A stretch of DNA of 64,000 bases from contig CAVUWD010000013.1 in the NCBI GenBank assembly GCA_963745025.1, forward strand, positions 96,001 to 160,000. The letters are read 5' to 3'. The notes under the pieces are model-generated. The model worked only from the letters and a program-made list of their open reading frames with translations. It made no database searches and had not been told where the DNA came from. A program made the position numbers and the translations under genes. This document shows positions 1-64,000 of this stretch, piece after piece. This stretch comes from an uncultured delta proteobacterium (GTDB lineage: Bacteria; Desulfobacterota; Binatia; JACPRU01). The first letter of the stretch is position 1, and each line of letters starts with the position of its first letter.

Positions 1-2
1 GC

Positions 3-164
3 GCCGCCGTTGCGTCGACTCTGGCGTACGGAACCGGAGCCGTCGCCTGGTTGTGGATCCTTGGCCGTACGACGGGGATCTCTCCAAGAGACATTTTCGG
101 GCTCACCGGTGACGACGTTCGCTACTACCGAGATCTTTGGAAGGAACTCCGGGGTCGCGGCTAG
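3..164 (+). CDS. C-terminal fragment of probable Wzx/MOP-family polysaccharide flippase (5' truncated by window)
   Basis: Frame from nt 3 reads AAVASTLAYGTGAVAWLWILGRTTGISPRDIFGLTGDDVRYYRDLWKELRGRG* (TAG 162-164); resembles the last TM helix of flippases; precedes sugar genes. Not in ORF track. Confidence 0.55.
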   Translation, partial: AAVASTLAYGTGAVAWLWILGRTTGISPRDIFGLTGDDVRYYRDLWKELRGRG

Positions 165-220
165 GGTTCGCGATTTGCCGGAGCCCCCGCGCGTATTCTA
201 GGATTCGTCATGGTGTTCGA

Positions 221-892
221 GTGAGCCTCCGCAAAATTGCGATTATCGGAGCGGGTGGGTTCGGTCGAGAGGTGCTGGACATCTTCGATGCGATCAACGA
301 CATCGAGCCCACCTTTGACGTTCTCGGCTTCATCGTTGATCCGGAGTATGGAAGCCCGGGGACCATCGTGAACGACAAACCGATCCTCGGAAGCCTCGAC
401 TGGCTTGCCGGCCGACAAAACGATGTTGAGCTTGTGTGCGCAGTCGGCGCGCCCGAGCTTCGCCGTCTGTTGGTGGAGCGGGCCCGAGCGATTGGAGCGC
501 GCTTCTGCTCGATCCGACACCCTACCGTCGTTGCCTCTCGCTGGATATCAGTCAGTGACGGGAGCCTGTTGGCGGCGGCGTGTGTCCTCACGAATCAGAT
601 CCGTATTGGAGGCCACGTGCAGGTTAACTTGGATTGTACGATCGGTCACGACTGTACTCTAGATGATTTCGTTACAGTGGCTCCGGGTGTTCACATCTCT
701 GGCAACGTGACGATCGGTGAAGGCGCCTTTATCGGCACTGGAGCCAACTTGCTCGAGCGTGTAAAGATTGGGCGCTGGGCGGTCGTTGGCGCTGGAAGTA
801 CTGTTTTGGATGAAGTGCCAGCGAACTCGATCGTCGTCGGCGTTCCGGCGCGAGTCATCAAGAGCCGCCCGGAGGGGTGGCACCTCCCCTGA
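221..892 (+). CDS. Sugar acetyltransferase, NeuD/PglD family (left-handed beta-helix)
   Basis: N-terminal IIGAGGFGREV, TIGHD, hexapeptide repeats, C-terminal VVGVPARVIK; GTG start chosen at 221. Confidence 0.9.
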   Translation: MSLRKIAIIGAGGFGREVLDIFDAINDIEPTFDVLGFIVDPEYGSPGTIVNDKPILGSLDWLAGRQNDVELVCAVGAPELRRLLVERARAIGARFCSIRHPTVVASRWISVSDGSLLAAACVLTNQIRIGGHVQVNLDCTIGHDCTLDDFVTVAPGVHISGNVTIGEGAFIGTGANLLERVKIGRWAVVGAGSTVLDEVPANSIVVGVPARVIKSRPEGWHLP

Positions 893-897
893 GCCCA

Positions 898-2113
898 ATG
901 ACAAAGAGCCGGCTCGAAGAGCTCGCGATCCTCGGCGGCAAGCCGGTATTTGTCGAGCCGTTGCACGTCGGCCGTCCGAATATCGGCGATCGTCGCAGGT
1001 TCATGCAACGTGTCGACGACATACTCGACCGTCGCTGGCTCACGAATGATGGCCCGTACGTCAGAGAATTCGAGAGCCGAGTCGCTGCACACATCGGCGT
1101 CCGTCACTGCGTGTCGATGTGCAACGGCACGGTGGCTCTCGAGATCGTCTCTCGTGCGCTAGAGCTGCGGGGAGAGGTCATCGTACCCGCGTTCACTTTT
1201 GTGGCCACGGCGCACGCGCTGCAGTGGCAGGAGATCACGCCCGTCTTCTGTGACGTCGAGCCTGGCGGTTACACGATCGACCCTGCCCAGGTCGAGCGAC
1301 TCATCACGCCGCGGACGACCGGGCATCGTCGGCGTGCACGTCTGGGGTAGGACGTGCGGCGTCGAGCGTCTAGCTGAGATCGCCACGCGCCGGCGATTGA
1401 AGCTCGTGTTCGACGCGGCACACGCCTTCGGCTGCAGTCGTCGAGGCCGTATGATCGGCAACTACGGGGATGCGGAGATATTCAGCTTTCATGCGACGAA
1501 GTTCTTCAACACTTTCGAGGGGGGGGCTGTCGTCACCAACGATGACGCGCTGGCCGAGAAGATACGCCTGATGCGCAATTTTGGCTTCTCCGGATACGAC
1601 AACGTGATCTATCTCGGCGTGAATGGAAAGATGACGGAGATCTCCGCTGCAATGGGCCTAACCGGGCTCGAGAGCCTCGAAGAGTTCGTCGCTGCCAACC
1701 GCCGGAACTATGGAATCTACCGCGACAAGCTTGCCTCGATCCCGGGGCTTCAGGTGACCGAATACGATGAGCGAGAACAGAATAATTATCAGTACGTCAT
1801 CGTAGAGATCGAGGAGGAGGTTGCCGGAATTGGTCGCGATTTGATCATGCGCGCGCTGCATGCCGAGAACGTTCTCGCGCGCAGGTACTTCCATCCGGGA
1901 TGCCACCGTATGGAGCCTTACCGATCGTATTTCCCTCATGTAGGGCTACTTTTGCCACGCACCGAACGGCTCACCGAGCGCGTGCTGTCGCTGCCGACCG
2001 GAACCGCGATTACCGCCGAAGACGCAGAGGTGGTGGCTGGGCTTCTCCGGTTCCTCGTGGAGAATGGACCTGCGCTACGAAAGCGACTCGACCACGACGT
2101 CAGGACTTCCTGA
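898..2113 (+). CDS. DegT/DnrJ/EryC1/StrS PLP-dependent sugar aminotransferase; +1 frameshift near 1321-1323
   Basis: ORFs 877-1350 and 1199-2113 join by removing one G (ACC GGC ATC GTC GGC GTG CAC = TGIVGVH); motifs NGTVAL, DAAHAFG, FSFHATK (PLP lysine), EGGAVVT. Confidence 0.9.
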
Positions 2114-2117
2114 AGGC

Positions 2118-3419
2118 TTGCGGCGCGGGCCCTTCGTCATTCTGGGCAGCCCGGACAGCATCTTCGTGCGGCAGCTGTCTGCGGAGTGGCGCAGGCGTGG
2201 TGCCGACGTCGTCATCGTCAAACTACGAGGAGAAGACGGGGCTCTTCCGGACGGGACGCCGGTGCTCAGCGGTGAACGCGAAGCCGGCGGGCTGAGTCTT
2301 TCTCGTCGCCTGGCCGGTCGCTGCCTGCACGAGGTGTGGCGCTTCCATTCTCGTCTGAGGCACCGTCGTTACAGTGGAGCAGACGAGGGCGGGGTCCCAT
2401 CGTTCGTCGACCCCCTCATCCTCGGTCCTTTGGCGGCGCGACGGGCGCGGCGACTTCATCCCGCGTTTGTCTTCGGGCAAGAGGCGTTTTCTCATGGCGT
2501 CGCGACGGCGCTTTGCCGAGGCTTTCCGCGGATCTTGATGCCGTGGGGGGGCGACATCATGCTCTACGCCGAGACGTCGGCGATCTCGTTCTCGATGGTC
2601 CGCTGGGCGTTACGGTCTGTAGATTTGGTCTGCCCAACTTCAGTCGCGGGGGCCGAGCATGTGATCCGCCGGTTTGGCGTTTCCGATGAGCGAGTGCGTT
2701 CGCTCTCGTGGGGGGTCGACCGCCAGCTCTTTCATGCCGCAAGTGCCGAACAGCGAATCGCGACGCGTCGCAGCTTCGGCCTCGAGTCGACCCACCCGTT
2801 GGTTATGAACGTTCGCCGCTTTCTTCCCGTTTGGGGCAGCGAGGCGGTCGTCGAGGCCTTCTTGCTTCTTGCCAAGGAGCTGCCGCATGTCTCCTTCGTT
2901 CTTCTCGGAGGCCATGGCAGCGAGCCGTTCGTGCGGGCAGCGCGGCAGCGAATCGCACAGACAGCCTTCGCTAGTCGGTTCGTCTTCTTCGACGGAGATC
3001 TACCCCTGGCAGAGTGCGCCCGATTGATGGCCGCCTCCGATGTATTCGTCTCCCTCATGAGACTGGGCGACATGCGCTCCGCGAGCGTCCTCCAAGCGGC
3101 GTGTACCGGTGCTGTCCCAGTTCTCGGCGAGCACCCGGAGTACCGCGAGCTCGAGAAGCTTGGGTTTCGAGCGCAGTTCGTAAACCCTGACCGCCCTGCC
3201 GAAGTCGCGGCTGCCGTGCGACTATACCTAGAGGACGGGAACCTTCTGAAAATGACCCGTGACGCCAATCAACTCTACATCGCCGAGTATGAGGATCTTG
3301 ACACCCAGATGCAGCGGCTACTGGACGCGATCTGCGCGACAGCTGACCGCGCGTTGCGGAGAGCTAAACCTTACGGCCACGGGGTTGACGACTCGGCGGC
3401 GCCCTTCGGGAACGAGTGA
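2118..3419 (+). CDS. Glycosyltransferase, GT-B fold (GT4-like)
   Basis: PWGGDI, WGVDRQLF, MAASDVFVSL...SVLQAACTGAVPVL; start (TTG 2118) uncertain. Confidence 0.8.
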   Translation: MRRGPFVILGSPDSIFVRQLSAEWRRRGADVVIVKLRGEDGALPDGTPVLSGEREAGGLSLSRRLAGRCLHEVWRFHSRLRHRRYSGADEGGVPSFVDPLILGPLAARRARRLHPAFVFGQEAFSHGVATALCRGFPRILMPWGGDIMLYAETSAISFSMVRWALRSVDLVCPTSVAGAEHVIRRFGVSDERVRSLSWGVDRQLFHAASAEQRIATRRSFGLESTHPLVMNVRRFLPVWGSEAVVEAFLLLAKELPHVSFVLLGGHGSEPFVRAARQRIAQTAFASRFVFFDGDLPLAECARLMAASDVFVSLMRLGDMRSASVLQAACTGAVPVLGEHPEYRELEKLGFRAQFVNPDRPAEVAAAVRLYLEDGNLLKMTRDANQLYIAEYEDLDTQMQRLLDAICATADRALRRAKPYGHGVDDSAAPFGNE

Positions 3420-3461
3420 GGATCCAAGTCGACGACTTCCGTAGCGAAGTTCGCGCGCGCC

Positions 3462-5648
3462 TCAGAAATGCCGCCGCAGCCAGAAGTACTCGTTGAGCGG
3501 TCGATCGTCGGTGAGCGCCGGCGCGGCCGGAGCCTTGGCAAGCAGCGCGGCAATGGGCAGCTCCTTGCGGAGCACCGCCGCAAACTGGTCTCGCGGCGCG
3601 GCGTAGGGGCCCCACTCGGTCAGATCGGCGGCCGCCTTCGCGGGCAGTCGATGCGCCATCTCGTCGGCGGTCAGTCCCTCCAAAGGCGTGTCGCTCGCGA
3701 GGAAGTGCACGCCCCAGCCCTCGACCGAGCTGAACGCGCGAACGTGCGGGAAGGACTCGGCCAATGCACGCGTCACCGACGCGATGGTCACCCCATCGCC
3801 GTATGGAAGCCACTGTTGCAGGATGCCGCCGGGGACGATCCGCCGCCGTGCCGCCAAATAGAATTCGCGCGAGTAGAGCAGGCTCGAGCTAGCGGCCTCG
3901 ACGGGAGGCGGCGGATCGACGACGATGGCATCGAATCGTTCGACAGTGCGCGCGAGGAAGCGCCGGCCATCATCGATGACGACGCGCGCATCCGGGCCCG
4001 CGAGCAGCGCCGGGCCGTCGGGATGGAAGTACCCGAAGAGCGCCGGAACGCTCGGCACGAGCTCGACGGCAGTCGTGGCGATGTTCCACGACCGCATCGA
4101 ACGGAAGGTGGTGCCCATGCCGAAGCAGATCACGAGCCCGCGCGCCGGAGGCTGCCGCAGGGCGGCCAGGGGGAGGTGAGCCATCATCTTCGTGATCGGG
4201 GTCACGTAGGTCGTCATGCTGATCCCGTTGACGAGCAGCCGCTTCCTCATGCCCTGGCCGATCGCGATCACGTTGGCGGTGTGGTCGCGTCGCACCTGCG
4301 CTGCCGGGAAAGATTCCTCGAAGTCGCGCATTCGCACCGCTAGGCCGCAGGCGATGGCGGTAGCGAGGAGTGAGACGGCGATGCGTGGGCGCGTGGCCCG
4401 GCGGGTCAAGCACCACGCCGCGGCGATGGTGGCGGGGAAGGCGACGGCAACGAGCGCCCCCCGGGTGCCGAGTACCGGCAGCAGCCAGAAGCCCGCCACC
4501 AGCGGCCCAAGGATGCAGCCGACGGCGTTGATGGCGTAGGCCAGGCCAGCGCGCTCGGGCTGGCCGACCGACCAGCGATCGATCAGCATGGGCGTCAGAT
4601 AGCCGAGGAGCGCGCTGAACGGCGCCACGCCAAGCGGGACCCGTAGCAAGGGGTCGATGCGCAACCGGGGATCAGCCGCGGCGAGCGGCAGCAATGCCAG
4701 CGGCGCCACCGCGGCGAAGAAGACCGCCACCCCTACGCCGCCGCCGCGGCGCAGGCGGTACGCTGCTGAGCCGACGAACGTCGCACCAAGATAGCATGCC
4801 AGGATGGTGGCAAATGAGTATACGAAGGTGCCCAAGAATGGCGTGAACTCGCGGATCCAGATCACTTCGGCTGCCATGGTGGCGAAGCCCGTGAAAAAGA
4901 GCAGTGCGAGCATGCCCGCCTCCGAGAGATCCTCGAAGGGCGGCGTCCCTCGGGGCAATGGCGCCTCGATGTCCTTCGTCGCCGCGGCTGCAACGCGGCC
5001 CGACGCCACGAGCGCGGCCATCGCGATGACGAGGTTGAAGACGGCCGTCAGGTGGAGCGTCTGCCGGAACCCGAGCACCTCGATGAGGATGAACGCGGAT
5101 ACGAGTGTACCCAGGACGGCCCCGAGCACGTTGGCGAGATAGAGATAGCTGAACGATCGCCGCTCGCGGAACGAGGCCATCGCCAGCGGTATGGTCGCGC
5201 CCATGCAGAGGGTCCAGGGCAGCAGCGCCGCCGCGGTCAGGACGCCGGAGACGACGTAGTGCTCGGCGGATCCGAGGGCTGAGCCGCTGGCCAAAGATTC
5301 GATCAGCCGCTCCGCGAGATCCAGCTCGACGGGCACGATCATACCGGAGAGACCGATGAGCAGCTCGGCGGCGGCGTAGGCGCGCAGCGAGTGCCGCGGC
5401 GACCATGCCGCCCGGCGCACCAGCCGGCCGGCGAGCCAGGAGCCGGCGGCGAGCCCGGCCATGAACACCGAGACCACGATCGAGATGGACGCCGTGGTCA
5501 CGCCGAACGCCGCCATGGCGAGGCGCGTCCAGATCGTTTCGTAGACGAGGCTGCAAAATCCAGAGATCAGGAACAGGAGGAAGAAGAAGCGCTCCGTGGG
5601 GGCCGCGGGCGCGTGGTGGCCGGCCGGTCGCTCGACTTGGCGAAGCAT
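3462..5648 (-). CDS. Fused MFS-like membrane domain / spermidine synthase-like SAM-binding protein
   Basis: About 13 hydrophobic helices (SGFCSLVYETIWTRL, LYLANVLGAVLG) then class I SAM fold (LVICFGMGTT, VELVP, DDGRRFL, FDAIVVD, LYSREFY); start uncertain. Confidence 0.85.
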   Translation of the reverse strand: MLRQVERPAGHHAPAAPTERFFFLLFLISGFCSLVYETIWTRLAMAAFGVTTASISIVVSVFMAGLAAGSWLAGRLVRRAAWSPRHSLRAYAAAELLIGLSGMIVPVELDLAERLIESLASGSALGSAEHYVVSGVLTAAALLPWTLCMGATIPLAMASFRERRSFSYLYLANVLGAVLGTLVSAFILIEVLGFRQTLHLTAVFNLVIAMAALVASGRVAAAATKDIEAPLPRGTPPFEDLSEAGMLALLFFTGFATMAAEVIWIREFTPFLGTFVYSFATILACYLGATFVGSAAYRLRRGGGVGVAVFFAAVAPLALLPLAAADPRLRIDPLLRVPLGVAPFSALLGYLTPMLIDRWSVGQPERAGLAYAINAVGCILGPLVAGFWLLPVLGTRGALVAVAFPATIAAAWCLTRRATRPRIAVSLLATAIACGLAVRMRDFEESFPAAQVRRDHTANVIAIGQGMRKRLLVNGISMTTYVTPITKMMAHLPLAALRQPPARGLVICFGMGTTFRSMRSWNIATTAVELVPSVPALFGYFHPDGPALLAGPDARVVIDDGRRFLARTVERFDAIVVDPPPPVEAASSSLLYSREFYLAARRRIVPGGILQQWLPYGDGVTIASVTRALAESFPHVRAFSSVEGWGVHFLASDTPLEGLTADEMAHRLPAKAAADLTEWGPYAAPRDQFAAVLRKELPIAALLAKAPAAPALTDDRPLNEYFWLRRHF

Positions 5649-5951
5649 CACTGGGTCAATGCCTCGCGGCTGGGTGCGCTGCGTCACTCCTACTGACGAT
5701 AGCACAGCGCGGCCTATCGCCCGGCACACGCCGTTCACCCGCGCAGATCATCCGTCAAGGTTGGGCCTTACTGTTGGCTGTACCCGTTGCTGGAACTCAC
5801 GAGCGGTGCGTGCGCCCGGATGGAAGTACGCGAAGGGAGAGACCGTGGCTGCGAAGAGCGGCAACCCGACCGAGCCCGGGGTGTCACGTTCCTCTCGGAG
5901 TGGTCATCCGGCAATCGGAGGCATCAGTTGACTGCCGCCACTCAAATCTGT

Positions 5952-5960
5952 TGCTATCGT
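5952..5960 (+). promoter_or_regulatory. Possible extended -10 promoter (TGCTATCGT); would give a leaderless transcript
   Basis: TGn-TAnnnT lies 5 nt before GTG 5966; no Shine-Dalgarno visible. Confidence 0.25.
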
Positions 5961-5965
5961 TCTCA

Positions 5966-7231
5966 GTGACCTCCCGCCTCCCGTTGTCGCTGAGGCTCGC
6001 GCTGACGGGCCTCTTTCTCATCTCGATTGAGGTAAGTGCCTACCAGGTGGCCTGGTACTTCTCCCATGGTCCGGTGGTTTCCGATCTCAGGATCTTCATG
6101 ACCGGTGTGGAGATGGTACGCACCGGCGAGGGTCAAGAGCTCTACCATTTCGACGCCCAGCGAAGAGTCCAGATGCGCCTCTATCCGCAGACTAAGCAGG
6201 CTGGCCTACTGCCGTTCAATCATCTCGCCTATGAACTGCTGTTGTATTGGCCTCTCGCGCATTTTTCCTATCGCAGCGCCTTGACGGTCTGGGCGCTGAT
6301 CAATCTCGGACTCGTCTTCTTGATCGCGTTGTTGCTTCGGCCCTACACGAAGGCTCTTCGAGAAGCGACAGCTCTTCCCGTCGCGCTCTGGCTACTCGCG
6401 TTCTATCCAGTGCCCTATGTTCTTGCAGAGGGACAGGATTCGCTCATCTTCGTGTCATTGGTCGTGCTGTCATTACGCTGCGCGGAGAGCGGCCGCATGT
6501 TCCCGTCCGGGTTCCTTCTGGGGCTGGCATGCTTCAAGTTTCATCTCGCTCTCCTAATCGCGTTCTTGGCTTTGTTTCTCCGATGGAAATGGCGAGGGCT
6601 TGCGGGATTTGCCACGGCTGGTGCTCTTGGTCATTGGCATCTCGCGAGCGATCGTGGGGCCGAGCTTCGCGACATGACTACATCTCCCTGCTGCGCAACC
6701 AAGAGGTCAGGACGCCGTGGGGATTCGTTCCTGGGTTCATGCCGAATCTGCGTGGATTCCTGTCGGTGGGCGCTCGCGTCGTGGCTGGATATTGGGGTCA
6801 TCCAGCCCATCGTCTTCGTTGTTTCAGCAGGGCTCGTCGTGTCGGCTTCATGGATCATCTGGCGATCGCGCTCTCGACAGAACGAGAGCCTCTACTACGC
6901 GGCCGCCATCCTGAGCGCGGGTTTGGTGAGCTATCACCTACACATGCAGGACCTGACGATGGCAGTGCTGCCTATGCTGATTCTGCTCGATTTGGCGGTG
7001 CGCGGTAAGCTCTCGCGCGCATGGACGGTCGGGTTGGTGGTTGCGGTCGCGGCACTCTACGCTTTCAGGATCACGGCAGAGTTCGTCCCAATTCTGCTTC
7101 GCCACGGATGCATCCTGGCCGGCCCCCTTCTGCTGCTGTGGCTGATGAGCCTGCGGGCGCTCGATGAAGCCGGATTGCAAGAGAGCGAGAGCGCGCCGGC
7201 TGCACGGCTTGCTTCAGTGGACATGGAGTAG
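5966..7231 (+). CDS. GT87 (DUF2029)-like polyprenol-phosphate-sugar glycosyltransferase; internal compensated frameshifts
   Basis: SDLRIF...GQELY, PFNHLAY, W...N, EGQDS, GLACFKFH, SYHLHMQDL; 6629-6766 out of frame (see findings); start uncertain. Confidence 0.75.
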   Translation: MTSRLPLSLRLALTGLFLISIEVSAYQVAWYFSHGPVVSDLRIFMTGVEMVRTGEGQELYHFDAQRRVQMRLYPQTKQAGLLPFNHLAYELLLYWPLAHFSYRSALTVWALINLGLVFLIALLLRPYTKALREATALPVALWLLAFYPVPYVLAEGQDSLIFVSLVVLSLRCAESGRMFPSGFLLGLACFKFHLALLIAFLALFLRWKWRGLAGFATAGALGHWHLASDRGAELRDMTTSPCCATKRSGRRGDSFLGSCRICVDSCRWALASWLDIGVIQPIVFVVSAGLVVSASWIIWRSRSRQNESLYYAAAILSAGLVSYHLHMQDLTMAVLPMLILLDLAVRGKLSRAWTVGLVVAVAALYAFRITAEFVPILLRHGCILAGPLLLLWLMSLRALDEAGLQESESAPAARLASVDME

Positions 7232-7234
7232 ACG

Positions 7235-9701
7235 TCAGGCCGGCCGCGGCGGTCCTAGCTGCGAATCGTGGCACGACGCCAACAGGCGTGCGAACACCAC
7301 GACCAGGCCCAAGCTCACGAGCGAGACGCAGGCCCCGGCGTAGAATGATCCGGGCCGATACCGGAACTCGATCGAATGAGCTCCCGCAGGAACGACGACG
7401 CCCCGGAAAAACACGTCGGTCCGGTAGATCGTGCTTCGGCGCTCCGTCGACTGTCGCTTCCCAGCCTGGAAAGAAGGAATCGTTGAGGACCAGAAACGTC
7501 TCGCCGTCGCTCTTCACGTCGATCTCGACGCGGCTGTCCTCGTACGCGACGAGTCGCGTGAAGCCCACCGCCGCGCCGTTCTGCCAGCCTGGAGGGAGGC
7601 TCTGCACGATGGCTTCCTTCTCGGCCTGGAAGCTCGGGTCCGTCATCGCAAGCAAGGCGTTCTGATCCGAGCCGATGGCCCGTAGCCGCGAGACGAGTTG
7701 CGCCACGGGAAGAGGCCGAGGAATCCGATAGGCGTAGAAGGACGATGGTGACTCACGGACCACGCGCTCCAGCCCCGGGGTGTCGAGCGGGGTGGGGCCG
7801 ATCAAGTAGCCCACGCGGCACAAGCGCAAGAGCTCGAGGGCTCGCTCGCGAGGCAACGCGGCAAGCGTGGCAAGGAGCAGCTTGTCGGAGGCGCGCGCGA
7901 TGGCGTCGCCGCCCGACACGTTCGCGACCCCGAAGAACATGCCGCCATTGAACGGGAGTGAAGACCAGAGAGCCTTATAGAACGGGTGCAAGTCCTCGCC
8001 AGTGGCGATGCTCTGGGACCAGGGCGCGAGGCCGGGAATCGGGGGTGGGGAGGACGTGGCCCGCGGGGCCGAGGCGACCGTTTGGTAGTGAAAGATCCGC
8101 TCGTGGCTCTCGCGGAGCGAGTCGGAATCGACGAGCAATGGCGTCGCTCGGAGCTCCTTCCAGTCCATGTTCAAGTTCAGGTGGCGGTGCGCGGAGAAGA
8201 GATCGACGGCGACCAACGCCACCAGCAGCACCCGCAGCGTCCCTTCGCCAAGCGCCACACCGCGCAGGACCAGGATACCGACCAAGGCGGCAAGCAGGAG
8301 CAGCAGCCGTTGAGCCTTGTCGGCGACATCGATCGCGAGGGGGAGGAACTGCCAGAGCGGCCGATCCTCGCCGCAGAGGATCGCGATCAAACGTAGGTAG
8401 CTCTCGGGATCGACGGTGCGCAGGACGATCACGGCCAGTGCTACGACGGCCAATGCGGCGCTCGCCGCAAGCGCAGCGCGCCGAGCACCTTCCCGGCGAT
8501 GGAGAAGGGCCTCCATTCCCTCGGCTGCCAGGAATGCCAACGCGAAGCTCACGATGAAGAGAAACTTTTCCGGGTAGCGGAGCTTGCCGAACACGAACGG
8601 TACGATCTGGTAGAGCAGCTTGAAGACGGGGGTGTGATTCCCGAGGGCGAGGACCAGGCCGCCCGCCGCGACGGTCGCCCAGAGAGCGCGGTCCCGGCCG
8701 CGGGCGAGGCCCACGACCGCCAGGACCAGTGGGACGGCCCCGAGATAGATGCTCTGAAGGAAGGCCAGGCTCGCCTCGAAGGCGGGTCCGAGCCGCTGCT
8801 CGCCGTGCGGCAGCGAGATCGACGAATGCGGGAAAAGAAGCTGCAGCAGGGAGACGGGCTGCAGAGACCAGGCGGTGACGTCGGCGTACGGCAGCCCGCC
8901 GCTTCTGGCGGAGTGACGGGCGTACTCGATCGTGGGCAGAAGCTGGACTCCACTGAGGCCGGCGGCGAGCGCGAGCGAGCCGACGAGCAGAAGGCTTCGT
9001 CGCATCGCTTGGCGCCTGTCTGTGCATGACCGGTGGAGCTCCAGAACGCCGAGCAAGACGAGAGTGAGCAAGAAGTTCTCCGGAGATCCGCTGAGGATTT
9101 GAAGGCAGAGCACGAGCACGAAAGCGAGACCGCGCCGGGGCGTGCGGGCTTCGCCGAGGCGTTCCCAGGCGTGAAGCACCCACGGAGCCCAGGCAGCACC
9201 CTGGAGGTGCGGGGTCACGCTCATCGTCGAGACCAGGTAACCGCTGAGCGTGAAGACCAAGCTGCCCACAGCCGACGACGCCGGAGATAGGCAGCGACCC
9301 CGGAGCCACATCCACATCCCGGTCAGCGCAATCACGTAGTGAGCGAAGATGAATAGGTCGCTGCCGAGCGGCGGCGGCAGAAGAAGCAGCACGCTCGGCG
9401 GGTAAAGAACGCCGCTCTGCAAGTTCGCGAGGAAGGGCGTGCCCATGTACGTCAGCGGATTCCAGAGCGGAATCTCGCCGCGCCTGAGGTGCTCGGCGAG
9501 GTAGTGACGCATCGGCAGAATGATGTGGAGCAGATCGCGGTAGACGGGGACCCGGTCGCCGGTCAGCAGATCGTCGAAGGTGAGGGCGGTGGCCGCGAAG
9601 GCAGCCAGAAGCCATGTCAGGCCGCTGCCCGAAGCCCGCAAGGCTCGCCCCCGTGCTTCGGCGGGTCGATCAACCCGGAATATCGTAGACGTAATAGACA
9701 T
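7235..9701 (-). CDS. YfhO-family GT-C membrane protein; +1 frameshift near 7435
   Basis: PVYRDLL, GEIPLWNP, GTPFLANLQSGVLYPP, LRYPEKF, LNDSFFPGW. Removing one A gives TIYRTDVFFRGVVVPAGAHSIEFRYRPGSF and a stop at 7235, which removes the overlap with the convergent gene. Confidence 0.85.
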
Positions 9702-11322
9702 GCCCAATGATCGCCGTGGGCTCGGTATGCGCGATCCAGTTCTCGGGTCTGTCGCCATAGACGCTGTTCAGACGCGCGCGGATGCGCGCCACGCAGTGCG
9801 AGCTGAGGATCCAGGCACCGGGCGCGGGAGGAGCGAGCGCGTCGTCGCTCGAGACCAACGTGACGCCGAGGTCGTAATGGGATGCGTTGAAGGGGGTGAC
9901 GACGTTGCAGAGGCGCGCATCCTTGCGAGGATGGCGAGACAAATAGTCACGAAGCTCGATGAAGCCCTGACCCCAATCGACGTTCGAGTCGTCGACCCAT
10001 GCGATCCCTCCGCGCCATCCGCCGGCGATCTCGTTGAAGTAGGAAAGGTGGTCGGGCCAGATCGAGACGAATTCCGCAACCTGCCAAGTGACGAGCAGCC
10101 CCAGTAGCAGGGCGAGGCTCCGCGTCATCGCCGCCAAGCGCATGCCGAGCCGGCCCACGAAGATGTAGAGGAAGGGAAAGCACGGGATCAGATAGCGAAT
10201 GCCGATCGGATGCGCGAACGCCGTGCTGGCCGCGAACAGAGCGACGGGAGGAAGGATGAGCGCCGCCTCGTCGAACCAGGTCCGTCGGTGACCGTAGAAG
10301 AAGACGACCACTGCGGCTCCGGAGAGCAGGAGGAAGGGGATCGGCGCTTTGATGAGCCAGGCGACGAGAAAGTAGGAGGGCCAAGGCGTCTTACTGAATT
10401 CACCGAGGAAGAAGTAGGAGTACCTCGGATACTTGTCGCCGTAGAGGGATCTCATGCCGTGCCAATAGAAGAGGGGATCGGGAGTGAACAGGTAGACGGC
10501 CCAGACAATCGTGCAGGCGACGAAGGCCATCAGGCCGAACGCCGAGATTCCACCTGGTATGCGAAGCGAATGCTTTGCGGACGCCGGGTTCAGGTCCGCC
10601 TCCGTAGATTGTTCCGTCCAGGCGTAGATGAGAACGAGGAGAACGGCGACGGGCAAGAGCACGACCGCGGAAAACTTGGTCGCCAGCGCCAGCCCGAGGC
10701 CGAGCCCTGCGCGGATTGCCCGGCCCCTGCTCGGCGCCCGCAGAAAGCCGCGAAGCCAGTAGATGAAGAGAGCTCCGAAAAGCGCGCAGCCGACGTCGGT
10801 GGTGACGAGCTGGGCGTGGGCGACGACCGTCGGATCGAACACGTAGCAGAAGAGCGAGAGAAGTCCCCCAGCCGTTCCCCAGAGCTCGGTCGACCAGCGG
10901 AGGATGAGAATTGCGAGCGTAAAGGACAGCAGTACGGCCGGGAGGCGGGACCAAAAGAGCACCCGCTCGACGTCGACCGTGGAAAAGAAATCCTCTCCGA
11001 ACTTCCATTGATAACGAATGTCGCGGCCCATCTCACGAATCGTCTTTTCCTCTACCGGCAGTCGAAGATCCATGAACAGCAGCGGCAGAGCGCAAATCTC
11101 CTTGATGAGCGGCGGATGCATCGGGTTGAGCGTGATGCGGCCGGTCTTGAGATAAGAGTAGCCAGCGGGGATGTGAACGATCTCGTCGCTGGTCACCGAC
11201 TTGCCCATCATGAGCACGAGCGGCAGCCCGAGGGCGAGGACCAGGAGCGCGGACCGGGCGACGCGGGCCGCGGAGGCAGCCGAGGCGGAACCAGCGACAG
11301 GACTCTCTTTGGAAGGATGCAT
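9670..11322 (-). CDS. ArnT/PMT-like GT-C glycosyltransferase
   Basis: SVTSDEIVHIPAG after TM1, HPPL, AHAQLVTTD, TKFS, YFNEIAGG, DSNVDWGQ; ATG 11322. Confidence 0.8.
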   Translation of the reverse strand: MHPSKESPVAGSASAASAARVARSALLVLALGLPLVLMMGKSVTSDEIVHIPAGYSYLKTGRITLNPMHPPLIKEICALPLLFMDLRLPVEEKTIREMGRDIRYQWKFGEDFFSTVDVERVLFWSRLPAVLLSFTLAILILRWSTELWGTAGGLLSLFCYVFDPTVVAHAQLVTTDVGCALFGALFIYWLRGFLRAPSRGRAIRAGLGLGLALATKFSAVVLLPVAVLLVLIYAWTEQSTEADLNPASAKHSLRIPGGISAFGLMAFVACTIVWAVYLFTPDPLFYWHGMRSLYGDKYPRYSYFFLGEFSKTPWPSYFLVAWLIKAPIPFLLLSGAAVVVFFYGHRRTWFDEAALILPPVALFAASTAFAHPIGIRYLIPCFPFLYIFVGRLGMRLAAMTRSLALLLGLLVTWQVAEFVSIWPDHLSYFNEIAGGWRGGIAWVDDSNVDWGQGFIELRDYLSRHPRKDARLCNVVTPFNASHYDLGVTLVSSDDALAPPAPGAWILSSHCVARIRARLNSVYGDRPENWIAHTEPTAIIGHVYYVYDIPG

Positions 11323-11329
11323 CCGCGCC

Positions 11330-12928
11330 TCACGAAGCCCGAAGGCGCAACAGACGCAACGTAGGCGTGATGTCGGCGCTCGCTTCGGGGCGGAAGCTTT
11401 GGAAGAAAGCCCGCCGAGCGGAACCCGAGAGGCCGTGCCTGCGCGAGAAGTGCTCGTCGAGCGCCTCGTCGAGAACCTCGGACAGAAGGTAGGCGCCGCC
11501 GTCGGACGAGAGTTGGCGGATGCGGTCGCCGAGCGCCGCCAGCGCACGCTCCGGTGGCGCCGTCTTGTCGGCGAACTGGAAGTCGAGAACGATCATCCGG
11601 CGCCGCGCGATGTACGGCACGTACGCCTTGAGCTCGGAATATTGCCCTTCTCCGGAGATGATCACCGTGGCGTCCGGCTCGGTGCGCGCGCCGATTGCTT
11701 CGGCGATGGGCAAGAAACGGTTGCTCGTGGGCACGATCTCGCTCTGGAATGGCCCGCCGAAGAGTGCGAGCGCGACCAGAGCCGGGGCCCACCAGGCAAC
11801 GCCGAGCGGCCGCATCATTGCTCCCCGGCCAAGCCGGGCGGCACCGACGGCGGCGAGCAAGCACCAGGCGGGCAGGGCCATCACCCAGAAGTGCACGTTG
11901 CCGACATCCCACCAAGTGAAGACCGCGGCGTGCAGCATCAGCCAGAAAACCAGTGATTCGCGCAGGATCGCCCACTCTCTCCGCTCGGCGGCGGTCTGGT
12001 TGCGCAAGGCAGCGGCGATCGCGGAGAGGAGCACAGGGACGGCGACGTAAGACGCTGCCTTCCATAGCACGCTCGCCGCGCCGGGCTGGTCCGGTGGATG
12101 GCCGACGAACATCGCGAGCCAGGCACGCGCACTGGCCAGTAGGTTCGAGGGAGCGAACGAACCGTACTCGACGTAGTAGCCGGTGCGCGGGTCCGGGCCG
12201 AAATAGAAGAACAGCCAGGAGAAGAATTGCCGAGGCGTGTGCACGCCGAGGATGGTGGCGGCAGAGATCACGTAGGCGGAGACGGTCAGCAGAGCTGCGA
12301 TCCCCACGAACGCCAGACAAGGGGTCCAACGCCGCGAGGATGGGGCGCCGCGCCAGACGAGCCACAGAGCAGCCGGTGCGAAGACGGCCGTCGTTTCGTG
12401 CATGAGAAGACTGAGAGCCTGTAGGCCGCCCATCACTGCGGGCAGCGCCAGCGAGCTCGAAGAGCGAAGGTAGCGCACTGCGACTGCCAGCTCGGCAATG
12501 AGGCTGACCGTGGCCGCCATCGTGGTGTCGCCCGTGGTCGCGAAGTGCCAGTAGCCGTAGCTGAAGCCGAGCAGCACCGAGCCGGCCAGAGCAGCCGCGG
12601 ACGGAAGCCCGATGTCGCGCAGCACGCCATAGAAGAGGCGGAGGCCGAGCGTCGCGAGCAGCGATGACAACCATTGCATCACGAGCAGGGCCCGTGGTTG
12701 CACTCCCGCTGCTGTGACTAAGCAGAAAGCCGCGTAGGCGAGGAAGTTGTAGAGCAGGTGATGCGGATGGAGTAACCACTGCGGTGATGCTCCACCCGCC
12801 ACCCCCTCCACCGCCATCGCGAAGGTCACGCCATCGAAGTAGTAGACGTAGGAAGGATACGCCAGATAGAGCGCCGCGAAGCCAAAGAGCACGCCGCGGA
12901 ACCACGGGTCGAGCCGGTCCTCGCTCAT
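11330..12928 (-). CDS. Polytopic membrane protein, probable GT-C glycosyltransferase
   Basis: Real start MSEDRLDP (12928, ATGA overlap); YYFDG, HPHHLLY, FSYGYWHFATT; about 11 TM plus soluble C-terminal domain. Confidence 0.65.
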   Translation of the reverse strand: MSEDRLDPWFRGVLFGFAALYLAYPSYVYYFDGVTFAMAVEGVAGGASPQWLLHPHHLLYNFLAYAAFCLVTAAGVQPRALLVMQWLSSLLATLGLRLFYGVLRDIGLPSAAALAGSVLLGFSYGYWHFATTGDTTMAATVSLIAELAVAVRYLRSSSSLALPAVMGGLQALSLLMHETTAVFAPAALWLVWRGAPSSRRWTPCLAFVGIAALLTVSAYVISAATILGVHTPRQFFSWLFFYFGPDPRTGYYVEYGSFAPSNLLASARAWLAMFVGHPPDQPGAASVLWKAASYVAVPVLLSAIAAALRNQTAAERREWAILRESLVFWLMLHAAVFTWWDVGNVHFWVMALPAWCLLAAVGAARLGRGAMMRPLGVAWWAPALVALALFGGPFQSEIVPTSNRFLPIAEAIGARTEPDATVIISGEGQYSELKAYVPYIARRRMIVLDFQFADKTAPPERALAALGDRIRQLSSDGGAYLLSEVLDEALDEHFSRRHGLSGSARRAFFQSFRPEASADITPTLRLLRLRAS

Positions 12929-14325
12929 CGCGCTCGCATCGGCCAGGGCAAGAGCCTTTCCGTTCCGGCCAGCTCGGCCATGAGAAATACCGACAATGGC
13001 GCCAGATGCAGGAGCAGGCGATTCGCCGTCGAGTCCATGATCTCGCCGAGCTCCCATGGCGTTATCACGTACGCGAATCCGTACGCGCCGAGCGCGAGCA
13101 CCAGCCCCGTGAGGAGGAACATGCAGTCGAATCTTGGCGAACGTGTCATGGTGATCAGGAGCACCAGTGCGAGTAGCGGCCAGAACACCAGCCAGTCCGC
13201 GAAGTCTCCAAAGTAGGTGAAAGACCGTAACGGCACTTCCCATACCCGGGAGCCGTCCTGCGCGAGGATCCTGAAGTCGATTCGCGACGCGTAGTCGATG
13301 TTCAGCTTGGGGATGGTCAGTCGGAACGACAGCCAGGGCGCTGCCAATCCGAGAGGAACCGCTACGAGCCAGGCCGATGCGGAGCGCCACCGAGATCGCA
13401 GGGGCGTCGTGGCCATGGTCACCGTCGCGGCGATCACCAAGACCACGAAGAGCCCGATGCCCTCGTTCTTCGTCAGCAGCATGCCGCAAGCGAACGGCGC
13501 CGCGATCTTCAAGTTCTGCTCGTCGCCTGATCTCAGCCAGAGATACGTGCACGCAAAAGAGGCCATCACGAAAAAACCGAAGGGAACGTCGGCCGAGAGA
13601 CGCGACGTCTGGCTCAATTGCATCGGAAGCGCGAACAACACCGCCGTGAACAGGAGAGCACGCGCTCGGTCCGCCCCGGTCCGGACGAGACCGTAGAACG
13701 CGCCGGCCACGGCGCAGAGCATCGCCGGCGTGAGCCACTTGATGGCCTGCAGGTCCGCTTTGCCCACGACCGCCCATATCCAGGCCATCGTCAGCGGCCA
13801 CAACAGGGGATAATCCAACTGAGAGTACGCCTTGGAGGGATCGACGAAGTAACTCGCGGACGAAAGAGGCTCGTGCAACAGCACCTTGGCCTTCAGGGCC
13901 CAAAAGGAGACCACGTCCCACTCGGCCAGGGGCTCGACGACGCTCGTAGCGGTCACGATGAGAAGCGTGCTTGCCAGCAGCACCGCCGCTGCACACTCGA
14001 ACCATCGAAGCCACGCGGGTGCGTCGGGAGAAGATGTCGTCTGCGAGTGCTCCAGCCAGCCGCTCGCCGCCCGCCTGCGAAAGGTGCCGACGGCTATCCA
14101 CAGGACTGCGCATTCGCCGACGCCGAGCCACCAGACCGGCTTGAAGCCAAGCAAGCTGGCGACGAACAACCACAGAGTCAACGCGACCTGGCCGAGCCCG
14201 AAGCTCAGGCCCAGGCGCGCCGGCAGTCCCCAGCGCCTGAGGTTGGAGCACAAGAGGGTCAGCGTCCCGGCGCCAACTAGCTCGATGATCGCGAGGGCGA
14301 GCCAGGAGCGGATCGCCACGGTCAT
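12925..14325 (-). CDS. Polytopic membrane protein, probable GT-C glycosyltransferase
   Basis: PLAEWDVVSFWALKAK, DYPLLWP, ADVP, TKNEG, TANRLLLH; ATG 14325 overlaps upstream stop. Confidence 0.7.
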   Translation of the reverse strand: MTVAIRSWLALAIIELVGAGTLTLLCSNLRRWGLPARLGLSFGLGQVALTLWLFVASLLGFKPVWWLGVGECAVLWIAVGTFRRRAASGWLEHSQTTSSPDAPAWLRWFECAAAVLLASTLLIVTATSVVEPLAEWDVVSFWALKAKVLLHEPLSSASYFVDPSKAYSQLDYPLLWPLTMAWIWAVVGKADLQAIKWLTPAMLCAVAGAFYGLVRTGADRARALLFTAVLFALPMQLSQTSRLSADVPFGFFVMASFACTYLWLRSGDEQNLKIAAPFACGMLLTKNEGIGLFVVLVIAATVTMATTPLRSRWRSASAWLVAVPLGLAAPWLSFRLTIPKLNIDYASRIDFRILAQDGSRVWEVPLRSFTYFGDFADWLVFWPLLALVLLITMTRSPRFDCMFLLTGLVLALGAYGFAYVITPWELGEIMDSTANRLLLHLAPLSVFLMAELAGTERLLPWPMRAR

Positions 14326-14903
14326 CGGGATATCGCCCGGGCGGAACGCAGGTCGATCAAGGTCGGGCCCTCGGGAGTCGCCTCGACGGCGTGGGTATAG
14401 CCTCGTCGAGCCAGCGTGTCTCGCTCCGCCGGGCGGAGCGGTACTGCGCTTTTCGCGAGAGTGACCGCATCTTTGATCAGCGCCGGCTCGGTGCCCACGT
14501 CGATTCGACGAGGAAACCAGAAGAACGTCGCGTAGTAATAGTAGAGGGTGGTCGGCACGTTGAGGTAGACACGAGCGTCGGCCGGCAAGTCCTTCTCCCG
14601 GTCGACGATCCACGCCCAGGCGGTGGCGACGTTGGACCGCCCGCGCTCACCCCGCTCCCGAGCCTCGTCGAGCCGTCGTCGCAACTCGACGCGGCCGGCT
14701 CGCGCCAGGAAATTTTCCCACTCGTCGGAGGCGATGAAGCCGCGCTCGACCAGAGATCCGTGCCGAAGCTTGACGAAGAGGCGCCCGTAATCGATGACGG
14801 TTCGCACGTCATAGGCGAGCATGCCTACGAGCACGGAGAAGATCGCCCATGCTACCTTGGAAACCGAGCGCTCGCTTTCGGGGATCTCTTGTCCCAAGGC
14901 CAC
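14322..14903 (-). CDS. Hypothetical protein with a single N-terminal membrane anchor
   Basis: TM VAWAIFSVLVGMLAY; YYYYATFFWFPR; translationally coupled to the downstream GT-C gene; GGAGA precedes GTG 14903. Confidence 0.6.
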   Translation of the reverse strand: MALGQEIPESERSVSKVAWAIFSVLVGMLAYDVRTVIDYGRLFVKLRHGSLVERGFIASDEWENFLARAGRVELRRRLDEARERGERGRSNVATAWAWIVDREKDLPADARVYLNVPTTLYYYYATFFWFPRRIDVGTEPALIKDAVTLAKSAVPLRPAERDTLARRGYTHAVEATPEGPTLIDLRSARAISR

Positions 14904-15020
14904 TCTCCGACATCCATTGCGGGCGTGCTTGCAGAAGCGCGTCAACGGCTAGTTCTATCGAACGCGATCATGTTCGAGGATCGTAGCCCGTCCCGCTCGC
15001 ATCGGCTCCAGCTTACCTGA

Positions 15021-16941
15021 GTGTCGCGTTCGGCTTCCAGCGCGCCTCCCGTCGACCGAACGGGAGCGGTTTCGAAGCGGCGCAAGCTGGAAGGCCTCGT
15101 GTTCGTAGGGGCTCTTCTGGCCTTCGCGTACTTCCATCAAGGCGGAGGCTGGGGCCAAAACGCACGCTTCGCGCTGGTCCGGTCGATCGTCGAGGAGGGG
15201 CGCTTCGCGATCGATTCCTACCTCGTCTATCGCGGTAGCCGCGGCCCAGGTGACTCGGCGAGGCTCTTACGTCTTCCGGTCCGGAACGGCGAATTCTCCT
15301 TCGACGGCAAGGTCTACGCGGTCGGCTGGCGAGACGCAGAAGGACAGTTGATTCCAGTGGCCTCGTCCGTCACGGCCGGCGCAACTGTCGTGCCGATCGA
15401 CACGGTTGCTTGCAGCGAGGATGTGTCCTTCCACGGAGGCCATTTCCACCCGAACAAGGCTCCCGGAACGTCATTTTTGGCGGTGCCCGGTTACTTCGCG
15501 ATCTACTGGCTCGAGCGTCTCGCCGGCAACGATCCCGACGATTGGTGGCGATTGACCGTCAATGCGTGGCTGACCTCCGTCTTGAGCGTCGGCGTTCTGT
15601 CTGCATTCGGCTGTGTTCTCTTCCTGCGCTTGTCAGGCATGATCTGGGAAGCGCAGCTCGTTCCGGCACTCCTGACCACCTTTGTCTTCGCTTATGGGAC
15701 GATGTTTCTTCCCTATGCGACCATGCTATCCGAGCACGACGTCGTTGCCGTGGCATTCATTGCTTCTGTCTATTTCCTCGTGGCTTGCCAAGACGAGCGA
15801 GACGTCGGGGTCCGTAGGCGGTCAACCCTGGTTATATATTCTCTCGGCCGGGCTTTGCGCCGGCTCCGCGGCGATCACGAACTACATCGCAGTGGCCGTG
15901 GTCGTGATGATCGGCGCCTATGTCGTGTGGGGCCTCCGAACCAAGGGCGGATGGCTCTGGTACGGCTTGGGTGTGTCGGGGCCATTGCTGTTGCTTCTCG
16001 TCTATCAGTACGTCTGCTTCGGCACCCCCTTCGCGACCAACTATGCCAGCGAGAGTCCGATGTTCCGCAGCAGCGGCGCCGCGCTGGGCGTCTTCACGCT
16101 ACCTCGCGCAGACGTTCTGTTGGTGATTTGCTTCTCGCCGTTTCGCGGCCTGTTCTTCAGCTCCCCTGTACTGTTGATGGGGCTGGCAGGCCTGGGGCGC
16201 CTGTTTCGCTGGCAGAGCCGCCGTGCAGAAGCGGCCTTGTTCGTCGCCATCATAGCTTTCTTCGTGCTGTTCAACATCTCGTTCAACGGGTGGCATGGCG
16301 GGTGGGCCACCGGCCCCCGGTATCTGGTCCCCGCCGTGCCGTTCCTCGCCGTTGGAATGGTCTTCAGCTTCCGGCGCTATTTCAAAACGACTTGCGCGCT
16401 CGCAGTCGTCTCCATCGCGATCAGCCTTCTATATACGGCAGTCGACCCGCAGTCACCGTTGGGCGTGCATCCGATCGCGCTCATCCCCGGTCGAGCCCAG
16501 TGGTCCTACAATCCTCCGGCAGAGTATGAAGCGCCGCTGTTTCTCACAGGGCAAGCCAAGCCGATCCTGCGCGCTCGGCTCGAGGCGACCTTGGACGAGC
16601 TCGACAAAGAAATGAGCGCCCAGGGTCTTGCACCGAGCGAACGTGCGGGACGGCTCGACGCGGCTCGGCGCAAGATCGACGACGAGATCGAAGCGGGCGA
16701 TCCCTCGACCTTCCTCCTTGCCTCGATGCAGGGGCCGGTGTCCGTCAACCCGATCGGTGTCTACGAGGGCTGGTTCTACCGAGTCTTTCCGCCGGGCTCG
16801 GAGGAATCCCGTTGGAACTCCTTCAACGCGGGCGAGCTCCTCTTCCCGGGCAGCCGCTGGAGCATCGTCCCGCTGTTGCTCGTATGTGGTCTGGTTGCGG
16901 CGCTCGCCGTGCGCACGGCTCGCGAAATCGACGACTCGTGA
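15021..16941 (+). CDS. Polytopic membrane protein, probable GT-C glycosyltransferase; +1 frameshift near 15807-15810
   Basis: QNARFALVRSIVEEGRFAID, NKAPGTSFLAVP, FSPFRGLFFSSP, WHGGWATGPRYLVP; ORFs 15021-16529 and 15682-16941 join by removing one G from GGGG. Confidence 0.7.
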
Positions 16942-16961
16942 CCTGTGACTGGTGATGGTGC

Positions 16962-18626
16962 TTAGGGCAGGTCGAAGATGAACATCGAGCCGACTCGGGC
17001 GACTGGACGCATGCCGCGCAGCCACACATACTCGCCCTCCGACGGGCCGGCGTGACGGCCGGGCTCGGACCAGATCGCGTAAGTCGATCCCGTCAGCGTC
17101 GACGCGGAGATCGCCGCCGGCCCGTGCGAGTCGCGAGTCAACGGCGTGAAGTGAATCCCGTAGACCCAAGGATGCACGGTGCCCATGTAGGCGAGCGCGA
17201 TGGAAGGAAGATGCTTTTCCTCCATGTATCGTGAAAGCCGAATCAGGTCCTGCCCCCAGTCGAGGTTGGAATCGGTCAGCCAGGCGTGACCGTTCGCGGG
17301 CCCACCGGCGGCTTCGTTGAAGTACTGGAGATAGCGCGGCGAGACGCGGAGCGTGCCGGCGATCAGCCAGGCGAGCGCGAGAACGCTCGCGGCCGCTCGG
17401 GCCGCCACCGCGAAGGAAGGTGGGCCGGAAAGGAAGCGGGCGATCGGCGCGGCAAATAGCGGTGAGATCAAGACGAGAAGGAGCGGCTCCGCGGCCAGCA
17501 CGTGTCGGACCCCGATGTTCAAAGGGTTGAACACGCCATTGACGACGAACACGGCGAGCGCCGCGACGAGGAGGCAATGCTCGTTTCGACGTCTGTCGCG
17601 ACGAAACGGAAGGCTCGCTAGGACGAAGATGCTCGCAAGCAGGATCGGGAGAGGGGTCTTCAGCGCGAACGCGACGAGGTGGTAGTACCACCAGCCGGTC
17701 TCGGAGAAGGTGCCGGCGAGGTAGTACGGCGTGCGCAGCGAGTCGCGGCCCGTCATCGCGAGGTCGAGGCCGGTGAGAAACGGCGCCGGCAGCGGAATCC
17801 GTAGCCATGGATAGCGAGCGTCGAGGGCGGCGACGGCCCCGCCGCTTCGCAGATCGACCTCTTGCAGGCTCCGACCGACTCCCTCGAATCCATAGCCCAG
17901 GTCGATCACGAGCGTCGCCGCGACGCAGGCCACGCAGAGACCGAGCATCAGACGAAAGGCGAGTCGCAGCCGCGGCTGCCCTTCCGCTCGCAGGACGTCG
18001 ATCGCAGCGCAGAGCAGGATGACCGCGGCGAGAAGCAGGGAGGAGAGCTTCAGCAGGAGCGCGACGCCGAAGGCGAGCCCGAGGACCGCGGCGCGCAGCA
18101 CGGATCGGCTGTCGAGGTACCGCCAGAGCGAATAGACGGTCGCGGTGAAGCCGAGGGCGCCGGCGACGTCCGTGGTCACGAGGTGACCGTGCGCGAGGAA
18201 CGATGGCGAGAACACGAAGAGCAGCAGAGCGATCACCGACGCCGCCTGGCCGTAGAGCGCGAAAGCGAAGCGGCAGACCAGCGCGCCGAGCAGGATGCTC
18301 ATCACGATCACGACGCATCGCGCGCGCACGAAGATCGTCTGGTAAGAATCGAAGTTTCGATCCATGAATTCCAGGCCCATGCCCCAGTGATTCACGTTGA
18401 AGGACGGAGCGACCACGTCCGGGCTCGGCGCGACTGCCAATGCGGGAAGCATCCGCGAGAGCGGCGGATTGATGGGGTCCGGTGTGAAGTCCCGTTGACG
18501 GACCATGTAGAGGCCGATCGGCAGGTGGACGAACTCGTCGACCGTCACCGAGTCTTCGCGGGCGGCCATGCCGGCCTGCACGGCGAAAAGCACGAGGAGC
18601 AGCCCGATCAGCGCTCGAGCGATCAT
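16962..18626 (-). CDS. ArnT/PMT-like GT-C glycosyltransferase
   Basis: Start MIARALIG (18626); SVTVDEFVHLPIG, NPPL, AHGHLVTTDV, LNIGVRH, YFNEAAGG, DSNLDWGQD. Confidence 0.8.
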   Translation of the reverse strand: MIARALIGLLLVLFAVQAGMAAREDSVTVDEFVHLPIGLYMVRQRDFTPDPINPPLSRMLPALAVAPSPDVVAPSFNVNHWGMGLEFMDRNFDSYQTIFVRARCVVIVMSILLGALVCRFAFALYGQAASVIALLLFVFSPSFLAHGHLVTTDVAGALGFTATVYSLWRYLDSRSVLRAAVLGLAFGVALLLKLSSLLLAAVILLCAAIDVLRAEGQPRLRLAFRLMLGLCVACVAATLVIDLGYGFEGVGRSLQEVDLRSGGAVAALDARYPWLRIPLPAPFLTGLDLAMTGRDSLRTPYYLAGTFSETGWWYYHLVAFALKTPLPILLASIFVLASLPFRRDRRRNEHCLLVAALAVFVVNGVFNPLNIGVRHVLAAEPLLLVLISPLFAAPIARFLSGPPSFAVAARAAASVLALAWLIAGTLRVSPRYLQYFNEAAGGPANGHAWLTDSNLDWGQDLIRLSRYMEEKHLPSIALAYMGTVHPWVYGIHFTPLTRDSHGPAAISASTLTGSTYAIWSEPGRHAGPSEGEYVWLRGMRPVARVGSMFIFDLP

Positions 18627-20251
18627 GGGCGCGGGGCGGCGGCGGGAATCTCGTAGACCCAGTAGACGTGTCCGACGATCGTCTCGGGCTCCGCGTGCCG
18701 TAACCAGTTCTGCCGGCCCTTTGCGGCGTGACTGTCGAGCCACGCACGGACGCGCCCCACGCAGTGGGAGCTCAAGATCAACGTTCCGGGCTCGGGCGGC
18801 TCGAGCAGATCGTCGAGCCAGAGGAGCTTTCCGTCGAAGCCGTAATAGACGGGATTGAACTTGCCGAAGTTGCAGAGTCGAGCGTTCGTCAACGTGCGGG
18901 TCTTCAAGTATTCGCGAAGCTCCAGGTATCCCTGCCCCCAATCGACGTTCGAATCGTCGAGCCATGCGATGCCGCCGCGCCAGCCGCCGGCGATCTGATT
19001 GAAGTACGAGAGGTGGTCCGGCCAGATCGCGGCGAACTCGGCGACGGACCAGAGCACGAGAACGCTTGCGGCGACGGCGACCATTCGCGGCGCGGCGAGC
19101 AGCGCCGGGCCGATTCGCCCCGTGAAGATGAAGACGAAGGGAAGGCACGGGATCACGTAGCGGACGCCGATCGGGTCGGCGAGAAGCGAGTAGCCGGCAA
19201 ATAGTCCGAGCAGCGGGACTGCGAGGAAGGCCTCCTCCCGCCAATCCTTCCGCCATCCGGCGATCGCGAGAGCCACGGCGGCGGCGACGAAGACGAGCTC
19301 GGGTAGCGGCGTCTTGATGAGCCACGCGACGAGAAAGTACGACTGCCAGCTTTCGTGCCGGAACTGGCCCATGAAGAAATGCAGGTAGCCGGGATCGTAG
19401 TCTCCTTTGACGTCGCGGAGCCCCCGCAAGTAGAAGAGCGGATCGGTCGGGAAGAAGTAGATCGCCCAGAGCACCACGTAGGCGACGACGCACATCGAGA
19501 GCAGCGCCGCCGCAGAGGCGACCAGGCGCGCGACGGGCTTCGCGGAAGAGAGCGCGATCGTTCCCAACAAGAGCCCGGCGAGCGGCACGAGCACCACGCA
19601 CGAAAATTTCGCGCCGAGCGCCGCACCCAGAGCGACGCCCGCCGCGAGCAGTCGCACCCGACTCGGAGCCAGCGCGAAGCGGCGGAGAAGGTAAACGAAG
19701 AGCGTCGAGAAGAGCGCGCAACCGACGTCGGTGGTGACGAGCTCGGCATGGGCCGTGATGTTCGGATCGAATACGTAGAGAAAGAGCGCGAGAAGGCCGC
19801 CGAGCGGCCCCCAGAGATCCGTCGCCCAGCGCATCACCAGCAATGCGAGGGCCAGTGACAGCAGTACCGCGGGAATGCGGCTCCAGAAGAGCACGCGCTG
19901 CACGTTTTGCCGCCATAGAAACTGCTCTCCGAACTCCCACTGGTAGGTGAAGTCCTTGCCGATGGTGCGAATGCTCGCCGCGTCGATCGGGGTCTCCAGT
20001 CCCAGGAACAAGAGCGGCAGGGCGCAGATCTCTTTCACGAGCGGCGGATGCATCGGATTGAGAACGATTTCCCGAGTGACCAGATAGGAGTACCCGGCAG
20101 GGATGTGAGCGATCTCGTCCCCGGTGATCGACTTGCCGATCATGAGGACGAACGGCAGACCGAACGCGGCCGATAGGAGCAGAACGCGGACGACGCGAAA
20201 GCGGGTGGATCGCGCTACGGCGGTGTCATTCGCTTTGCGGATGGCGGGCAT
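18623..20251 (-). CDS. ArnT/PMT-like GT-C glycosyltransferase, close paralog of 9670-11322
   Basis: Start MPAIRK (20251, TGATG overlap); KSITGDEIAHIPAGYSYL, NPMHPPLVKEICALPLL, DDSNVDWGQG. Confidence 0.8.
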   Translation of the reverse strand: MPAIRKANDTAVARSTRFRVVRVLLLSAAFGLPFVLMIGKSITGDEIAHIPAGYSYLVTREIVLNPMHPPLVKEICALPLLFLGLETPIDAASIRTIGKDFTYQWEFGEQFLWRQNVQRVLFWSRIPAVLLSLALALLVMRWATDLWGPLGGLLALFLYVFDPNITAHAELVTTDVGCALFSTLFVYLLRRFALAPSRVRLLAAGVALGAALGAKFSCVVLVPLAGLLLGTIALSSAKPVARLVASAAALLSMCVVAYVVLWAIYFFPTDPLFYLRGLRDVKGDYDPGYLHFFMGQFRHESWQSYFLVAWLIKTPLPELVFVAAAVALAIAGWRKDWREEAFLAVPLLGLFAGYSLLADPIGVRYVIPCLPFVFIFTGRIGPALLAAPRMVAVAASVLVLWSVAEFAAIWPDHLSYFNQIAGGWRGGIAWLDDSNVDWGQGYLELREYLKTRTLTNARLCNFGKFNPVYYGFDGKLLWLDDLLEPPEPGTLILSSHCVGRVRAWLDSHAAKGRQNWLRHAEPETIVGHVYWVYEIPAAAPRP

Positions 20252-22578
20252 CAATGACGGCGGCGGCGGTGCACGACAGCGTATATGGCTGCGGCGAGCA
20301 AGAGAAATGCCGCCGCCGCCGATATTCGACAGCCGAGTCGGAACGACTGCGGCTCGTAGCGCATCTCGACACGGTGCGCTCCGGCGGGCACGCGCACGCC
20401 GCGAACCACTCCGTTGACCCGGAGGATCTCCGTCGGCGCGCCGTCGATGGTGGCGCGCCAGCCGGGAAACCAGGTGTCCGAGACCACCCAGAGGCCCGAG
20501 TCGGGGAGAACGAGATCCGCGCTCAGCGCTCCCGCCCGGTTCGTCAGCGCCTGGACTCTTCCGCCGCGAAGCTCTTCCGGGGCGGCCGTGGCCGGAGCGA
20601 CGACGACCGCGTCCCGGCCGGCGCGGAAATCGGCGGCCGCCAGCCGCTCCAGGGCCGACGCCACGTCGGCAGCCTGCAAAACGCGCTCGGCAAGGTAGGT
20701 GCGCGGCGCAGCGTCTGGAAGGTCGTACTGCCAAGGAGGAGCGGACGGGGTGAACGACGTTCCGGCCGGAGGGAGCAGCGGATCGGTCCCGATCAGACTG
20801 CGGATGCCGAGCGCCGAGAGCAGATGGATGCCCCGCTCGCGCGGGAGCTCTGCGAGCACCTGGAAGACGGTTCGTTGGTCTCGCGTCGCGAACCCGTCGC
20901 TGCCCGACGCGGCGCCGAGTCCGTAGACCATCGGCACGTCCGGGATCAGCGCCGACCAGAGCGAGCGTGCTCGCTCTTCGACGTTCTCGCCCGGGAGCAG
21001 CCCACCCGACCAAGGTGCGAGACCGCGGCCGACGGCCCGGTAGTGAAAGATGCGCTCGCCTTGCCGGAGCCCGCGCCCCTCGGGGCTGACGGAATCGACG
21101 AGCGACTGCCAGGGCGTGAACGGCACCGTCGGGCGATGAACGCTCACGAGATCGAACACGGTGAGGGCGACCAGCGCGAGCGTGAGGCTCCACGAGGAGA
21201 GCCGACGGCGCTCGAATTGCCAGAGAAGGCCCGCGGCGATGAACGCCAGCGCCGCGCTGCGCAGCGCGATCAGTGCCACGCCGGAAGCCAGCAGCCGCCG
21301 AGCGGCGGCGCCGAGCTCGGGCGGAAGGTCATATCCCGTGATGCGAAGCGATGCGGCCGGAGACACGGAGGCGACTGCGGCGAGCGCCACTCCGAGAAGC
21401 GCCACACCGGAGAAGACGGCAATGGCCGCGCGTCGGGCGCGCGGCTCCGAGACGGTCTGCGCGAGCGCTCTCGCCGCGATCAGCGCCAGCGCAAAGTGAG
21501 CGACGAGGAAGAATTTTCCGGGAAACCGAAATGCGCCGACGATTCTCGGCGCCAGTCCGTGCAGAATCGCGAAGAGTGCCGTCGAGGAGCCGAGCGACAG
21601 AAGGAGCGAAGCCCAGAACGCGGTGGGCCAGAGACCCGAGGAAAGGCGAAAGAGATTCGGCAGGGCGAGGGCAAGAGGCACGATCCCGACGTAGAGGCTC
21701 CAGAAGAGCGGCACGCCGCCTTCGGGCACGAAGCCGGGACCGCCCGCGTAGAACACGTGGGGAAGCAGAAATTGGACGAGCGAGCGCAGCGTGAGCGATT
21801 CGGCGGTGACCGTCTCGAGATCGAGGCCCGCGGAACGGTCCGTCGCAGCCGCGTATTCGGCGGTCGGTAGGAGCTGCGCGGCGCAGAGAAGGAGAGCCAG
21901 CGCGACCGCCATGCAGAGTCCGAGCAGCCGGGTCCACCGCGCGCCGCGCGCGGCCTCGACGGCCGACGTAGCCGCGAGAAGCAGCAGAGTGAGGAGCAGC
22001 GCTTCGGGCGCGCCGCCGAGAGCCTGGAGAGAGACGAGGATCGTCAACTGGAAGAACCGGCGCCACCGGCCCGAAGCGACGAGCTCTTCGCCGGCAAGAA
22101 GAGTCCAGGGAAGCCAGGCCGCGACCTCGAGTTGATTGGTGAGCGGGACGAGCGAGGTGACGAATCCTCCAAAGGCAAACACGACGCCGCCGAGCAACGC
22201 TTGCGGGGGTTCGAGGTGGCAGCGCCGCCCGAGATAGCGAGTCATTCCCCAGCCGGCGATCGCCAAGTGGAGCGCGAGGAAGAGAGAGAAGCCGAGCGCG
22301 AACGGCAGCGCGTAGACGAGCAGGGAAGGCGGGTAGAAGACCGCCGACTGGTAGTTGGCGAGGAAGGGCGCGCCCCAGAAGAGATCGTCGGTCCAGAGTG
22401 GCAGCGTGCCCGCGGAGATCGCGCTCTTCGCAAAGCTCCGCAGCGGAATCGCGAGAATCAACAGATCGCGGAAGATCGGCACCTCGCCGCCGAAGATCCC
22501 GGGAGCGAAGAAGACGACGGCCAACGCTCCGACCAAGAGGCCGGTCAGGAGCCCCGGGGATCCGCGGTCGGGTCTCAT
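20251..22578 (-). CDS. YfhO-family GT-C membrane protein
   Basis: Start MRPDRG (22578); PIFRDLL, PLWTD, GAPFLANYQSAVFYPP, FRFPGKF, SDTWFPGWRATIDG, RGVRVPAGAHRVEMRY. Confidence 0.85.
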   Translation of the reverse strand: MRPDRGSPGLLTGLLVGALAVVFFAPGIFGGEVPIFRDLLILAIPLRSFAKSAISAGTLPLWTDDLFWGAPFLANYQSAVFYPPSLLVYALPFALGFSLFLALHLAIAGWGMTRYLGRRCHLEPPQALLGGVVFAFGGFVTSLVPLTNQLEVAAWLPWTLLAGEELVASGRWRRFFQLTILVSLQALGGAPEALLLTLLLLAATSAVEAARGARWTRLLGLCMAVALALLLCAAQLLPTAEYAAATDRSAGLDLETVTAESLTLRSLVQFLLPHVFYAGGPGFVPEGGVPLFWSLYVGIVPLALALPNLFRLSSGLWPTAFWASLLLSLGSSTALFAILHGLAPRIVGAFRFPGKFFLVAHFALALIAARALAQTVSEPRARRAAIAVFSGVALLGVALAAVASVSPAASLRITGYDLPPELGAAARRLLASGVALIALRSAALAFIAAGLLWQFERRRLSSWSLTLALVALTVFDLVSVHRPTVPFTPWQSLVDSVSPEGRGLRQGERIFHYRAVGRGLAPWSGGLLPGENVEERARSLWSALIPDVPMVYGLGAASGSDGFATRDQRTVFQVLAELPRERGIHLLSALGIRSLIGTDPLLPPAGTSFTPSAPPWQYDLPDAAPRTYLAERVLQAADVASALERLAAADFRAGRDAVVVAPATAAPEELRGGRVQALTNRAGALSADLVLPDSGLWVVSDTWFPGWRATIDGAPTEILRVNGVVRGVRVPAGAHRVEMRYEPQSFRLGCRISAAAAFLLLAAAIYAVVHRRRRH

Positions 22579-23750
22579 CCCAGCCGAGCGAGAAGGTCGT
22601 CGTAGAGTCGGTCGAGCTTCGCGAGCATCACGGGCGCAAGGAAGGGGCTCAGGCGCCGCCGGCCCTCCTCGCCCATGCGCCTCGCGAGGATCGGATCCTC
22701 GAGCAGGCGGCCGATGCGCTCGGCGAAGCCGACGACGTCCCGGGGCTCGAGGAGAAATCCGCTCTCTCCCTCCGCAATCGCTTCGGGCGTGCCGTCGACG
22801 CGGGTGGCAACGATCGGTTTCGATGCCGCCATGGCCTGCAGGACGACTCGGGGGAGACCTTCCCACAAGGACGTCAGCACGAGAACGTCGGCCGCGCCGA
22901 GCAGGCGGCGGACGTCGCGCCGCCATCCGAGAAGATGCACGCGACGCTCGAGACTGACCCTTCGGACCTCGGCCTCGATGGCCGGCCGGAGCACGCCGTC
23001 GCCGGCGAGAAAGAAGTGAGCTGCCGGATGAGTCTCGCCGAGCCGCGCGGCCACGCGCACGAAATCCAAAGGAGCCTTCTGTGGCTTGAAGCACGCGATC
23101 ATGCCGACCAGCGGAGCGTCGAGCGGGATGCCGAGCTCGCTGCGGATCTCGCTTGCATCGCCCGGCTCCGGCTCGTACTCGGCGGCGTCGATGGCCTCGG
23201 GGAGCACGACGGTCGGCTGGCCCCCCCGCAGCAGTCCGAGTCGTTCGGCAACGCGACGGTTGGCCTCGGAAGCGGGACAGAACGCTTGCGTGATGGGTGC
23301 GGTCACTCGCTCGGCGAGCTGAAACGCGGTGCGTGTCGCCCAGGGCTGCGCGGCGTGGAATCCGAAGCCGTGGATCGAGTGGATGCGTATCTCCGCACCC
23401 GCTCTCCAAGCCGCCCAGCGGCCGACGATCCCGGCCTTCGAGCTGTGGGTGTGCACGATCATCGGCGCCGCCGCACCGCGGCGGAGCTGGCGCAGCAGCT
23501 CGGTCAGCGAGCCGAGGCTGCGCAGATCCTCGGCGGGACGCACGGGTCGCACGAGATGGTCGTCGTGATGGAACGAGATGCCCGGCGAACGTCTCGCTTC
23601 GTCGTCGAGTATTCCCCCGCGACCCGTGACGAGGTGTACGTCGAAATCGCGCCGAGCGAGGTGGCGACAGAAGAGGAGCGCGATCTCCTGTGCGCCGCCG
23701 AGCTCGAGCTGGGTGATGACGTGGACGACCGTGGCGCGCGGCATGGTCAC
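22575..23750 (-). CDS. Glycosyltransferase family 4
   Basis: VHVITQLELGGAQ, HTHSSKAG, PQKAP, SLWEGLPRVVLQAMA. Confidence 0.92.
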   Translation of the reverse strand: MTMPRATVVHVITQLELGGAQEIALLFCRHLARRDFDVHLVTGRGGILDDEARRSPGISFHHDDHLVRPVRPAEDLRSLGSLTELLRQLRRGAAAPMIVHTHSSKAGIVGRWAAWRAGAEIRIHSIHGFGFHAAQPWATRTAFQLAERVTAPITQAFCPASEANRRVAERLGLLRGGQPTVVLPEAIDAAEYEPEPGDASEIRSELGIPLDAPLVGMIACFKPQKAPLDFVRVAARLGETHPAAHFFLAGDGVLRPAIEAEVRRVSLERRVHLLGWRRDVRRLLGAADVLVLTSLWEGLPRVVLQAMAASKPIVATRVDGTPEAIAEGESGFLLEPRDVVGFAERIGRLLEDPILARRMGEEGRRRLSPFLAPVMLAKLDRLYDDLLARLG

Positions 23751-25051
23751 GCCGTCGCCCGCGCCGCGGCCATTTGCCCGTGCCAGAGCGCGTCCTCCAT
23801 CGCCGAATATTCCCAGGCTCCGTAGCGCCCGACCGAGAAGATCCCGCAGTGCTCCAGATCCCGCGTCGCCTCGGGGAGAAATTCTCGCCGGTGGCGATCG
23901 TGGATGACGTAGCCACAGGGGATGGCGAAGGTCTGCGCGCGCAGCAGACGCGCCGATGGCGGTACGAGACCTGCGCGACGAAGATCAGCGACGACGCGCT
24001 TCTCGAGCGCTCGGACGTCGGGCGCTCGCTCGGGAGGGTGAGAGACCTCGACGTAGAATGCGCTCGCGTCGGGCGGTACCGTCGCCGGACACAGGTTCGA
24101 GTACACCCCGACGCGGTAGAATGGAAATTCATCCTCGGGAAAATAGAGCCAGTGGTGCGGCAGGGGGCACGGAGCATCGAATCCGAGGTTCAGGTTCAGA
24201 ACCGACACGTGCCGGAGCCGCCGCGCGCCCTCGGCGAGCTCCGCCGGAAGATCCTCGATTCGCTCGAGGAGCCGCGGAAGCGGCATGGTGGAGATCATCG
24301 TCGCGTACGGCGCCACTTCACCGTTCGAGAGCCGCGCCTGGCGCCGGCCCGCGTGAATCGCGACGACCGACGTCGACAGTCGCAGATTGCGCACGTATGG
24401 CAGAAATGCGCGTGGCAAATGATCAATGCCGCCGGCGGCGGGGTAGAGAAAGCTCGGATTGTAGCCGAACGCTTTGGAATTGCGGCCGAGCGCACCGGCG
24501 ATGACGTCGGCCCACGTGGGCTTCGGAATCGACCACGAGACCCAGTCCGCCGTCACGGAGGCGAGATCGGTGCAGAAGAGCTTGCGGTTGTAGGGGATCA
24601 TGAAATGCTTGCAAATGCCCTCGCCGAACGTCGCAAGCGCCCAGCGGTCGAAGCTCGGATCCTCGCCGAGATCTTCGCCCGTTTGCAGCGTCTCGGCGAA
24701 ACCCATCACGCATTCACGCATCACCGGCTTCGGCAACCCGTGGGTGTTCACCTGAAAGGGGTAATCGGTGATCGTCCCGTGCGAGTACACGCCCGAGCGG
24801 CGGTCGATCCGTAGGAACGTCTCTTCGGGCAGCAGGCGGAAGACGAGCTCACGGATCTCCGGCCGCTTCATGTGCAGGAGGTGGCCGGTGAAATCGAAGG
24901 TGAAGCCGTCGACTCGCAGGGAACGGCAGAGCCCGCCCACGCTCGCCTCGCTCTCGACGACCAGATGGGGTCGGTCGCGGAGCGCATAGGCGGCGCTCAG
25001 GCCGGCGAGGCCGGCGCCGACGATGAGCACCGGCTGCGACGCCCGGGTCAA
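23747..25051 (-). CDS. FAD-dependent oxidoreductase (protoporphyrinogen oxidase / UDP-galactopyranose mutase-like)
   Basis: IVGAGLAGLSAA, GGLCRS, FDFTGHLLH, FLYPAAGG, GRYGAWEYSAMEDA; TTG start 25051 overlaps upstream TGA. Confidence 0.8.
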   Translation of the reverse strand: MTRASQPVLIVGAGLAGLSAAYALRDRPHLVVESEASVGGLCRSLRVDGFTFDFTGHLLHMKRPEIRELVFRLLPEETFLRIDRRSGVYSHGTITDYPFQVNTHGLPKPVMRECVMGFAETLQTGEDLGEDPSFDRWALATFGEGICKHFMIPYNRKLFCTDLASVTADWVSWSIPKPTWADVIAGALGRNSKAFGYNPSFLYPAAGGIDHLPRAFLPYVRNLRLSTSVVAIHAGRRQARLSNGEVAPYATMISTMPLPRLLERIEDLPAELAEGARRLRHVSVLNLNLGFDAPCPLPHHWLYFPEDEFPFYRVGVYSNLCPATVPPDASAFYVEVSHPPERAPDVRALEKRVVADLRRAGLVPPSARLLRAQTFAIPCGYVIHDRHRREFLPEATRDLEHCGIFSVGRYGAWEYSAMEDALWHGQMAAARATA

Positions 25052-26040
25052 AGCCCGGTTCTCCGCAGCATCAGGGCGATGAACAGCAGCAAGGCGGAAA
25101 ACGTCATCAACACCAGCGTGGCGACCGCCTCGTTTGTGGATTCCATCACAGTGCATGCCGCGAAGCCGAAGACCACACCGGTAGTGTACGCGATCGCAAC
25201 GGTCTGACGCACGCTCATGCCGGCGCGCCGGAGCCTGAGCGCGAGATGATCCGGGCTGCCGCGGAAAGGGGAGAGTCCCTTCTGCAGGCGGACCACGAAT
25301 ACGAAGGTAAGATCGAGAAGCGGCACGCCGAGGATGATTGCCGGCACCAGCATGCCGAGCGAATTTTTCGTCGTGTAGTGGCCGTTCATCGCCAGCGCTC
25401 CCAGCGTCAGGCCGATGAACAAGCTCCCGGAGTCTCCGAGGTAGATGCGTGCGGGCTGGAAATTGAAGCGCAAGAACCCGCACAGGCTGCCGGCGAGCGC
25501 GGAGGCCATCGTGGCAACCATCGGCTCGCCATTGTGAATCGCCACGCCCGCCAGAAACACGGCAGCGATCGTCGCAACGCCCGGGGCGAGACCGTCCATG
25601 ATGTCGATGATGTTGAGGGCGTTCGTCATCGTCAGCAGCCAGACGATCGAGAGCGCGAGGGCAACGAGCGGAGAGAGAAATATCAGCTTCACGTACAGGC
25701 CGGCCTTGAGGAGGGCCGCCACGGCGACGAACTGTCCGGCGAGCTTTTCCCAGGGGGAGAGCACACCGAGGTCGTCGATCAGGCCGAGCAGCAGCATCAG
25801 TGTCCCGGCGAGAAGGATGCCGAGCACCTGGTATCCGAACTCGAAGGTGAGGGCGAGCGCGATCAGATACGCGAGAAAGACGGCGAGGCCGCCGAGATAC
25901 GGAACCGGCTCGGATTGCGTCTTCAGCAAACCGTTCGGTCGGTCGACGATTCCGAACTGAATCGCGGCGCGCCGCATGAGGGGCGTCGTGTAGAGGGAGA
26001 GCGCGAGGCCGAGCGCGAACGCGAGCACGGGCCGTACCAT
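25048..26040 (-). CDS. Undecaprenyl-phosphate HexNAc-1-phosphate transferase (WecA/TagO, MraY family)
   Basis: PYLGGLA, GLIDD, NALNIIDIMDGLA, FNFQPARIYLGDSGS, DHLALRL. Confidence 0.92.
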   Translation of the reverse strand: MVRPVLAFALGLALSLYTTPLMRRAAIQFGIVDRPNGLLKTQSEPVPYLGGLAVFLAYLIALALTFEFGYQVLGILLAGTLMLLLGLIDDLGVLSPWEKLAGQFVAVAALLKAGLYVKLIFLSPLVALALSIVWLLTMTNALNIIDIMDGLAPGVATIAAVFLAGVAIHNGEPMVATMASALAGSLCGFLRFNFQPARIYLGDSGSLFIGLTLGALAMNGHYTTKNSLGMLVPAIILGVPLLDLTFVFVVRLQKGLSPFRGSPDHLALRLRRAGMSVRQTVAIAYTTGVVFGFAACTVMESTNEAVATLVLMTFSALLLFIALMLRRTGL

Positions 26041-26098
26041 CAGACACCCCCGTCCAGGGCGTTCGGCGTGCGAGGGCGATGCGAAGGTGCGGAGAGCG

Positions 26099-27370
26099 TC
26101 ACGGTTTCGTCCAGAGTGGAAGATGCTGCGCGAAGCCGAGCAGGACGAAGAGCAGGATCGGGTTCGCCGGGGCGTGCCAGTCGATGTCGAGCAGAGCGTG
26201 TGCGATCAGCACCACGGAGGCGACCGTGGGAGCCAGGAGAGGCCAGGAGGTGTCACGTGTCGGCTCGCTTCGTAGCCGTGCGATGGACCTCACGGGTGCC
26301 GCCATGGCCGCGACCAAGAAGCCGACGACCGCTGCCCCACCGACGATTCCCAACTCGGCGAACACCTCCAGCAGGAAATTATGAGGATACCGCGTGTAAT
26401 AACTGGTCACACGATAGCTCGGAAAGTGCTCCCAGAAGCGGCCGAGCCCGACACCAAAGAGCCAATGCTCGCGGATCATTGCAAGGCTGCCTTGCCATAT
26501 TGCCATTCGCCCCAGCAGGCCGACCTTCCAAAGTTCACGTAGGTCGACCGTTGCAACGACCGCGCCCGAGAGCACCGTGGCGGCGACCAAGCCCCACGAC
26601 AGTGGACGCCTTACTGCGTGCCACGTTGCCGACCGAAGCCGAAGCGCGCCCCACGCGACTGCGGCGAGCACGAGCAACGCCAGGGCGGAGCGCGACTCCG
26701 AGAGCAGGAGCGTGCCGACGAGAGGCAGAAGAGATGCCGCCGCGAACGGTCGGGAAGAATCGCCGGGCGCCGCCGCCAGACCGACGGCGAGCAGCATCGT
26801 CGCGGCCAAGAAGGCCGCGTAGCAATTCGCGTTGTAGAAATTGGCGTTGACCAAAGTGATGGCTGGAATTCCTGCAGCCGTGAGCAGCGGTAGCGTACGC
26901 GGAAATGCGATCCAATATTGATACTGGCCGTACAGGGCGGTTACCAACGCGCCGAGCAGCAGGCCGCGGGTGAAGCTCCAGAAAACTTCGGAACGCAGCG
27001 GAAGGCGCGAGAGGCTCGCGAACAAGAGAATCGCCGCGAAGATCCCCTGCGCTTCGAGGACGGCCCGTGGTCCTCGAGGGCGGAGGACGAGCGTGCCGGC
27101 CCACCACACGAAAAGCACGAGAAGACACGTCACCGCCCACCAACCCGACGAGTACCGGCTGCCGCTCGAGCGCAGGGGTCCAGCGCTGCGCGCCAACACC
27201 CCGGCAACTGCAACGGCCACCAGGTCGAAAATGGCGATGCCGTCCTCCGGTCGGAGTCCGACGAGGAAGTTTCCTCCGGCGAGGAGGGGGAGAACGAAGC
27301 CGACGGCGCCGAGACTCATGCCGACATCTCGTTTCACGTTTGCTTGCTCTGCTGGCTGCACCTTGCTCAC
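26099..27370 (-). CDS. O-antigen ligase / O-oligosaccharyltransferase family (Wzy_C)
   Basis: ANFYNANCYAAFL, LSESRSA, RMAIWQGSLAMIREHWLFGVGLGRF, YPHNFLLEVFAELGIVG. Confidence 0.88.
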   Translation of the reverse strand: MSKVQPAEQANVKRDVGMSLGAVGFVLPLLAGGNFLVGLRPEDGIAIFDLVAVAVAGVLARSAGPLRSSGSRYSSGWWAVTCLLVLFVWWAGTLVLRPRGPRAVLEAQGIFAAILLFASLSRLPLRSEVFWSFTRGLLLGALVTALYGQYQYWIAFPRTLPLLTAAGIPAITLVNANFYNANCYAAFLAATMLLAVGLAAAPGDSSRPFAAASLLPLVGTLLLSESRSALALLVLAAVAWGALRLRSATWHAVRRPLSWGLVAATVLSGAVVATVDLRELWKVGLLGRMAIWQGSLAMIREHWLFGVGLGRFWEHFPSYRVTSYYTRYPHNFLLEVFAELGIVGGAAVVGFLVAAMAAPVRSIARLRSEPTRDTSWPLLAPTVASVVLIAHALLDIDWHAPANPILLFVLLGFAQHLPLWTKP

Positions 27371-27382
27371 TCGTGACGGCGG

Positions 27383-28861
27383 TTACGGGAAGAAAAAGGC
27401 GTTCTCGCTGCCGTCGCGGGTTCTCCGTTCCCAGGCGGGCGGACCCGGGAGATCCTTGCGCACGAACACCAGGGCCGTGGCGTCGGAGTAGACGTACTGC
27501 CAGTCGGGTCGATCGAACATGAGCCGGGCGATGGGTTGGCGTCGGTCGATCAACGCGATCGAAGCATCGTGCAAGCTACGCTCCCAGCCCGGCCCTGCGA
27601 CCAGAAGTCGATTCGATTGATCGAGGACGGCGTCGGGGTAGGCAGTCGTGTACCTGCCATCCACGCTGACCCGGCATCGGGGGTAGAGGTGCCAGATTGC
27701 GTATTCCCCCCAATCGAAGGGCAAGAGCAGATTTCCTCTGAGGTGATTCCGCGAGATGAAGCGCACGGCGTCCACGGGGAACACCCGGGGAGAGACGAAG
27801 ATCTGGCAGTAGAGCCCCCGATAGACGGCCCCCACCTGCCAGAGCTGCCAAGCGGCGATCGCCAGCATCGTGCCGAGTAGCATTACGAACGCCGGCTGTC
27901 GCCCGGAGCGGTCCAGACTGGCGTGCAGAGCCTGCAGAAGATCCGATACGGTACGCGCGAGAAGCGGCGCAGCAAGGATCGCGAAGAGCGGCGCGTGGCG
28001 TTCGTGACGGAACGCGGCGATCGCGCCGAGCGCGATGATGCCGCTTTCCCAAAACGGCCGCCCGCGGTTGCTGATCGCGCCGACCAGGCATAGCGCCACG
28101 GCGAGCTTGAAGCGTAGATGCGAACCGTCGAAGAGCGGAATCGGGCTCCACTCCGAGATCTGTCGAACCCGTGTGAGATCGTGAGCCAGGAAGGCCGGCA
28201 GGCGGTATCCATAGGGGTTTACGAAGAGAGCAGCCGCGCAAAGCAGGAACGAGAGAACGAGCCAGCGTCGTTCGCGCGAATCACGCCGAACCCCCTCGAG
28301 CACGAGATAGGCTGCGAAAATCGCCAGGCCGGCGATGCTGCCGCCGTGCGTGTTGATCCAGACGAGGAAAAGAAGCGGCAGCGTCGCGAGGCAGGATGCT
28401 CCGCGGCCCGCGGCGTCCGCATGGAGACGATCCCACAGCAGCGCGACCGCCAGGAACGTGAAGAGCTGGGGTCGGATGAGGAAGCCCCACGACATGATCG
28501 AGGCGGAGAGTCCGAGCGCGAGTCCCCAGCCGAGCGGCTCGGCGCCTCGCCGTTCGGCCGTCTGCTTCATGATCAGGATCGTCAGCATGCCTACCGCGAT
28601 CTTGAAGAAGAGAAGGCCGGTAGATCCGAGATGGTCGTAGAGCCATGCGAAGACGCATTCGGCGAGGATCTCGTGGTTGATCCAGGGGTGATCCGGAGCG
28701 GTGTAGGCGTAGCCGTTGCTGGACGGAAGGGCTCCCGATTCGAGGATCTGCCGGCCGAAGAGGACATGGCCCCAGAGGTCGTTGTCCGCGGCGGGCGCGG
28801 AGGAGAAATACAGGGCGCCCACCAGTGCAAACACGAGGCAAATGAGCTGCCGCCGACTCAC
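27383..28861 (-). CDS. Polytopic membrane protein, probable GT-C type
   Basis: DNDLWGHVLFGR after TM1, WINHE, RPQLFTF, WINTHG, VNPYG, ISEW, VSVDGR. Confidence 0.7.
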   Translation of the reverse strand: MSRRQLICLVFALVGALYFSSAPAADNDLWGHVLFGRQILESGALPSSNGYAYTAPDHPWINHEILAECVFAWLYDHLGSTGLLFFKIAVGMLTILIMKQTAERRGAEPLGWGLALGLSASIMSWGFLIRPQLFTFLAVALLWDRLHADAAGRGASCLATLPLLFLVWINTHGGSIAGLAIFAAYLVLEGVRRDSRERRWLVLSFLLCAAALFVNPYGYRLPAFLAHDLTRVRQISEWSPIPLFDGSHLRFKLAVALCLVGAISNRGRPFWESGIIALGAIAAFRHERHAPLFAILAAPLLARTVSDLLQALHASLDRSGRQPAFVMLLGTMLAIAAWQLWQVGAVYRGLYCQIFVSPRVFPVDAVRFISRNHLRGNLLLPFDWGEYAIWHLYPRCRVSVDGRYTTAYPDAVLDQSNRLLVAGPGWERSLHDASIALIDRRQPIARLMFDRPDWQYVYSDATALVFVRKDLPGPPAWERRTRDGSENAFFFP

Positions 28862-28918
28862 GAGCGGTGCGCCTTGGCGCTCGATTCAGCGCCGAGCTTG
28901 TCGCCGAAGGGTGCCACC

Positions 28919-31351
28919 TCAGGCCGAGAGCCGCCTCGTCGCGTCGAGCTCCCCGCTGGTCGAGACGCCGAGTCGGCAGAGAGTCAGTAGGGTGGCGACC
29001 ACGGCGGCGAACGCTGAAATTGCTGCGCCGATCTTGACCGACCTCGGTCGATAGAGGAACTCCACGGTGTGTTCCCCCGCCGGCACTACGACGCCGCGAA
29101 CGAACGCGTTCGTCTGGTATATCTCGAGGGGGACCCCGTCGCTGTCTGCGGTCCACCCCGGAAAGTCCGACTCGTTCAGGACTAGAAACGCCGCCGCTTG
29201 CGAGCGGACGTGGATGCGCACGCGGTCGTCTTCTTTGCTGACGAGGCTCGCTTCAGGATTAGCCGCCTCGCCCTGCCGAGCATTGGTCCAGCCCGTTGGA
29301 AGCTCGGGGACGATGGCCACGTCCTCGCAGGCGAAGTCCGGCTGCGCGATCGTGTCTACCGCTTTCGACGTCAGTGGCTCGGCACGTAAGGTAGTGACGG
29401 CCGTAACCAGCGGGCAGGGGTCCGGGATGCGATACACAAAAAACGGAGAGGGCGCCGACGGCGATAAACGCTCGAGGCCTGGCACATCCAGAGCCTCGGG
29501 GCCGATCAGCAACCGCACGCCGTACGCTCGCGCGAGAGCCACGGCGCGTTGGCGAGGCAGATGGATCAACGATTGCAGGAGAAGCTGGTCCGAGGTCCGA
29601 CCCACGGCATCGCCTCCGGACAGTGCCGCGACGTCTGCGGCCAGGCCGATGTCGGGGTAGAGAGCTTGCCAAAGCTCCTCGTATAGGGAGCTCAGATCCT
29701 GCGAGGCACTGATCTGCTCCGCCCAAGGAGTCAGCCCCGCAATTGGCACGCTTCGGTTCTTTTGTTCGTCAAATGCGGTCAACTGGTAGTGAAAGATCCG
29801 TTCGTGCTTCGCGCGCAGTAAATCCGGGTCGACCAGGAACCCTCTTTGCTGTAGCCGACTCCACGGCATGCTCAGATTGAGGTTGCCGTGCACGGAACCC
29901 AGATCGACGGCTACGAAGGCAAGGAGGAGCGCCGAGAAGCTCGACGGACTGAGCACTCTCCGATGAAGAAGCAAGAGGAACAGCAAGATGCCCATCATTG
30001 AGAGCAGGCGCCTGAGCTTCAGATCGATGTCGATGGCGAGATCCACGAACTGCCAAGGGGGGAGATACTTCCCAGCGATCACCGGAAGGATCTCGAGGTA
30101 GCGCTCCGGATGAGCCCAACGGAGGCCGAGCAGCGCGGCAGCGACCGTCACGAACGTGAGCGAGACGACGTAGGTCAATCGCTCCGCCTCGCCTCGCCGC
30201 CGAACGATCTGCTGAGCCCCTTCGGCCGCTAGAATGGCGGCAGCGAAATGAGCCGCAAAGAAGAACTTCTCGGGAAAGCGAAACTTTCCGACCAGCGCAG
30301 GAAACATATGGTAAAGCCAGACGAACACCGGATTGCGCGCGCCCAAGGCGAGTAGGACCCCGGCGAGCAGCACGGCGGCCCAGAACCGCCGCTCGGCGCC
30401 ATAGACGACGCCGACGATCGCCAGGCAAAGCGGTGCGATACCGATATAGAAGCTGAGGATCCAAGGGAGGCTGCGCTCGAGTTGGGGTCCGAGAGAGCTC
30501 GTCTCCGCTCCCCCGATCAAGGTTCCCGTGTGCGGGATGAGAAGCTGAAGGAGAGATACCGGCTGGAGCGACCAGGCAGTGACTTCGTGCAGGGGCAGCG
30601 CCGAGCCGCGAGGCGAGTGCCGCAGGTACTCCGCTGTCGGGACGATTTGCGCCGCCGTCAGAGCCAACGCGAGAGCGCAACCGAGACCGAGCATGAGCTC
30701 CGTTCGCACCACGGCCACGGGATCCGGAGCCGCGGCGTACGCGGCCCAAGCCGACACGATCGTCAGGGTCATGAGGAGCGTTTCGGGCGATCCCGCGAGA
30801 AGCTGGAGCACGATCGCCAGTGAAAAGACGACTAGGCTCCTCGGCCCGGGCTGCTCGAAAAGACGCATCGCCGCCAGGAGGACCCACGGCGACCAAACCG
30901 CGCCCTGAAGATGGTTCGTCAGGTTCATCATCGAGACGAGGTCGCCGCCGAGGGCGAACGTGATCCCGCCGACCGACGCCGCAAGCAGCCCGAGCCCGCG
31001 CCGGCGAAGAAGCGCCCACATGCCGCTCATCGCCACCAGATAGTGGGCGACCAGATAGAGGCCGAAGCCGAACGGGAACGGAACCAGCAAGAGCAAGCTC
31101 ATCGGATAGAAGACCCCCGCTTGAGGGTTGGCCAAGAACGGGGTTCCCATGTTGATGAGCGGATTCCACAGCGGGATCTCGGCATGACGCAGGTGCGCCG
31201 CCAGGAACAGCTTATGTGGAACCGTGAAGAGCAGCAGGTCACGGTAGATGGGCACCTCGCCTCCCCAGAGGATGTGACGAAAGGTGCCGACGACGAACGT
31301 CGAGCAGAGCATTAGACACGCAGTGGCGACGATTCGTGAGGACGGCTTCAT
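28919..31351 (-). CDS. YfhO-family GT-C membrane protein
   Basis: PIYRDLL, EIPLWNP, GTPFLANPQAGVFYP, FRFPEKF, LNESDFPGW, RGVVVPAGEHTVEFLYRP. Confidence 0.87.
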   Translation of the reverse strand: MKPSSRIVATACLMLCSTFVVGTFRHILWGGEVPIYRDLLLFTVPHKLFLAAHLRHAEIPLWNPLINMGTPFLANPQAGVFYPMSLLLLVPFPFGFGLYLVAHYLVAMSGMWALLRRRGLGLLAASVGGITFALGGDLVSMMNLTNHLQGAVWSPWVLLAAMRLFEQPGPRSLVVFSLAIVLQLLAGSPETLLMTLTIVSAWAAYAAAPDPVAVVRTELMLGLGCALALALTAAQIVPTAEYLRHSPRGSALPLHEVTAWSLQPVSLLQLLIPHTGTLIGGAETSSLGPQLERSLPWILSFYIGIAPLCLAIVGVVYGAERRFWAAVLLAGVLLALGARNPVFVWLYHMFPALVGKFRFPEKFFFAAHFAAAILAAEGAQQIVRRRGEAERLTYVVSLTFVTVAAALLGLRWAHPERYLEILPVIAGKYLPPWQFVDLAIDIDLKLRRLLSMMGILLFLLLLHRRVLSPSSFSALLLAFVAVDLGSVHGNLNLSMPWSRLQQRGFLVDPDLLRAKHERIFHYQLTAFDEQKNRSVPIAGLTPWAEQISASQDLSSLYEELWQALYPDIGLAADVAALSGGDAVGRTSDQLLLQSLIHLPRQRAVALARAYGVRLLIGPEALDVPGLERLSPSAPSPFFVYRIPDPCPLVTAVTTLRAEPLTSKAVDTIAQPDFACEDVAIVPELPTGWTNARQGEAANPEASLVSKEDDRVRIHVRSQAAAFLVLNESDFPGWTADSDGVPLEIYQTNAFVRGVVVPAGEHTVEFLYRPRSVKIGAAISAFAAVVATLLTLCRLGVSTSGELDATRRLSA

Positions 31352-33811
31352 TCGGCCTGCTGCGCCTCGATCGTTCTCGCTGTCCCTTTACGCGTTCCTG
31401 TTCCGAAGAGAACGAGCAGGAGCACCACGAGCGTGATGCCGCTCGTGGCGGCTCCGATCCGGAACGAGGCAGGGCGGTATGCGAACGCCACCTCGTGCTT
31501 ACCGGCGGGCACGACGATGCCTCGGACGAGAGAGTTGGCGCGTAGAATCTCCGTCGACTGTCCATCGAGGGTGGCTGCCCAACCGGGGAAATAGGAATCG
31601 TTCACCACGAGGAGCGCGGTGCAGAGGGACTCGACCTCGAACCGTTGTCGATCATCCGTCTGCTCAGCGACGATCACTCTACCCGGCGAAGGAGCGGACG
31701 CCGTCACAGAGGTTCCGCCAATCCTTCGGGGGGGAGCTCACCACCGCGTCGGCGCCGGGCTGGAAAATCGGCGAGATCATTCGATTGAATGCCTCGAGAT
31801 CGCTGCTGACCGAATGCACTCGAGTCGCCAGGTAGGCCTGAGGGAGGACTTGGTCCAGCTGGTAGACGTAGAATGGAAAGTCATGAGGGGTCGGAACCCG
31901 ATGCAGGGAGGGGACGTCGAGAGGCGTTGCGCCGATCAAATAGAGGACTGAAAATATCCCGAGAAGCTTCACCGACTGGGGGCGTGTCGGCAGCGACAGC
32001 GCGTCGCTCAACATGTTTTCCGAGGCGCGAGTGATCCCATCGCCTCCACTCAGGGTCCCGATGCCCTCGAGCATCGGAGTGTTGAACATCAGTGCTTGCC
32101 ACGCCTCTTCGAAAAGGCTGCGCGCCGAGTCGCTCCTCCAGCCCAGCCGCGAAAGATTTACGAGGCCCCGGACGGGCTTTGGCTCCTGGCCGGGAAAGGC
32201 GGCGGAGTCGGTCTGGTAGTGAAAAAGTCGCAGGCGGTCCCGGCGAAGCGCCGTGAGATCGACGAACACCGGCCGATCTTTCAATCTGGCCCAAGGGAGC
32301 GCGAGATTGAGGTCGTAGTGGGCCGTGGCAAGGTCGGTGGCTACCAGGCCGGCCAGCAAGACGGAGATAGTCGACCGTGAGAGGAATCCCCGGCGCCGGA
32401 AGAGTAGTAGAGCCGCGAAGGCCCCGAGGATGAGAAGCGCCCGCCACGCGCGGAAAGCGACGCTCTCCCCGAGCGATGCCAGCGCGTCGGCCCCGCGAAA
32501 ACCGCCGCTCAGGAAAACGATCCCTTGCAGGTAGGCGGCCGGAAAAGCCTGCCGCGCTAACACGAAGACGGTGCTGATGGCCGCCAGCGTCGCCGCTGTG
32601 ATCCACGCCAACCTCTCCGCGCGCGGCCGCTCTGCCAGCACCTCGTCTACGCCGAACGCGGCGAGCATGGCGACGCCGATGTGGGTGACGAAGAAGAACT
32701 TCTCGGGGAACCGAAACCGACCGACGATCTGTGGCGCGATTTGAAGAAGGAACGGAAGCACCGGTAGATGCCTCCCTAGAGCGAGAAAGATCGCCGCACC
32801 GGCAGCGGGTGTCCATAGCCAGCGCTCGCGAGCGAAGGCGGCCCCGACCACGGCCAGGCACAGCGGTACCAGGCCGAAATAGAGGCTCACGATCCACGGC
32901 TGCGTACTTTCGAACATGGGGCAGAGATCTCCGGGACGGTCACCCGGCCCGAGCGCGCTGCCATGGGGGAACAGGAGCTGGAGGAGTGATACGGGCTCCA
33001 TGGACCAGCTCATCACCTCGACGTAGGGAAGTGCCTGGTTTCGCGCCGATTCGCGAATGTACTCAGCCGTGGGAAGGATCTGAACCGCGGTCAGGCACGC
33101 CGCGGTGAGCAGCGCAACGGCTAGAGAAAGAGTGGCGATGGGTAGCTCGCGCCATTTTCCGATGGATCTGTAGCCGGTCTCGGCTGCGGCCAAGCAGAGC
33201 GTCATCAGTAGGCTCTCGGGTGCGCCGGCGAGAATCTGCATCGCAACCAGAGCGGTGAACGCTAGCCAGCGGCCCACGGACGCCTTCTCGAGATGACGTT
33301 TCCAGGTGAGGAGAACCCATGGTGCCCACACGCCTGCCTGAAGATGATTCGTGACGTTCATCATCGACAGGAGATAGCCCCCGAGAGTGAACGTCAGGGC
33401 TCCGACGGCGGCTGCCGCAACGGAGCATCGGCGCGAGCGAATCAGGAACCACGCGCCGAGCAGCGCAACGAAGTAGTGGAATACGATGAAGACATCGAAG
33501 CCGAGGGGAAGGTCCAGAAGCAGAAGAATGCTCGGCGGATAAAACACTCCGGTCTGCAGACCGGCGAGAAATGGCGTGCCTAGAACGATCCACGGATTCC
33601 ACAACGGGATCATCCCCTGGCGCAGGCGACTCGCCAGAAACTCCTTGAAAGGAACCGCGAATACCAGCAGGTCGCGGAAGACGGGAATTTTTTGCCCGAG
33701 GAGCAGATCGAAGAAGAAGAGGGCCGTCCCGAGCAGGAGCGCTAAAATCGCGATCAGCGAGGATAACGGAAGACGCGGACGACTTGATGCAGGGAAGGGC
33801 TGGATGGGCAC
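31348..33811 (-). CDS. YfhO-family GT-C membrane protein; +1 frameshift near 31713
   Basis: ORF 31679-33877 plus 31348-31707 (VNDSYFPGW...RGIVVPAGKHEVAFAYRP) make one YfhO; start moved to GTG 33811 because ATG 33877 would place the 5' end across the terminator. Confidence 0.82.
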
Positions 33812-33836
33812 GGCCTGCGTCGCATTTCGCTTATCC

Positions 33837-33875
33837 AAAAAAGACGAGGGGGGCAACCGAAAGGCCGCCCCCCTC
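33837..33875 (-). terminator. Rho-independent terminator after pilA
   Basis: Minus strand GAGGGGGGCGGCC-TTTC-GGTTGCCCCCCTC then GTCTTTTTT. Confidence 0.9.
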
Positions 33876-33908
33876 ATGCTTTGTTATGCTAGGCGAGATC
33901 CGAGTCAG

Positions 33909-34277
33909 TTACTGGGTGATGATCTGGCCGGTCGTGGACTGGAAAATCCAAGAATCCGTGCCGCCGGTCGGGTCCGCGGAGAGCGTATACGACGTCGCAC
34001 TCGAGGCGGAGACCGAATCGTTGACCGCGGTGCTCTGACGGAAGCCGAAGGTCTTGAGAGTGGCAACCGTGGCACCGCCGTAGCTGTTGCCGTTCGACCC
34101 GTAGTACGCCTCCATGGCGGTCGCCATGTTGTGGAGGTCCGACTTTGCCTTGGAGTCGGCCGCCTGCTGCTTGTACGTGGCGTACTGCGGGATCGCGATC
34201 GCAGCGAGAATGCCGATGATCGCCACCACGACGAGCAGCTCGATCAATGTGAAGCCCTGTTCGTTCCTCTTGTTCAT
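33909..34277 (-). CDS. pilA: Type IVa major pilin (122-aa prepilin, 114-aa mature)
   Basis: MNKRNEQG|[24 protein letters not shown] class III signal peptide with E5; purine-rich RBS; own promoter and terminator; position in pil locus. Confidence 0.93.
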
Positions 34278-34350
34278 TTTTTCCTCTCTCCTTTGTTGTG
34301 GCAGACCGTTCTGGTCGCTTGCCTCTCGCGATTTTGGTAGTCCGTCACTC

Positions 34351-34366
34351 TGCAAACAGAGGACCA
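34351..34366 (-). promoter_or_regulatory. Sigma-54 (-24/-12) promoter of pilA
   Basis: Minus strand TGGTCCTCTGTTTGCA: GG-N10-GC with TTTGCA -12 element, about 75 nt upstream of pilA, next to a sigma-54 activator gene. Confidence 0.75.
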
Positions 34367-34417
34367 ACGCCAGGCCGCCTTAGCATGGCTCTCGAACATC
34401 TGATTATTACTCTGTGA

Positions 34418-34430
34418 TTTCAATTTGTTA
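34418..34430. promoter_or_regulatory. Putative IHF binding site
   Basis: TTTCAATTTGTTA is one mismatch from WATCAANNNNTTR, in an AT-rich patch upstream of the sigma-54 promoter. Confidence 0.45.
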
Positions 34431-34490
34431 TAGTGCATTCGGATTGCCTTGCACGTGTCTTCACAGCTCAGTGAGGTAGAGAGCAGAAAA

Positions 34491-34522
34491 CGTCACCCGA
34501 CCATTTTTTGACAAAAATCGAC
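34491..34522. promoter_or_regulatory. Candidate upstream activator sequence for the PilR-like protein
   Basis: TTTTTG-A-CAAAAA palindrome (34505-34517) with flanking GTCA/GAC half-sites about 140-150 nt upstream of the -24 box. Confidence 0.3.
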
Positions 34523-34531
34523 GAGGCCCCG

Positions 34532-36607
34532 TCAATCTCGCACCTCCCGCAGATCGATATCGCCAAATCCGTACTTACTGAGCCGATGCCGGAGTGACCG
34601 ATAGTTGATGCCGAGGATCTCGGCAGCCCGCTTTCGGACGCCGCCAGCCCGTCGTAAAGCCTCTTCAAGAAGGCGTTTTTCGATGGCTTCGAGCTCCGCG
34701 TCGAGGTTCGATGATCCAGCCTCCATCCATTCGACTTCGGCCGTCGACGTCGCGCCCTCGCTGCCTGCCCCCGTCGCATTGTTGACAGTGGCCGGAGCCG
34801 CGCCGTTTTTTCGTAGGTCGGCCGGCAGGTCTTCTTCCGTGATTATCTCGCTCTCTGCCAGGGCGACGGCGTGTTCGATGATGTTCTCGAGCTCACGGAT
34901 GTTCCCCGGATAGGAGTGACTCAGAAGACGTCGCATCGCCGGTGCAGAAAGCTTACAGACGGGGTGGTGGAGGGATTCGGCGAACTGAGCGAGGAAGTGC
35001 TCGATCAGCATGGGAAGATCGTCGGTTCGCTCGCGTAGCGGGGGCACCTGTATGCGGATCACGTTCAGCCGGTAGAAGAGGTCCTCGCGGAAGGTTCCCC
35101 GGCTGACCTCGCCCTCGAGGTCCCGGTTGGTGGCAGCGATGACGCGGACGTCTACCGCGATCTGGGTCTGTGCGCCGACGGGCGTAAATGACCGCTCCTG
35201 CAGCACCCTCAGCAGCTTCACCTGCAGCGCGAGCGGCAGGTCGCCGACCTCGTCGAGGAAGATCGTGCCGCCGTCGGCTGCGCGGAATAGCCCTCGACGG
35301 TCCGCGACCGCGCCTGTGAACGCTCCACGCACGTGTCCGAATAGCTCGCTCTCGATCAGGTTGGCGGGAATGGCCGCACAGTTCACGACTACCATCGGCT
35401 TTTCGCGGCGAGGGCCGAGCGCGTGGATCGCGCGGGCCACCAGCTCCTTTCCAGTACCGCTCTCCCCAGTGATCAACACCGTCGATTCCGTCGGGGCCAC
35501 CTTGTGAATGAGCTCGACGATCTGCAGCATTCGCTGGCTGCGTCCGAGGAATCCGACGATCTCCGGTACGTTCGGACGCGGCCGCTGATCGTCGAGCGCC
35601 GCCGGCTCCTCGAGCGACTCTGACGAGAGCTTCCTGAGCTGTGTGACGTCCTGCAGGATGAAGAGCGATCCGATCAGGTTGTCATACGTGTCCGTGAGCG
35701 GGGCCCGGGTGAAGCGCAGGATTTGCTCCTCCGCGTCGGGCTGCGCCCGATGCGAGAGCTCGATCGGGATCGGGTCGATCACTCTCTTGGCTCCGACCGG
35801 AGGTCGAAGCGCCGGAAAGACGTCGGAGATTCGCCGGCCGATGAGCTCCGCCCCCGGTCGTCCGATGATCGTCTCGATGGCTTGATTGGCGGACTTGACG
35901 AAGCCCTCGGGGTCGGTGGTGAGAACACCGCTCTCGAGGTTCTGAACCAATACCTTCTGCAGATTTTCGATTCGCTGGAAGTCCTCCTGCGACTCGCGCA
36001 GCTCTCGCTGCGTGCTGGCGGCACGCTCGACGAGGATCGACGACAGGAAGGCGATCGAGAAGAAGGAGGCGATGTTGGCGGCGATGTAAACCACACCGAG
36101 GCCCGTCGCCGGCGCCGGCGGCGCGAATCCCAAGACGCTCGGCAACGCGTGGTAGTAGACGAGGTTCATCAGCGTGCCGTAGGTGAGCGACGACAGTGCC
36201 GCGGCGGTGTAGGCGCCATGGCGGAGCAGCAGGAAGGCCGCGCCGATGATGGCCAGGTTGTACCAGACGCCCATCGGGCTCTCGAGCGCGCCGGTCAGCA
36301 GCACCGCGATCGAGTTCAAGAGGATGTCGAAGACGACCTGTGCGAGCGCGAACACGCGCAGGTTGTCGATGCGCGCCACGCCGTAGGCCGACGCGGCGGA
36401 GAACGCGTAGGCCAGGACGATCAACCCGGTGACCCCGCGCAGCGGAAAATTCGGGTCCGAATCCGGAGCGACGTGGGTGCCGGCGACGGCGCCGAGGAAA
36501 ACCGTGACGATCAGCACGCGCGCGAAGAGCCAGCCGCGGAGACGCGCGCGAAGAGCCTCCGGGGCGAGGTCGGTGCTGTTAAGAGCGTGCGTCACAGATC
36601 GCGCCAC
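34532..36607 (-). CDS. Membrane-anchored sigma-54 activator: PilS-like TM domain + PAS + AAA+ + Fis-type HTH (PilS-PilR fusion lacking kinase and receiver)
   Basis: aa ~25-193 six TM (QVVFD..LLTGALESP..Y), ~215-325 PAS ending QDVT, then GESGTGKE, ESELFGH, GAFTGA, FLDEVG, FREDLFYRLNV, C-terminal RAAEILGINYRSLRHRL; lies between pilC and pilA. Confidence 0.9.
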   Translation of the reverse strand: MARSVTHALNSTDLAPEALRARLRGWLFARVLIVTVFLGAVAGTHVAPDSDPNFPLRGVTGLIVLAYAFSAASAYGVARIDNLRVFALAQVVFDILLNSIAVLLTGALESPMGVWYNLAIIGAAFLLLRHGAYTAAALSSLTYGTLMNLVYYHALPSVLGFAPPAPATGLGVVYIAANIASFFSIAFLSSILVERAASTQRELRESQEDFQRIENLQKVLVQNLESGVLTTDPEGFVKSANQAIETIIGRPGAELIGRRISDVFPALRPPVGAKRVIDPIPIELSHRAQPDAEEQILRFTRAPLTDTYDNLIGSLFILQDVTQLRKLSSESLEEPAALDDQRPRPNVPEIVGFLGRSQRMLQIVELIHKVAPTESTVLITGESGTGKELVARAIHALGPRREKPMVVVNCAAIPANLIESELFGHVRGAFTGAVADRRGLFRAADGGTIFLDEVGDLPLALQVKLLRVLQERSFTPVGAQTQIAVDVRVIAATNRDLEGEVSRGTFREDLFYRLNVIRIQVPPLRERTDDLPMLIEHFLAQFAESLHHPVCKLSAPAMRRLLSHSYPGNIRELENIIEHAVALAESEIITEEDLPADLRKNGAAPATVNNATGAGSEGATSTAEVEWMEAGSSNLDAELEAIEKRLLEEALRRAGGVRKRAAEILGINYRSLRHRLSKYGFGDIDLREVRD

Positions 36608-36676
36608 ATGTCGCTCCCGTTGGTCGCGAGAGCTCTGCCGTGAGCGTTACCTCGGTAGCTCCCGTTGGTCGCGATC
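36589..36676. repeat. 88-bp REP-like element, copy A (two TCGCTCCCGnTGGTCGCGA-type cores)
   Basis: 78/88 identical by manual alignment to 43854-43941. Confidence 0.85.
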
Positions 36677-36701
36677 AGGCCCGTGTCGATGCGCTCTACC
36701 G

Positions 36702-36890
36702 AGCTAACCCGCATTTCTCGCCGGGCCTTCTGCTGCACGCGCCGATTGCGCGCCGTCTCGGCCCGTGCTCGCCCCGCCCTCCTCGACGTACGGAGAGAGT
36801 ACGCCTCCGTCGGTCGGTTCTGCGCTCAGGCCGAGACGGCGCACACTCGGTGCGTTCGCGACGAACGCCGACGAGAAAAGCGGGCTGAGT
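36702..36890. mobile_element. MITE-like long imperfect palindrome
   Basis: Outer IR AACCCGCATTTCTCG (36706-20) / CGAGAAAAGCGGGCT (36872-86); perfect 14-bp IR 36750-63 / 36829-42; central CGTAC-N7-GTACG. Confidence 0.55.
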
Positions 36891-36900
36891 TGCATCCTCT

Positions 36901-38124
36901 CTACTGACTGATCACGGCGCCCAACTGGAAGATCGGCAGGTACATCGAAATCACCAAGCCGCCGATGACCACGCCGAGGAACACGATCACGATCGGCTCC
37001 ATCAACGCCGTCAAGTTTGAGATCGCGTTGTCGACTTCTTCCTCGTAGAAATCGGCGATCTTGGCGAGCATGGAATCGAGCGCGCCGGTGGTCTCGCCGA
37101 CGGCGATCATCTGGCAGACCATCGGCGGGAAGACCTTGCTCTGGATGAGCGGCTCCGCGATTGTCTTGCCTTCGGAGATCGACACGCGCGTGGCGAGCAC
37201 CGCCTTCTCCACGACGCGGTTGCCCGCGGTTCGCGCGGTGATGGCGAGCGCATCCAGAATGGGAACACCCGAGGCGATCAGCGTACCCAAAGTCCGGGTG
37301 AAGCGAGCGACCGAAGACTTACGGAAGAGGTCACCGAAGATCGGCAGACGGAGGAGAATCCCGTCGATCGCCAGCTTCCCTTGATCCGTGCGGTAGAGCC
37401 ACACGGTGGCCACCCCGATCAACACGAACACAACCGCGATGTACGGAGCATATCTGACGGTGAAGTTGCTCAAGTTGATCACGAACTGCGTCGGCGCGGG
37501 CAGCGCCTGTCCGAAGCTCGAGAACAGCTCGGCGAACACTGGGATCACGTAGATCAGCAGGATCGCCGTGACGGCCATCGCCACCGTCACGATGGACGCT
37601 GGATAGATCATGGCGCCCTTGATCTTCGCCCTGAGCCTGGCGGCCTTCTCCATGTAGATGGCCAGCCGGTTCATGATGTTGTCGAGAATACCGCCGACTT
37701 CGCCGGCCGCCACCATGTTGATGTAGAGCTCGTCGAAGAGCTTCGGGTGCTTGCGAAGGGCCTCGTTGAACGAGGCTCCCGCCTCGACGTCGTCCTTGAT
37801 CTGCTGGATCGCGCGTCGCAGCGGCTTGACCGTGGCCTGCGCCTGCAGGATGTCTAAGCACTGGACGATCGGCAGGCCGGCGTCGATCATCGTCGCGAAC
37901 TGCCGCGTGAAGACGACGATGTCGCGTGTCTTCACGGTTTCGCCGAGACCCGGAATGCTGATCTGCCGATCGAGCCCCTTGCCCTTTTCCTTGATCTTGG
38001 CCGGAAGCGGCTGAATGCGCTGTGTGCGCAGGCGCACGATCACTGCGTCGCGGGTCGTAGCCTCCATCTCGCCCCGCATCACCTCGCCCCTGGGCGAGAT
38101 CCCTTCCCATCGGAATACTGCCAT
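36901..38124 (-). CDS. pilC: Type IV pilus inner-membrane platform protein PilC
   Basis: FTRQFATMIDAGLP, AGEVGGILD, AMIYP, GETTGALDSML, MYLPIF. Confidence 0.96.
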   Translation of the reverse strand: MAVFRWEGISPRGEVMRGEMEATTRDAVIVRLRTQRIQPLPAKIKEKGKGLDRQISIPGLGETVKTRDIVVFTRQFATMIDAGLPIVQCLDILQAQATVKPLRRAIQQIKDDVEAGASFNEALRKHPKLFDELYINMVAAGEVGGILDNIMNRLAIYMEKAARLRAKIKGAMIYPASIVTVAMAVTAILLIYVIPVFAELFSSFGQALPAPTQFVINLSNFTVRYAPYIAVVFVLIGVATVWLYRTDQGKLAIDGILLRLPIFGDLFRKSSVARFTRTLGTLIASGVPILDALAITARTAGNRVVEKAVLATRVSISEGKTIAEPLIQSKVFPPMVCQMIAVGETTGALDSMLAKIADFYEEEVDNAISNLTALMEPIVIVFLGVVIGGLVISMYLPIFQLGAVISQ

Positions 38125-38162
38125 GACGTTCTGCCTCGTTTTTCGAAATTAGTGAGCTGGAC

Positions 38163-39254
38163 TCAGCGTCGCATCACCTTCGCGGCCGTTGGGGTCCCGG
38201 TCAGCATGGTATGCAGCTCGTCCGGCTCGGTCGCGTGACCCAGCGCCTCTTCGAAGGAGATCAGCCGCCGGCTGTGGAGATCCAACAAGGACTGGCTCAT
38301 CGTTTGCATGCCGTGCTTGGCCTGTCCGACCTGCATCTGCGAGTAGATCTGATGGATCTTCTGCTCGCGGATCAGGTTGCGGATCGCCGGGTTCGGGATC
38401 ATCACCTCGGCGGCGAGCACGCGGCCCTTGCCGTCCTGGCGCGGCAGCAGCTGCTGCGAGATCACCCCCTCCAGCACAACCGAGAGCTGCGCGCGGACCT
38501 GCGGCTGTTGGTACGGCGGAAAGACGTCGATCACGCGGTTGATCGTCTGCACCGCGGAATTGGTGTGCAGGGTCGAGAAGACGAGGTGACCGGTCTCGGC
38601 GACGACCAGCGCCGCCTCGATCGTCTCGAGGTCGCGCATTTCACCGATCAGCACGATGTCGGGGTCTTGCCGCAGCACGTGGCGGAGCGCGTGGTTGAAG
38701 CCCTTGGTGTCCGCGAATACTTCGCGCTGATTGACCAGGCAGCGCTTGCTCTCGTGCACGAACTCGATTGGATCCTCGACCGTGATCACGTGTTCGCGCC
38801 GCTCCATGTTGACCTTGTCGACCATCGAAGCGAGGCTAGTCGACTTGCCGCAGCCGGTCGGTCCGGTGACGAGCACGAGCCCGCGGGGCTGCTTGCAGAG
38901 CTCGTTCACGATCATCGGTAGGCCCAGCTCCTGGAACGACTGGATCTTGTAGGGAACGGCGCGGAAGGCGCCTCCGGTGGAGCCCTTCTGCAGGAAGACA
39001 TTGCCGCGAAACCGTGCAACACCGCGAACCGCGAAGGAGAAATCGAGCTCGAGGTCCTCCTCGAAGCGGTGCTTTTGCGCCTCGGTGAGCAGGCTGTAGC
39101 AGAGGTTCTTGGTATCCGTCGGCGTCAGCGGCGGATAAGGCAACGCCGTCAGGTCGCCGTTGATGCGAACCAGAGGCGGGCTGTCGACCGCGATGTGCAG
39201 GTCCGAAGCCCCTTTCTCGTTCATGATCTTCAGAAATTCTTGGATGTCTGCCAT
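38163..39254 (-). CDS. pilT: Type IV pilus retraction ATPase PilT
   Basis: ASDLH, GPTGCGKST, LRQDPDIVLIGEMRD, TLHTNSA, AIRNLIRE. Confidence 0.96.
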   Translation of the reverse strand: MADIQEFLKIMNEKGASDLHIAVDSPPLVRINGDLTALPYPPLTPTDTKNLCYSLLTEAQKHRFEEDLELDFSFAVRGVARFRGNVFLQKGSTGGAFRAVPYKIQSFQELGLPMIVNELCKQPRGLVLVTGPTGCGKSTSLASMVDKVNMERREHVITVEDPIEFVHESKRCLVNQREVFADTKGFNHALRHVLRQDPDIVLIGEMRDLETIEAALVVAETGHLVFSTLHTNSAVQTINRVIDVFPPYQQPQVRAQLSVVLEGVISQQLLPRQDGKGRVLAAEVMIPNPAIRNLIREQKIHQIYSQMQVGQAKHGMQTMSQSLLDLHSRRLISFEEALGHATEPDELHTMLTGTPTAAKVMRR

Positions 39255-39305
39255 GGCGCTGCTCCCTCGCTACGAGTTCGCCCGCTAGTGTACATGACGC
39301 GCCCT

Positions 39306-40997
39306 TCAGTCCGAAACGGTGACGCGGACTACCTCGTCGACCGTAGTAATCCCCTCTCGCACCTTGCGAAGGCCGGCGGCCCGCAGTGTCTGCATGCCGA
39401 GCGACACGGATTTGCGCTTGATCTCCACCGCGGAGGCTCCTACCAGCACCGCTTCGCAGATCTCCTCCCGCATCGGCAGCACCTCGTAGAGCGCGATCCG
39501 GCCTTTGAATCCGGTCGCGCTGCACTCGTCGCAGCCCGTCCCGTGATAGAATTTCACCCCGTCGAGATCCGCGAGGCGGAAGCCGACCTGAAGTAGCGCC
39601 TCGCGGGGATATTCGGTCTCTGTCTTGCAGCGCGGGCAAATGACCCGAGCCAGGCGCTGCGCGAGAATGAGGTTGAGCGACGAGGAGACGAGGAATGGCT
39701 CGACGCCCATGTTGAGCAAGCGATTGATCGTCGAGGGAGCATCGTTGGTGTGGAGTGTCGAGAGCACGAGGTGGCCAGTGAGCGCGGCCTTGACGGCGAT
39801 CTCGGCGGTCTCGAAATCGCGAATCTCGCCGACCATGATCACGTCGGGGTCCTGACGCAGAAAGGAGCGAAGCGCCGCAGCGAAGCTGAAGCCGATGTCG
39901 TCGTGGATCTGCACTTGATTGATGCCGACGAGGTTGTATTCGACCGGGTCCTCGACGGTGGAGATGTTGTCGGTGATGCGGTTGAGCTCCGAGAGCGCCG
40001 AATAGAGGGTCGTCGTCTTGCCGCTGCCCGTGGGGCCGGTGACGAGCACCATGCCGTGCGGCCGCGAGATCGCCTCCTTGAAATCGCGAAGCGCCGCGTC
40101 CTCGAATCCGAGCTTCGTCATGTCGAGCTGTAGGCTCGACTTGTCGAGCAGTCGGAGCACGATCTTCTCGCCGAAGATCGTCGGGATGACCGAGACGCGG
40201 AAATCCATCTCCTTGGAGCCGGGCAGCCGGAGCTTGATGCGTCCGTCCTGCGGCAACCGGCGCTCGGCGATGTCGAGCGACGCCATGATCTTCAGCCGCG
40301 AGATCAGGGGATTCTTAAACTTGAGCGGCGGCTTCATGATCTCGTAGAGCACGCCGTCGATGCGAAAACGCACGCGCAGCATCCTCTCGAAGGGCTCGAT
40401 GTGGATGTCGCTCGCGCGCTTGCGGATCGCGTCGGTCAGCAAGGCGTTCACGAGCTTGACGACCGGAGCCTCTTCGGTTGCGCGCTCGAGCTCCTTCAGG
40501 TCGATCTCTTGTTCGTCGCGGACGAGCTCGAGGTCCTCGCTCTCGATCTTCTCGAGCACTTCCTGGATGGCGCTTCCGCCCTCGTAGAAATGGTCGATCG
40601 CTTTGCGGACCGAGGACAGCTTGGCGAGGACGACGCGGACGTCGTAGCCGGTGAGGAACTTGACCTCGTTGATCGCGACCAAGTTCGAGGGATCGGCCAT
40701 GGCGAGCGTCAGCGTGGATCCGGCGAGATTGAAGGGCAGCAGGTGATGTTTCCACGCGAGCGAGACCGGGATCAGCTGAAGGACTTCGGAGGCGATCTCG
40801 AGGCTCATCGGATCGACGATCGGCAGCCGGTATTCCCTCTCGAGATGGGATACGAGCTGCTCCTCGTTGACGACGCCGAGGCGCACGAGATGCGCAGCGA
40901 GGATCCCCCCCTGCTGCTCCTGGTCCGTGGTCGCCGAGACCAGCTGATCTTGGGTGATCAGCGACCGCTTGAGGAGGAGTTCGCCGAGGCGCGACAT
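39306..40997 (-). CDS. pilB: Type IV pilus assembly ATPase PilB
   Basis: MSRLGELL, ASDIHIEP, ERRLPQDGR, GPTGSGKTTTLYS, CPRC...GCDEC zinc motif. Confidence 0.96.
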   Translation of the reverse strand: MSRLGELLLKRSLITQDQLVSATTDQEQQGGILAAHLVRLGVVNEEQLVSHLEREYRLPIVDPMSLEIASEVLQLIPVSLAWKHHLLPFNLAGSTLTLAMADPSNLVAINEVKFLTGYDVRVVLAKLSSVRKAIDHFYEGGSAIQEVLEKIESEDLELVRDEQEIDLKELERATEEAPVVKLVNALLTDAIRKRASDIHIEPFERMLRVRFRIDGVLYEIMKPPLKFKNPLISRLKIMASLDIAERRLPQDGRIKLRLPGSKEMDFRVSVIPTIFGEKIVLRLLDKSSLQLDMTKLGFEDAALRDFKEAISRPHGMVLVTGPTGSGKTTTLYSALSELNRITDNISTVEDPVEYNLVGINQVQIHDDIGFSFAAALRSFLRQDPDVIMVGEIRDFETAEIAVKAALTGHLVLSTLHTNDAPSTINRLLNMGVEPFLVSSSLNLILAQRLARVICPRCKTETEYPREALLQVGFRLADLDGVKFYHGTGCDECSATGFKGRIALYEVLPMREEICEAVLVGASAVEIKRKSVSLGMQTLRAAGLRKVREGITTVDEVVRVTVSD

Positions 40998-41220
40998 TGC
41001 TACCGGTTCGTGAGGCGATCGATCCGTCCGAGGCGGTTGCGCGGACGACGTCTTCGATCGACGTGATCCCATGTCGGAGCGGTGTGCCGTCCTCTCATGG
41101 CGACTTCTTTCTCAGCGGTCTTCATCCGACGGTCACCAAGAAAAGGCTAACGTAGCGCCGACGCGGGAGTCAAATCGGGCGCCGACGACTCGTTCCCGGG
41201 CAGGAGCGCCGGCGCGATCG

Positions 41221-42867
41221 TCATGAGTTGCTCGAGGAGGGCACCCTGCGTGCCTCGAGCGCGTCGAGATTCAACGCCAGGAACATCCACGCGAGGAAGA
41301 GGCTCTTGTAGAGATAGAGCATCGGGTCGTGCTGCTCGAAGAGCTGGGTGACATACAGGAGGAGCTCGGCGGCAAATATCCATAGGAGCTCTCGCTGCTG
41401 ATTTCGATGGGCTACGACGAGCAGGACGAGGAACGTGTAGTAATACCCAGATAAATTGAGGCCGGTGAAGACCAAGAGCGTTCCCAGGCCGAGCAACGAG
41501 ACGAGGTCGTCTTGCTTTTGGCTGCGTAGCGCAGTCCATACGACCGTCGCGAGGAATACCGTCGCGAGCTGCACTCGATAGACGCTTCGCCGCCAATCGA
41601 TGGCTTCGGTGAGGGCGGAGGAGGATCCGGGCTCGAACGAGCGACCGTAGGCGAGCCAGTTGGTCAGTCCGATGACGTTTGCCGAGGCGCTCTCGCCGTG
41701 TCCCACGACGTTGCGGCCGAAGGCCAGCCAATGCTCGAGGCCGTGGGGTGCGAGCAGCGTCGCCCCGAGCAGCAACAGCGAGACGCTTGCAAAGCCGAGC
41801 AGGAAGCGTCTCAGAGAGGGAGAGACCTGCTCGCCGCGAACGAGTTGGCTGGCAGCTCGCAAGCCCGGTCCGACAATCAAGAATGCAGGGTAGACGCGCA
41901 GCAGGGCGGCGAGCGCGAGGCATCCCCCGGCGGCTGCACTCCACGAGCACGCGGCTAGAACCGCGCACAGCAAGATCGCCGAGAACGAAAGCTCGCGCAG
42001 GAATGCCCCTCCCGTCCAGGGGAACCCGGCGCCGTAGCAGATGCAGAAATAGACGATCGAGAGCAGCGCAGTCTCGGCGCCGAGCGTCGCGGCTACGGCA
42101 ACGAACGTCGCGCCGACCAACAACGGATCGAGAAGCGTGAGGAGAAACACGCCTCGCCGACTGCCTGCAGGCACGTGATTGGCGAAAGCCCCTCCGACCA
42201 GGGACCAGACGGGAGTAGGATTGTATCCGTGGTCCTTCAGGACCTCGCCCCAGGACTGGCCCATCGCGTCGCGAAAGAGCCTCACGTCGGTCCGAAAGTC
42301 CGTCCATCGCGCCGCTGAGAAGCGAGCTTTGACCGCATCGCTCCGGTCGAGCAGCCGATCGACCGGCAGGAGGTAGCTTCCCGATAGATCGCGAGCCTCG
42401 CCGGTCAGGAAGTAGCCGTACTCTTCTTGCTCCGCACGGAGCAGTCCGACGTAGAGGTCTCCGTAGCCGAGCTCGGCGAAATACTTGGATCCGAGGTAGT
42501 AATGCGCGACGTCGTGGAAGTGGATCCACGAGCCGCCGTGGAAATGTAAGAAGTTCGTGTAGGAAATGGCGGCCGCGAGCGCCGCCGCGGTGAGCGCACG
42601 GCGATAGCGGCTCGGCTCACACGCCCAGGCTGCCCCGAACCTCCGCATCCAGAGTATCAACACGACCGCGGCGGCGATCAGCAGGTCGATCCGGCCGAGT
42701 GAGATCGAATCGACGCCCGTCCGAGGGAAGCGCAGCACGATGAGCGCCAGCAGGAAGAGCGTGACGGCGAAACGGAGAACGGGCGTGGAGGTGAGGCCGA
42801 GGCGGGGAGCGAACCAGGCGAGAGGAAGAACTAGCGATAGGAGAAGGCAAACGAAAGGCTCGTCCAT
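41221..42867 (-). CDS. Polytopic membrane protein, possible GT-C/GT87-like glycosyltransferase
   Basis: FHDVAHYYLGSKYFAELGY, DHGYNPTPVW, WTGGAFLR, LLRVYP; about 12 TM. Confidence 0.55.
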   Translation of the reverse strand: MDEPFVCLLLSLVLPLAWFAPRLGLTSTPVLRFAVTLFLLALIVLRFPRTGVDSISLGRIDLLIAAAVVLILWMRRFGAAWACEPSRYRRALTAAALAAAISYTNFLHFHGGSWIHFHDVAHYYLGSKYFAELGYGDLYVGLLRAEQEEYGYFLTGEARDLSGSYLLPVDRLLDRSDAVKARFSAARWTDFRTDVRLFRDAMGQSWGEVLKDHGYNPTPVWSLVGGAFANHVPAGSRRGVFLLTLLDPLLVGATFVAVAATLGAETALLSIVYFCICYGAGFPWTGGAFLRELSFSAILLCAVLAACSWSAAAGGCLALAALLRVYPAFLIVGPGLRAASQLVRGEQVSPSLRRFLLGFASVSLLLLGATLLAPHGLEHWLAFGRNVVGHGESASANVIGLTNWLAYGRSFEPGSSSALTEAIDWRRSVYRVQLATVFLATVVWTALRSQKQDDLVSLLGLGTLLVFTGLNLSGYYYTFLVLLVVAHRNQQRELLWIFAAELLLYVTQLFEQHDPMLYLYKSLFLAWMFLALNLDALEARRVPSSSNS

Positions 42868-42919
42868 GTGAGACCGGAGTCAGCGTATCGGGAAGCCGAT
42901 CGCGGCCACAAGGCGGCGG

Positions 42920-43792
42920 CTAGTCGAGTCGGCGGAGCGCTTCGGCCATCACGTCGGCCGGCGGCTCTCGCCCGGTCCATAGCCGGAAGCCGAGCCCCGC
43001 TTGCTCGAGCAGCATGCCGAGACCATCTGCAGCCTGCCGCCCATGCCGGCGGGCTGCGCGCACGAGCGGTGTAGGCTGAGCGCCGTAGACGAGGTCGTAG
43101 AAGAGACAGTCCTTCCGGGTCGTGGCGATCGCGATCGGAGGGACGCTCCTTCCGTCGAGTCCGAGCGAGGTGCAATTGACGATTAGATCGGCGGTGGCGA
43201 CGGCTTCGCTTCGTCTGGCCGCACTCAGCGCCCCCGTATCGATCGCGGGGCCTCCGTGCGCGCGGATCGCCCCCGCGAGCAGTTTGGCCCGGTCGACGGT
43301 CCGATTGAGGATCGTGAGCGCACCGATCCCTCCGTCCGCCAGTGCCCACGCCACGGCGCGCGCCGAGCCCCCTGCCCCGAGCAGCAGCGCGGACTTCCGC
43401 CGCGGGCGAAAGCCGAGCTTCTCGATTGCTCGACGAAAGCCTTCCGCATCGGTGTTGTGGCCCTCGAGCCGCTGGCCACGCCGGACGACCGTGTTGACCG
43501 CGCCGATTCCTCGCGCGGCGGGCGACAGGTGATCGAGAAGCGGCACGATCGTCTCCTTGTGAGGAACCGTGACGTTCAGCCCCGCGAAGCCGAGCGCCCG
43601 GGCGCCGAGGACCGCGCGGCGAAGATCGGGCGGCCGCACGCGCAGCGCGACATAGACGAAATCGAGCCCGAGCGCCGCGAACGCGGCGTTGTGCATCGCC
43701 GGCGATCGAGAGTGCCCGACCGGGTCGCCGAGGATCGCGACGACGCGCGTCGTGCCCCGTATTTCCCTCACTGGCCGAGGAGCCTGCGTCAC
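42920..43792 (-). CDS. aroE: Shikimate dehydrogenase
   Basis: GDPVGHSRSPAMHN, NVTVPHK, GAVNT, NTDAEGF, GAGGSARA, DLVY, DGLGMLLEQA. Confidence 0.95.
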   Translation of the reverse strand: MTQAPRPVREIRGTTRVVAILGDPVGHSRSPAMHNAAFAALGLDFVYVALRVRPPDLRRAVLGARALGFAGLNVTVPHKETIVPLLDHLSPAARGIGAVNTVVRRGQRLEGHNTDAEGFRRAIEKLGFRPRRKSALLLGAGGSARAVAWALADGGIGALTILNRTVDRAKLLAGAIRAHGGPAIDTGALSAARRSEAVATADLIVNCTSLGLDGRSVPPIAIATTRKDCLFYDLVYGAQPTPLVRAARRHGRQAADGLGMLLEQAGLGFRLWTGREPPADVMAEALRRLD

Positions 43793-43795
43793 GAG

Positions 43796-43816
43796 TCGCT
43801 CCCGATGGTCGCGATC
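43796..43816. repeat. REP-like core copy abutting the aroE start
   Basis: TCGCTCCCGATGGTCGCGATC. Confidence 0.75.
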
Positions 43817-43853
43817 CCGTCTCCGGTCGAGCATCCTACCGAGTCATGGGCGC

Positions 43854-43941
43854 GCGTCGCAGATCGCGTCAAATGTCGCTCCCGGTGGTCGCGAGAGCTC
43901 TGCCGTAAGCGCTGCCTCGATCGCTCCCGGTGGTCGCGATC
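43854..43941. repeat. 88-bp REP-like element, copy B
   Basis: 78/88 identical to 36589-36676. Confidence 0.85.
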
Positions 43942-43959
43942 CATCTCCGGTCAAGCCTC

Positions 43960-46752
43960 CTACCCGGTGAGCGCCGCATGCGCAGCGGCGAGCCGAGCGA
44001 TGGGCACGCGGAACGGCGAGCAGGAGACGTAATCGAGGCCGCCCCGATGACAGAAGGCGACCGAGCGAGGATCACCGCCGTGCTCGCCGCAGATCCCGAT
44101 CTTCAGCTTCGGCTTGGTGCGACGGCCACGCTCGATGGCGATCTTCATGAGCTCGCCGACGCCGGACTCGTCGAGCGACGCGAACGGGTCCTCGGGGAGG
44201 ATCTTCTGCTGGAGGTACGTCGCCATGAAGCTCCCCGTATCGTCGCGCGAAAAACCGAACGTCATCTGCGTCAAGTCGTTGGTGCCGAACGAGAAGAACT
44301 CCGCGTGCTCGGCGATCTGATCGGCGAGCAGCGCCGCGCGCGGAACCTCGATCATCGTGCCGACCGAGTGAGGAATCCGCTTGAGCCCCGTCTTGTCGAG
44401 TGCCTGGCGATACGCCCGCTCGATGATCGCATATTGATGCGCGAGCTCGGCGGCGGCCGAAACGACCGGGATCATGATCTCCGGCTCGACCTTCTTTCCG
44501 GCGCGCAGAAGCTCGGCGGCGGCCTCGAAAATCGCCCGCGCCTGCATCTCGGTGATCTCGGGATGGCTGATGCCGAGCCGTACGCCGCGATGCCCCATCA
44601 TCGGGTTCGTCTCGTGCAGCGCCTCCGCACGCTTGCGGAGTACCTCGAGATCGATGCCGAGCTCGTCGGCCAGCTCCGCGAGCTTCTCTTCCTGCTTCGG
44701 CACGAACTCGTGAAGCGGCGGATCGAGGAGCCGGATCGTGACGGGCAGGCCGTTCATGACCTCGAGGGTTTTTCGGACGTCCTCCTTCACGTCGACGAAG
44801 AGGTCGTCGAGCGCCGCGCGGCGCTCCTGCTCGCTGCTGGCGACGATCATGCGCCGGAGCTTTTGCAGAGGCTCCTCCGCTCCCTCGCCGTAGAACATGT
44901 GCTCGGTGCGGAAGAGGCCGATGCCTTCCGCGCCGAAGGCTCGCGCCCGTCTTGCATCTTCGGCGGTATCGGCGTTGGCGCGGACGCGCAGGCGGCGCAG
45001 ATCATCGGCCCACCCCATGAGGGTCCGGTACTCGCGATTGCGCTCGAGGTCGGGTTCCACGAGCGGCAGCTTTCCCGCGTAGACCTTGCCCTCGGTTCCG
45101 TTCAGGCTGATCCAGTCCCCGCGCTTCAGCACCTGACCGTTGACGCGCACGGTTCCGGCGCCGACGTCGATGTCGAGGGCGTCGCAGCCGACGATGCAGC
45201 ACTTGCCCCAGCCGCGCGCCACCAGCGCCGCGTGACTCGTCAGGCCGCCTTTGGCGGTGAGGATCGCCTGCGCCGCATGCATGCCGTGCACGTCCTCGGG
45301 GCTCGTCTCGTTGCGGACGAGAATCACCTTGGCGTCCTCTCCGGAGGTTTGTTCGACGATCTGCGCAGCCTCGTCCGCGGTGAGCGCGATGCGCCCATGA
45401 GCGCCGCCCGGCCCGGCGGGGAGCCCTTTGGCCAGCGCGGAATTCGCCTGCTCGGCTTGCGGATCGAGCATCGGCAGCAGCACCTGGACGAGCGCCGCTG
45501 GGCTGACGCGCAGCACCGCGTCTTTCTTCGAGATCAGCTTCTCGCTCGCCATGTCGACGGCCATCTTCACGGCGGCGACGCCATTTCGCTTCCCGACCCG
45601 GCACTGAAGCATCCACAAGCGCTCTTCCTGGATCGTGAACTCGACGTCGAGCATGTCCTGGTAGTGCCGCTCGAGCTTCCGCTGGATCATCTCGAGCTCG
45701 CGGTAAGCCTTCGGCATCGCCGTTTCGAGGCTCGGCAGGTGGCGCGTGTGGTCGGTCTTGCCAGCCTCGTTGATCGGTAGCGGCGTGCGGATTCCCGCGA
45801 CCACGTCTTCGCCCTGGGCGTTCGACAGCCATTCGCCGTAGAAGATCTTCCGGCCGGTGGCGGGATCGCGCGTGAAGCCGACCCCCGTCGCCGAAGTGTC
45901 GCCCATGTTGCCGAAGACCATCGCCTGGACGTTGACGGCCGTGCCCCACTCGTCGGGAATCTTCTCGATGCGGCGATACTCGATCGCACGCCTGCCGTTC
46001 CACGACTGAAAGACCGCGCCGATGCCGCCCCAGAGCTGCTCCATCGCATCCTCGGGAAACGGCTTGCCGAGCACTTCGAGCACCTTCTGCTTGTAAGTCC
46101 CGATCAGCGCGCACAGATCGTCGGCGGAGAGCTCCGTGTCTTGCTTGACTCCGCGCGTCCGCTTCAGCGCCTCGAGCTCGTGCTCGAGCTGCTGCCGGAT
46201 CCCCTTGCCCTCGGCGGGCTCGACGCCCGCGGCCTTCTCCATCACCACGTCGGAGTACATCTGGATCAGGCGGCGCTGCGCGTCGTAGACGAACCGTGGG
46301 TTCTGCGTCTTGTCGATGAGCCCCTGGCGCGTCGTGTCGTTCAAGCCGACGTTCAGGATCGTCTCCATCATCCCCGGCATGGAGCTCCGCGCGCCGGAGC
46401 GGACCGAGACGAGCAGCGGGTTCTTAGGATCGCCGAAGCCGGCGCCGATGATCGATTCGACGCGGCTCAGGTTCCTCGCGACGTCGGCACGCAGCGTCGG
46501 CGGGTACTTCCGGCCGTGCTTGTCGAAATAGGTGCAGACCTCGGTGGTGATCGTGAAGCCCGGGGGCACGGGGAGCCCGAGTCCCGCCATCTCCGCGAGA
46601 TTCGCACCCTTGCCGCCGAGCAGTTCCTTCATCTTCGCGGTGCCTTCGGCCTTGCCGCCACCGAAGGAATAGACGTGCTTCGACGTGCTGCGCGCCCTGT
46701 TGGAAGACCTAACGTTCTTGCGAGAAGGCTTCTTCGCGGACTGGCGAGCCAT
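43960..46752 (-). CDS. ppdK: Pyruvate, phosphate dikinase
   Basis: LLGGKGANLAEM, SVRSGA, GGLTSHAALVAR (phospho-His), FSFGTNDLTQ, GICGEHGG. Confidence 0.97.
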   Translation of the reverse strand: MARQSAKKPSRKNVRSSNRARSTSKHVYSFGGGKAEGTAKMKELLGGKGANLAEMAGLGLPVPPGFTITTEVCTYFDKHGRKYPPTLRADVARNLSRVESIIGAGFGDPKNPLLVSVRSGARSSMPGMMETILNVGLNDTTRQGLIDKTQNPRFVYDAQRRLIQMYSDVVMEKAAGVEPAEGKGIRQQLEHELEALKRTRGVKQDTELSADDLCALIGTYKQKVLEVLGKPFPEDAMEQLWGGIGAVFQSWNGRRAIEYRRIEKIPDEWGTAVNVQAMVFGNMGDTSATGVGFTRDPATGRKIFYGEWLSNAQGEDVVAGIRTPLPINEAGKTDHTRHLPSLETAMPKAYRELEMIQRKLERHYQDMLDVEFTIQEERLWMLQCRVGKRNGVAAVKMAVDMASEKLISKKDAVLRVSPAALVQVLLPMLDPQAEQANSALAKGLPAGPGGAHGRIALTADEAAQIVEQTSGEDAKVILVRNETSPEDVHGMHAAQAILTAKGGLTSHAALVARGWGKCCIVGCDALDIDVGAGTVRVNGQVLKRGDWISLNGTEGKVYAGKLPLVEPDLERNREYRTLMGWADDLRRLRVRANADTAEDARRARAFGAEGIGLFRTEHMFYGEGAEEPLQKLRRMIVASSEQERRAALDDLFVDVKEDVRKTLEVMNGLPVTIRLLDPPLHEFVPKQEEKLAELADELGIDLEVLRKRAEALHETNPMMGHRGVRLGISHPEITEMQARAIFEAAAELLRAGKKVEPEIMIPVVSAAAELAHQYAIIERAYRQALDKTGLKRIPHSVGTMIEVPRAALLADQIAEHAEFFSFGTNDLTQMTFGFSRDDTGSFMATYLQQKILPEDPFASLDESGVGELMKIAIERGRRTKPKLKIGICGEHGGDPRSVAFCHRGGLDYVSCSPFRVPIARLAAAHAALTG

Positions 46753-46837
46753 GATGATCTCCGTTCGCTCCCGTAAAGTCGGGCTGAGTACCACGCGGGC
46801 TGGAACGCCGCAACGAAGCAACCGCCGTGTTGCGACG

Positions 46838-47590
46838 CTACATCCCCAAGATTTCCCGCAGCAGCGCCGGGGAGCGCAGTGGCCGCCTCACGTGATGCGC
46901 GATGAAGGTCTGCAGGAGCACGCGGATCTCGCCGGCGCTGGCAGCCGGAGAAATCTTGGCGGAGCCGTTGCGCAGCGCCGCAAGATACTGCACTGCCGCG
47001 CTCGAGACCGCCATCCCCGATCCATCGGCGCAGACCTGACAGAGCATCGTCCCGGTTCGCGGATTGAAGTGGAATCCGGAATCGTCCGTGGGCAATTGCT
47101 GGCAGCGCACGCAACGCTCGAGCTGCGGCTCGAGCCCGGCGAGCGTAAGCAGGCGCATCTCGAAATAGCGGAGCCACTCCGGTGCGGGCGCCTCAGGAGA
47201 CGAGTCGATGCGCTGGAGCATCTCCTCCGTGAGATCGAAGATCGCGGGCTCCGCCTCGCGGCCCTCGACCATCGAGTCGATGAGCTCGACGACGTAGGTC
47301 GAGTACGCATAGCGCTCGAGATCGAAGGCGAGCTTGCGCGCGGCCCGCACGATGTCGGCCGATTCGATGAAGCAAAGATCACTCTGCCCACGCGTGCGGA
47401 AGCCGAGTCGGACGTGGGTGAAGGGCTCGAGCGAGGCCACGAATCTTCGCTTCGAGCGCATCGCTCCCTTGGCGATCCCCGAAATCTTTCCGAAATCCCG
47501 CGAAAGGAAACCGACGATCTTGTCGCTCTCTCCGTAAGCGCGCGAACGCAGGACGATGGCAGGCGATGAATGGGAAACCGTGGTTCGGAT
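46838..47590 (-). CDS. recO: DNA repair protein RecO (non-canonical start ATC 47590 or ACG 47581)
   Basis: In frame upstream of ATG 47461: SHSSPAIVLRSRAYGESDKIVGFLSRDFGKISGIAKGAMRSKRRF; CVRC...CQVC zinc motif; LRS at C-terminus. Confidence 0.9.
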   Translation of the reverse strand: MRTTVSHSSPAIVLRSRAYGESDKIVGFLSRDFGKISGIAKGAMRSKRRFVASLEPFTHVRLGFRTRGQSDLCFIESADIVRAARKLAFDLERYAYSTYVVELIDSMVEGREAEPAIFDLTEEMLQRIDSSPEAPAPEWLRYFEMRLLTLAGLEPQLERCVRCQQLPTDDSGFHFNPRTGTMLCQVCADGSGMAVSSAAVQYLAALRNGSAKISPAASAGEIRVLLQTFIAHHVRRPLRSPALLREILGM

Positions 47591-47706
47591 GGATATTCTC
47601 CCGTTACCGCACTGGCAAACGAATTTACCGTGATTAGGTTCGACAAGAAAGATCGGGCGTACGACGGTTGCGTTCGAAGCTCCGGCAGGGAGAAGGCGCG
47701 AAGCGA

Positions 47707-48315
47707 ATGACAGACCCTAAAGACGAACCTCGATTCCAGACCGAAGCGGAGAGCGCCCCGCAGCAGGAGGGCGTTTCGCCGACGGCGAAGGAGCGAATTG
47801 CCGAGCTCGAAGAGGAGCTCCGACTCAAGTCGGAGGAAGCCGCCGCGAACCGCGATCGCCATCTCCGAGCCATTGCGGAGGCAGAAAACTTCAAGAAGCG
47901 CCTGCAGAAGGACAAGGGCGACGCGATCCGCTTCGCCAATGAAACCCTGCTGCGCGACCTTCTGCACGTTGTTGATAACCTGGAGCTTGCGATCGAGCAT
48001 GCGGGATTGGAAGGCAACGGCAAATCCGTCGTGCAGGGAGTCGAGCTCACCTTGCGGCTCTTCCATGACGTTCTCGAGCGCCACGGCGTGAAAGAGCTCG
48101 GCGATCCGACCGGCGCAGCCTTCGATCCTTCTACCCAGGAGGCGGCAGAGGTCCAGACAAATCCGGAGTTCCGCCCAAACACCGTTATTAGGCAACAGAT
48201 CAAGGGCTATCGCTATAATGATCGCTTGCTCCGGCCGGCGAGAGTCGTCGTCGCGGGAGAGCCATCGTCGATCGACACGGAGCCCGGCGAGGACGAGAAG
48301 GAGCCCATCCACTAG
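47707..48315 (+). CDS. grpE: Nucleotide exchange factor GrpE
   Basis: LRAIAEAENFKKR, VVDNLELA, FDP, KGYRYNDRLLRPARVVV. Confidence 0.95.
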   Translation: MTDPKDEPRFQTEAESAPQQEGVSPTAKERIAELEEELRLKSEEAAANRDRHLRAIAEAENFKKRLQKDKGDAIRFANETLLRDLLHVVDNLELAIEHAGLEGNGKSVVQGVELTLRLFHDVLERHGVKELGDPTGAAFDPSTQEAAEVQTNPEFRPNTVIRQQIKGYRYNDRLLRPARVVVAGEPSSIDTEPGEDEKEPIH

Positions 48316-48402
48316 CTTAGCTCTGCGGGTTGCAAGTGGGCGCTCGATGGTTACTTAGCCGGTTACTGACGAGGAAATTCGTCGGAAGACGAGGGTGACT
48401 GT

Positions 48403-50325
48403 ATGGCAAAGCTAATCGGCATCGACCTCGGAACGACAAACTCCGTGGTCGCCATCATGGAAGGGGGAGACCCCAACGTTTTGACCAATTCGGAAGGCGC
48501 GCGGACGACCCCATCGGTCGTTGCCTTCACTGAGAGTGGGGAGCGCCTGACCGGGCAAGTCGCCAAGCGTCAAGCGATCACGAATCCACAGAACACGGTA
48601 TCGGCCATCAAGCGGCTGATCGGCCGTCGTTACGACGACCCATTGGTGCAGAAGGCGATGAAGGTTCTTCCGTACAAGGTCGTCAAGGGAGACAACGGTG
48701 ACGCATGGGTCGAGATCCGCGGCAAGAAGTACAGCCCCGCGGAGATTTCCGCCTTCGTGCTCCAGAAGATGAAGCAGACCGCCGAAGACTACCTTGGCGA
48801 AAAGGTCAGTGAGGCGGTGATCACCGTCCCCGCGTACTTCAACGATAGCCAGCGTCAGGCGACCAAGGATGCCGGTAAGATCGCGGGCCTGAGCGTCCTG
48901 CGCATCATCAACGAGCCGACCGCAGCGTCGCTGGCATACGGCCTCGACAAGAAGAAGGACGAGAAGATCGCCGTTTTCGATCTCGGCGGCGGCACGTTCG
49001 ACATCTCGATCCTCGAGCTCGGTGAAGGTGTCTTTGAAGTCAAGGCCACCAACGGCGACACGTTCCTCGGCGGCGAAGACTTCGACCAGAGGGTCATGGA
49101 CTATCTCGCCGACGAGTTCAAAAAGGACCAAGGCATCGATGTGCGCAAGGACCGCATGGCCCTGCAGCGCCTGAAGGAGGCTGCGGAGAAGGCCAAGTGC
49201 GAGCTGTCGACGGTCCCGGAGACGGAGATCAACCTCCCCTTCATCACCGCAGATCAGTCCGGACCGAAGCACCTCAACATGAAGCTCACGCGCGCCAAGC
49301 TCGAGGCGCTCTGCTCCGAGTTCCTCGAGCGCCTCGATGGCCCGTGCCTCACGGCGCTGAAAGACGCTGGGCTCACCGCGAGCGACATCGACGAGGTTGT
49401 GCTGGTGGGCGGCATGACGCGCATGCCGGCCGTGCAAGCTCGCGTGAAGAAGCTCTTCGGCAAGGAGCCGCACAAGGGCGTGAACCCCGACGAGGTGGTC
49501 GGCATCGGCGCGGCCATCCAGGCCGGGGTGCTGAAGGGTGAGGTGAAGGACGTCCTGCTTCTCGACGTCACCCCACTGTCGCTCGGCATCGAGACGCTCG
49601 GCGGCGTGTTCACCAAGTTGATCGAGAAGAACACGACGATCCCGACGAAGAAGAGCCAGACGTTCTCGACGGCGGCCGACAACCAGTCGGCGGTGACGAT
49701 TCGAGTGTTCCAGGGCGAGCGCGAGATGGCCGCGGACAACAAGCTGCTCGGCCAGTTCGACCTGGTCGGCATCCCGCCGGCACCGCGTGGCGTGCCGCAG
49801 GTCGAGGTGACGTTCGACATCGATGCCAACGGCATCGTGCACGTGAACGCCAAGGATCTCGGAACCGGCAAGGAGCAATCGATCAGGATCACGGCGTCGA
49901 GCGGCCTCAACAAGGAGGAGATCGAGCGCATGGTGAAGGAGGCCGAATCGCACGCGGAGGAGGACCGCAAGCGCCGCGAAACGGTCGACGCAAAGAACCA
50001 ACTCGACAGCTTGGTCTATCAGACGGAGAAGTCGCTCAAGGACTACAAAGGCGACCTCGACGACGCGACGAAGTCGGCCATCGAATCGGCGCTCGAGCAG
50101 GCCAAGAAGGCGATCGAGCAAGGCGAGATCGACGCGATTCGCTCCGCCACTGAAGCGCTGAGCCAAAGCTCCCACAAGCTCGCAGAGGTGATGTACAAGC
50201 GGACGGTGAAGGAGGGGCCGGCGGGTGCAGACGGTGGAGCCGCCTCGGGTGGAGAGAGCGCGCAGGGCGGCGGCGGCAAGAAAGGCGACGACGTCGTCGA
50301 CGCCGACTTCGAAGAAGTGAAGTAA
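48403..50325 (+). CDS. dnaK: Chaperone DnaK
   Basis: [32 protein letters not shown]. Confidence 0.98.
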
Positions 50326-50330
50326 AGAAG

Positions 50331-50383
50331 AGAAGGGATCCGATCCATTTTTACCGCTGTGCTGGAAAATGGGACCTGGTCCC
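50331..50383. repeat. Inverted REP-like pair between dnaK and dnaJ
   Basis: GGGATCCGATCCATTTT ... AAAATGGGACCTGGTCCC imperfect inverted repeat. Confidence 0.45.
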
Positions 50384-50400
50384 GTCATACATAGATCTCG

Positions 50401-51516
50401 ATGCCTCCGCCCAAGCGGGACTACTACGAGGTGCTCGGCGTCGGTCGCGAGGCGTCGCAGGACGAAGTCAAAAAGGCCTATCGGCGCCTCGCGCTGAAGC
50501 TTCACCCGGACCGCAACCCGGGAGACAAAGAGGCCGAGGAGCGCTTCAAGGAAGCCTCGGCCGCGTATCAAATCCTCGGTGATACCGAGCGCCGCGCGCA
50601 GTACGATCGCTTCGGTCACGCGGCGTTCGATCAGCAGAGCGGGTTCAGCGGATTCGATTTCAGCGCGGGCTTCGAAGACCTCTTCAGCGACATCTTCGGA
50701 GACTTCTTCGGCGGTGGGCGCGGCCGCTCGCGCGGCCGCTCGCGGCGTGGCGAGGACCTCCGCTACGACCTCGAGATCCCGTTCGAGGAAGCGGTGTTCG
50801 GCTGCGAGAAACAGCTCTCGGTGCCGCGCTGGAAGACCTGCGATGGATGCGCCGGCAAGGGAACCAAGAGCGGCAGCGCGCCGCGCACCTGTCCCTCCTG
50901 TCGGGGGAGCGGGCAGATCCGCTTCCAGCAGGGATTCTTCTCGATCGCCAAGACCTGCAGCCAGTGCGGTGGAGAGGGCTCGATCATCGCCGACCCCTGC
51001 GCGAAGTGCGGAGGCGGCGGGCGGGTGCGCGTCACACAGAACCTCAGCCTCAAAGTGCCGGCCGGCGTCGATGACGGCTCGCGTCTCAAGCTTCGCGGCG
51101 AGGGTGAAGCCGGAATCGGTGGAGGGCCGCCGGGCGATCTCTACGTGGTGATCTCGGTCGCCGAGCACCCGCTCTTCACGCGACAGGGGAAAGACGTCAT
51201 CTGCGAGATCCCCGTTTCGTTCACCCAACTCGCGCTCGGCGCCGAGATCGAGGTGCCGACGCTCGAGGACAAGTCCAAGCTGAAGGTCCCCGCGGGGACG
51301 CAGACGGGCACGGTGTTTCGGCTCAAGGGGAAGGGCATCCCCGACCTGCAGGGGTACGGCAAGGGCGACGAGCTGGTGCGCGTGCACGTCGAAGTCCCTC
51401 ATAAGCTGACCGCGCGCCAGCGCGAGCTTCTCGAGGAATACGCACGCAACGGCGGCGAAGACGTGAGCCCGCTCAACAAGGGCTTCCTCGACCGCGTCAA
51501 AGAGATGTTCGGGTAA
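50401..51516 (+). CDS. dnaJ: Chaperone DnaJ
   Basis: HPD J-domain, G/F region, four CxxCxGxG repeats. Confidence 0.98.
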
Positions 51517-51540
51517 GAAGAGCGTGGGTGGGATACCGGA

Positions 51541-52893
51541 GTGCAGCTCCTGGTTCGACACCTGCTCATGCTGCTCCTACTGCTGATCGCACCGTCCGCA
51601 GCCGCTGACGAGCACGGATCCGTAGCCATTACGCGTGGCGAGCCCGGCCCCGCACCGGCGCTGGGCGCGAGCTCGGCAGCGTCCGTTCCCAGCGCGCATT
51701 ACCAACCGCCAGCGGCCAACGTCGGCCTGCCCGCGATCGGCGTTCTTCTGCCTCTCTCCGGTCGCTACCAGCCCTTCGGCGAGTCTTGCCTGCGGGGAAT
51801 CCGCGTCGCCCTCGGCGCGCTCGAGGGCCGTACGCCGGTCCTGCGCGCCGTGATCCTCGATACACGAGGTGAGCCAAACCAGGCGGTCTCCGCCTATCAG
51901 AAGCTCGCCTCCGATCCGGGCGTCGTCGCCGTGCTCGGGCCGATGCTTTCCCCGGAAGTCGATGCCGTACAGTCGTACGTCCACGGCTATGAGCTGCCGA
52001 CGCTCAACTTCTCGCAGCGCCCCGTCGCTGAGGGGGGGCCGCTCTACCGCTTCAGCTTGACCAAGCAGGACCAGGCGAAGATCCTGGCTCAGTACGCGGT
52101 CGGCGAGCTCGGCGCGCGGCGCTGGGCGGCGTTCCATCCCGACGATGACTATGGACGCGAGATCTCCGCTTACTTTCGTCAGTGGGTCGAGAGCCTCGGC
52201 GGGCGCGTCGTCGCCGACGTCGGCTATGATCCGCGCAAGAACGATCTTCAGACGGAAGCGAAGCGCCTACAGGCCAAGCTCGGCATCGTCGAAAACCCGC
52301 CGCCGCCGGCGCACGCCAACGCCGCCCCGCCCGTCGATGGAGTCTTCCTGCCCGACGCGGCCGATCGGCTGAACCTGCTGATCTCGTACCTCACCTTCGT
52401 CGACATCCGCGGCGTGCTGTTGCTCGGCGCAAGTGGCTGGAATCGCCCGCAAGAGCTTCTCGCGGTGGGGCCGCCGGTGAACGGCGGGGTGTTTGTCGAC
52501 GGCTTCTTCCTCTACAGCTTTCGCCCCGAGGTACGAGCGTTCGTGGATGCCTACCGCGACGCGTATCACGGGGATCCGGGCGCGCTCGAGGCCTACGGGT
52601 ACGACGCTGCCGTGCTGGTGCGCGAATTCATCGCCGCGGGCGCCGTCACCCGCCAGATGATGCTCGCGGAGTTTCGCCGTCCGTTCTCGCGTCACGGCGC
52701 GACCGGAGAGACGCTCGTCACCGCGGACGGGCGCATCGAGAAAGGGCTCTTTCTTTTGAAGGTCGAAGACGGCGCCATTCACGAGATCGAGACGCCGGCG
52801 ACGGGCGATAGCGTGGCTCCATCGGCGCCGTCCGGGTCATCGCGTGGGCGCGAATGGGATTCGAGGTCTATGGAGAATCGAGTTGCCCACTAG
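51541..52893 (+). CDS. Periplasmic type-1 binding-fold protein (LpoA/LppC-like)
   Basis: Signal peptide; IGVLLPLSG, VLGP, DDYG, VFLPD, LLGASGWN, AYGYDA. Confidence 0.7.
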   Translation: MQLLVRHLLMLLLLLIAPSAAADEHGSVAITRGEPGPAPALGASSAASVPSAHYQPPAANVGLPAIGVLLPLSGRYQPFGESCLRGIRVALGALEGRTPVLRAVILDTRGEPNQAVSAYQKLASDPGVVAVLGPMLSPEVDAVQSYVHGYELPTLNFSQRPVAEGGPLYRFSLTKQDQAKILAQYAVGELGARRWAAFHPDDDYGREISAYFRQWVESLGGRVVADVGYDPRKNDLQTEAKRLQAKLGIVENPPPPAHANAAPPVDGVFLPDAADRLNLLISYLTFVDIRGVLLLGASGWNRPQELLAVGPPVNGGVFVDGFFLYSFRPEVRAFVDAYRDAYHGDPGALEAYGYDAAVLVREFIAAGAVTRQMMLAEFRRPFSRHGATGETLVTADGRIEKGLFLLKVEDGAIHEIETPATGDSVAPSAPSGSSRGREWDSRSMENRVAH

Positions 52894-52904
52894 CCGGCGC
52901 CACA

Positions 52905-52927
52905 GATCGCTCCCGTTGGTCGCGATC
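52905..52927. repeat. REP-like core copy at the thiL 5' end
   Basis: GATCGCTCCCGTTGGTCGCGATC. Confidence 0.75.
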
Positions 52928-53922
52928 GGCTCCGGCCGAGCAGGCAGCCGAGCTAGCCTCTCCGAGATCGGGGAATTCGGATTTCTGGAGCGCCTTCGAA
53001 GGCTGCGTATCCCGCGCCGCGGCGTCGAGCTGGGCATCGGCGACGACTGCGCCGTCGTCCGCGCCGGTCGACGCCGGCTGCTGCTGACGACCGACGCGCT
53101 CGTCGAGAATGTACACTTCCGTTGGGCGTGGGACACGCCGGCAGGGCTTGGCCAGCGTGCCTTCGCGGTCAACGCCAGCGACATCGCCGCGATGGGCGGT
53201 GCACCGCGATTCGCACTGCTGTCGATCGTCGCGCCGAGGACCGCCCGCATTGCCCGTCTCGAAGGGATCGTGCAGGGCTTCGTCGCCGCCGCTCGGGAGA
53301 GCGGCTGCGCGCTGGTGGGCGGGAATCTCAGCGCCGGTTCCCATTGGATGATCTCGGTCACCCTTGTCGGCGAGCCGTTCGGCGCCCCACTGCGGCGCTC
53401 CGGAGCACGAGCGGGGGATCACGTTTACGTGAGCGGTGTTCTCGGAGCCGCGGCGTTCGGCCGGGAAATCCTGCTCCGCCGAAGGCGTGGATCGCCGCGC
53501 CAGACGCTCGCCTTCCGACGGCCTCGAGCGCGTCTCGACGTCGGCGAGATGCTCGCCCGCACGCGGAGCGCGAGCGCCGCCATCGACCTGAGCGACGGCC
53601 TCATTTCAGACCTCGGGCACGTCTGCCGCGCGAGCCGAGTCGGAGCGCTGATCGATCCAGAGAAGCTACCGTTCGCTCCCCCGCTTCTCCGGCTGGCAAA
53701 GGACGAGCGCCTGGCGCTCGCGCTCGGCGGCGGCGAGGACTACGAGCTGCTGTTCACGATTCCGCCCGGACGGGTTCGCCGTCTCGAGGAGTTGGCCCGC
53801 GGGCGATCGCTTGCCGTGACGAACATCGGCCGTGTCACACGCGGGCGAGGGGTCCGGCTCGCGGGCGCGTCGCGCCCTCGTCGGCCGTCTTCGCCGGCGG
53901 GTTCGATCACTTTCGGCGGTGA
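52916..53922 (+). CDS. thiL: Thiamine-monophosphate kinase; frameshift near 53865-53890
   Basis: GEFGFL, GIGDDCA, NASDIAAMGG, IDLSDGL, GGEDYELLFT; the conserved terminal GFDHF lies in a different frame, ending TGA 53922; start uncertain. Confidence 0.9.
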
Positions 53923-53924
53923 AG

Positions 53925-54038
53925 TCGGGGACGTTCCAACCTTCGTAACCTTCGTAACCTTCGTCGCGTCGCTCTCCTTACAGGATTTCCTAGCGCGAGG
54001 AACGCGATGAAGGTTACGAAGGTTAGGAACGTCCCCGA
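53925..54038. repeat. 114-bp inverted-repeat element with internal 9-bp tandem units
   Basis: TCGGGGACGTTCC / GGAACGTCCCCGA perfect 13-bp ends; AACCTTCGT x3 on the left arm, about 2 inverted copies on the right. Confidence 0.8.
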
Positions 54039-54105
54039 GCAGCCCTTTCGGCGGTGACGCCGCCCACTTTTCGGGCCGAGCGCAACCTGCGATAACCGTT
54101 CGCGC

Positions 54106-54879
54106 TTGGACCCGACTCGTCTCAAAGGCATCCTCGAAGAGGTGCGCCGCGGCAAGCGCAGCGTGGGCGCGGCACTCGAGGCGCTGCGTCACCTGCCATA
54201 CGAAGATCTCGGCTTCGCCAAGATCGATCACCACCGTTCGCTCCGTCAAGGCATCCCGGAGGTGATCTTCGCGCAGGGCAAATCGCGATCGCAGATCGTC
54301 GAGATCGCCGAGCGGATCGCCGCCGGCGGCCACGACGTGGTCGTCACGCGCATCGACAAGTCGGATGCCGACGCGTTGCGCGAGCGCCTCGCGGGCTTCT
54401 CGTATTCGGAGCAAGGGCGGATCGCGTGGCGAAAGCAGGAACGTAAACCGACGCGGCTCGGGCGCGTTTTGGTTGTCTCCGCGGGGACCGCGGATCTACC
54501 CGTCGCCGAAGAGGCGGCCATCATCGCCGAGTGCGCGGGATGCGACGTCGAGAGGCTTTTCGACGTTGGCGTGTCGGGGCTGCATCGACTCTTCGATCAG
54601 GCGGAGCGGATCCGCGCGGCCGAGGTCGTGGTCGTGGTGGCCGGAATGGAAGGGGCGTTGCCGAGCGTGGTCGCGGGATGGATCGATCAGCCGGTCATCG
54701 CGGTGCCGACCAGCATCGGCTACGGGGCGAGCTTCGGGGGCTTGGCTGCGCTCCTCTCGATGCTCAACTCCTGTGCGGCGGGCACGACGGTCGTGAACAT
54801 CGACAACGGCTTCGGGGCGGCAATCGCCGCGGTGCGAATCCTGCGGGCACGCAAGGCGCCGAAAGCCGAACGCCGATGA
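54106..54879 (+). CDS. larB: Nickel-pincer cofactor biosynthesis protein LarB (AIR-carboxylase family)
   Basis: FAKIDHHRSLRQGIPEVIF, SAGTADLPVAEEA, AGMEGALPSVV, VPTSIGYG, MLNSC, VVNIDNGFGA. Confidence 0.92.
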   Translation: MDPTRLKGILEEVRRGKRSVGAALEALRHLPYEDLGFAKIDHHRSLRQGIPEVIFAQGKSRSQIVEIAERIAAGGHDVVVTRIDKSDADALRERLAGFSYSEQGRIAWRKQERKPTRLGRVLVVSAGTADLPVAEEAAIIAECAGCDVERLFDVGVSGLHRLFDQAERIRAAEVVVVVAGMEGALPSVVAGWIDQPVIAVPTSIGYGASFGGLAALLSMLNSCAAGTTVVNIDNGFGAAIAAVRILRARKAPKAERR

Positions 54880-56222
54880 CCGCGCCGATCACGTCGGGCC
54901 GGACGCGGCGCATGCTGAAGGTGGGCGCGCTCACGGGGCACGTCGGCTCGAGCTATCTCTGGCAAACGCTTCTCAAGCCCTTCCGCTCGATCGATTCCCA
55001 CCAGCGTGAGCTGCTCGATACGCACGTCCGCAACGCGCTGCGCGTCGTGGAGAGCTCCGCGGAGCTCCGCGGAGCGTTCACCAAGCTGGTGCAGATGCTG
55101 TCGATGCGTGACGACCTGCTGCCGACCCAGGCGCTCGAGATCCTCGCTACCGCTCGCGCGAACGTTCCACCGATGCCGTATCGAGTGATTCGCGAGCGGA
55201 TCCGCGCGGAGCTCGGCAAGCCTCCGGAACGACTCTTCGGGAGCTTCGAGCGCGAGGCGTTCGCGGCCGCATCGCTCGGCCAGGTTCATCGGGCAGAGCT
55301 GCGGTCCGGCGAGACCGTGGTCGTCAAGATTCAGTATCCGGGCATCGAGGAGACCGTCGAGCAGGATCTGCAGAACGTGCACGGGCTGCTCCACGTGCTG
55401 ACGCGCATCGGTCGCGACGTCATGCGACGGCGGATCGACACCGCGGGCGTCCATCGGGAGCTCGAGGCGCGACTTCGGGAAGAGCTCGATTATCGCAAAG
55501 AGGCCGAGAACATCGCGCTCTTCCGGAGCCTCCTCGGCGAGGACGACGAGATCGAGATTCCGTCCGTCGTCGCGGAGTTGAGCACGCGCCGCGTGCTGAC
55601 GATGAGCTTCGTCGAGGGTTATCCGCTGGCCGACGTGCTCGTGCCCGGCGTCGATCAGGAGCTGAAGGATTGGGTGGCGATCAAGTACTTCCGGACGGTC
55701 TGCCGGCAGATCCTCCGCTTCGGCGTGCTCCACACCGATCCCCAGCCAGCCAATTATCTCGTCACCCATCATCCGAAGCTCGGCATCCTCGACTTCGGCT
55801 CGATCCGGGTCTTTCCCGAGCACCTCCGCCGCTCCTACCTGCGTCTGGCCCGTGCGCTGCTCGAAGACAGCCGACGTGAGATGATCGCGGCGTGCCGCGC
55901 GCTCGACTATCTCGGCGCGGACGATTCACCCGAGGCGATGATCGAGATCCTGCAGACGCTGCTCGAGCCCCTCCTGGAGGATCGCGAGCACGCGTTCGCG
56001 CACTATCGCTCGCTCGACAAGGCGATGCGCGTCGCGGCGGTCGCAATCGAGAAGGGGCTCTATCGTACGCCCGGCCACCGCGTATTCCTGGTGCGCGCGC
56101 TCGTCGGCCTCGAGGCCTACGTGAAGCAGCTCGGCACGGTCGCCAATTGGCGGAGGATCTTCGTCGAGGAGGTGGAGGCGGCATCCGCCGAGCGGGAGCA
56201 TTCGCAGCGCGCTTCGGAATGA
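54876..56222 (+). CDS. ABC1/UbiB/AarF-family atypical kinase
   Basis: FAAASLGQVHRA, VVKIQYPG, ELDYRKEA, HTDPQPANY, LDFG; ATG overlaps larB stop. Confidence 0.9.
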   Translation: MTAPITSGRTRRMLKVGALTGHVGSSYLWQTLLKPFRSIDSHQRELLDTHVRNALRVVESSAELRGAFTKLVQMLSMRDDLLPTQALEILATARANVPPMPYRVIRERIRAELGKPPERLFGSFEREAFAAASLGQVHRAELRSGETVVVKIQYPGIEETVEQDLQNVHGLLHVLTRIGRDVMRRRIDTAGVHRELEARLREELDYRKEAENIALFRSLLGEDDEIEIPSVVAELSTRRVLTMSFVEGYPLADVLVPGVDQELKDWVAIKYFRTVCRQILRFGVLHTDPQPANYLVTHHPKLGILDFGSIRVFPEHLRRSYLRLARALLEDSRREMIAACRALDYLGADDSPEAMIEILQTLLEPLLEDREHAFAHYRSLDKAMRVAAVAIEKGLYRTPGHRVFLVRALVGLEAYVKQLGTVANWRRIFVEEVEAASAEREHSQRASE

Positions 56223-58672
56223 CTCGCTTGAGCAAGCGAGCCACGCCGCTCTATCCGCTGCTCTTGGCGATTGCCGTCCTCGCTGCTTTCGAGGACTTCG
56301 CGAGTTCCGATCGGGTTCCTGCCTACCGCGATCTCTTGGTCTTCGCGATTCCGTTCAAGCATTTCCTCGCGAGCCGCCTGCAGCGCGGGGAGCTGCCGCT
56401 GTGGAATCCGTGGATCTACATGGGGACTCCGTTTCTCGCGAGCCTGCAGAGCGGCGTCTTCTATCCGCCGAGCGTGTTTTTCTTGCTTCCGTTCCCTCTC
56501 GGCTTCAACGTCTTTCTCTTCGCTCACCTTCTCATTGCCGTGAGCGGATTCTGGTTTCTGTCGCGCGAGAGAGGTCTCTCCGCGCCTGCCTGCGCCATCG
56601 GCAGCCTCACCTTTGGTCTCGGCGGTTACCTGGTTTCGATGATCAATTTGACGAGCCACCTGCAAGCCGCCGTCTGGCTCCCTTGGTGCCTGTTCTTTTG
56701 GATTCGCGGGATGCGGCCCTGGCGAGATGCCTACCTGGTCCTCTTCGGTCTTACACTGACGATCGCCATGCTCGCTGGTGCGCCCGAGATCCTTCTCATG
56801 ATCCTCGGTGTTCTCGCAGGCTGGACGGCGTTTGCGGCTCCGTGCTCCTGGACCGATCGTCTGCGCCTCGGAATGATGCTGGGGCTTGTCTTGCTCGCGG
56901 CTTTGGGCGTCGCAGCGTTCCAAATCGTTCCCACGCTCGAGTACATCGGACAATCCGATCGCAGCGGCGCGCTTCCGCTCGTGGAAGTCACCACGTGGTC
57001 GCTACAGCCCGTTTCATTTTTCCAGTTGCTGCTTCCTCATTCCGTGACACCCGGCGCCAGCCTCGACCCCTCGCATCAGATCCTGGAGGCCGGCAAACCT
57101 TGGATCCGGAGCATCTATCTAGGAATCGTTCCGCTCTCTCTGGCGATCGCGAGCGTCGCCGTGGGGCGGGAACGGCGCTTCTGGGGCACGGTGATCTTGG
57201 TCAGCGTCGTACTCGCATTCGGCTCGGCGACCCCCGTCTTTCCGATGCTCTATTCGGTCTTGCCGGGCGTCTTTGGAAGATTCCGCTATCCTGAAAAATT
57301 CTACTTTCTAACCCATTTCGCGACGGCACTGCTTGCAAGCGAGGGAGCCGAACAGTGCGTGCGCGGCGACCGACGGTCCACGAGGCTCGCTCACGTTGCG
57401 GCGTTCACGTTCTTCGCCGTGGCATTGCTGCTCGTCTTGGCCCGATGGCTGTGGCCGGCTCTCTATCTACTGTTCGTCGCCGGCCTGAGCGGTACGTTCG
57501 CGCCGATGACGCAGTACGTGCCGCTTGCCGAAGACCTCGCCAGCAAGTCCTTGCGGAGCGTGCTGCTGCTCGGATGCTTCCTCGGAACACTTTGGCTTCG
57601 GCGCGTCTTACTCCTATCGGAATCGATCTTCCGTGCGGCTTTGGTCGCGCTCGTCGCCGTGGATCTCGCCTCGATGGCGCATGGACTCAACCATACGGTC
57701 TCGTGGCGGGCACTCGAGGAGCAGCGCGCGGACCTCGACGTCGATGCGCTTCGAGCCGCGCATCAGCGCATGTTCCTCTACCAGACCCTATCCGCTCCGT
57801 TTGCCGGGCAAGAGCCGCAACCGATCCCGGGCCTAGAGCACTGGTTGCGCTTCGAGCAGCAAGCGAGGAGCTTCGAAGAGGCCGCGGGTGCGCTCTGGCG
57901 GACGATGCTCTTCGACATCCCCATGGTGCGAGAGGTCGGAACGTTGAGTGGAGGCGACGGCATCATGCGGAGCTCCGACAACGCGCTTCGCGCCGCCGTC
58001 TCGACCGCTTCCCGCGATCGCGCGGTGAAGTTGCTGCGCATCTTCGGCGTCGCGCAGTTCGCCGGTCCGGTGCCGCTCGAAGTTCCGGAGCTAGAGCCGG
58101 TCAAGCAGGTCGGCAATCCCCCCCTATTCATCTATCGGGTGACGAAACCGGTGCCCGCAGTATACCTCGCGTCGCGTCTCGTTCGCGCGGCCACGTCCAC
58201 GGAAGCGTTCCAGCGCATGGTCGAGCCTGACTTCATTCCGGGTGTCGATGCGACCGTAGAGGAGCTCCCGCGTGACTGGAGCCAGGCGTCGGACGTAGCG
58301 GGCGCCGGCGAGGTTCGAGTCGTCACGTGGACGGACGACCGCGTGGAGCTCGCCGTCGATGCCTTGCGGCAGAGCTTCCTCGTCCTGAACGATTCGTTCT
58401 TCCCCGGATGGTACGTTCGCGTCGACGGCCAGCCCGCACGAATCCATCGTGCGAACTCTCTCGCGCGAGGCGTTGCCATTGCCGCAGGCAACCACCGAGT
58501 GGAGTTTTTCTACGCGCCGCGGTCGTTCGCAGTCGGAGCGGCGATCTCGCTAGCGACCCTCCTCGCCGTTACCATCGTTGTCGCGATTCGACGAGGTCGC
58601 CGCGACCCGATGCCGATGCCGCCTAGGGCTTCGGAGGTGCCGAGGCCGCAAACGCCGCCCCAAACGACTTAG
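56219..58672 (+). CDS. YfhO-family GT-C membrane protein (fifth paralog)
   Basis: PAYRDLL, GELPLWNP, GTPFLASLQSGVFYPP, FRYPEKF, LNDSFFPGW; ATGA overlap with kinase gene. Confidence 0.87.
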   Translation: MTRLSKRATPLYPLLLAIAVLAAFEDFASSDRVPAYRDLLVFAIPFKHFLASRLQRGELPLWNPWIYMGTPFLASLQSGVFYPPSVFFLLPFPLGFNVFLFAHLLIAVSGFWFLSRERGLSAPACAIGSLTFGLGGYLVSMINLTSHLQAAVWLPWCLFFWIRGMRPWRDAYLVLFGLTLTIAMLAGAPEILLMILGVLAGWTAFAAPCSWTDRLRLGMMLGLVLLAALGVAAFQIVPTLEYIGQSDRSGALPLVEVTTWSLQPVSFFQLLLPHSVTPGASLDPSHQILEAGKPWIRSIYLGIVPLSLAIASVAVGRERRFWGTVILVSVVLAFGSATPVFPMLYSVLPGVFGRFRYPEKFYFLTHFATALLASEGAEQCVRGDRRSTRLAHVAAFTFFAVALLLVLARWLWPALYLLFVAGLSGTFAPMTQYVPLAEDLASKSLRSVLLLGCFLGTLWLRRVLLLSESIFRAALVALVAVDLASMAHGLNHTVSWRALEEQRADLDVDALRAAHQRMFLYQTLSAPFAGQEPQPIPGLEHWLRFEQQARSFEEAAGALWRTMLFDIPMVREVGTLSGGDGIMRSSDNALRAAVSTASRDRAVKLLRIFGVAQFAGPVPLEVPELEPVKQVGNPPLFIYRVTKPVPAVYLASRLVRAATSTEAFQRMVEPDFIPGVDATVEELPRDWSQASDVAGAGEVRVVTWTDDRVELAVDALRQSFLVLNDSFFPGWYVRVDGQPARIHRANSLARGVAIAAGNHRVEFFYAPRSFAVGAAISLATLLAVTIVVAIRRGRRDPMPMPPRASEVPRPQTPPQTT

Positions 58673-59375
58673 GGTCGAAGACCCGTGCCGGTACGGCCGA
58701 TGCCGGGTGCCACTCGAGCGAGATCACGTCCTTGGTCCGGACCTTGAAGTCTTGCATGACGATTCGCTTCGGCCGCCACTTGGATTCGACCTGGATGAAA
58801 TCGTCGTTGCGCAGCATCTTCACGAGGTTCGTCATGGAGTCCTTGTAGAGCAGGGCTTGCAGCATCACGGATTTCTCGCGGTCGAACTTGTAGACCATCA
58901 GCCTGTACTGAGACGGCGGCGTTTTCGGCTCGCAGAGGACGGTGAACTGCTCCGCGTTGATGTCGACGATACGCATCGCCGCGCAGCGCGCTGCGGAGAA
59001 CGGCAGCCAGTCCTCGGTCGTGAAGCTCGTCGAATCGACGGCAGTCTCCGGTGTGGCCTGCCGACTCTTGCCGTCGGCTGAAATGTACAGCTCCGACGGT
59101 CCGAGAGCGAGGAGGTGGACCTTCGCCTTCTCGAGCTCGACGTAAACCTGCGCCGGGACCTTGGTGTCTGCGCCGGCACGCTCGACGAGGACGAGCCGAT
59201 CTTGCTTGTTACCCTCGAGGCTGTCGCTTTCGACGCTGCCGTCCGCGCGGAGCGGCGTAGACGGCCGGAGAGACTCGTTCACGCCTTGGAGCAGCGTCGC
59301 AAGCATGTCGGCAGACGCGGCTTCGCAATGGAAAACGACCGAGACCAGAAGAGCCGCCAGCGTTCGCGCGCGCAT
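58623..59375 (-). CDS. Exported protein, possible LolA-like lipoprotein-sorting fold
   Basis: Signal peptide; STSFTTEDW, beta-rich, C-terminal VPARVFDP. Confidence 0.55.
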   Translation of the reverse strand: MRARTLAALLVSVVFHCEAASADMLATLLQGVNESLRPSTPLRADGSVESDSLEGNKQDRLVLVERAGADTKVPAQVYVELEKAKVHLLALGPSELYISADGKSRQATPETAVDSTSFTTEDWLPFSAARCAAMRIVDINAEQFTVLCEPKTPPSQYRLMVYKFDREKSVMLQALLYKDSMTNLVKMLRNDDFIQVESKWRPKRIVMQDFKVRTKDVISLEWHPASAVPARVFDPKSFGAAFAASAPPKP

Positions 59376-59524
59376 CGCGGCATCATTCGGTGCCGGCTGC
59401 CGCGAAGTCAAGGCGCCTTTCGAGAGCCTCGGACGTGGCGTTTCTCTCCCTGGCGAGCGCCGAACATGACGTCGCGACCGGGCAGGTGTTGATCGTGGAT
59501 GGCGAGCTGGCGATGATGGGCGCA

Positions 59525-60355
59525 ATGATCCGCTGGTTCGCCGTTTTCGCGCTCTGCGTGATTTTTTCGGCGGCGGCGCACGCGGCGCAGACGGAGCTGC
59601 GCTTCGTGCGCGACGGCGAGGTCGTCAAGCGAACCGATCTCGAGTCGCTGAAGAAGGCGTGTCCGCTCGCCGCGGTGGTGATCGAGGATCCCTACTACAA
59701 GAAGACGAAGTCGTTCCTCGCCTTTCCGCTGAAGCAGGTGCTCTCGTTCGGTTTCGGCCAGCCGGCCGCGGAGCTCGTCGAGGAGGATCTCTTCTTCCAG
59801 GCGCTCGATGGCTACGTGAAGCCCGCCTCGGGCGAGCGCGCCCTCGAGGACGGCGGGTATCTCGCCTTCGCCGACGCGGACCACACCCGCGGCTCGGATC
59901 CCGGATGGGAGCCGATCGATCGGCGGGGCGCCGATCCGGGCCCCTACTACGTCGTCTGGGCGAAGCCCGGTCAAACCGATGCCAAAGGGTACCCTTGGCC
60001 CTTCGAGCTCGCCGCCATCGAGGTCGTGCACTTCGACAAGAAGTATCCCGACACCCTGCCGCGCAGCGCTCCCGCGGACTCGGCGGCGTGGAAAGGATTC
60101 GCGACCTTCCGCATGCAGTGCATCTCCTGTCATTCGGTCAACGGACAGGGCGGCAAGATCGGGCCTGATCTCAACGTGCCGCGGAGCATCGTCGAGTACC
60201 GGCCGATCGATCAGGTCAAAGCCTACATCCGCGATCCCGAGACGTTTCGCCATTCGAACATGCCCGCGCACCGCGATCTCACGGAGGCGGAGCTCGACGA
60301 CCTGATTGCCTACTTCTCGACCATGAAGACGCTGAAGCACGACCCGGGCAAGTGA
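59525..60355 (+). CDS. Exported monoheme cytochrome c with an N-terminal soluble domain
   Basis: Signal peptide; CISCH, GPDLN, MP axial Met; N-terminal ALDGY...GPYYVVW...WPF domain. Confidence 0.85.
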   Translation: MIRWFAVFALCVIFSAAAHAAQTELRFVRDGEVVKRTDLESLKKACPLAAVVIEDPYYKKTKSFLAFPLKQVLSFGFGQPAAELVEEDLFFQALDGYVKPASGERALEDGGYLAFADADHTRGSDPGWEPIDRRGADPGPYYVVWAKPGQTDAKGYPWPFELAAIEVVHFDKKYPDTLPRSAPADSAAWKGFATFRMQCISCHSVNGQGGKIGPDLNVPRSIVEYRPIDQVKAYIRDPETFRHSNMPAHRDLTEAELDDLIAYFSTMKTLKHDPGK

Positions 60356-60440
60356 CCCGCCTCGACGCCCGGCGCTTTGGCGTCAACGCGACGTTTCACT
60401 GCTAGTTGCCGGGGTTCGGTTTGTATGGGAGAGAGCCGAT

Positions 60441-61133
60441 GTGGCGCCCTCGCCCGGCGATCATCCCTTCACTCCCGATCTCTTCGCGCGCGCCGACGAG
60501 AGCGACGACGCGCTTTTCTACGCCATGGCGCGAAAAGTCGTTCACCTCGACGAGCCGGCGATCGCAGCGGTGAGCGGTTTCTTTGCCGAGAATCTACCGC
60601 CGGACGGCGAGCTGCTCGACGTGATGGCGAGCTGGCGCTCGCACTTGCCGAAGCGACTCCAAGCAAAGCGCGTCGTGGGTCTCGGCATGAACGCCGAAGA
60701 GATGTCGGACAACCCGGACCTCGACGAATTCGTCGTCCACGACCTCAACCGAGATCCCGAATTGCCCTTCCGGGAAGGTGAGTTCGATGGCGCGATGCTC
60801 ACCGTCTCGGTCCAGTACCTGACTCGACCGATCGACGTCTTTCGCTCGGTTGCGCACTGCCTACGGCCCGCCGCTCCGTTCATCGTGGTCGTCTCGCATC
60901 GTTGCTTCCCCATCAAGGCGGTGAAGATCTGGCACCAGTGCCAGACGATGCGCGAGCGAATGGAGCTCGGCATGGCCTATTTCAGCTTTGCCGGTGGCTT
61001 CAGCGATGTCCTCGGCGTCGATCTGAGGCCGTCGGTTCCTGCCGGCGAAGACCCGGTTCGCGCGATCATCGGTCATCGCCAGGGCTCTGCAAACCCGAGC
61101 AAGCGCGCAAGCGTCACCTGGCGGCGCCGATGA
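60441..61133 (+). CDS. Class I SAM-dependent methyltransferase
   Basis: DESDDALFY, LDVMASWRSHLP, GLGMNAEE, VSVQYLTRP, RCFPIKA. Confidence 0.85.
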   Translation: MAPSPGDHPFTPDLFARADESDDALFYAMARKVVHLDEPAIAAVSGFFAENLPPDGELLDVMASWRSHLPKRLQAKRVVGLGMNAEEMSDNPDLDEFVVHDLNRDPELPFREGEFDGAMLTVSVQYLTRPIDVFRSVAHCLRPAAPFIVVVSHRCFPIKAVKIWHQCQTMRERMELGMAYFSFAGGFSDVLGVDLRPSVPAGEDPVRAIIGHRQGSANPSKRASVTWRRR

Positions 61134-61423
61134 CGCCGGAGCCACGGTTTTGCCTATCGAAGATGCAACGTGTGCCGAGAAATGGATACATCCGTGAACC
61201 CGACGGTTTTCGAGGCCGGTCTCCTTACATAACCGGGAAATCCGTGCATGTCGTCGAAATGACAGAGCTATTTTTTTTGCGGAGTCCCGGGGTGAAGCCG
61301 CGTGTTAGAAGCACGTTAGTGAGGGAATGAACCTTGCAATTCAGCTCGAATATGAAGATGACGATCCCCGCGAGAAACCGAGGAATGGGTTTCGGGGGAG
61401 GTGCTGCAGAAGTGGGAGGCCGT

Positions 61424-61630
61424 ATGTTGAACGACCTGCGTGACATCTATTCCGATCCCGACACGATGTTCGTCATAAGCGTGATTTCCGACGCCATGCG
61501 GCGAGGGGTTCGTCACTTCAAGCTCGACGGCACGCCGCTCGGCCGGCTGAACGAGATCATCGATGCGTTGGCGGAGGACGGTGAAATCCTCATGGACGCC
61601 GACGGATCAAAGGACTGCCCACGACATTGA
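61424..61630 (+). CDS. Small acidic hypothetical protein (68 aa)
   Basis: GGGAGG precedes ATG 61424; protein-like composition; no family recognised. Confidence 0.5.
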   Translation: MLNDLRDIYSDPDTMFVISVISDAMRRGVRHFKLDGTPLGRLNEIIDALAEDGEILMDADGSKDCPRH

Positions 61631-61792
61631 GGGGCGAGCGGATCGATCGAGGCGGCGGAGCGCACTCCACGAAATAGACCGAGCTGCCGGGTCGCGAAAT
61701 CGTGCGGCGCCTTCTTCGCGGCTCTGCAAGATCGCGTGCCACGAGCCGTCACGACTTGACAATCCCGCCGCTTTGCGAATCAAGCTCGGCTC

Positions 61793-62458
61793 GTGCCGCT
61801 GCTCTCGCTCGATGTGATCCGCTCGACGTGGAACGCAATGGGTTCGTGGACCTCGGCCGAGGCGGATCGCGAGGCGAAGCGCTTCGTCGATCGCCAGCCG
61901 ATCGTCAACGCCGCCGTGCTCGCGCTCACCGAAGACGCGGGCGAGGACGTCGCGTCGATCGCGCTCTATTGCGCGTGCGCGATCGCGGAATGTTACGAAG
62001 CGGCGCGAGGCCGCGCGCTGCCGCGCGTCCGCGAGCGCATCATGGACGAGGCGCTCGAAGGCATGGAGCGCTGGGGGCGCGACCTCGAGAGGATGGAGGA
62101 GCAATTGTTCGCGCGCCGCGCGCTCTATGGCCGGGACCATGACCAGCCCTATCTCGTCGCCGAGCTCATTCGTTACCTCATCGATGCCACCGACGAGGGC
62201 GAGTTCGATGGCGAGGACCTGGGCATCATCTTCTCGGTCCTGCTCGCCGTCATCCGCGCGTTCGATCGCGTGTCCGGCGTGCCGCGCCGCGTGCCGTCGA
62301 TGGAGCAGGTGCTGAAAGAGCTGACGGGTCGGCCGCTGCCCTGCCTGTATCGCTTGAGCCCCTGCCCGTGCGGCAGCGGGCGCCGCTATCGCGAGTGTTG
62401 CCTGCGGAAGCGGGGCCCCGCCAGCGCACGGAATCGCCTTCCCGCCCGCCTGCAGTGA
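61793..62458 (+). CDS. Hypothetical protein with C-terminal SEC-C metal-binding motif
   Basis: PCPCGSGRRYRECC. Confidence 0.75.
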   Translation: MPLLSLDVIRSTWNAMGSWTSAEADREAKRFVDRQPIVNAAVLALTEDAGEDVASIALYCACAIAECYEAARGRALPRVRERIMDEALEGMERWGRDLERMEEQLFARRALYGRDHDQPYLVAELIRYLIDATDEGEFDGEDLGIIFSVLLAVIRAFDRVSGVPRRVPSMEQVLKELTGRPLPCLYRLSPCPCGSGRRYRECCLRKRGPASARNRLPARLQ

Positions 62459-63222
62459 AGTTCGCCACCTGGAACGTCAACTCGATCCGTGCCCGTCTCG
62501 ATCGCGTGCTCGAATGGCTCGACCGTGTCGCACCGGACGTCCTCTGCATGCAAGAGACCAAGGTGACGGACGAGCTCTTTCCGCGCGAGCCCTTCGAGCG
62601 ACGCGGCTACCGCGTGATGGCCTTCGGTCAGAAGACCTACAACGGAGTGGCGATCGCCTCGCGTCGGCCGCTCGAGAGCACGGAGCGAGGCTTCGCCAAG
62701 CATTGCGCCGACCCCAGCTGTCGGCTGGTCGCTGCGACCACCGCGGACGTGCGCGTGGTCAACGTCTACGTGCCGAACGGGCGGGCCGTGGATTCTCCCC
62801 ACTTTGCGGCGAAGCTCGAGTGGCTGCGGTCGCTGCGGCGGTATCTCGATGACGTCGCGCGATCGACCGAAGCGATCCTCGTGTGCGGCGACTTCAACGT
62901 CGCGCCCGAAGACCGTGACGTCTACGCGCCCGAGCTCTTCCGCAATCAGGTCCACTGCCACCCTGAAGAGCGCAAGGCATTGGTCGAGATCGCGGAGTTC
63001 GGTTTGGTGGACGTGTTCCGACGCCATCACGCCGAGTCCGGTCTCTACTCGTGGTGGGACTACCGCCTCGGCGCGTTTCATCGCAACTGGGGCTTGCGGA
63101 TCGACCACATCTGGGCGAGCGAGTCGCTCGCCGCGCGCTGCACGTCGGCGTCGATCGATCGCGAGGCGCGAAAGGGCAAGCAGCCTTCGGATCACGCGCC
63201 GGTCGTCGTCGAGATCGCGTGA
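62455..63222 (+). CDS. xth: Exodeoxyribonuclease III
   Basis: ATWNVNSIRAR, MQETK, YNGVAI, YVPNG, GDFNVAP, YSWWDYR, GLRIDH, PSDHAPV. Confidence 0.96.
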   Translation: MKFATWNVNSIRARLDRVLEWLDRVAPDVLCMQETKVTDELFPREPFERRGYRVMAFGQKTYNGVAIASRRPLESTERGFAKHCADPSCRLVAATTADVRVVNVYVPNGRAVDSPHFAAKLEWLRSLRRYLDDVARSTEAILVCGDFNVAPEDRDVYAPELFRNQVHCHPEERKALVEIAEFGLVDVFRRHHAESGLYSWWDYRLGAFHRNWGLRIDHIWASESLAARCTSASIDREARKGKQPSDHAPVVVEIA

Positions 63223-63236
63223 CGCTTTCGTCGGAG

Positions 63237-63307
63237 CGGTGGTGGGTCATTTTGGGATTTGGAAGGATCGCGAAGGGGGCGGAGATCGCCAAAATGATCC
63301 ACTGCCG
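63237..63307. repeat. Inverted repeat between xth and the HtrA gene
   Basis: CGGTGGTGGGTCATTTTGG / CCAAAATGATCCACTGCCG (16/19; mismatches are G-U compatible). Confidence 0.6.
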
Positions 63308-63320
63308 TCGGAGGACAACG

Positions 63321-64000
63321 ATGGTCAGTCGGCATGAATTTTATCTCTCCTTGGTCGCCGTCGGCCTGCTGGCCGGTTGGCTCGGAATGCGCTGGGAGCG
63401 ACAGCCGCCCGGCGGTATGTTCGTGCGCGCCGCAGAGGCGCAAATGCTCGCGTCGAAGCCGTTCAGCTTCGCCGCCGTGGCGCGGCGGGCGACCCCGTCG
63501 GTCGTCAACGTCTTCACCACGCATCACGTGCGGGTCCCTGCCTTCGGCTCGCCGCTCGGTGAGGGTGATCCCTTCGATCAGTTCTTCCGCCAGTTGCTTC
63601 CGGAGCTGCCCCGCGAGATGGAGCAGAAGAGCCTCGGCTCGGGTGTGATCGTCGATCGCGAAGGCTTGATCGTCACCAACCATCACGTGGTCGCCAACGC
63701 GGACGAGATCCAAGTGAAGCTGAGCGATACGCGGAGCTTCCCCGCGGAGCTGGTCGGCAGCGACGCACGCACCGACGTCGCCCTCGTGCGAATTCACGGC
63801 AACGGTCTGCCGCGGGCCGAGCTCGGCAATTCCGACGAACTCGGGGTCGGCGACTGGGTACTGGCGATCGGCAATCCATTCGGTCTCGAGGAGACCGTGA
63901 CGGCGGGAATCGTCAGCGCCAAGGAGCGCGTGATCGGCGCCGGGCCGTTCGACAACTTCATTCAGACCGATGCCTCGATCAACCCGGGCAACTCCGGCGG
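63321..64000 (+). CDS. HtrA/DegP-family serine protease (3' truncated by window)
   Basis: GGAGGA RBS; PSVVN, SLGSGVI, TNHHVV, DVAL, AIGNPFGL, IQTDASINPGNSG; absent from ORF track. Confidence 0.93.
   Translation, partial: MVSRHEFYLSLVAVGLLAGWLGMRWERQPPGGMFVRAAEAQMLASKPFSFAAVARRATPSVVNVFTTHHVRVPAFGSPLGEGDPFDQFFRQLLPELPREMEQKSLGSGVIVDREGLIVTNHHVVANADEIQVKLSDTRSFPAELVGSDARTDVALVRIHGNGLPRAELGNSDELGVGDWVLAIGNPFGLEETVTAGIVSAKERVIGAGPFDNFIQTDASINPGNSG

Follow-up and report, generated by a model that had tools for sequence, protein, structure and literature searches.

A single membrane protein seems to replace the two-protein phosphate relay for pilin control across a lineage of uncultured bacteria

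Introduction

The two-component pair PilS-PilR is the standard example of a regulator of type IV pilin supply. In Pseudomonas aeruginosa and many other bacteria its genes lie between pilC and pilA and its target is a sigma-54-dependent pilin promoter. PilS senses pilin through its transmembrane (TM) segments (Kilmury and Burrows 2016, as cited in a passage of PMC6058289). In the window studied here, by which we mean the whole 64 kb stretch of DNA that was analyzed, the same position is occupied by one open reading frame, which the original prediction took for a fusion of PilS and PilR that would activate pilin transcription with no phosphorelay. Is this protein a genuine regulator of the pilin gene, how did it arise, and what might it respond to?

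Results

Gene neighborhood and domain make-up

pilB, pilT, pilC, the fusion gene and pilA all lie on the minus strand. Pfam identified the type IV pilus extension ATPase PilB (39306..41072; T2SSE, E 5e-147, and MshEN), the 363-aa retraction ATPase PilT (38163..39254; T2SSE), the platform protein PilC (36901..38124; T2SSF in two stretches) and the 122-aa type IVa major pilin PilA (33909..34277; N_methyl). The pilin carries the leader MNKRNEQG followed by FTLIEL, and across 12 relatives there is no variation at aa 8-31. These neighbors confirm that the fusion gene stands at the pilS/pilR position between pilC and pilA, and the known pair shares this gene position as well as the sigma-54-dependent promoter.

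The fusion gene (34532..36607, minus strand) begins with a GTG start codon and encodes 691 aa. A PilS-type 6-TM domain (aa 20-200, 36008..36550; Pfam PF25323 with 31.1 bits at a threshold of 27) is followed by a PAS domain (aa 223-325, 35633..35941; PAS_4, E 4.5e-9, and AlphaFold2) with the motif QDVT at aa 319. Next comes a junction linker (aa 326-352, 35552..35632) that reads KLSSESLEEPAALDDQRPRPNVPEIVG and is acidic and proline-rich, with 6 D/E and 4 P. The linker leads into a sigma-54 AAA+ module (aa 354-605, 34793..35548; PF00158 and PF25601), in which Sigma54_activat PF00158 matches aa 354-520 (E 3.3e-73) and AAA_lid_14 aa 525-605; Walker A (GESGTGKE) lies at aa 381, GAFTGA at aa 428 and Walker B (IFLDE) at aa 449. 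The C-terminus is formed by a Fis-type HTH_8 DNA-binding domain (aa 639-679, 34571..34693; PF02954, E 3.8e-13). The PAS domain ending in QDVT, the linker of about 25 aa near 35550-35630 and the intact ATPase and HTH were thus all recovered as they had been read from the sequence.

The claim of six PilS-like TM helices fared less evenly. It is upheld by the Pfam profile match and by the helices that AlphaFold2 places in the N-half (aa 16-44, 56-77, 83-104, 111-151 and 171-223), and we rely on these two since simple hydropathy gives five clear TM segments and, at aa 132-151, a fifth helix that is weakly marked. In the AlphaFold2 model a long helix (aa 196-223) extends TM6 and precedes PAS.

No HisKA, HATPase_c or Response_reg is listed by Pfam in the 691-aa protein at an E-value limit of 1, in agreement with the predicted lack of H-box, HATPase and receiver. 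PilS-PilR, with the same homologous halves (6-TM and PAS sensor, AAA+ and HTH_8 output), has a DHp/H-box, a kinase ATPase domain and a receiver, whereas the fusion protein lacks all three. Thus, although the 6-TM domain is there, the protein is not a PilS, because HisKA and HATPase_c are absent from the Pfam listing. Likewise it shares with PilR the nearest AAA+/HTH output and the adjacency to pilA, and has no receiver with a phospho-acceptor aspartate. As sensor and output form one polypeptide without H-box, kinase ATPase domain and receiver, no phosphorylation step is possible.

Origin of the two halves

The origin of the halves was traced by alignments, trees and nearest relatives. In the Methylomirabilota locus L097, where the pair is split, PilS aligns to aa 18-329 of the fusion protein and has its own HisKA from aa 346 onward. 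The PilR encoded at the same locus aligns from its aa 137 to aa 340-681 of the fusion protein (48% identity), and its REC domain (15-124) lies ahead of the aligned part. Among the best 150 representatives of the N-half relatives, 117 were H-box kinases of ~530-600 aa and 9 were fused forms; a second PilS-like N-half was not found in the organism's own genome at E <= 1e-5. Nine split pilS-pilR pairs served as comparators (taken from the 80 kept of at least 600 relatives, in a search dominated by generic AAA+ patterns). In the C-half tree a branch with 99% support sets 41 fused rows apart, and the PilRs come between these rows and 17 other enhancer-binding proteins (bEBPs) of the genome. By these comparisons the N-half is nearest to PilS and the C-half nearest to PilR, as proposed.

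A second fusion event is hinted at by two fused genes from other classes (L004 and L006), which in both trees fall among the split PilS and PilR (support 92 and 98); a single clade of all fused C-halves was not rejected by the AU test (p 0.336). The most likely origin is a pilS-pilR tandem that underwent one in-frame deletion of ~1.1 kb. Such a deletion would have taken out the DHp/ATPase core of PilS and the receiver of PilR, and would have fused PilS, at the end of its PAS domain, to the PilR linker between receiver and AAA+.

Promoter, candidate enhancer and proposed mechanism

A sigma-54 promoter element, TGGTCC-N5-TTGCA (-24 GG/-12 GC; 34351..34366, minus strand), lies ~75 nt upstream of the start codon (ATG) of pilA, and rpoN was found in the genome (208 bits). 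Among related loci, pilC is directly upstream of the fusion gene in 20/20, and a pilin gene is directly downstream in 14 and not directly there in the remaining 6. Of the 15 intergenic regions between fusion and pilin genes, 14 have a -24/-12 element ahead of the pilin gene, in line with the predicted sigma-54 transcription of pilA.

A candidate enhancer (UAS), TGTCA-N13-TGAC (34492..34513, minus strand), starts ~18 nt past the stop codon of the fusion gene. It is the single match to TGTCA-N11-16-TGAC in the window, and we treat it as a candidate only, because chance alone would give about one such match (1.22 expected) in 64 kb. A TGTCA-type word follows soon after the fusion stop codon in most related loci, and the core word shows a modest enrichment across loci (15 observed vs 6.9 +/- 2.6, with some shuffles reaching 19).

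The protein carries the features of a sigma-54 activator, namely a Sigma54_activat-type AAA+ module with Walker A/B and GAFTGA, and an HTH. We propose, with a probability of roughly 0.7, that it is a one-component, inner-membrane-integral sigma-54 enhancer-binding protein predicted to activate the adjacent pilin gene without phosphotransfer. The six TM helices would put both N- and C-terminus in the cytoplasm, and TM6 would continue as a long helix into PAS, as in PilS. The flexible linker of ~27 residues may allow the AAA+ modules of neighboring subunits to assemble below the membrane, while the C-terminal HTH would bind the enhancer that follows closely on the stop codon of its own gene. From there the GAFTGA loops would remodel sigma-54 RNA polymerase at the pilA -24/-12 promoter, ~130 bp beyond the enhancer. 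Since sensor and output are one polypeptide, the activator is stuck in the membrane unless it is cut. The locus itself is probably near the membrane, as the regulator gene stands next to its target and each of them encodes a membrane protein.

Nature of the signal

By analogy with PilS, the signal may be the membrane pilin pool, read by the PilS-like TM bundle, with PAS blocking AAA+ assembly at high pilin; we hold this tentatively, at somewhat below even odds. Abundant pilin would then leave the AAA+ domains assembly-incompetent by way of PAS, giving negative feedback. That pilin pools could control oligomerization, and that the promoter could work while tethered to the membrane, had both been inferred from the same analogy. 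When the N-half (aa 1-345) and mature PilA (aa 9-122) were modelled as a complex, the scores were 0.01 and 0.00 vs a mark of 0.32, a result that speaks neither for binding nor against it. The fullest version of the model, in which three PilS-like dimers would form a permanently membrane-embedded AAA+ ring that is gated by pilin inside the bilayer and acts on a neighboring gene kept at the membrane by co-translational insertion of regulator and pilin, appears doubtful to us.

The activator could instead be membrane-anchored and respond to an input other than pilin, for instance redox, energy or lipid status or a small ligand. PAS or the TM bundle would be the sensor in this case, and the TM domain would chiefly anchor the protein or give it polar placement. 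PAS domains bind many ligands, and polar targeting by the PilS TM domain is on record (title of Ethier and Boyd 2000, listed in PMC6058289). Two relatives (G141 and G159) have a reduced 2-TM form that retains the membrane anchor, which indicates that the protein can do without the complete 6-TM bundle. Against this, the intramembrane polar residues R30, Q90 and D94 are almost invariant across 32 fused proteins and 104 PilS-type kinases, the TM domain is under purifying selection, and the fusion gene is tightly linked to pilA. We consider a non-pilin input rather unlikely.

Tether and linker

Is the tether an active or an inactive state? Without their N-terminal domains, AAA+-HTH cores are typically constitutively active, as seen with PspF and with bEBPs from which that domain was deleted, and regulated proteolysis is familiar from other membrane-bound transcription factors. 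The fusion protein could resemble these if it were inactive at the membrane in its full length, the linker were cut by a protease on signal and the freed soluble AAA+-HTH fragment then activated pilA. With pLDDT <50 at aa 331-344 in the AlphaFold2 model, the linker is predicted to be disordered and exposed between PAS and AAA+, which fits this reading. In addition, in the one studied membrane-held bEBP, RedR2 with BtdS, tethering inhibits activity (PMC10084136, in the part of the article available). Yet the linker varies in length and sequence among 26 diverse members and shows no conserved motif, and no protease gene was noticed in passing at 20 related loci. The PAS domain, moreover, is strongly conserved (dN/dS overall range 0.13-0.21), which a mere anchor would not need. 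Release by cleavage therefore strikes us as quite unlikely. Two of these points also weigh against our main proposal: tethering is inhibitory in RedR2, and a linker so flexible and weakly conserved makes a poor conduit for an allosteric signal.

Distribution and selection

Fused pilS-pilR genes have been described before, contrary to the original prediction, which knew of no example. Rsp of Neisseria gonorrhoeae (nps/pilS and npa/pilR; Carrick, Fyfe and Davies 2000, as presented in parts of PMC10269533 and PMC6528607) is described as combining the membrane part of PilS with the C-terminal part of PilR from a two-component pair, and the architecture seen here fits that published description. 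Rsp is presented as a remnant that plays no evident part in transcribing pilE (PMC6528607, in the part available). A PilS-PilR fusion as such is thus already published, but in these sources only as a functionless remnant.

Could the fusion protein studied here be a decaying remnant of the same kind? Interrupted copies do occur in two relatives, one (G133) with an in-frame TAA and the other (G240) split over three frames. The pilC-to-pilA regions were read through in 4 of 10 cases. At 12 loci of the class pilC leads straight into pilA with no regulator between, so the fusion protein must be dispensable in some lineages. Elsewhere the family is well preserved. Among the 120 homologues listed, 118 have PF25323 and PF00158 together, none has a kinase or receiver family listed, and the architecture is intact at identities down to 45%. 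In a sample of the class, Walker A and GAFTGA were found in the same frame in all 20 top N-half matches. Across 26 family members the ATPase motifs are invariant, with G428, T431, G432 and A433 of GAFTGA fully so and A429 and F430 conserved in >=90%. Measured against a congener, dN/dS was 0.23 for TM, 0.21 for PAS, 0.06 for AAA+ and 0.05 for HTH, far under 1 in every domain and indicating purifying selection on all of them. Together with the retained rpoN and sigma-54 pilA promoter, these values make a functionless remnant very improbable: unlike Rsp, the family is of long standing, has a broad distribution and is kept up by selection. It occurs commonly among uncultured Binatia-like bacteria of soil and sediment.

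Authenticity of the junction

An assembly error or a deletion private to this genome was rejected, with next to no probability left to it, as contigs from three other studies (runs X1, X3 and X5) cross the junction and more than 100 independent assemblies, including those of related genomes, encode the same join. Runs X1 and X3 each gave one 151-nt contig over the junction with 0 differences, and X5 gave a 1396-nt contig over 35210-36602 that spans it. Any one sequencing run contained a fraction of at most 0.45 of the sampled words, so the source organism itself was not re-sampled. RNA runs contained 0.05-0.20 of the sampled words and are not usable as evidence of expression; one RNA library gave a 253-nt contig on the fusion gene, for which DNA carry-over is possible.

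Discussion

Joining a sensor to a sigma-54 activator without a receiver is known from other bEBPs. NifA, NorR, DmpR/XylR and the PAS/GAF bEBPs of Desulfovibrio likewise carry a sensor fused to AAA+; the organism's own genome encodes four soluble bEBPs with PAS/GAF sensors and no receiver, and in D. vulgaris 15 of 37 bEBPs are of the sensor-AAA+ type without receiver (PMC4641369, in the part available). The NifA/NorR/DmpR-type proteins are soluble, whereas the fusion protein has a polytopic membrane domain, and no membrane-integral bEBP was found in the literature searched.

Other regulators do sit in the membrane. Those of the ToxR/CadC/TcpP class begin with an N-terminal OmpR-type winged helix, cross the membrane with a single TM helix to a periplasmic sensor, and act at sigma-70 promoters. 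As transmembrane transcription regulators they combine membrane anchor and DNA binding in one polypeptide (PMC10269533, in the part available), as the fusion protein does by prediction. It differs from them by its six TM helices, the lack of a periplasmic domain, an HTH of Fis type at the C-terminus and a predicted mechanism that is driven by ATP and works through sigma-54; the Pfam matches were to HTH_8 and 6TM_PilS, and an OmpR-type winged helix, a single TM and a periplasmic sensor were not found. Sigma-54 activators can also be tied to the membrane through a partner, for example PspF, a soluble activator under membrane-linked control by PspA. In PspF/PspA and RedR2/BtdS alike, a separate membrane protein holds the activator off, whereas in the fusion protein the membrane part is covalent.

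What the protein means for pilin sensing and for the sigma-54 field is inferred from sequence. A natural PilS-PilR without phosphorelay, whose output is direct (ATPase ring assembly and transcription), would be a simpler system in which to study intramembrane pilin sensing. In the usual picture, enhancer-binding proteins are soluble hexamers and DNA looping brings them to the promoter; for a form that is polytopic in the membrane, this would call for either looping at the membrane or release from it. If the pilin-gated model is true, the protein would amount to a transcription switch that pilin gates without phosphorylation, and would be the first enhancer-binding protein that is integral to the membrane. 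For the Binatia-like carriers in soil and sediment, pili may matter for attachment or DNA uptake.

Architecture and junction of the fusion protein

The minus-strand open reading frame at 34532..36607 (GTG start, 691 aa) had been described as a PilS-like membrane and PAS half running through a linker into a PilR-type AAA+ and HTH half, and this architecture was borne out by Pfam, an AlphaFold2 model, the position of the linker and the neighboring genes. Pfam assigned 6TM_PilS (aa 20-200, 31.1 bits against a cut-off of 27), PAS_4 (aa 223-325), Sigma54_activat (aa 354-520, E 3e-73), AAA_lid_14 (aa 525-605) and HTH_8 (aa 639-679). As anticipated, HisKA, HATPase_c and Response_reg were all absent at an E-value limit of 1. 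NCBIfam returned generic sigma-54 activators only, each below cut-off and matching from about aa 340, and PDB sequence matches (ZraR, FleQ, NifA, NtrC1) every time had a start of at least aa 340. Plain hydropathy picked out five transmembrane (TM) segments clearly and a fifth helix weakly. The model, built on an alignment of 26 family members (mean pLDDT 78), has helices at 16-44, 56-77, 83-104, 111-151 and 171-223, the last continuing TM6 as a long cytoplasmic helix, followed by a PAS fold (227-332) and an AAA+ fold (358-600). A low-confidence stretch lies between the two folds (pLDDT below 50 at 331-344, free of helix and strand up to 358) and a second disordered stretch, 602-633, precedes the HTH. 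The linker itself (aa 326-352, minus strand 35632..35552) contains 6 acidic residues and 4 prolines.

The junction is spanned by contigs of other public sequencing runs, which come from three different studies: one 151-nt contig each from X1 (35537-35687) and X3 (35545-35695), both with 0 differences, and a 1396-nt contig from X5 (35210-36602) with 41 differences.

Distribution and conservation

Both PF25323 and PF00158 were found in 118 of the 120 homologues listed from a collection of 5.8 billion proteins (45-100% identity), the remaining two being N-terminally short; none of these 120 carried kinase or receiver families. Their source names are Candidatus Binatia, Deltaproteobacteria, Thermodesulfobacteriota or bacterium HR30, and their product names include "sigma 54-interacting transcriptional regulator" and "response regulator PilR". 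A near full-length, single-frame match was present in 5 of 121 genomes in a phylum sample, the window's own genome being one of the 5. Within the class, the whole N-half was matched in 57 of 151 genomes by hand count, a sample taking in the unpublished genome G203, which is outside the 57 and supports none of the statements made here. The top 20 of these matches were checked, and all 20 combined Walker A with GAFTGA in one reading frame and had no H-box. Two disrupted copies, one with an in-frame TAA (G133:C17:1596-2531) and one broken over three reading frames (L140 5971-8060, genome G240), may be pseudogenes or sequencing errors.

Comparison with three relatives of the same family gave dN/dS below 1, that is purifying selection, in every domain: 0.23-0.35 for the TM domain, 0.13-0.21 for PAS, 0.06-0.15 for AAA+, 0.05 for HTH (one of three comparisons, dS not being computable in the other two) and 0.40-0.50 for the linker (two of three). 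All ATPase motifs of the family are invariant, and three polar residues within the membrane (R30, Q90 and D94), together with the T105-G106/S110 turn, are conserved across both 32 fused proteins and 104 PilS-type kinases.

Genomic context

The minus-strand order at the locus is pilB, pilT, pilC, fusion gene, pilA. The comparison set comprised 20 related loci: 18 of the class, a further class locus reached through the phylum search, and a single locus of another class. In this set pilC lies directly 5' of the fusion gene in all 20, pilB is present at all 20 and pilT was detected at 14. A type IV pilin gene follows about 0.1-0.7 kb downstream in 14 of the 20. In the other six (L136, L137, L138, L139, L142 and L152) the next two genes encode a protein of about 330 aa with a membrane anchor and an ABC-transporter ATPase, a pair resembling pilG/pilH of Myxococcus, and the pilin gene must be located elsewhere in these genomes.

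A PilC match was obtained for 145 of the 151 class genomes. Sixteen further loci came from class genomes without the 6-TM fusion: in 12, pilC runs straight into the pilin gene, and two were too short to judge (L154, with pilins only and then the contig end, and L165). The last two (genomes G141 and G159; L160 1195-3033 and L161 1142-2995) encode between pilC and pilA a shorter regulator with two predicted TM helices, PAS, AAA+ and HTH, a reduced, still membrane-anchored form of the fusion. A split pilS-pilR pair between pilC and pilA was found at none of the 36 loci.

Several other features were noted. Directly 3' of pilA, the minus-strand stretch 25048-33877 begins with a series of large polytopic membrane proteins, one YfhO-like (28919-31351) and two without Pfam match (31679-33877 and 27383-28861), after which come a Wzy_C (O-antigen-ligase-type) protein (26099-27370) and a family-4 glycosyltransferase (25048-26040). 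Since Wzy_C is carried by pilin O-glycosylating enzymes, these genes may form a cluster for pilin glycosylation. In the window's genome a second, distant PilC paralogue (G000:C19:120057-121274, 39% identity) and, in the congener, a second PilB-like gene adjoining pilB (L133 8890-10590, 54% identity) suggest a further pilus or secretion system.

Origin of the two halves

For comparison we used nine Pfam-confirmed split pilS-pilR pairs from other phyla, with 6TM_PilS (unmatched in one of nine), PAS, HisKA and HATPase_c in PilS and REC, AAA+ and HTH_8 in PilR. Fusion aa 18-329 align with PilS of a Methylomirabilota MAG (28% identity, E 5e-21), whose HisKA begins at aa 346, and aa 340-681 align with its partner PilR from PilR aa 137 (48% identity, E 1e-104), the REC domain at 15-124 lying before the aligned part. 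Exactly this join would result from a single in-frame deletion of about 370 codons spanning the boundary between pilS and pilR.

Examined separately, the N-half is nearest to PilS and the C-half to PilR. An exhaustive N-half search (aa 1-352) gave 882 representatives at E <= 1e-10; by motif tests the best 150 comprised 117 H-box kinases, 9 fused proteins (8 by motif, P0032 by Pfam record) and 24 fragments or unclear cases. In the C-half tree a 99% branch sets off 41 fused rows, PilRs stand between these and the 17 other enhancer-binding proteins (EBPs) of the window's genome, and one of these 17, L124, shows a weak pairing with a PilR on a long branch. When the N-halves are compared in a tree, gammaproteobacterial PilS forms an outgroup and the other PilS are interspersed among fused rows. 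In both trees, two fused genes belonging to other classes fall together with split pairs, but the AU test does not reject one clade uniting every fused C-half (p-AU 0.336), so one or more fusion events are both compatible with the data.

No second PilS-like N-half was found at E <= 1e-5 in the window's genome (92.65% complete). Its sole other 6TM_PilS protein, 491 aa long, is a kinase that has HATPase_c but no PAS domain (L001, G000:C6:385796-389287); it is adjoined by a similar partial paralogue and lies outside any pil locus, about 20 kb from rpoN (C6:408760-409236).

Promoter, possible signal and novelty

The genome contains rpoN, and a sigma-54 element, TGGTCC-N5-TTGCA, precedes pilA at 34366..34351. 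Of 15 intergenic regions between fusion and pilin genes, 14 contain the word TGG-N9-(T/A)GC(A/T/C) a single time, with about 0.1 matches per 300-nt region expected by chance (rough arithmetic assuming equal base frequencies); the fifteenth (L145) reads CGGCAC-N5-TTGCG by eye. Soon 3' of the fusion stop codon most regions have a TGTCA-type word, in the window TGTCA-N13-TGAC at 34492-34513, a candidate enhancer. Among four pilC-to-pilA regions read from genomes without the fusion, two keep the sigma-54 element and two lack it. The regulator-less loci L153 and L155 (genomes G126 and G171) have a sigma-54 element, TGGCAC-N5-TTGCT, ahead of pilA without an adjacent regulator gene, so an unlinked activator must serve pilA there.

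Overall, sequence evidence supports a predicted integral membrane, sigma-54 activator of pilA that is not phosphorylatable; the original prediction as a whole is partly supported. We tentatively favor, at roughly 40%, a mechanism in which pilin would be sensed through the PilS-like TM domain and PAS would restrain AAA+ assembly, because PilS is reported to bind pilin via its TM segments for autoregulation (PMC6058289) and the conserved residues of the TM domain are retained in the fusion. Proteolytic release is an alternative, given the exposed linker and the inhibition of RedR2 by membrane sequestration (PMC10084136). A second alternative is an input other than pilin.

The earlier remark that no described example was known holds for a working system: neither a functional PilS-PilR fusion nor a membrane-integral enhancer-binding protein turned up in full-text literature searches. 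It does not hold for the fusion as such, since Rsp of N. gonorrhoeae is also a fusion of PilS and PilR homologues, regarded as a remnant with no apparent role in pilE transcription (PMC10269533, PMC6528607). Undescribed as a working system as far as these searches reach, the fusion is a one-component PilSR that is common in public data.
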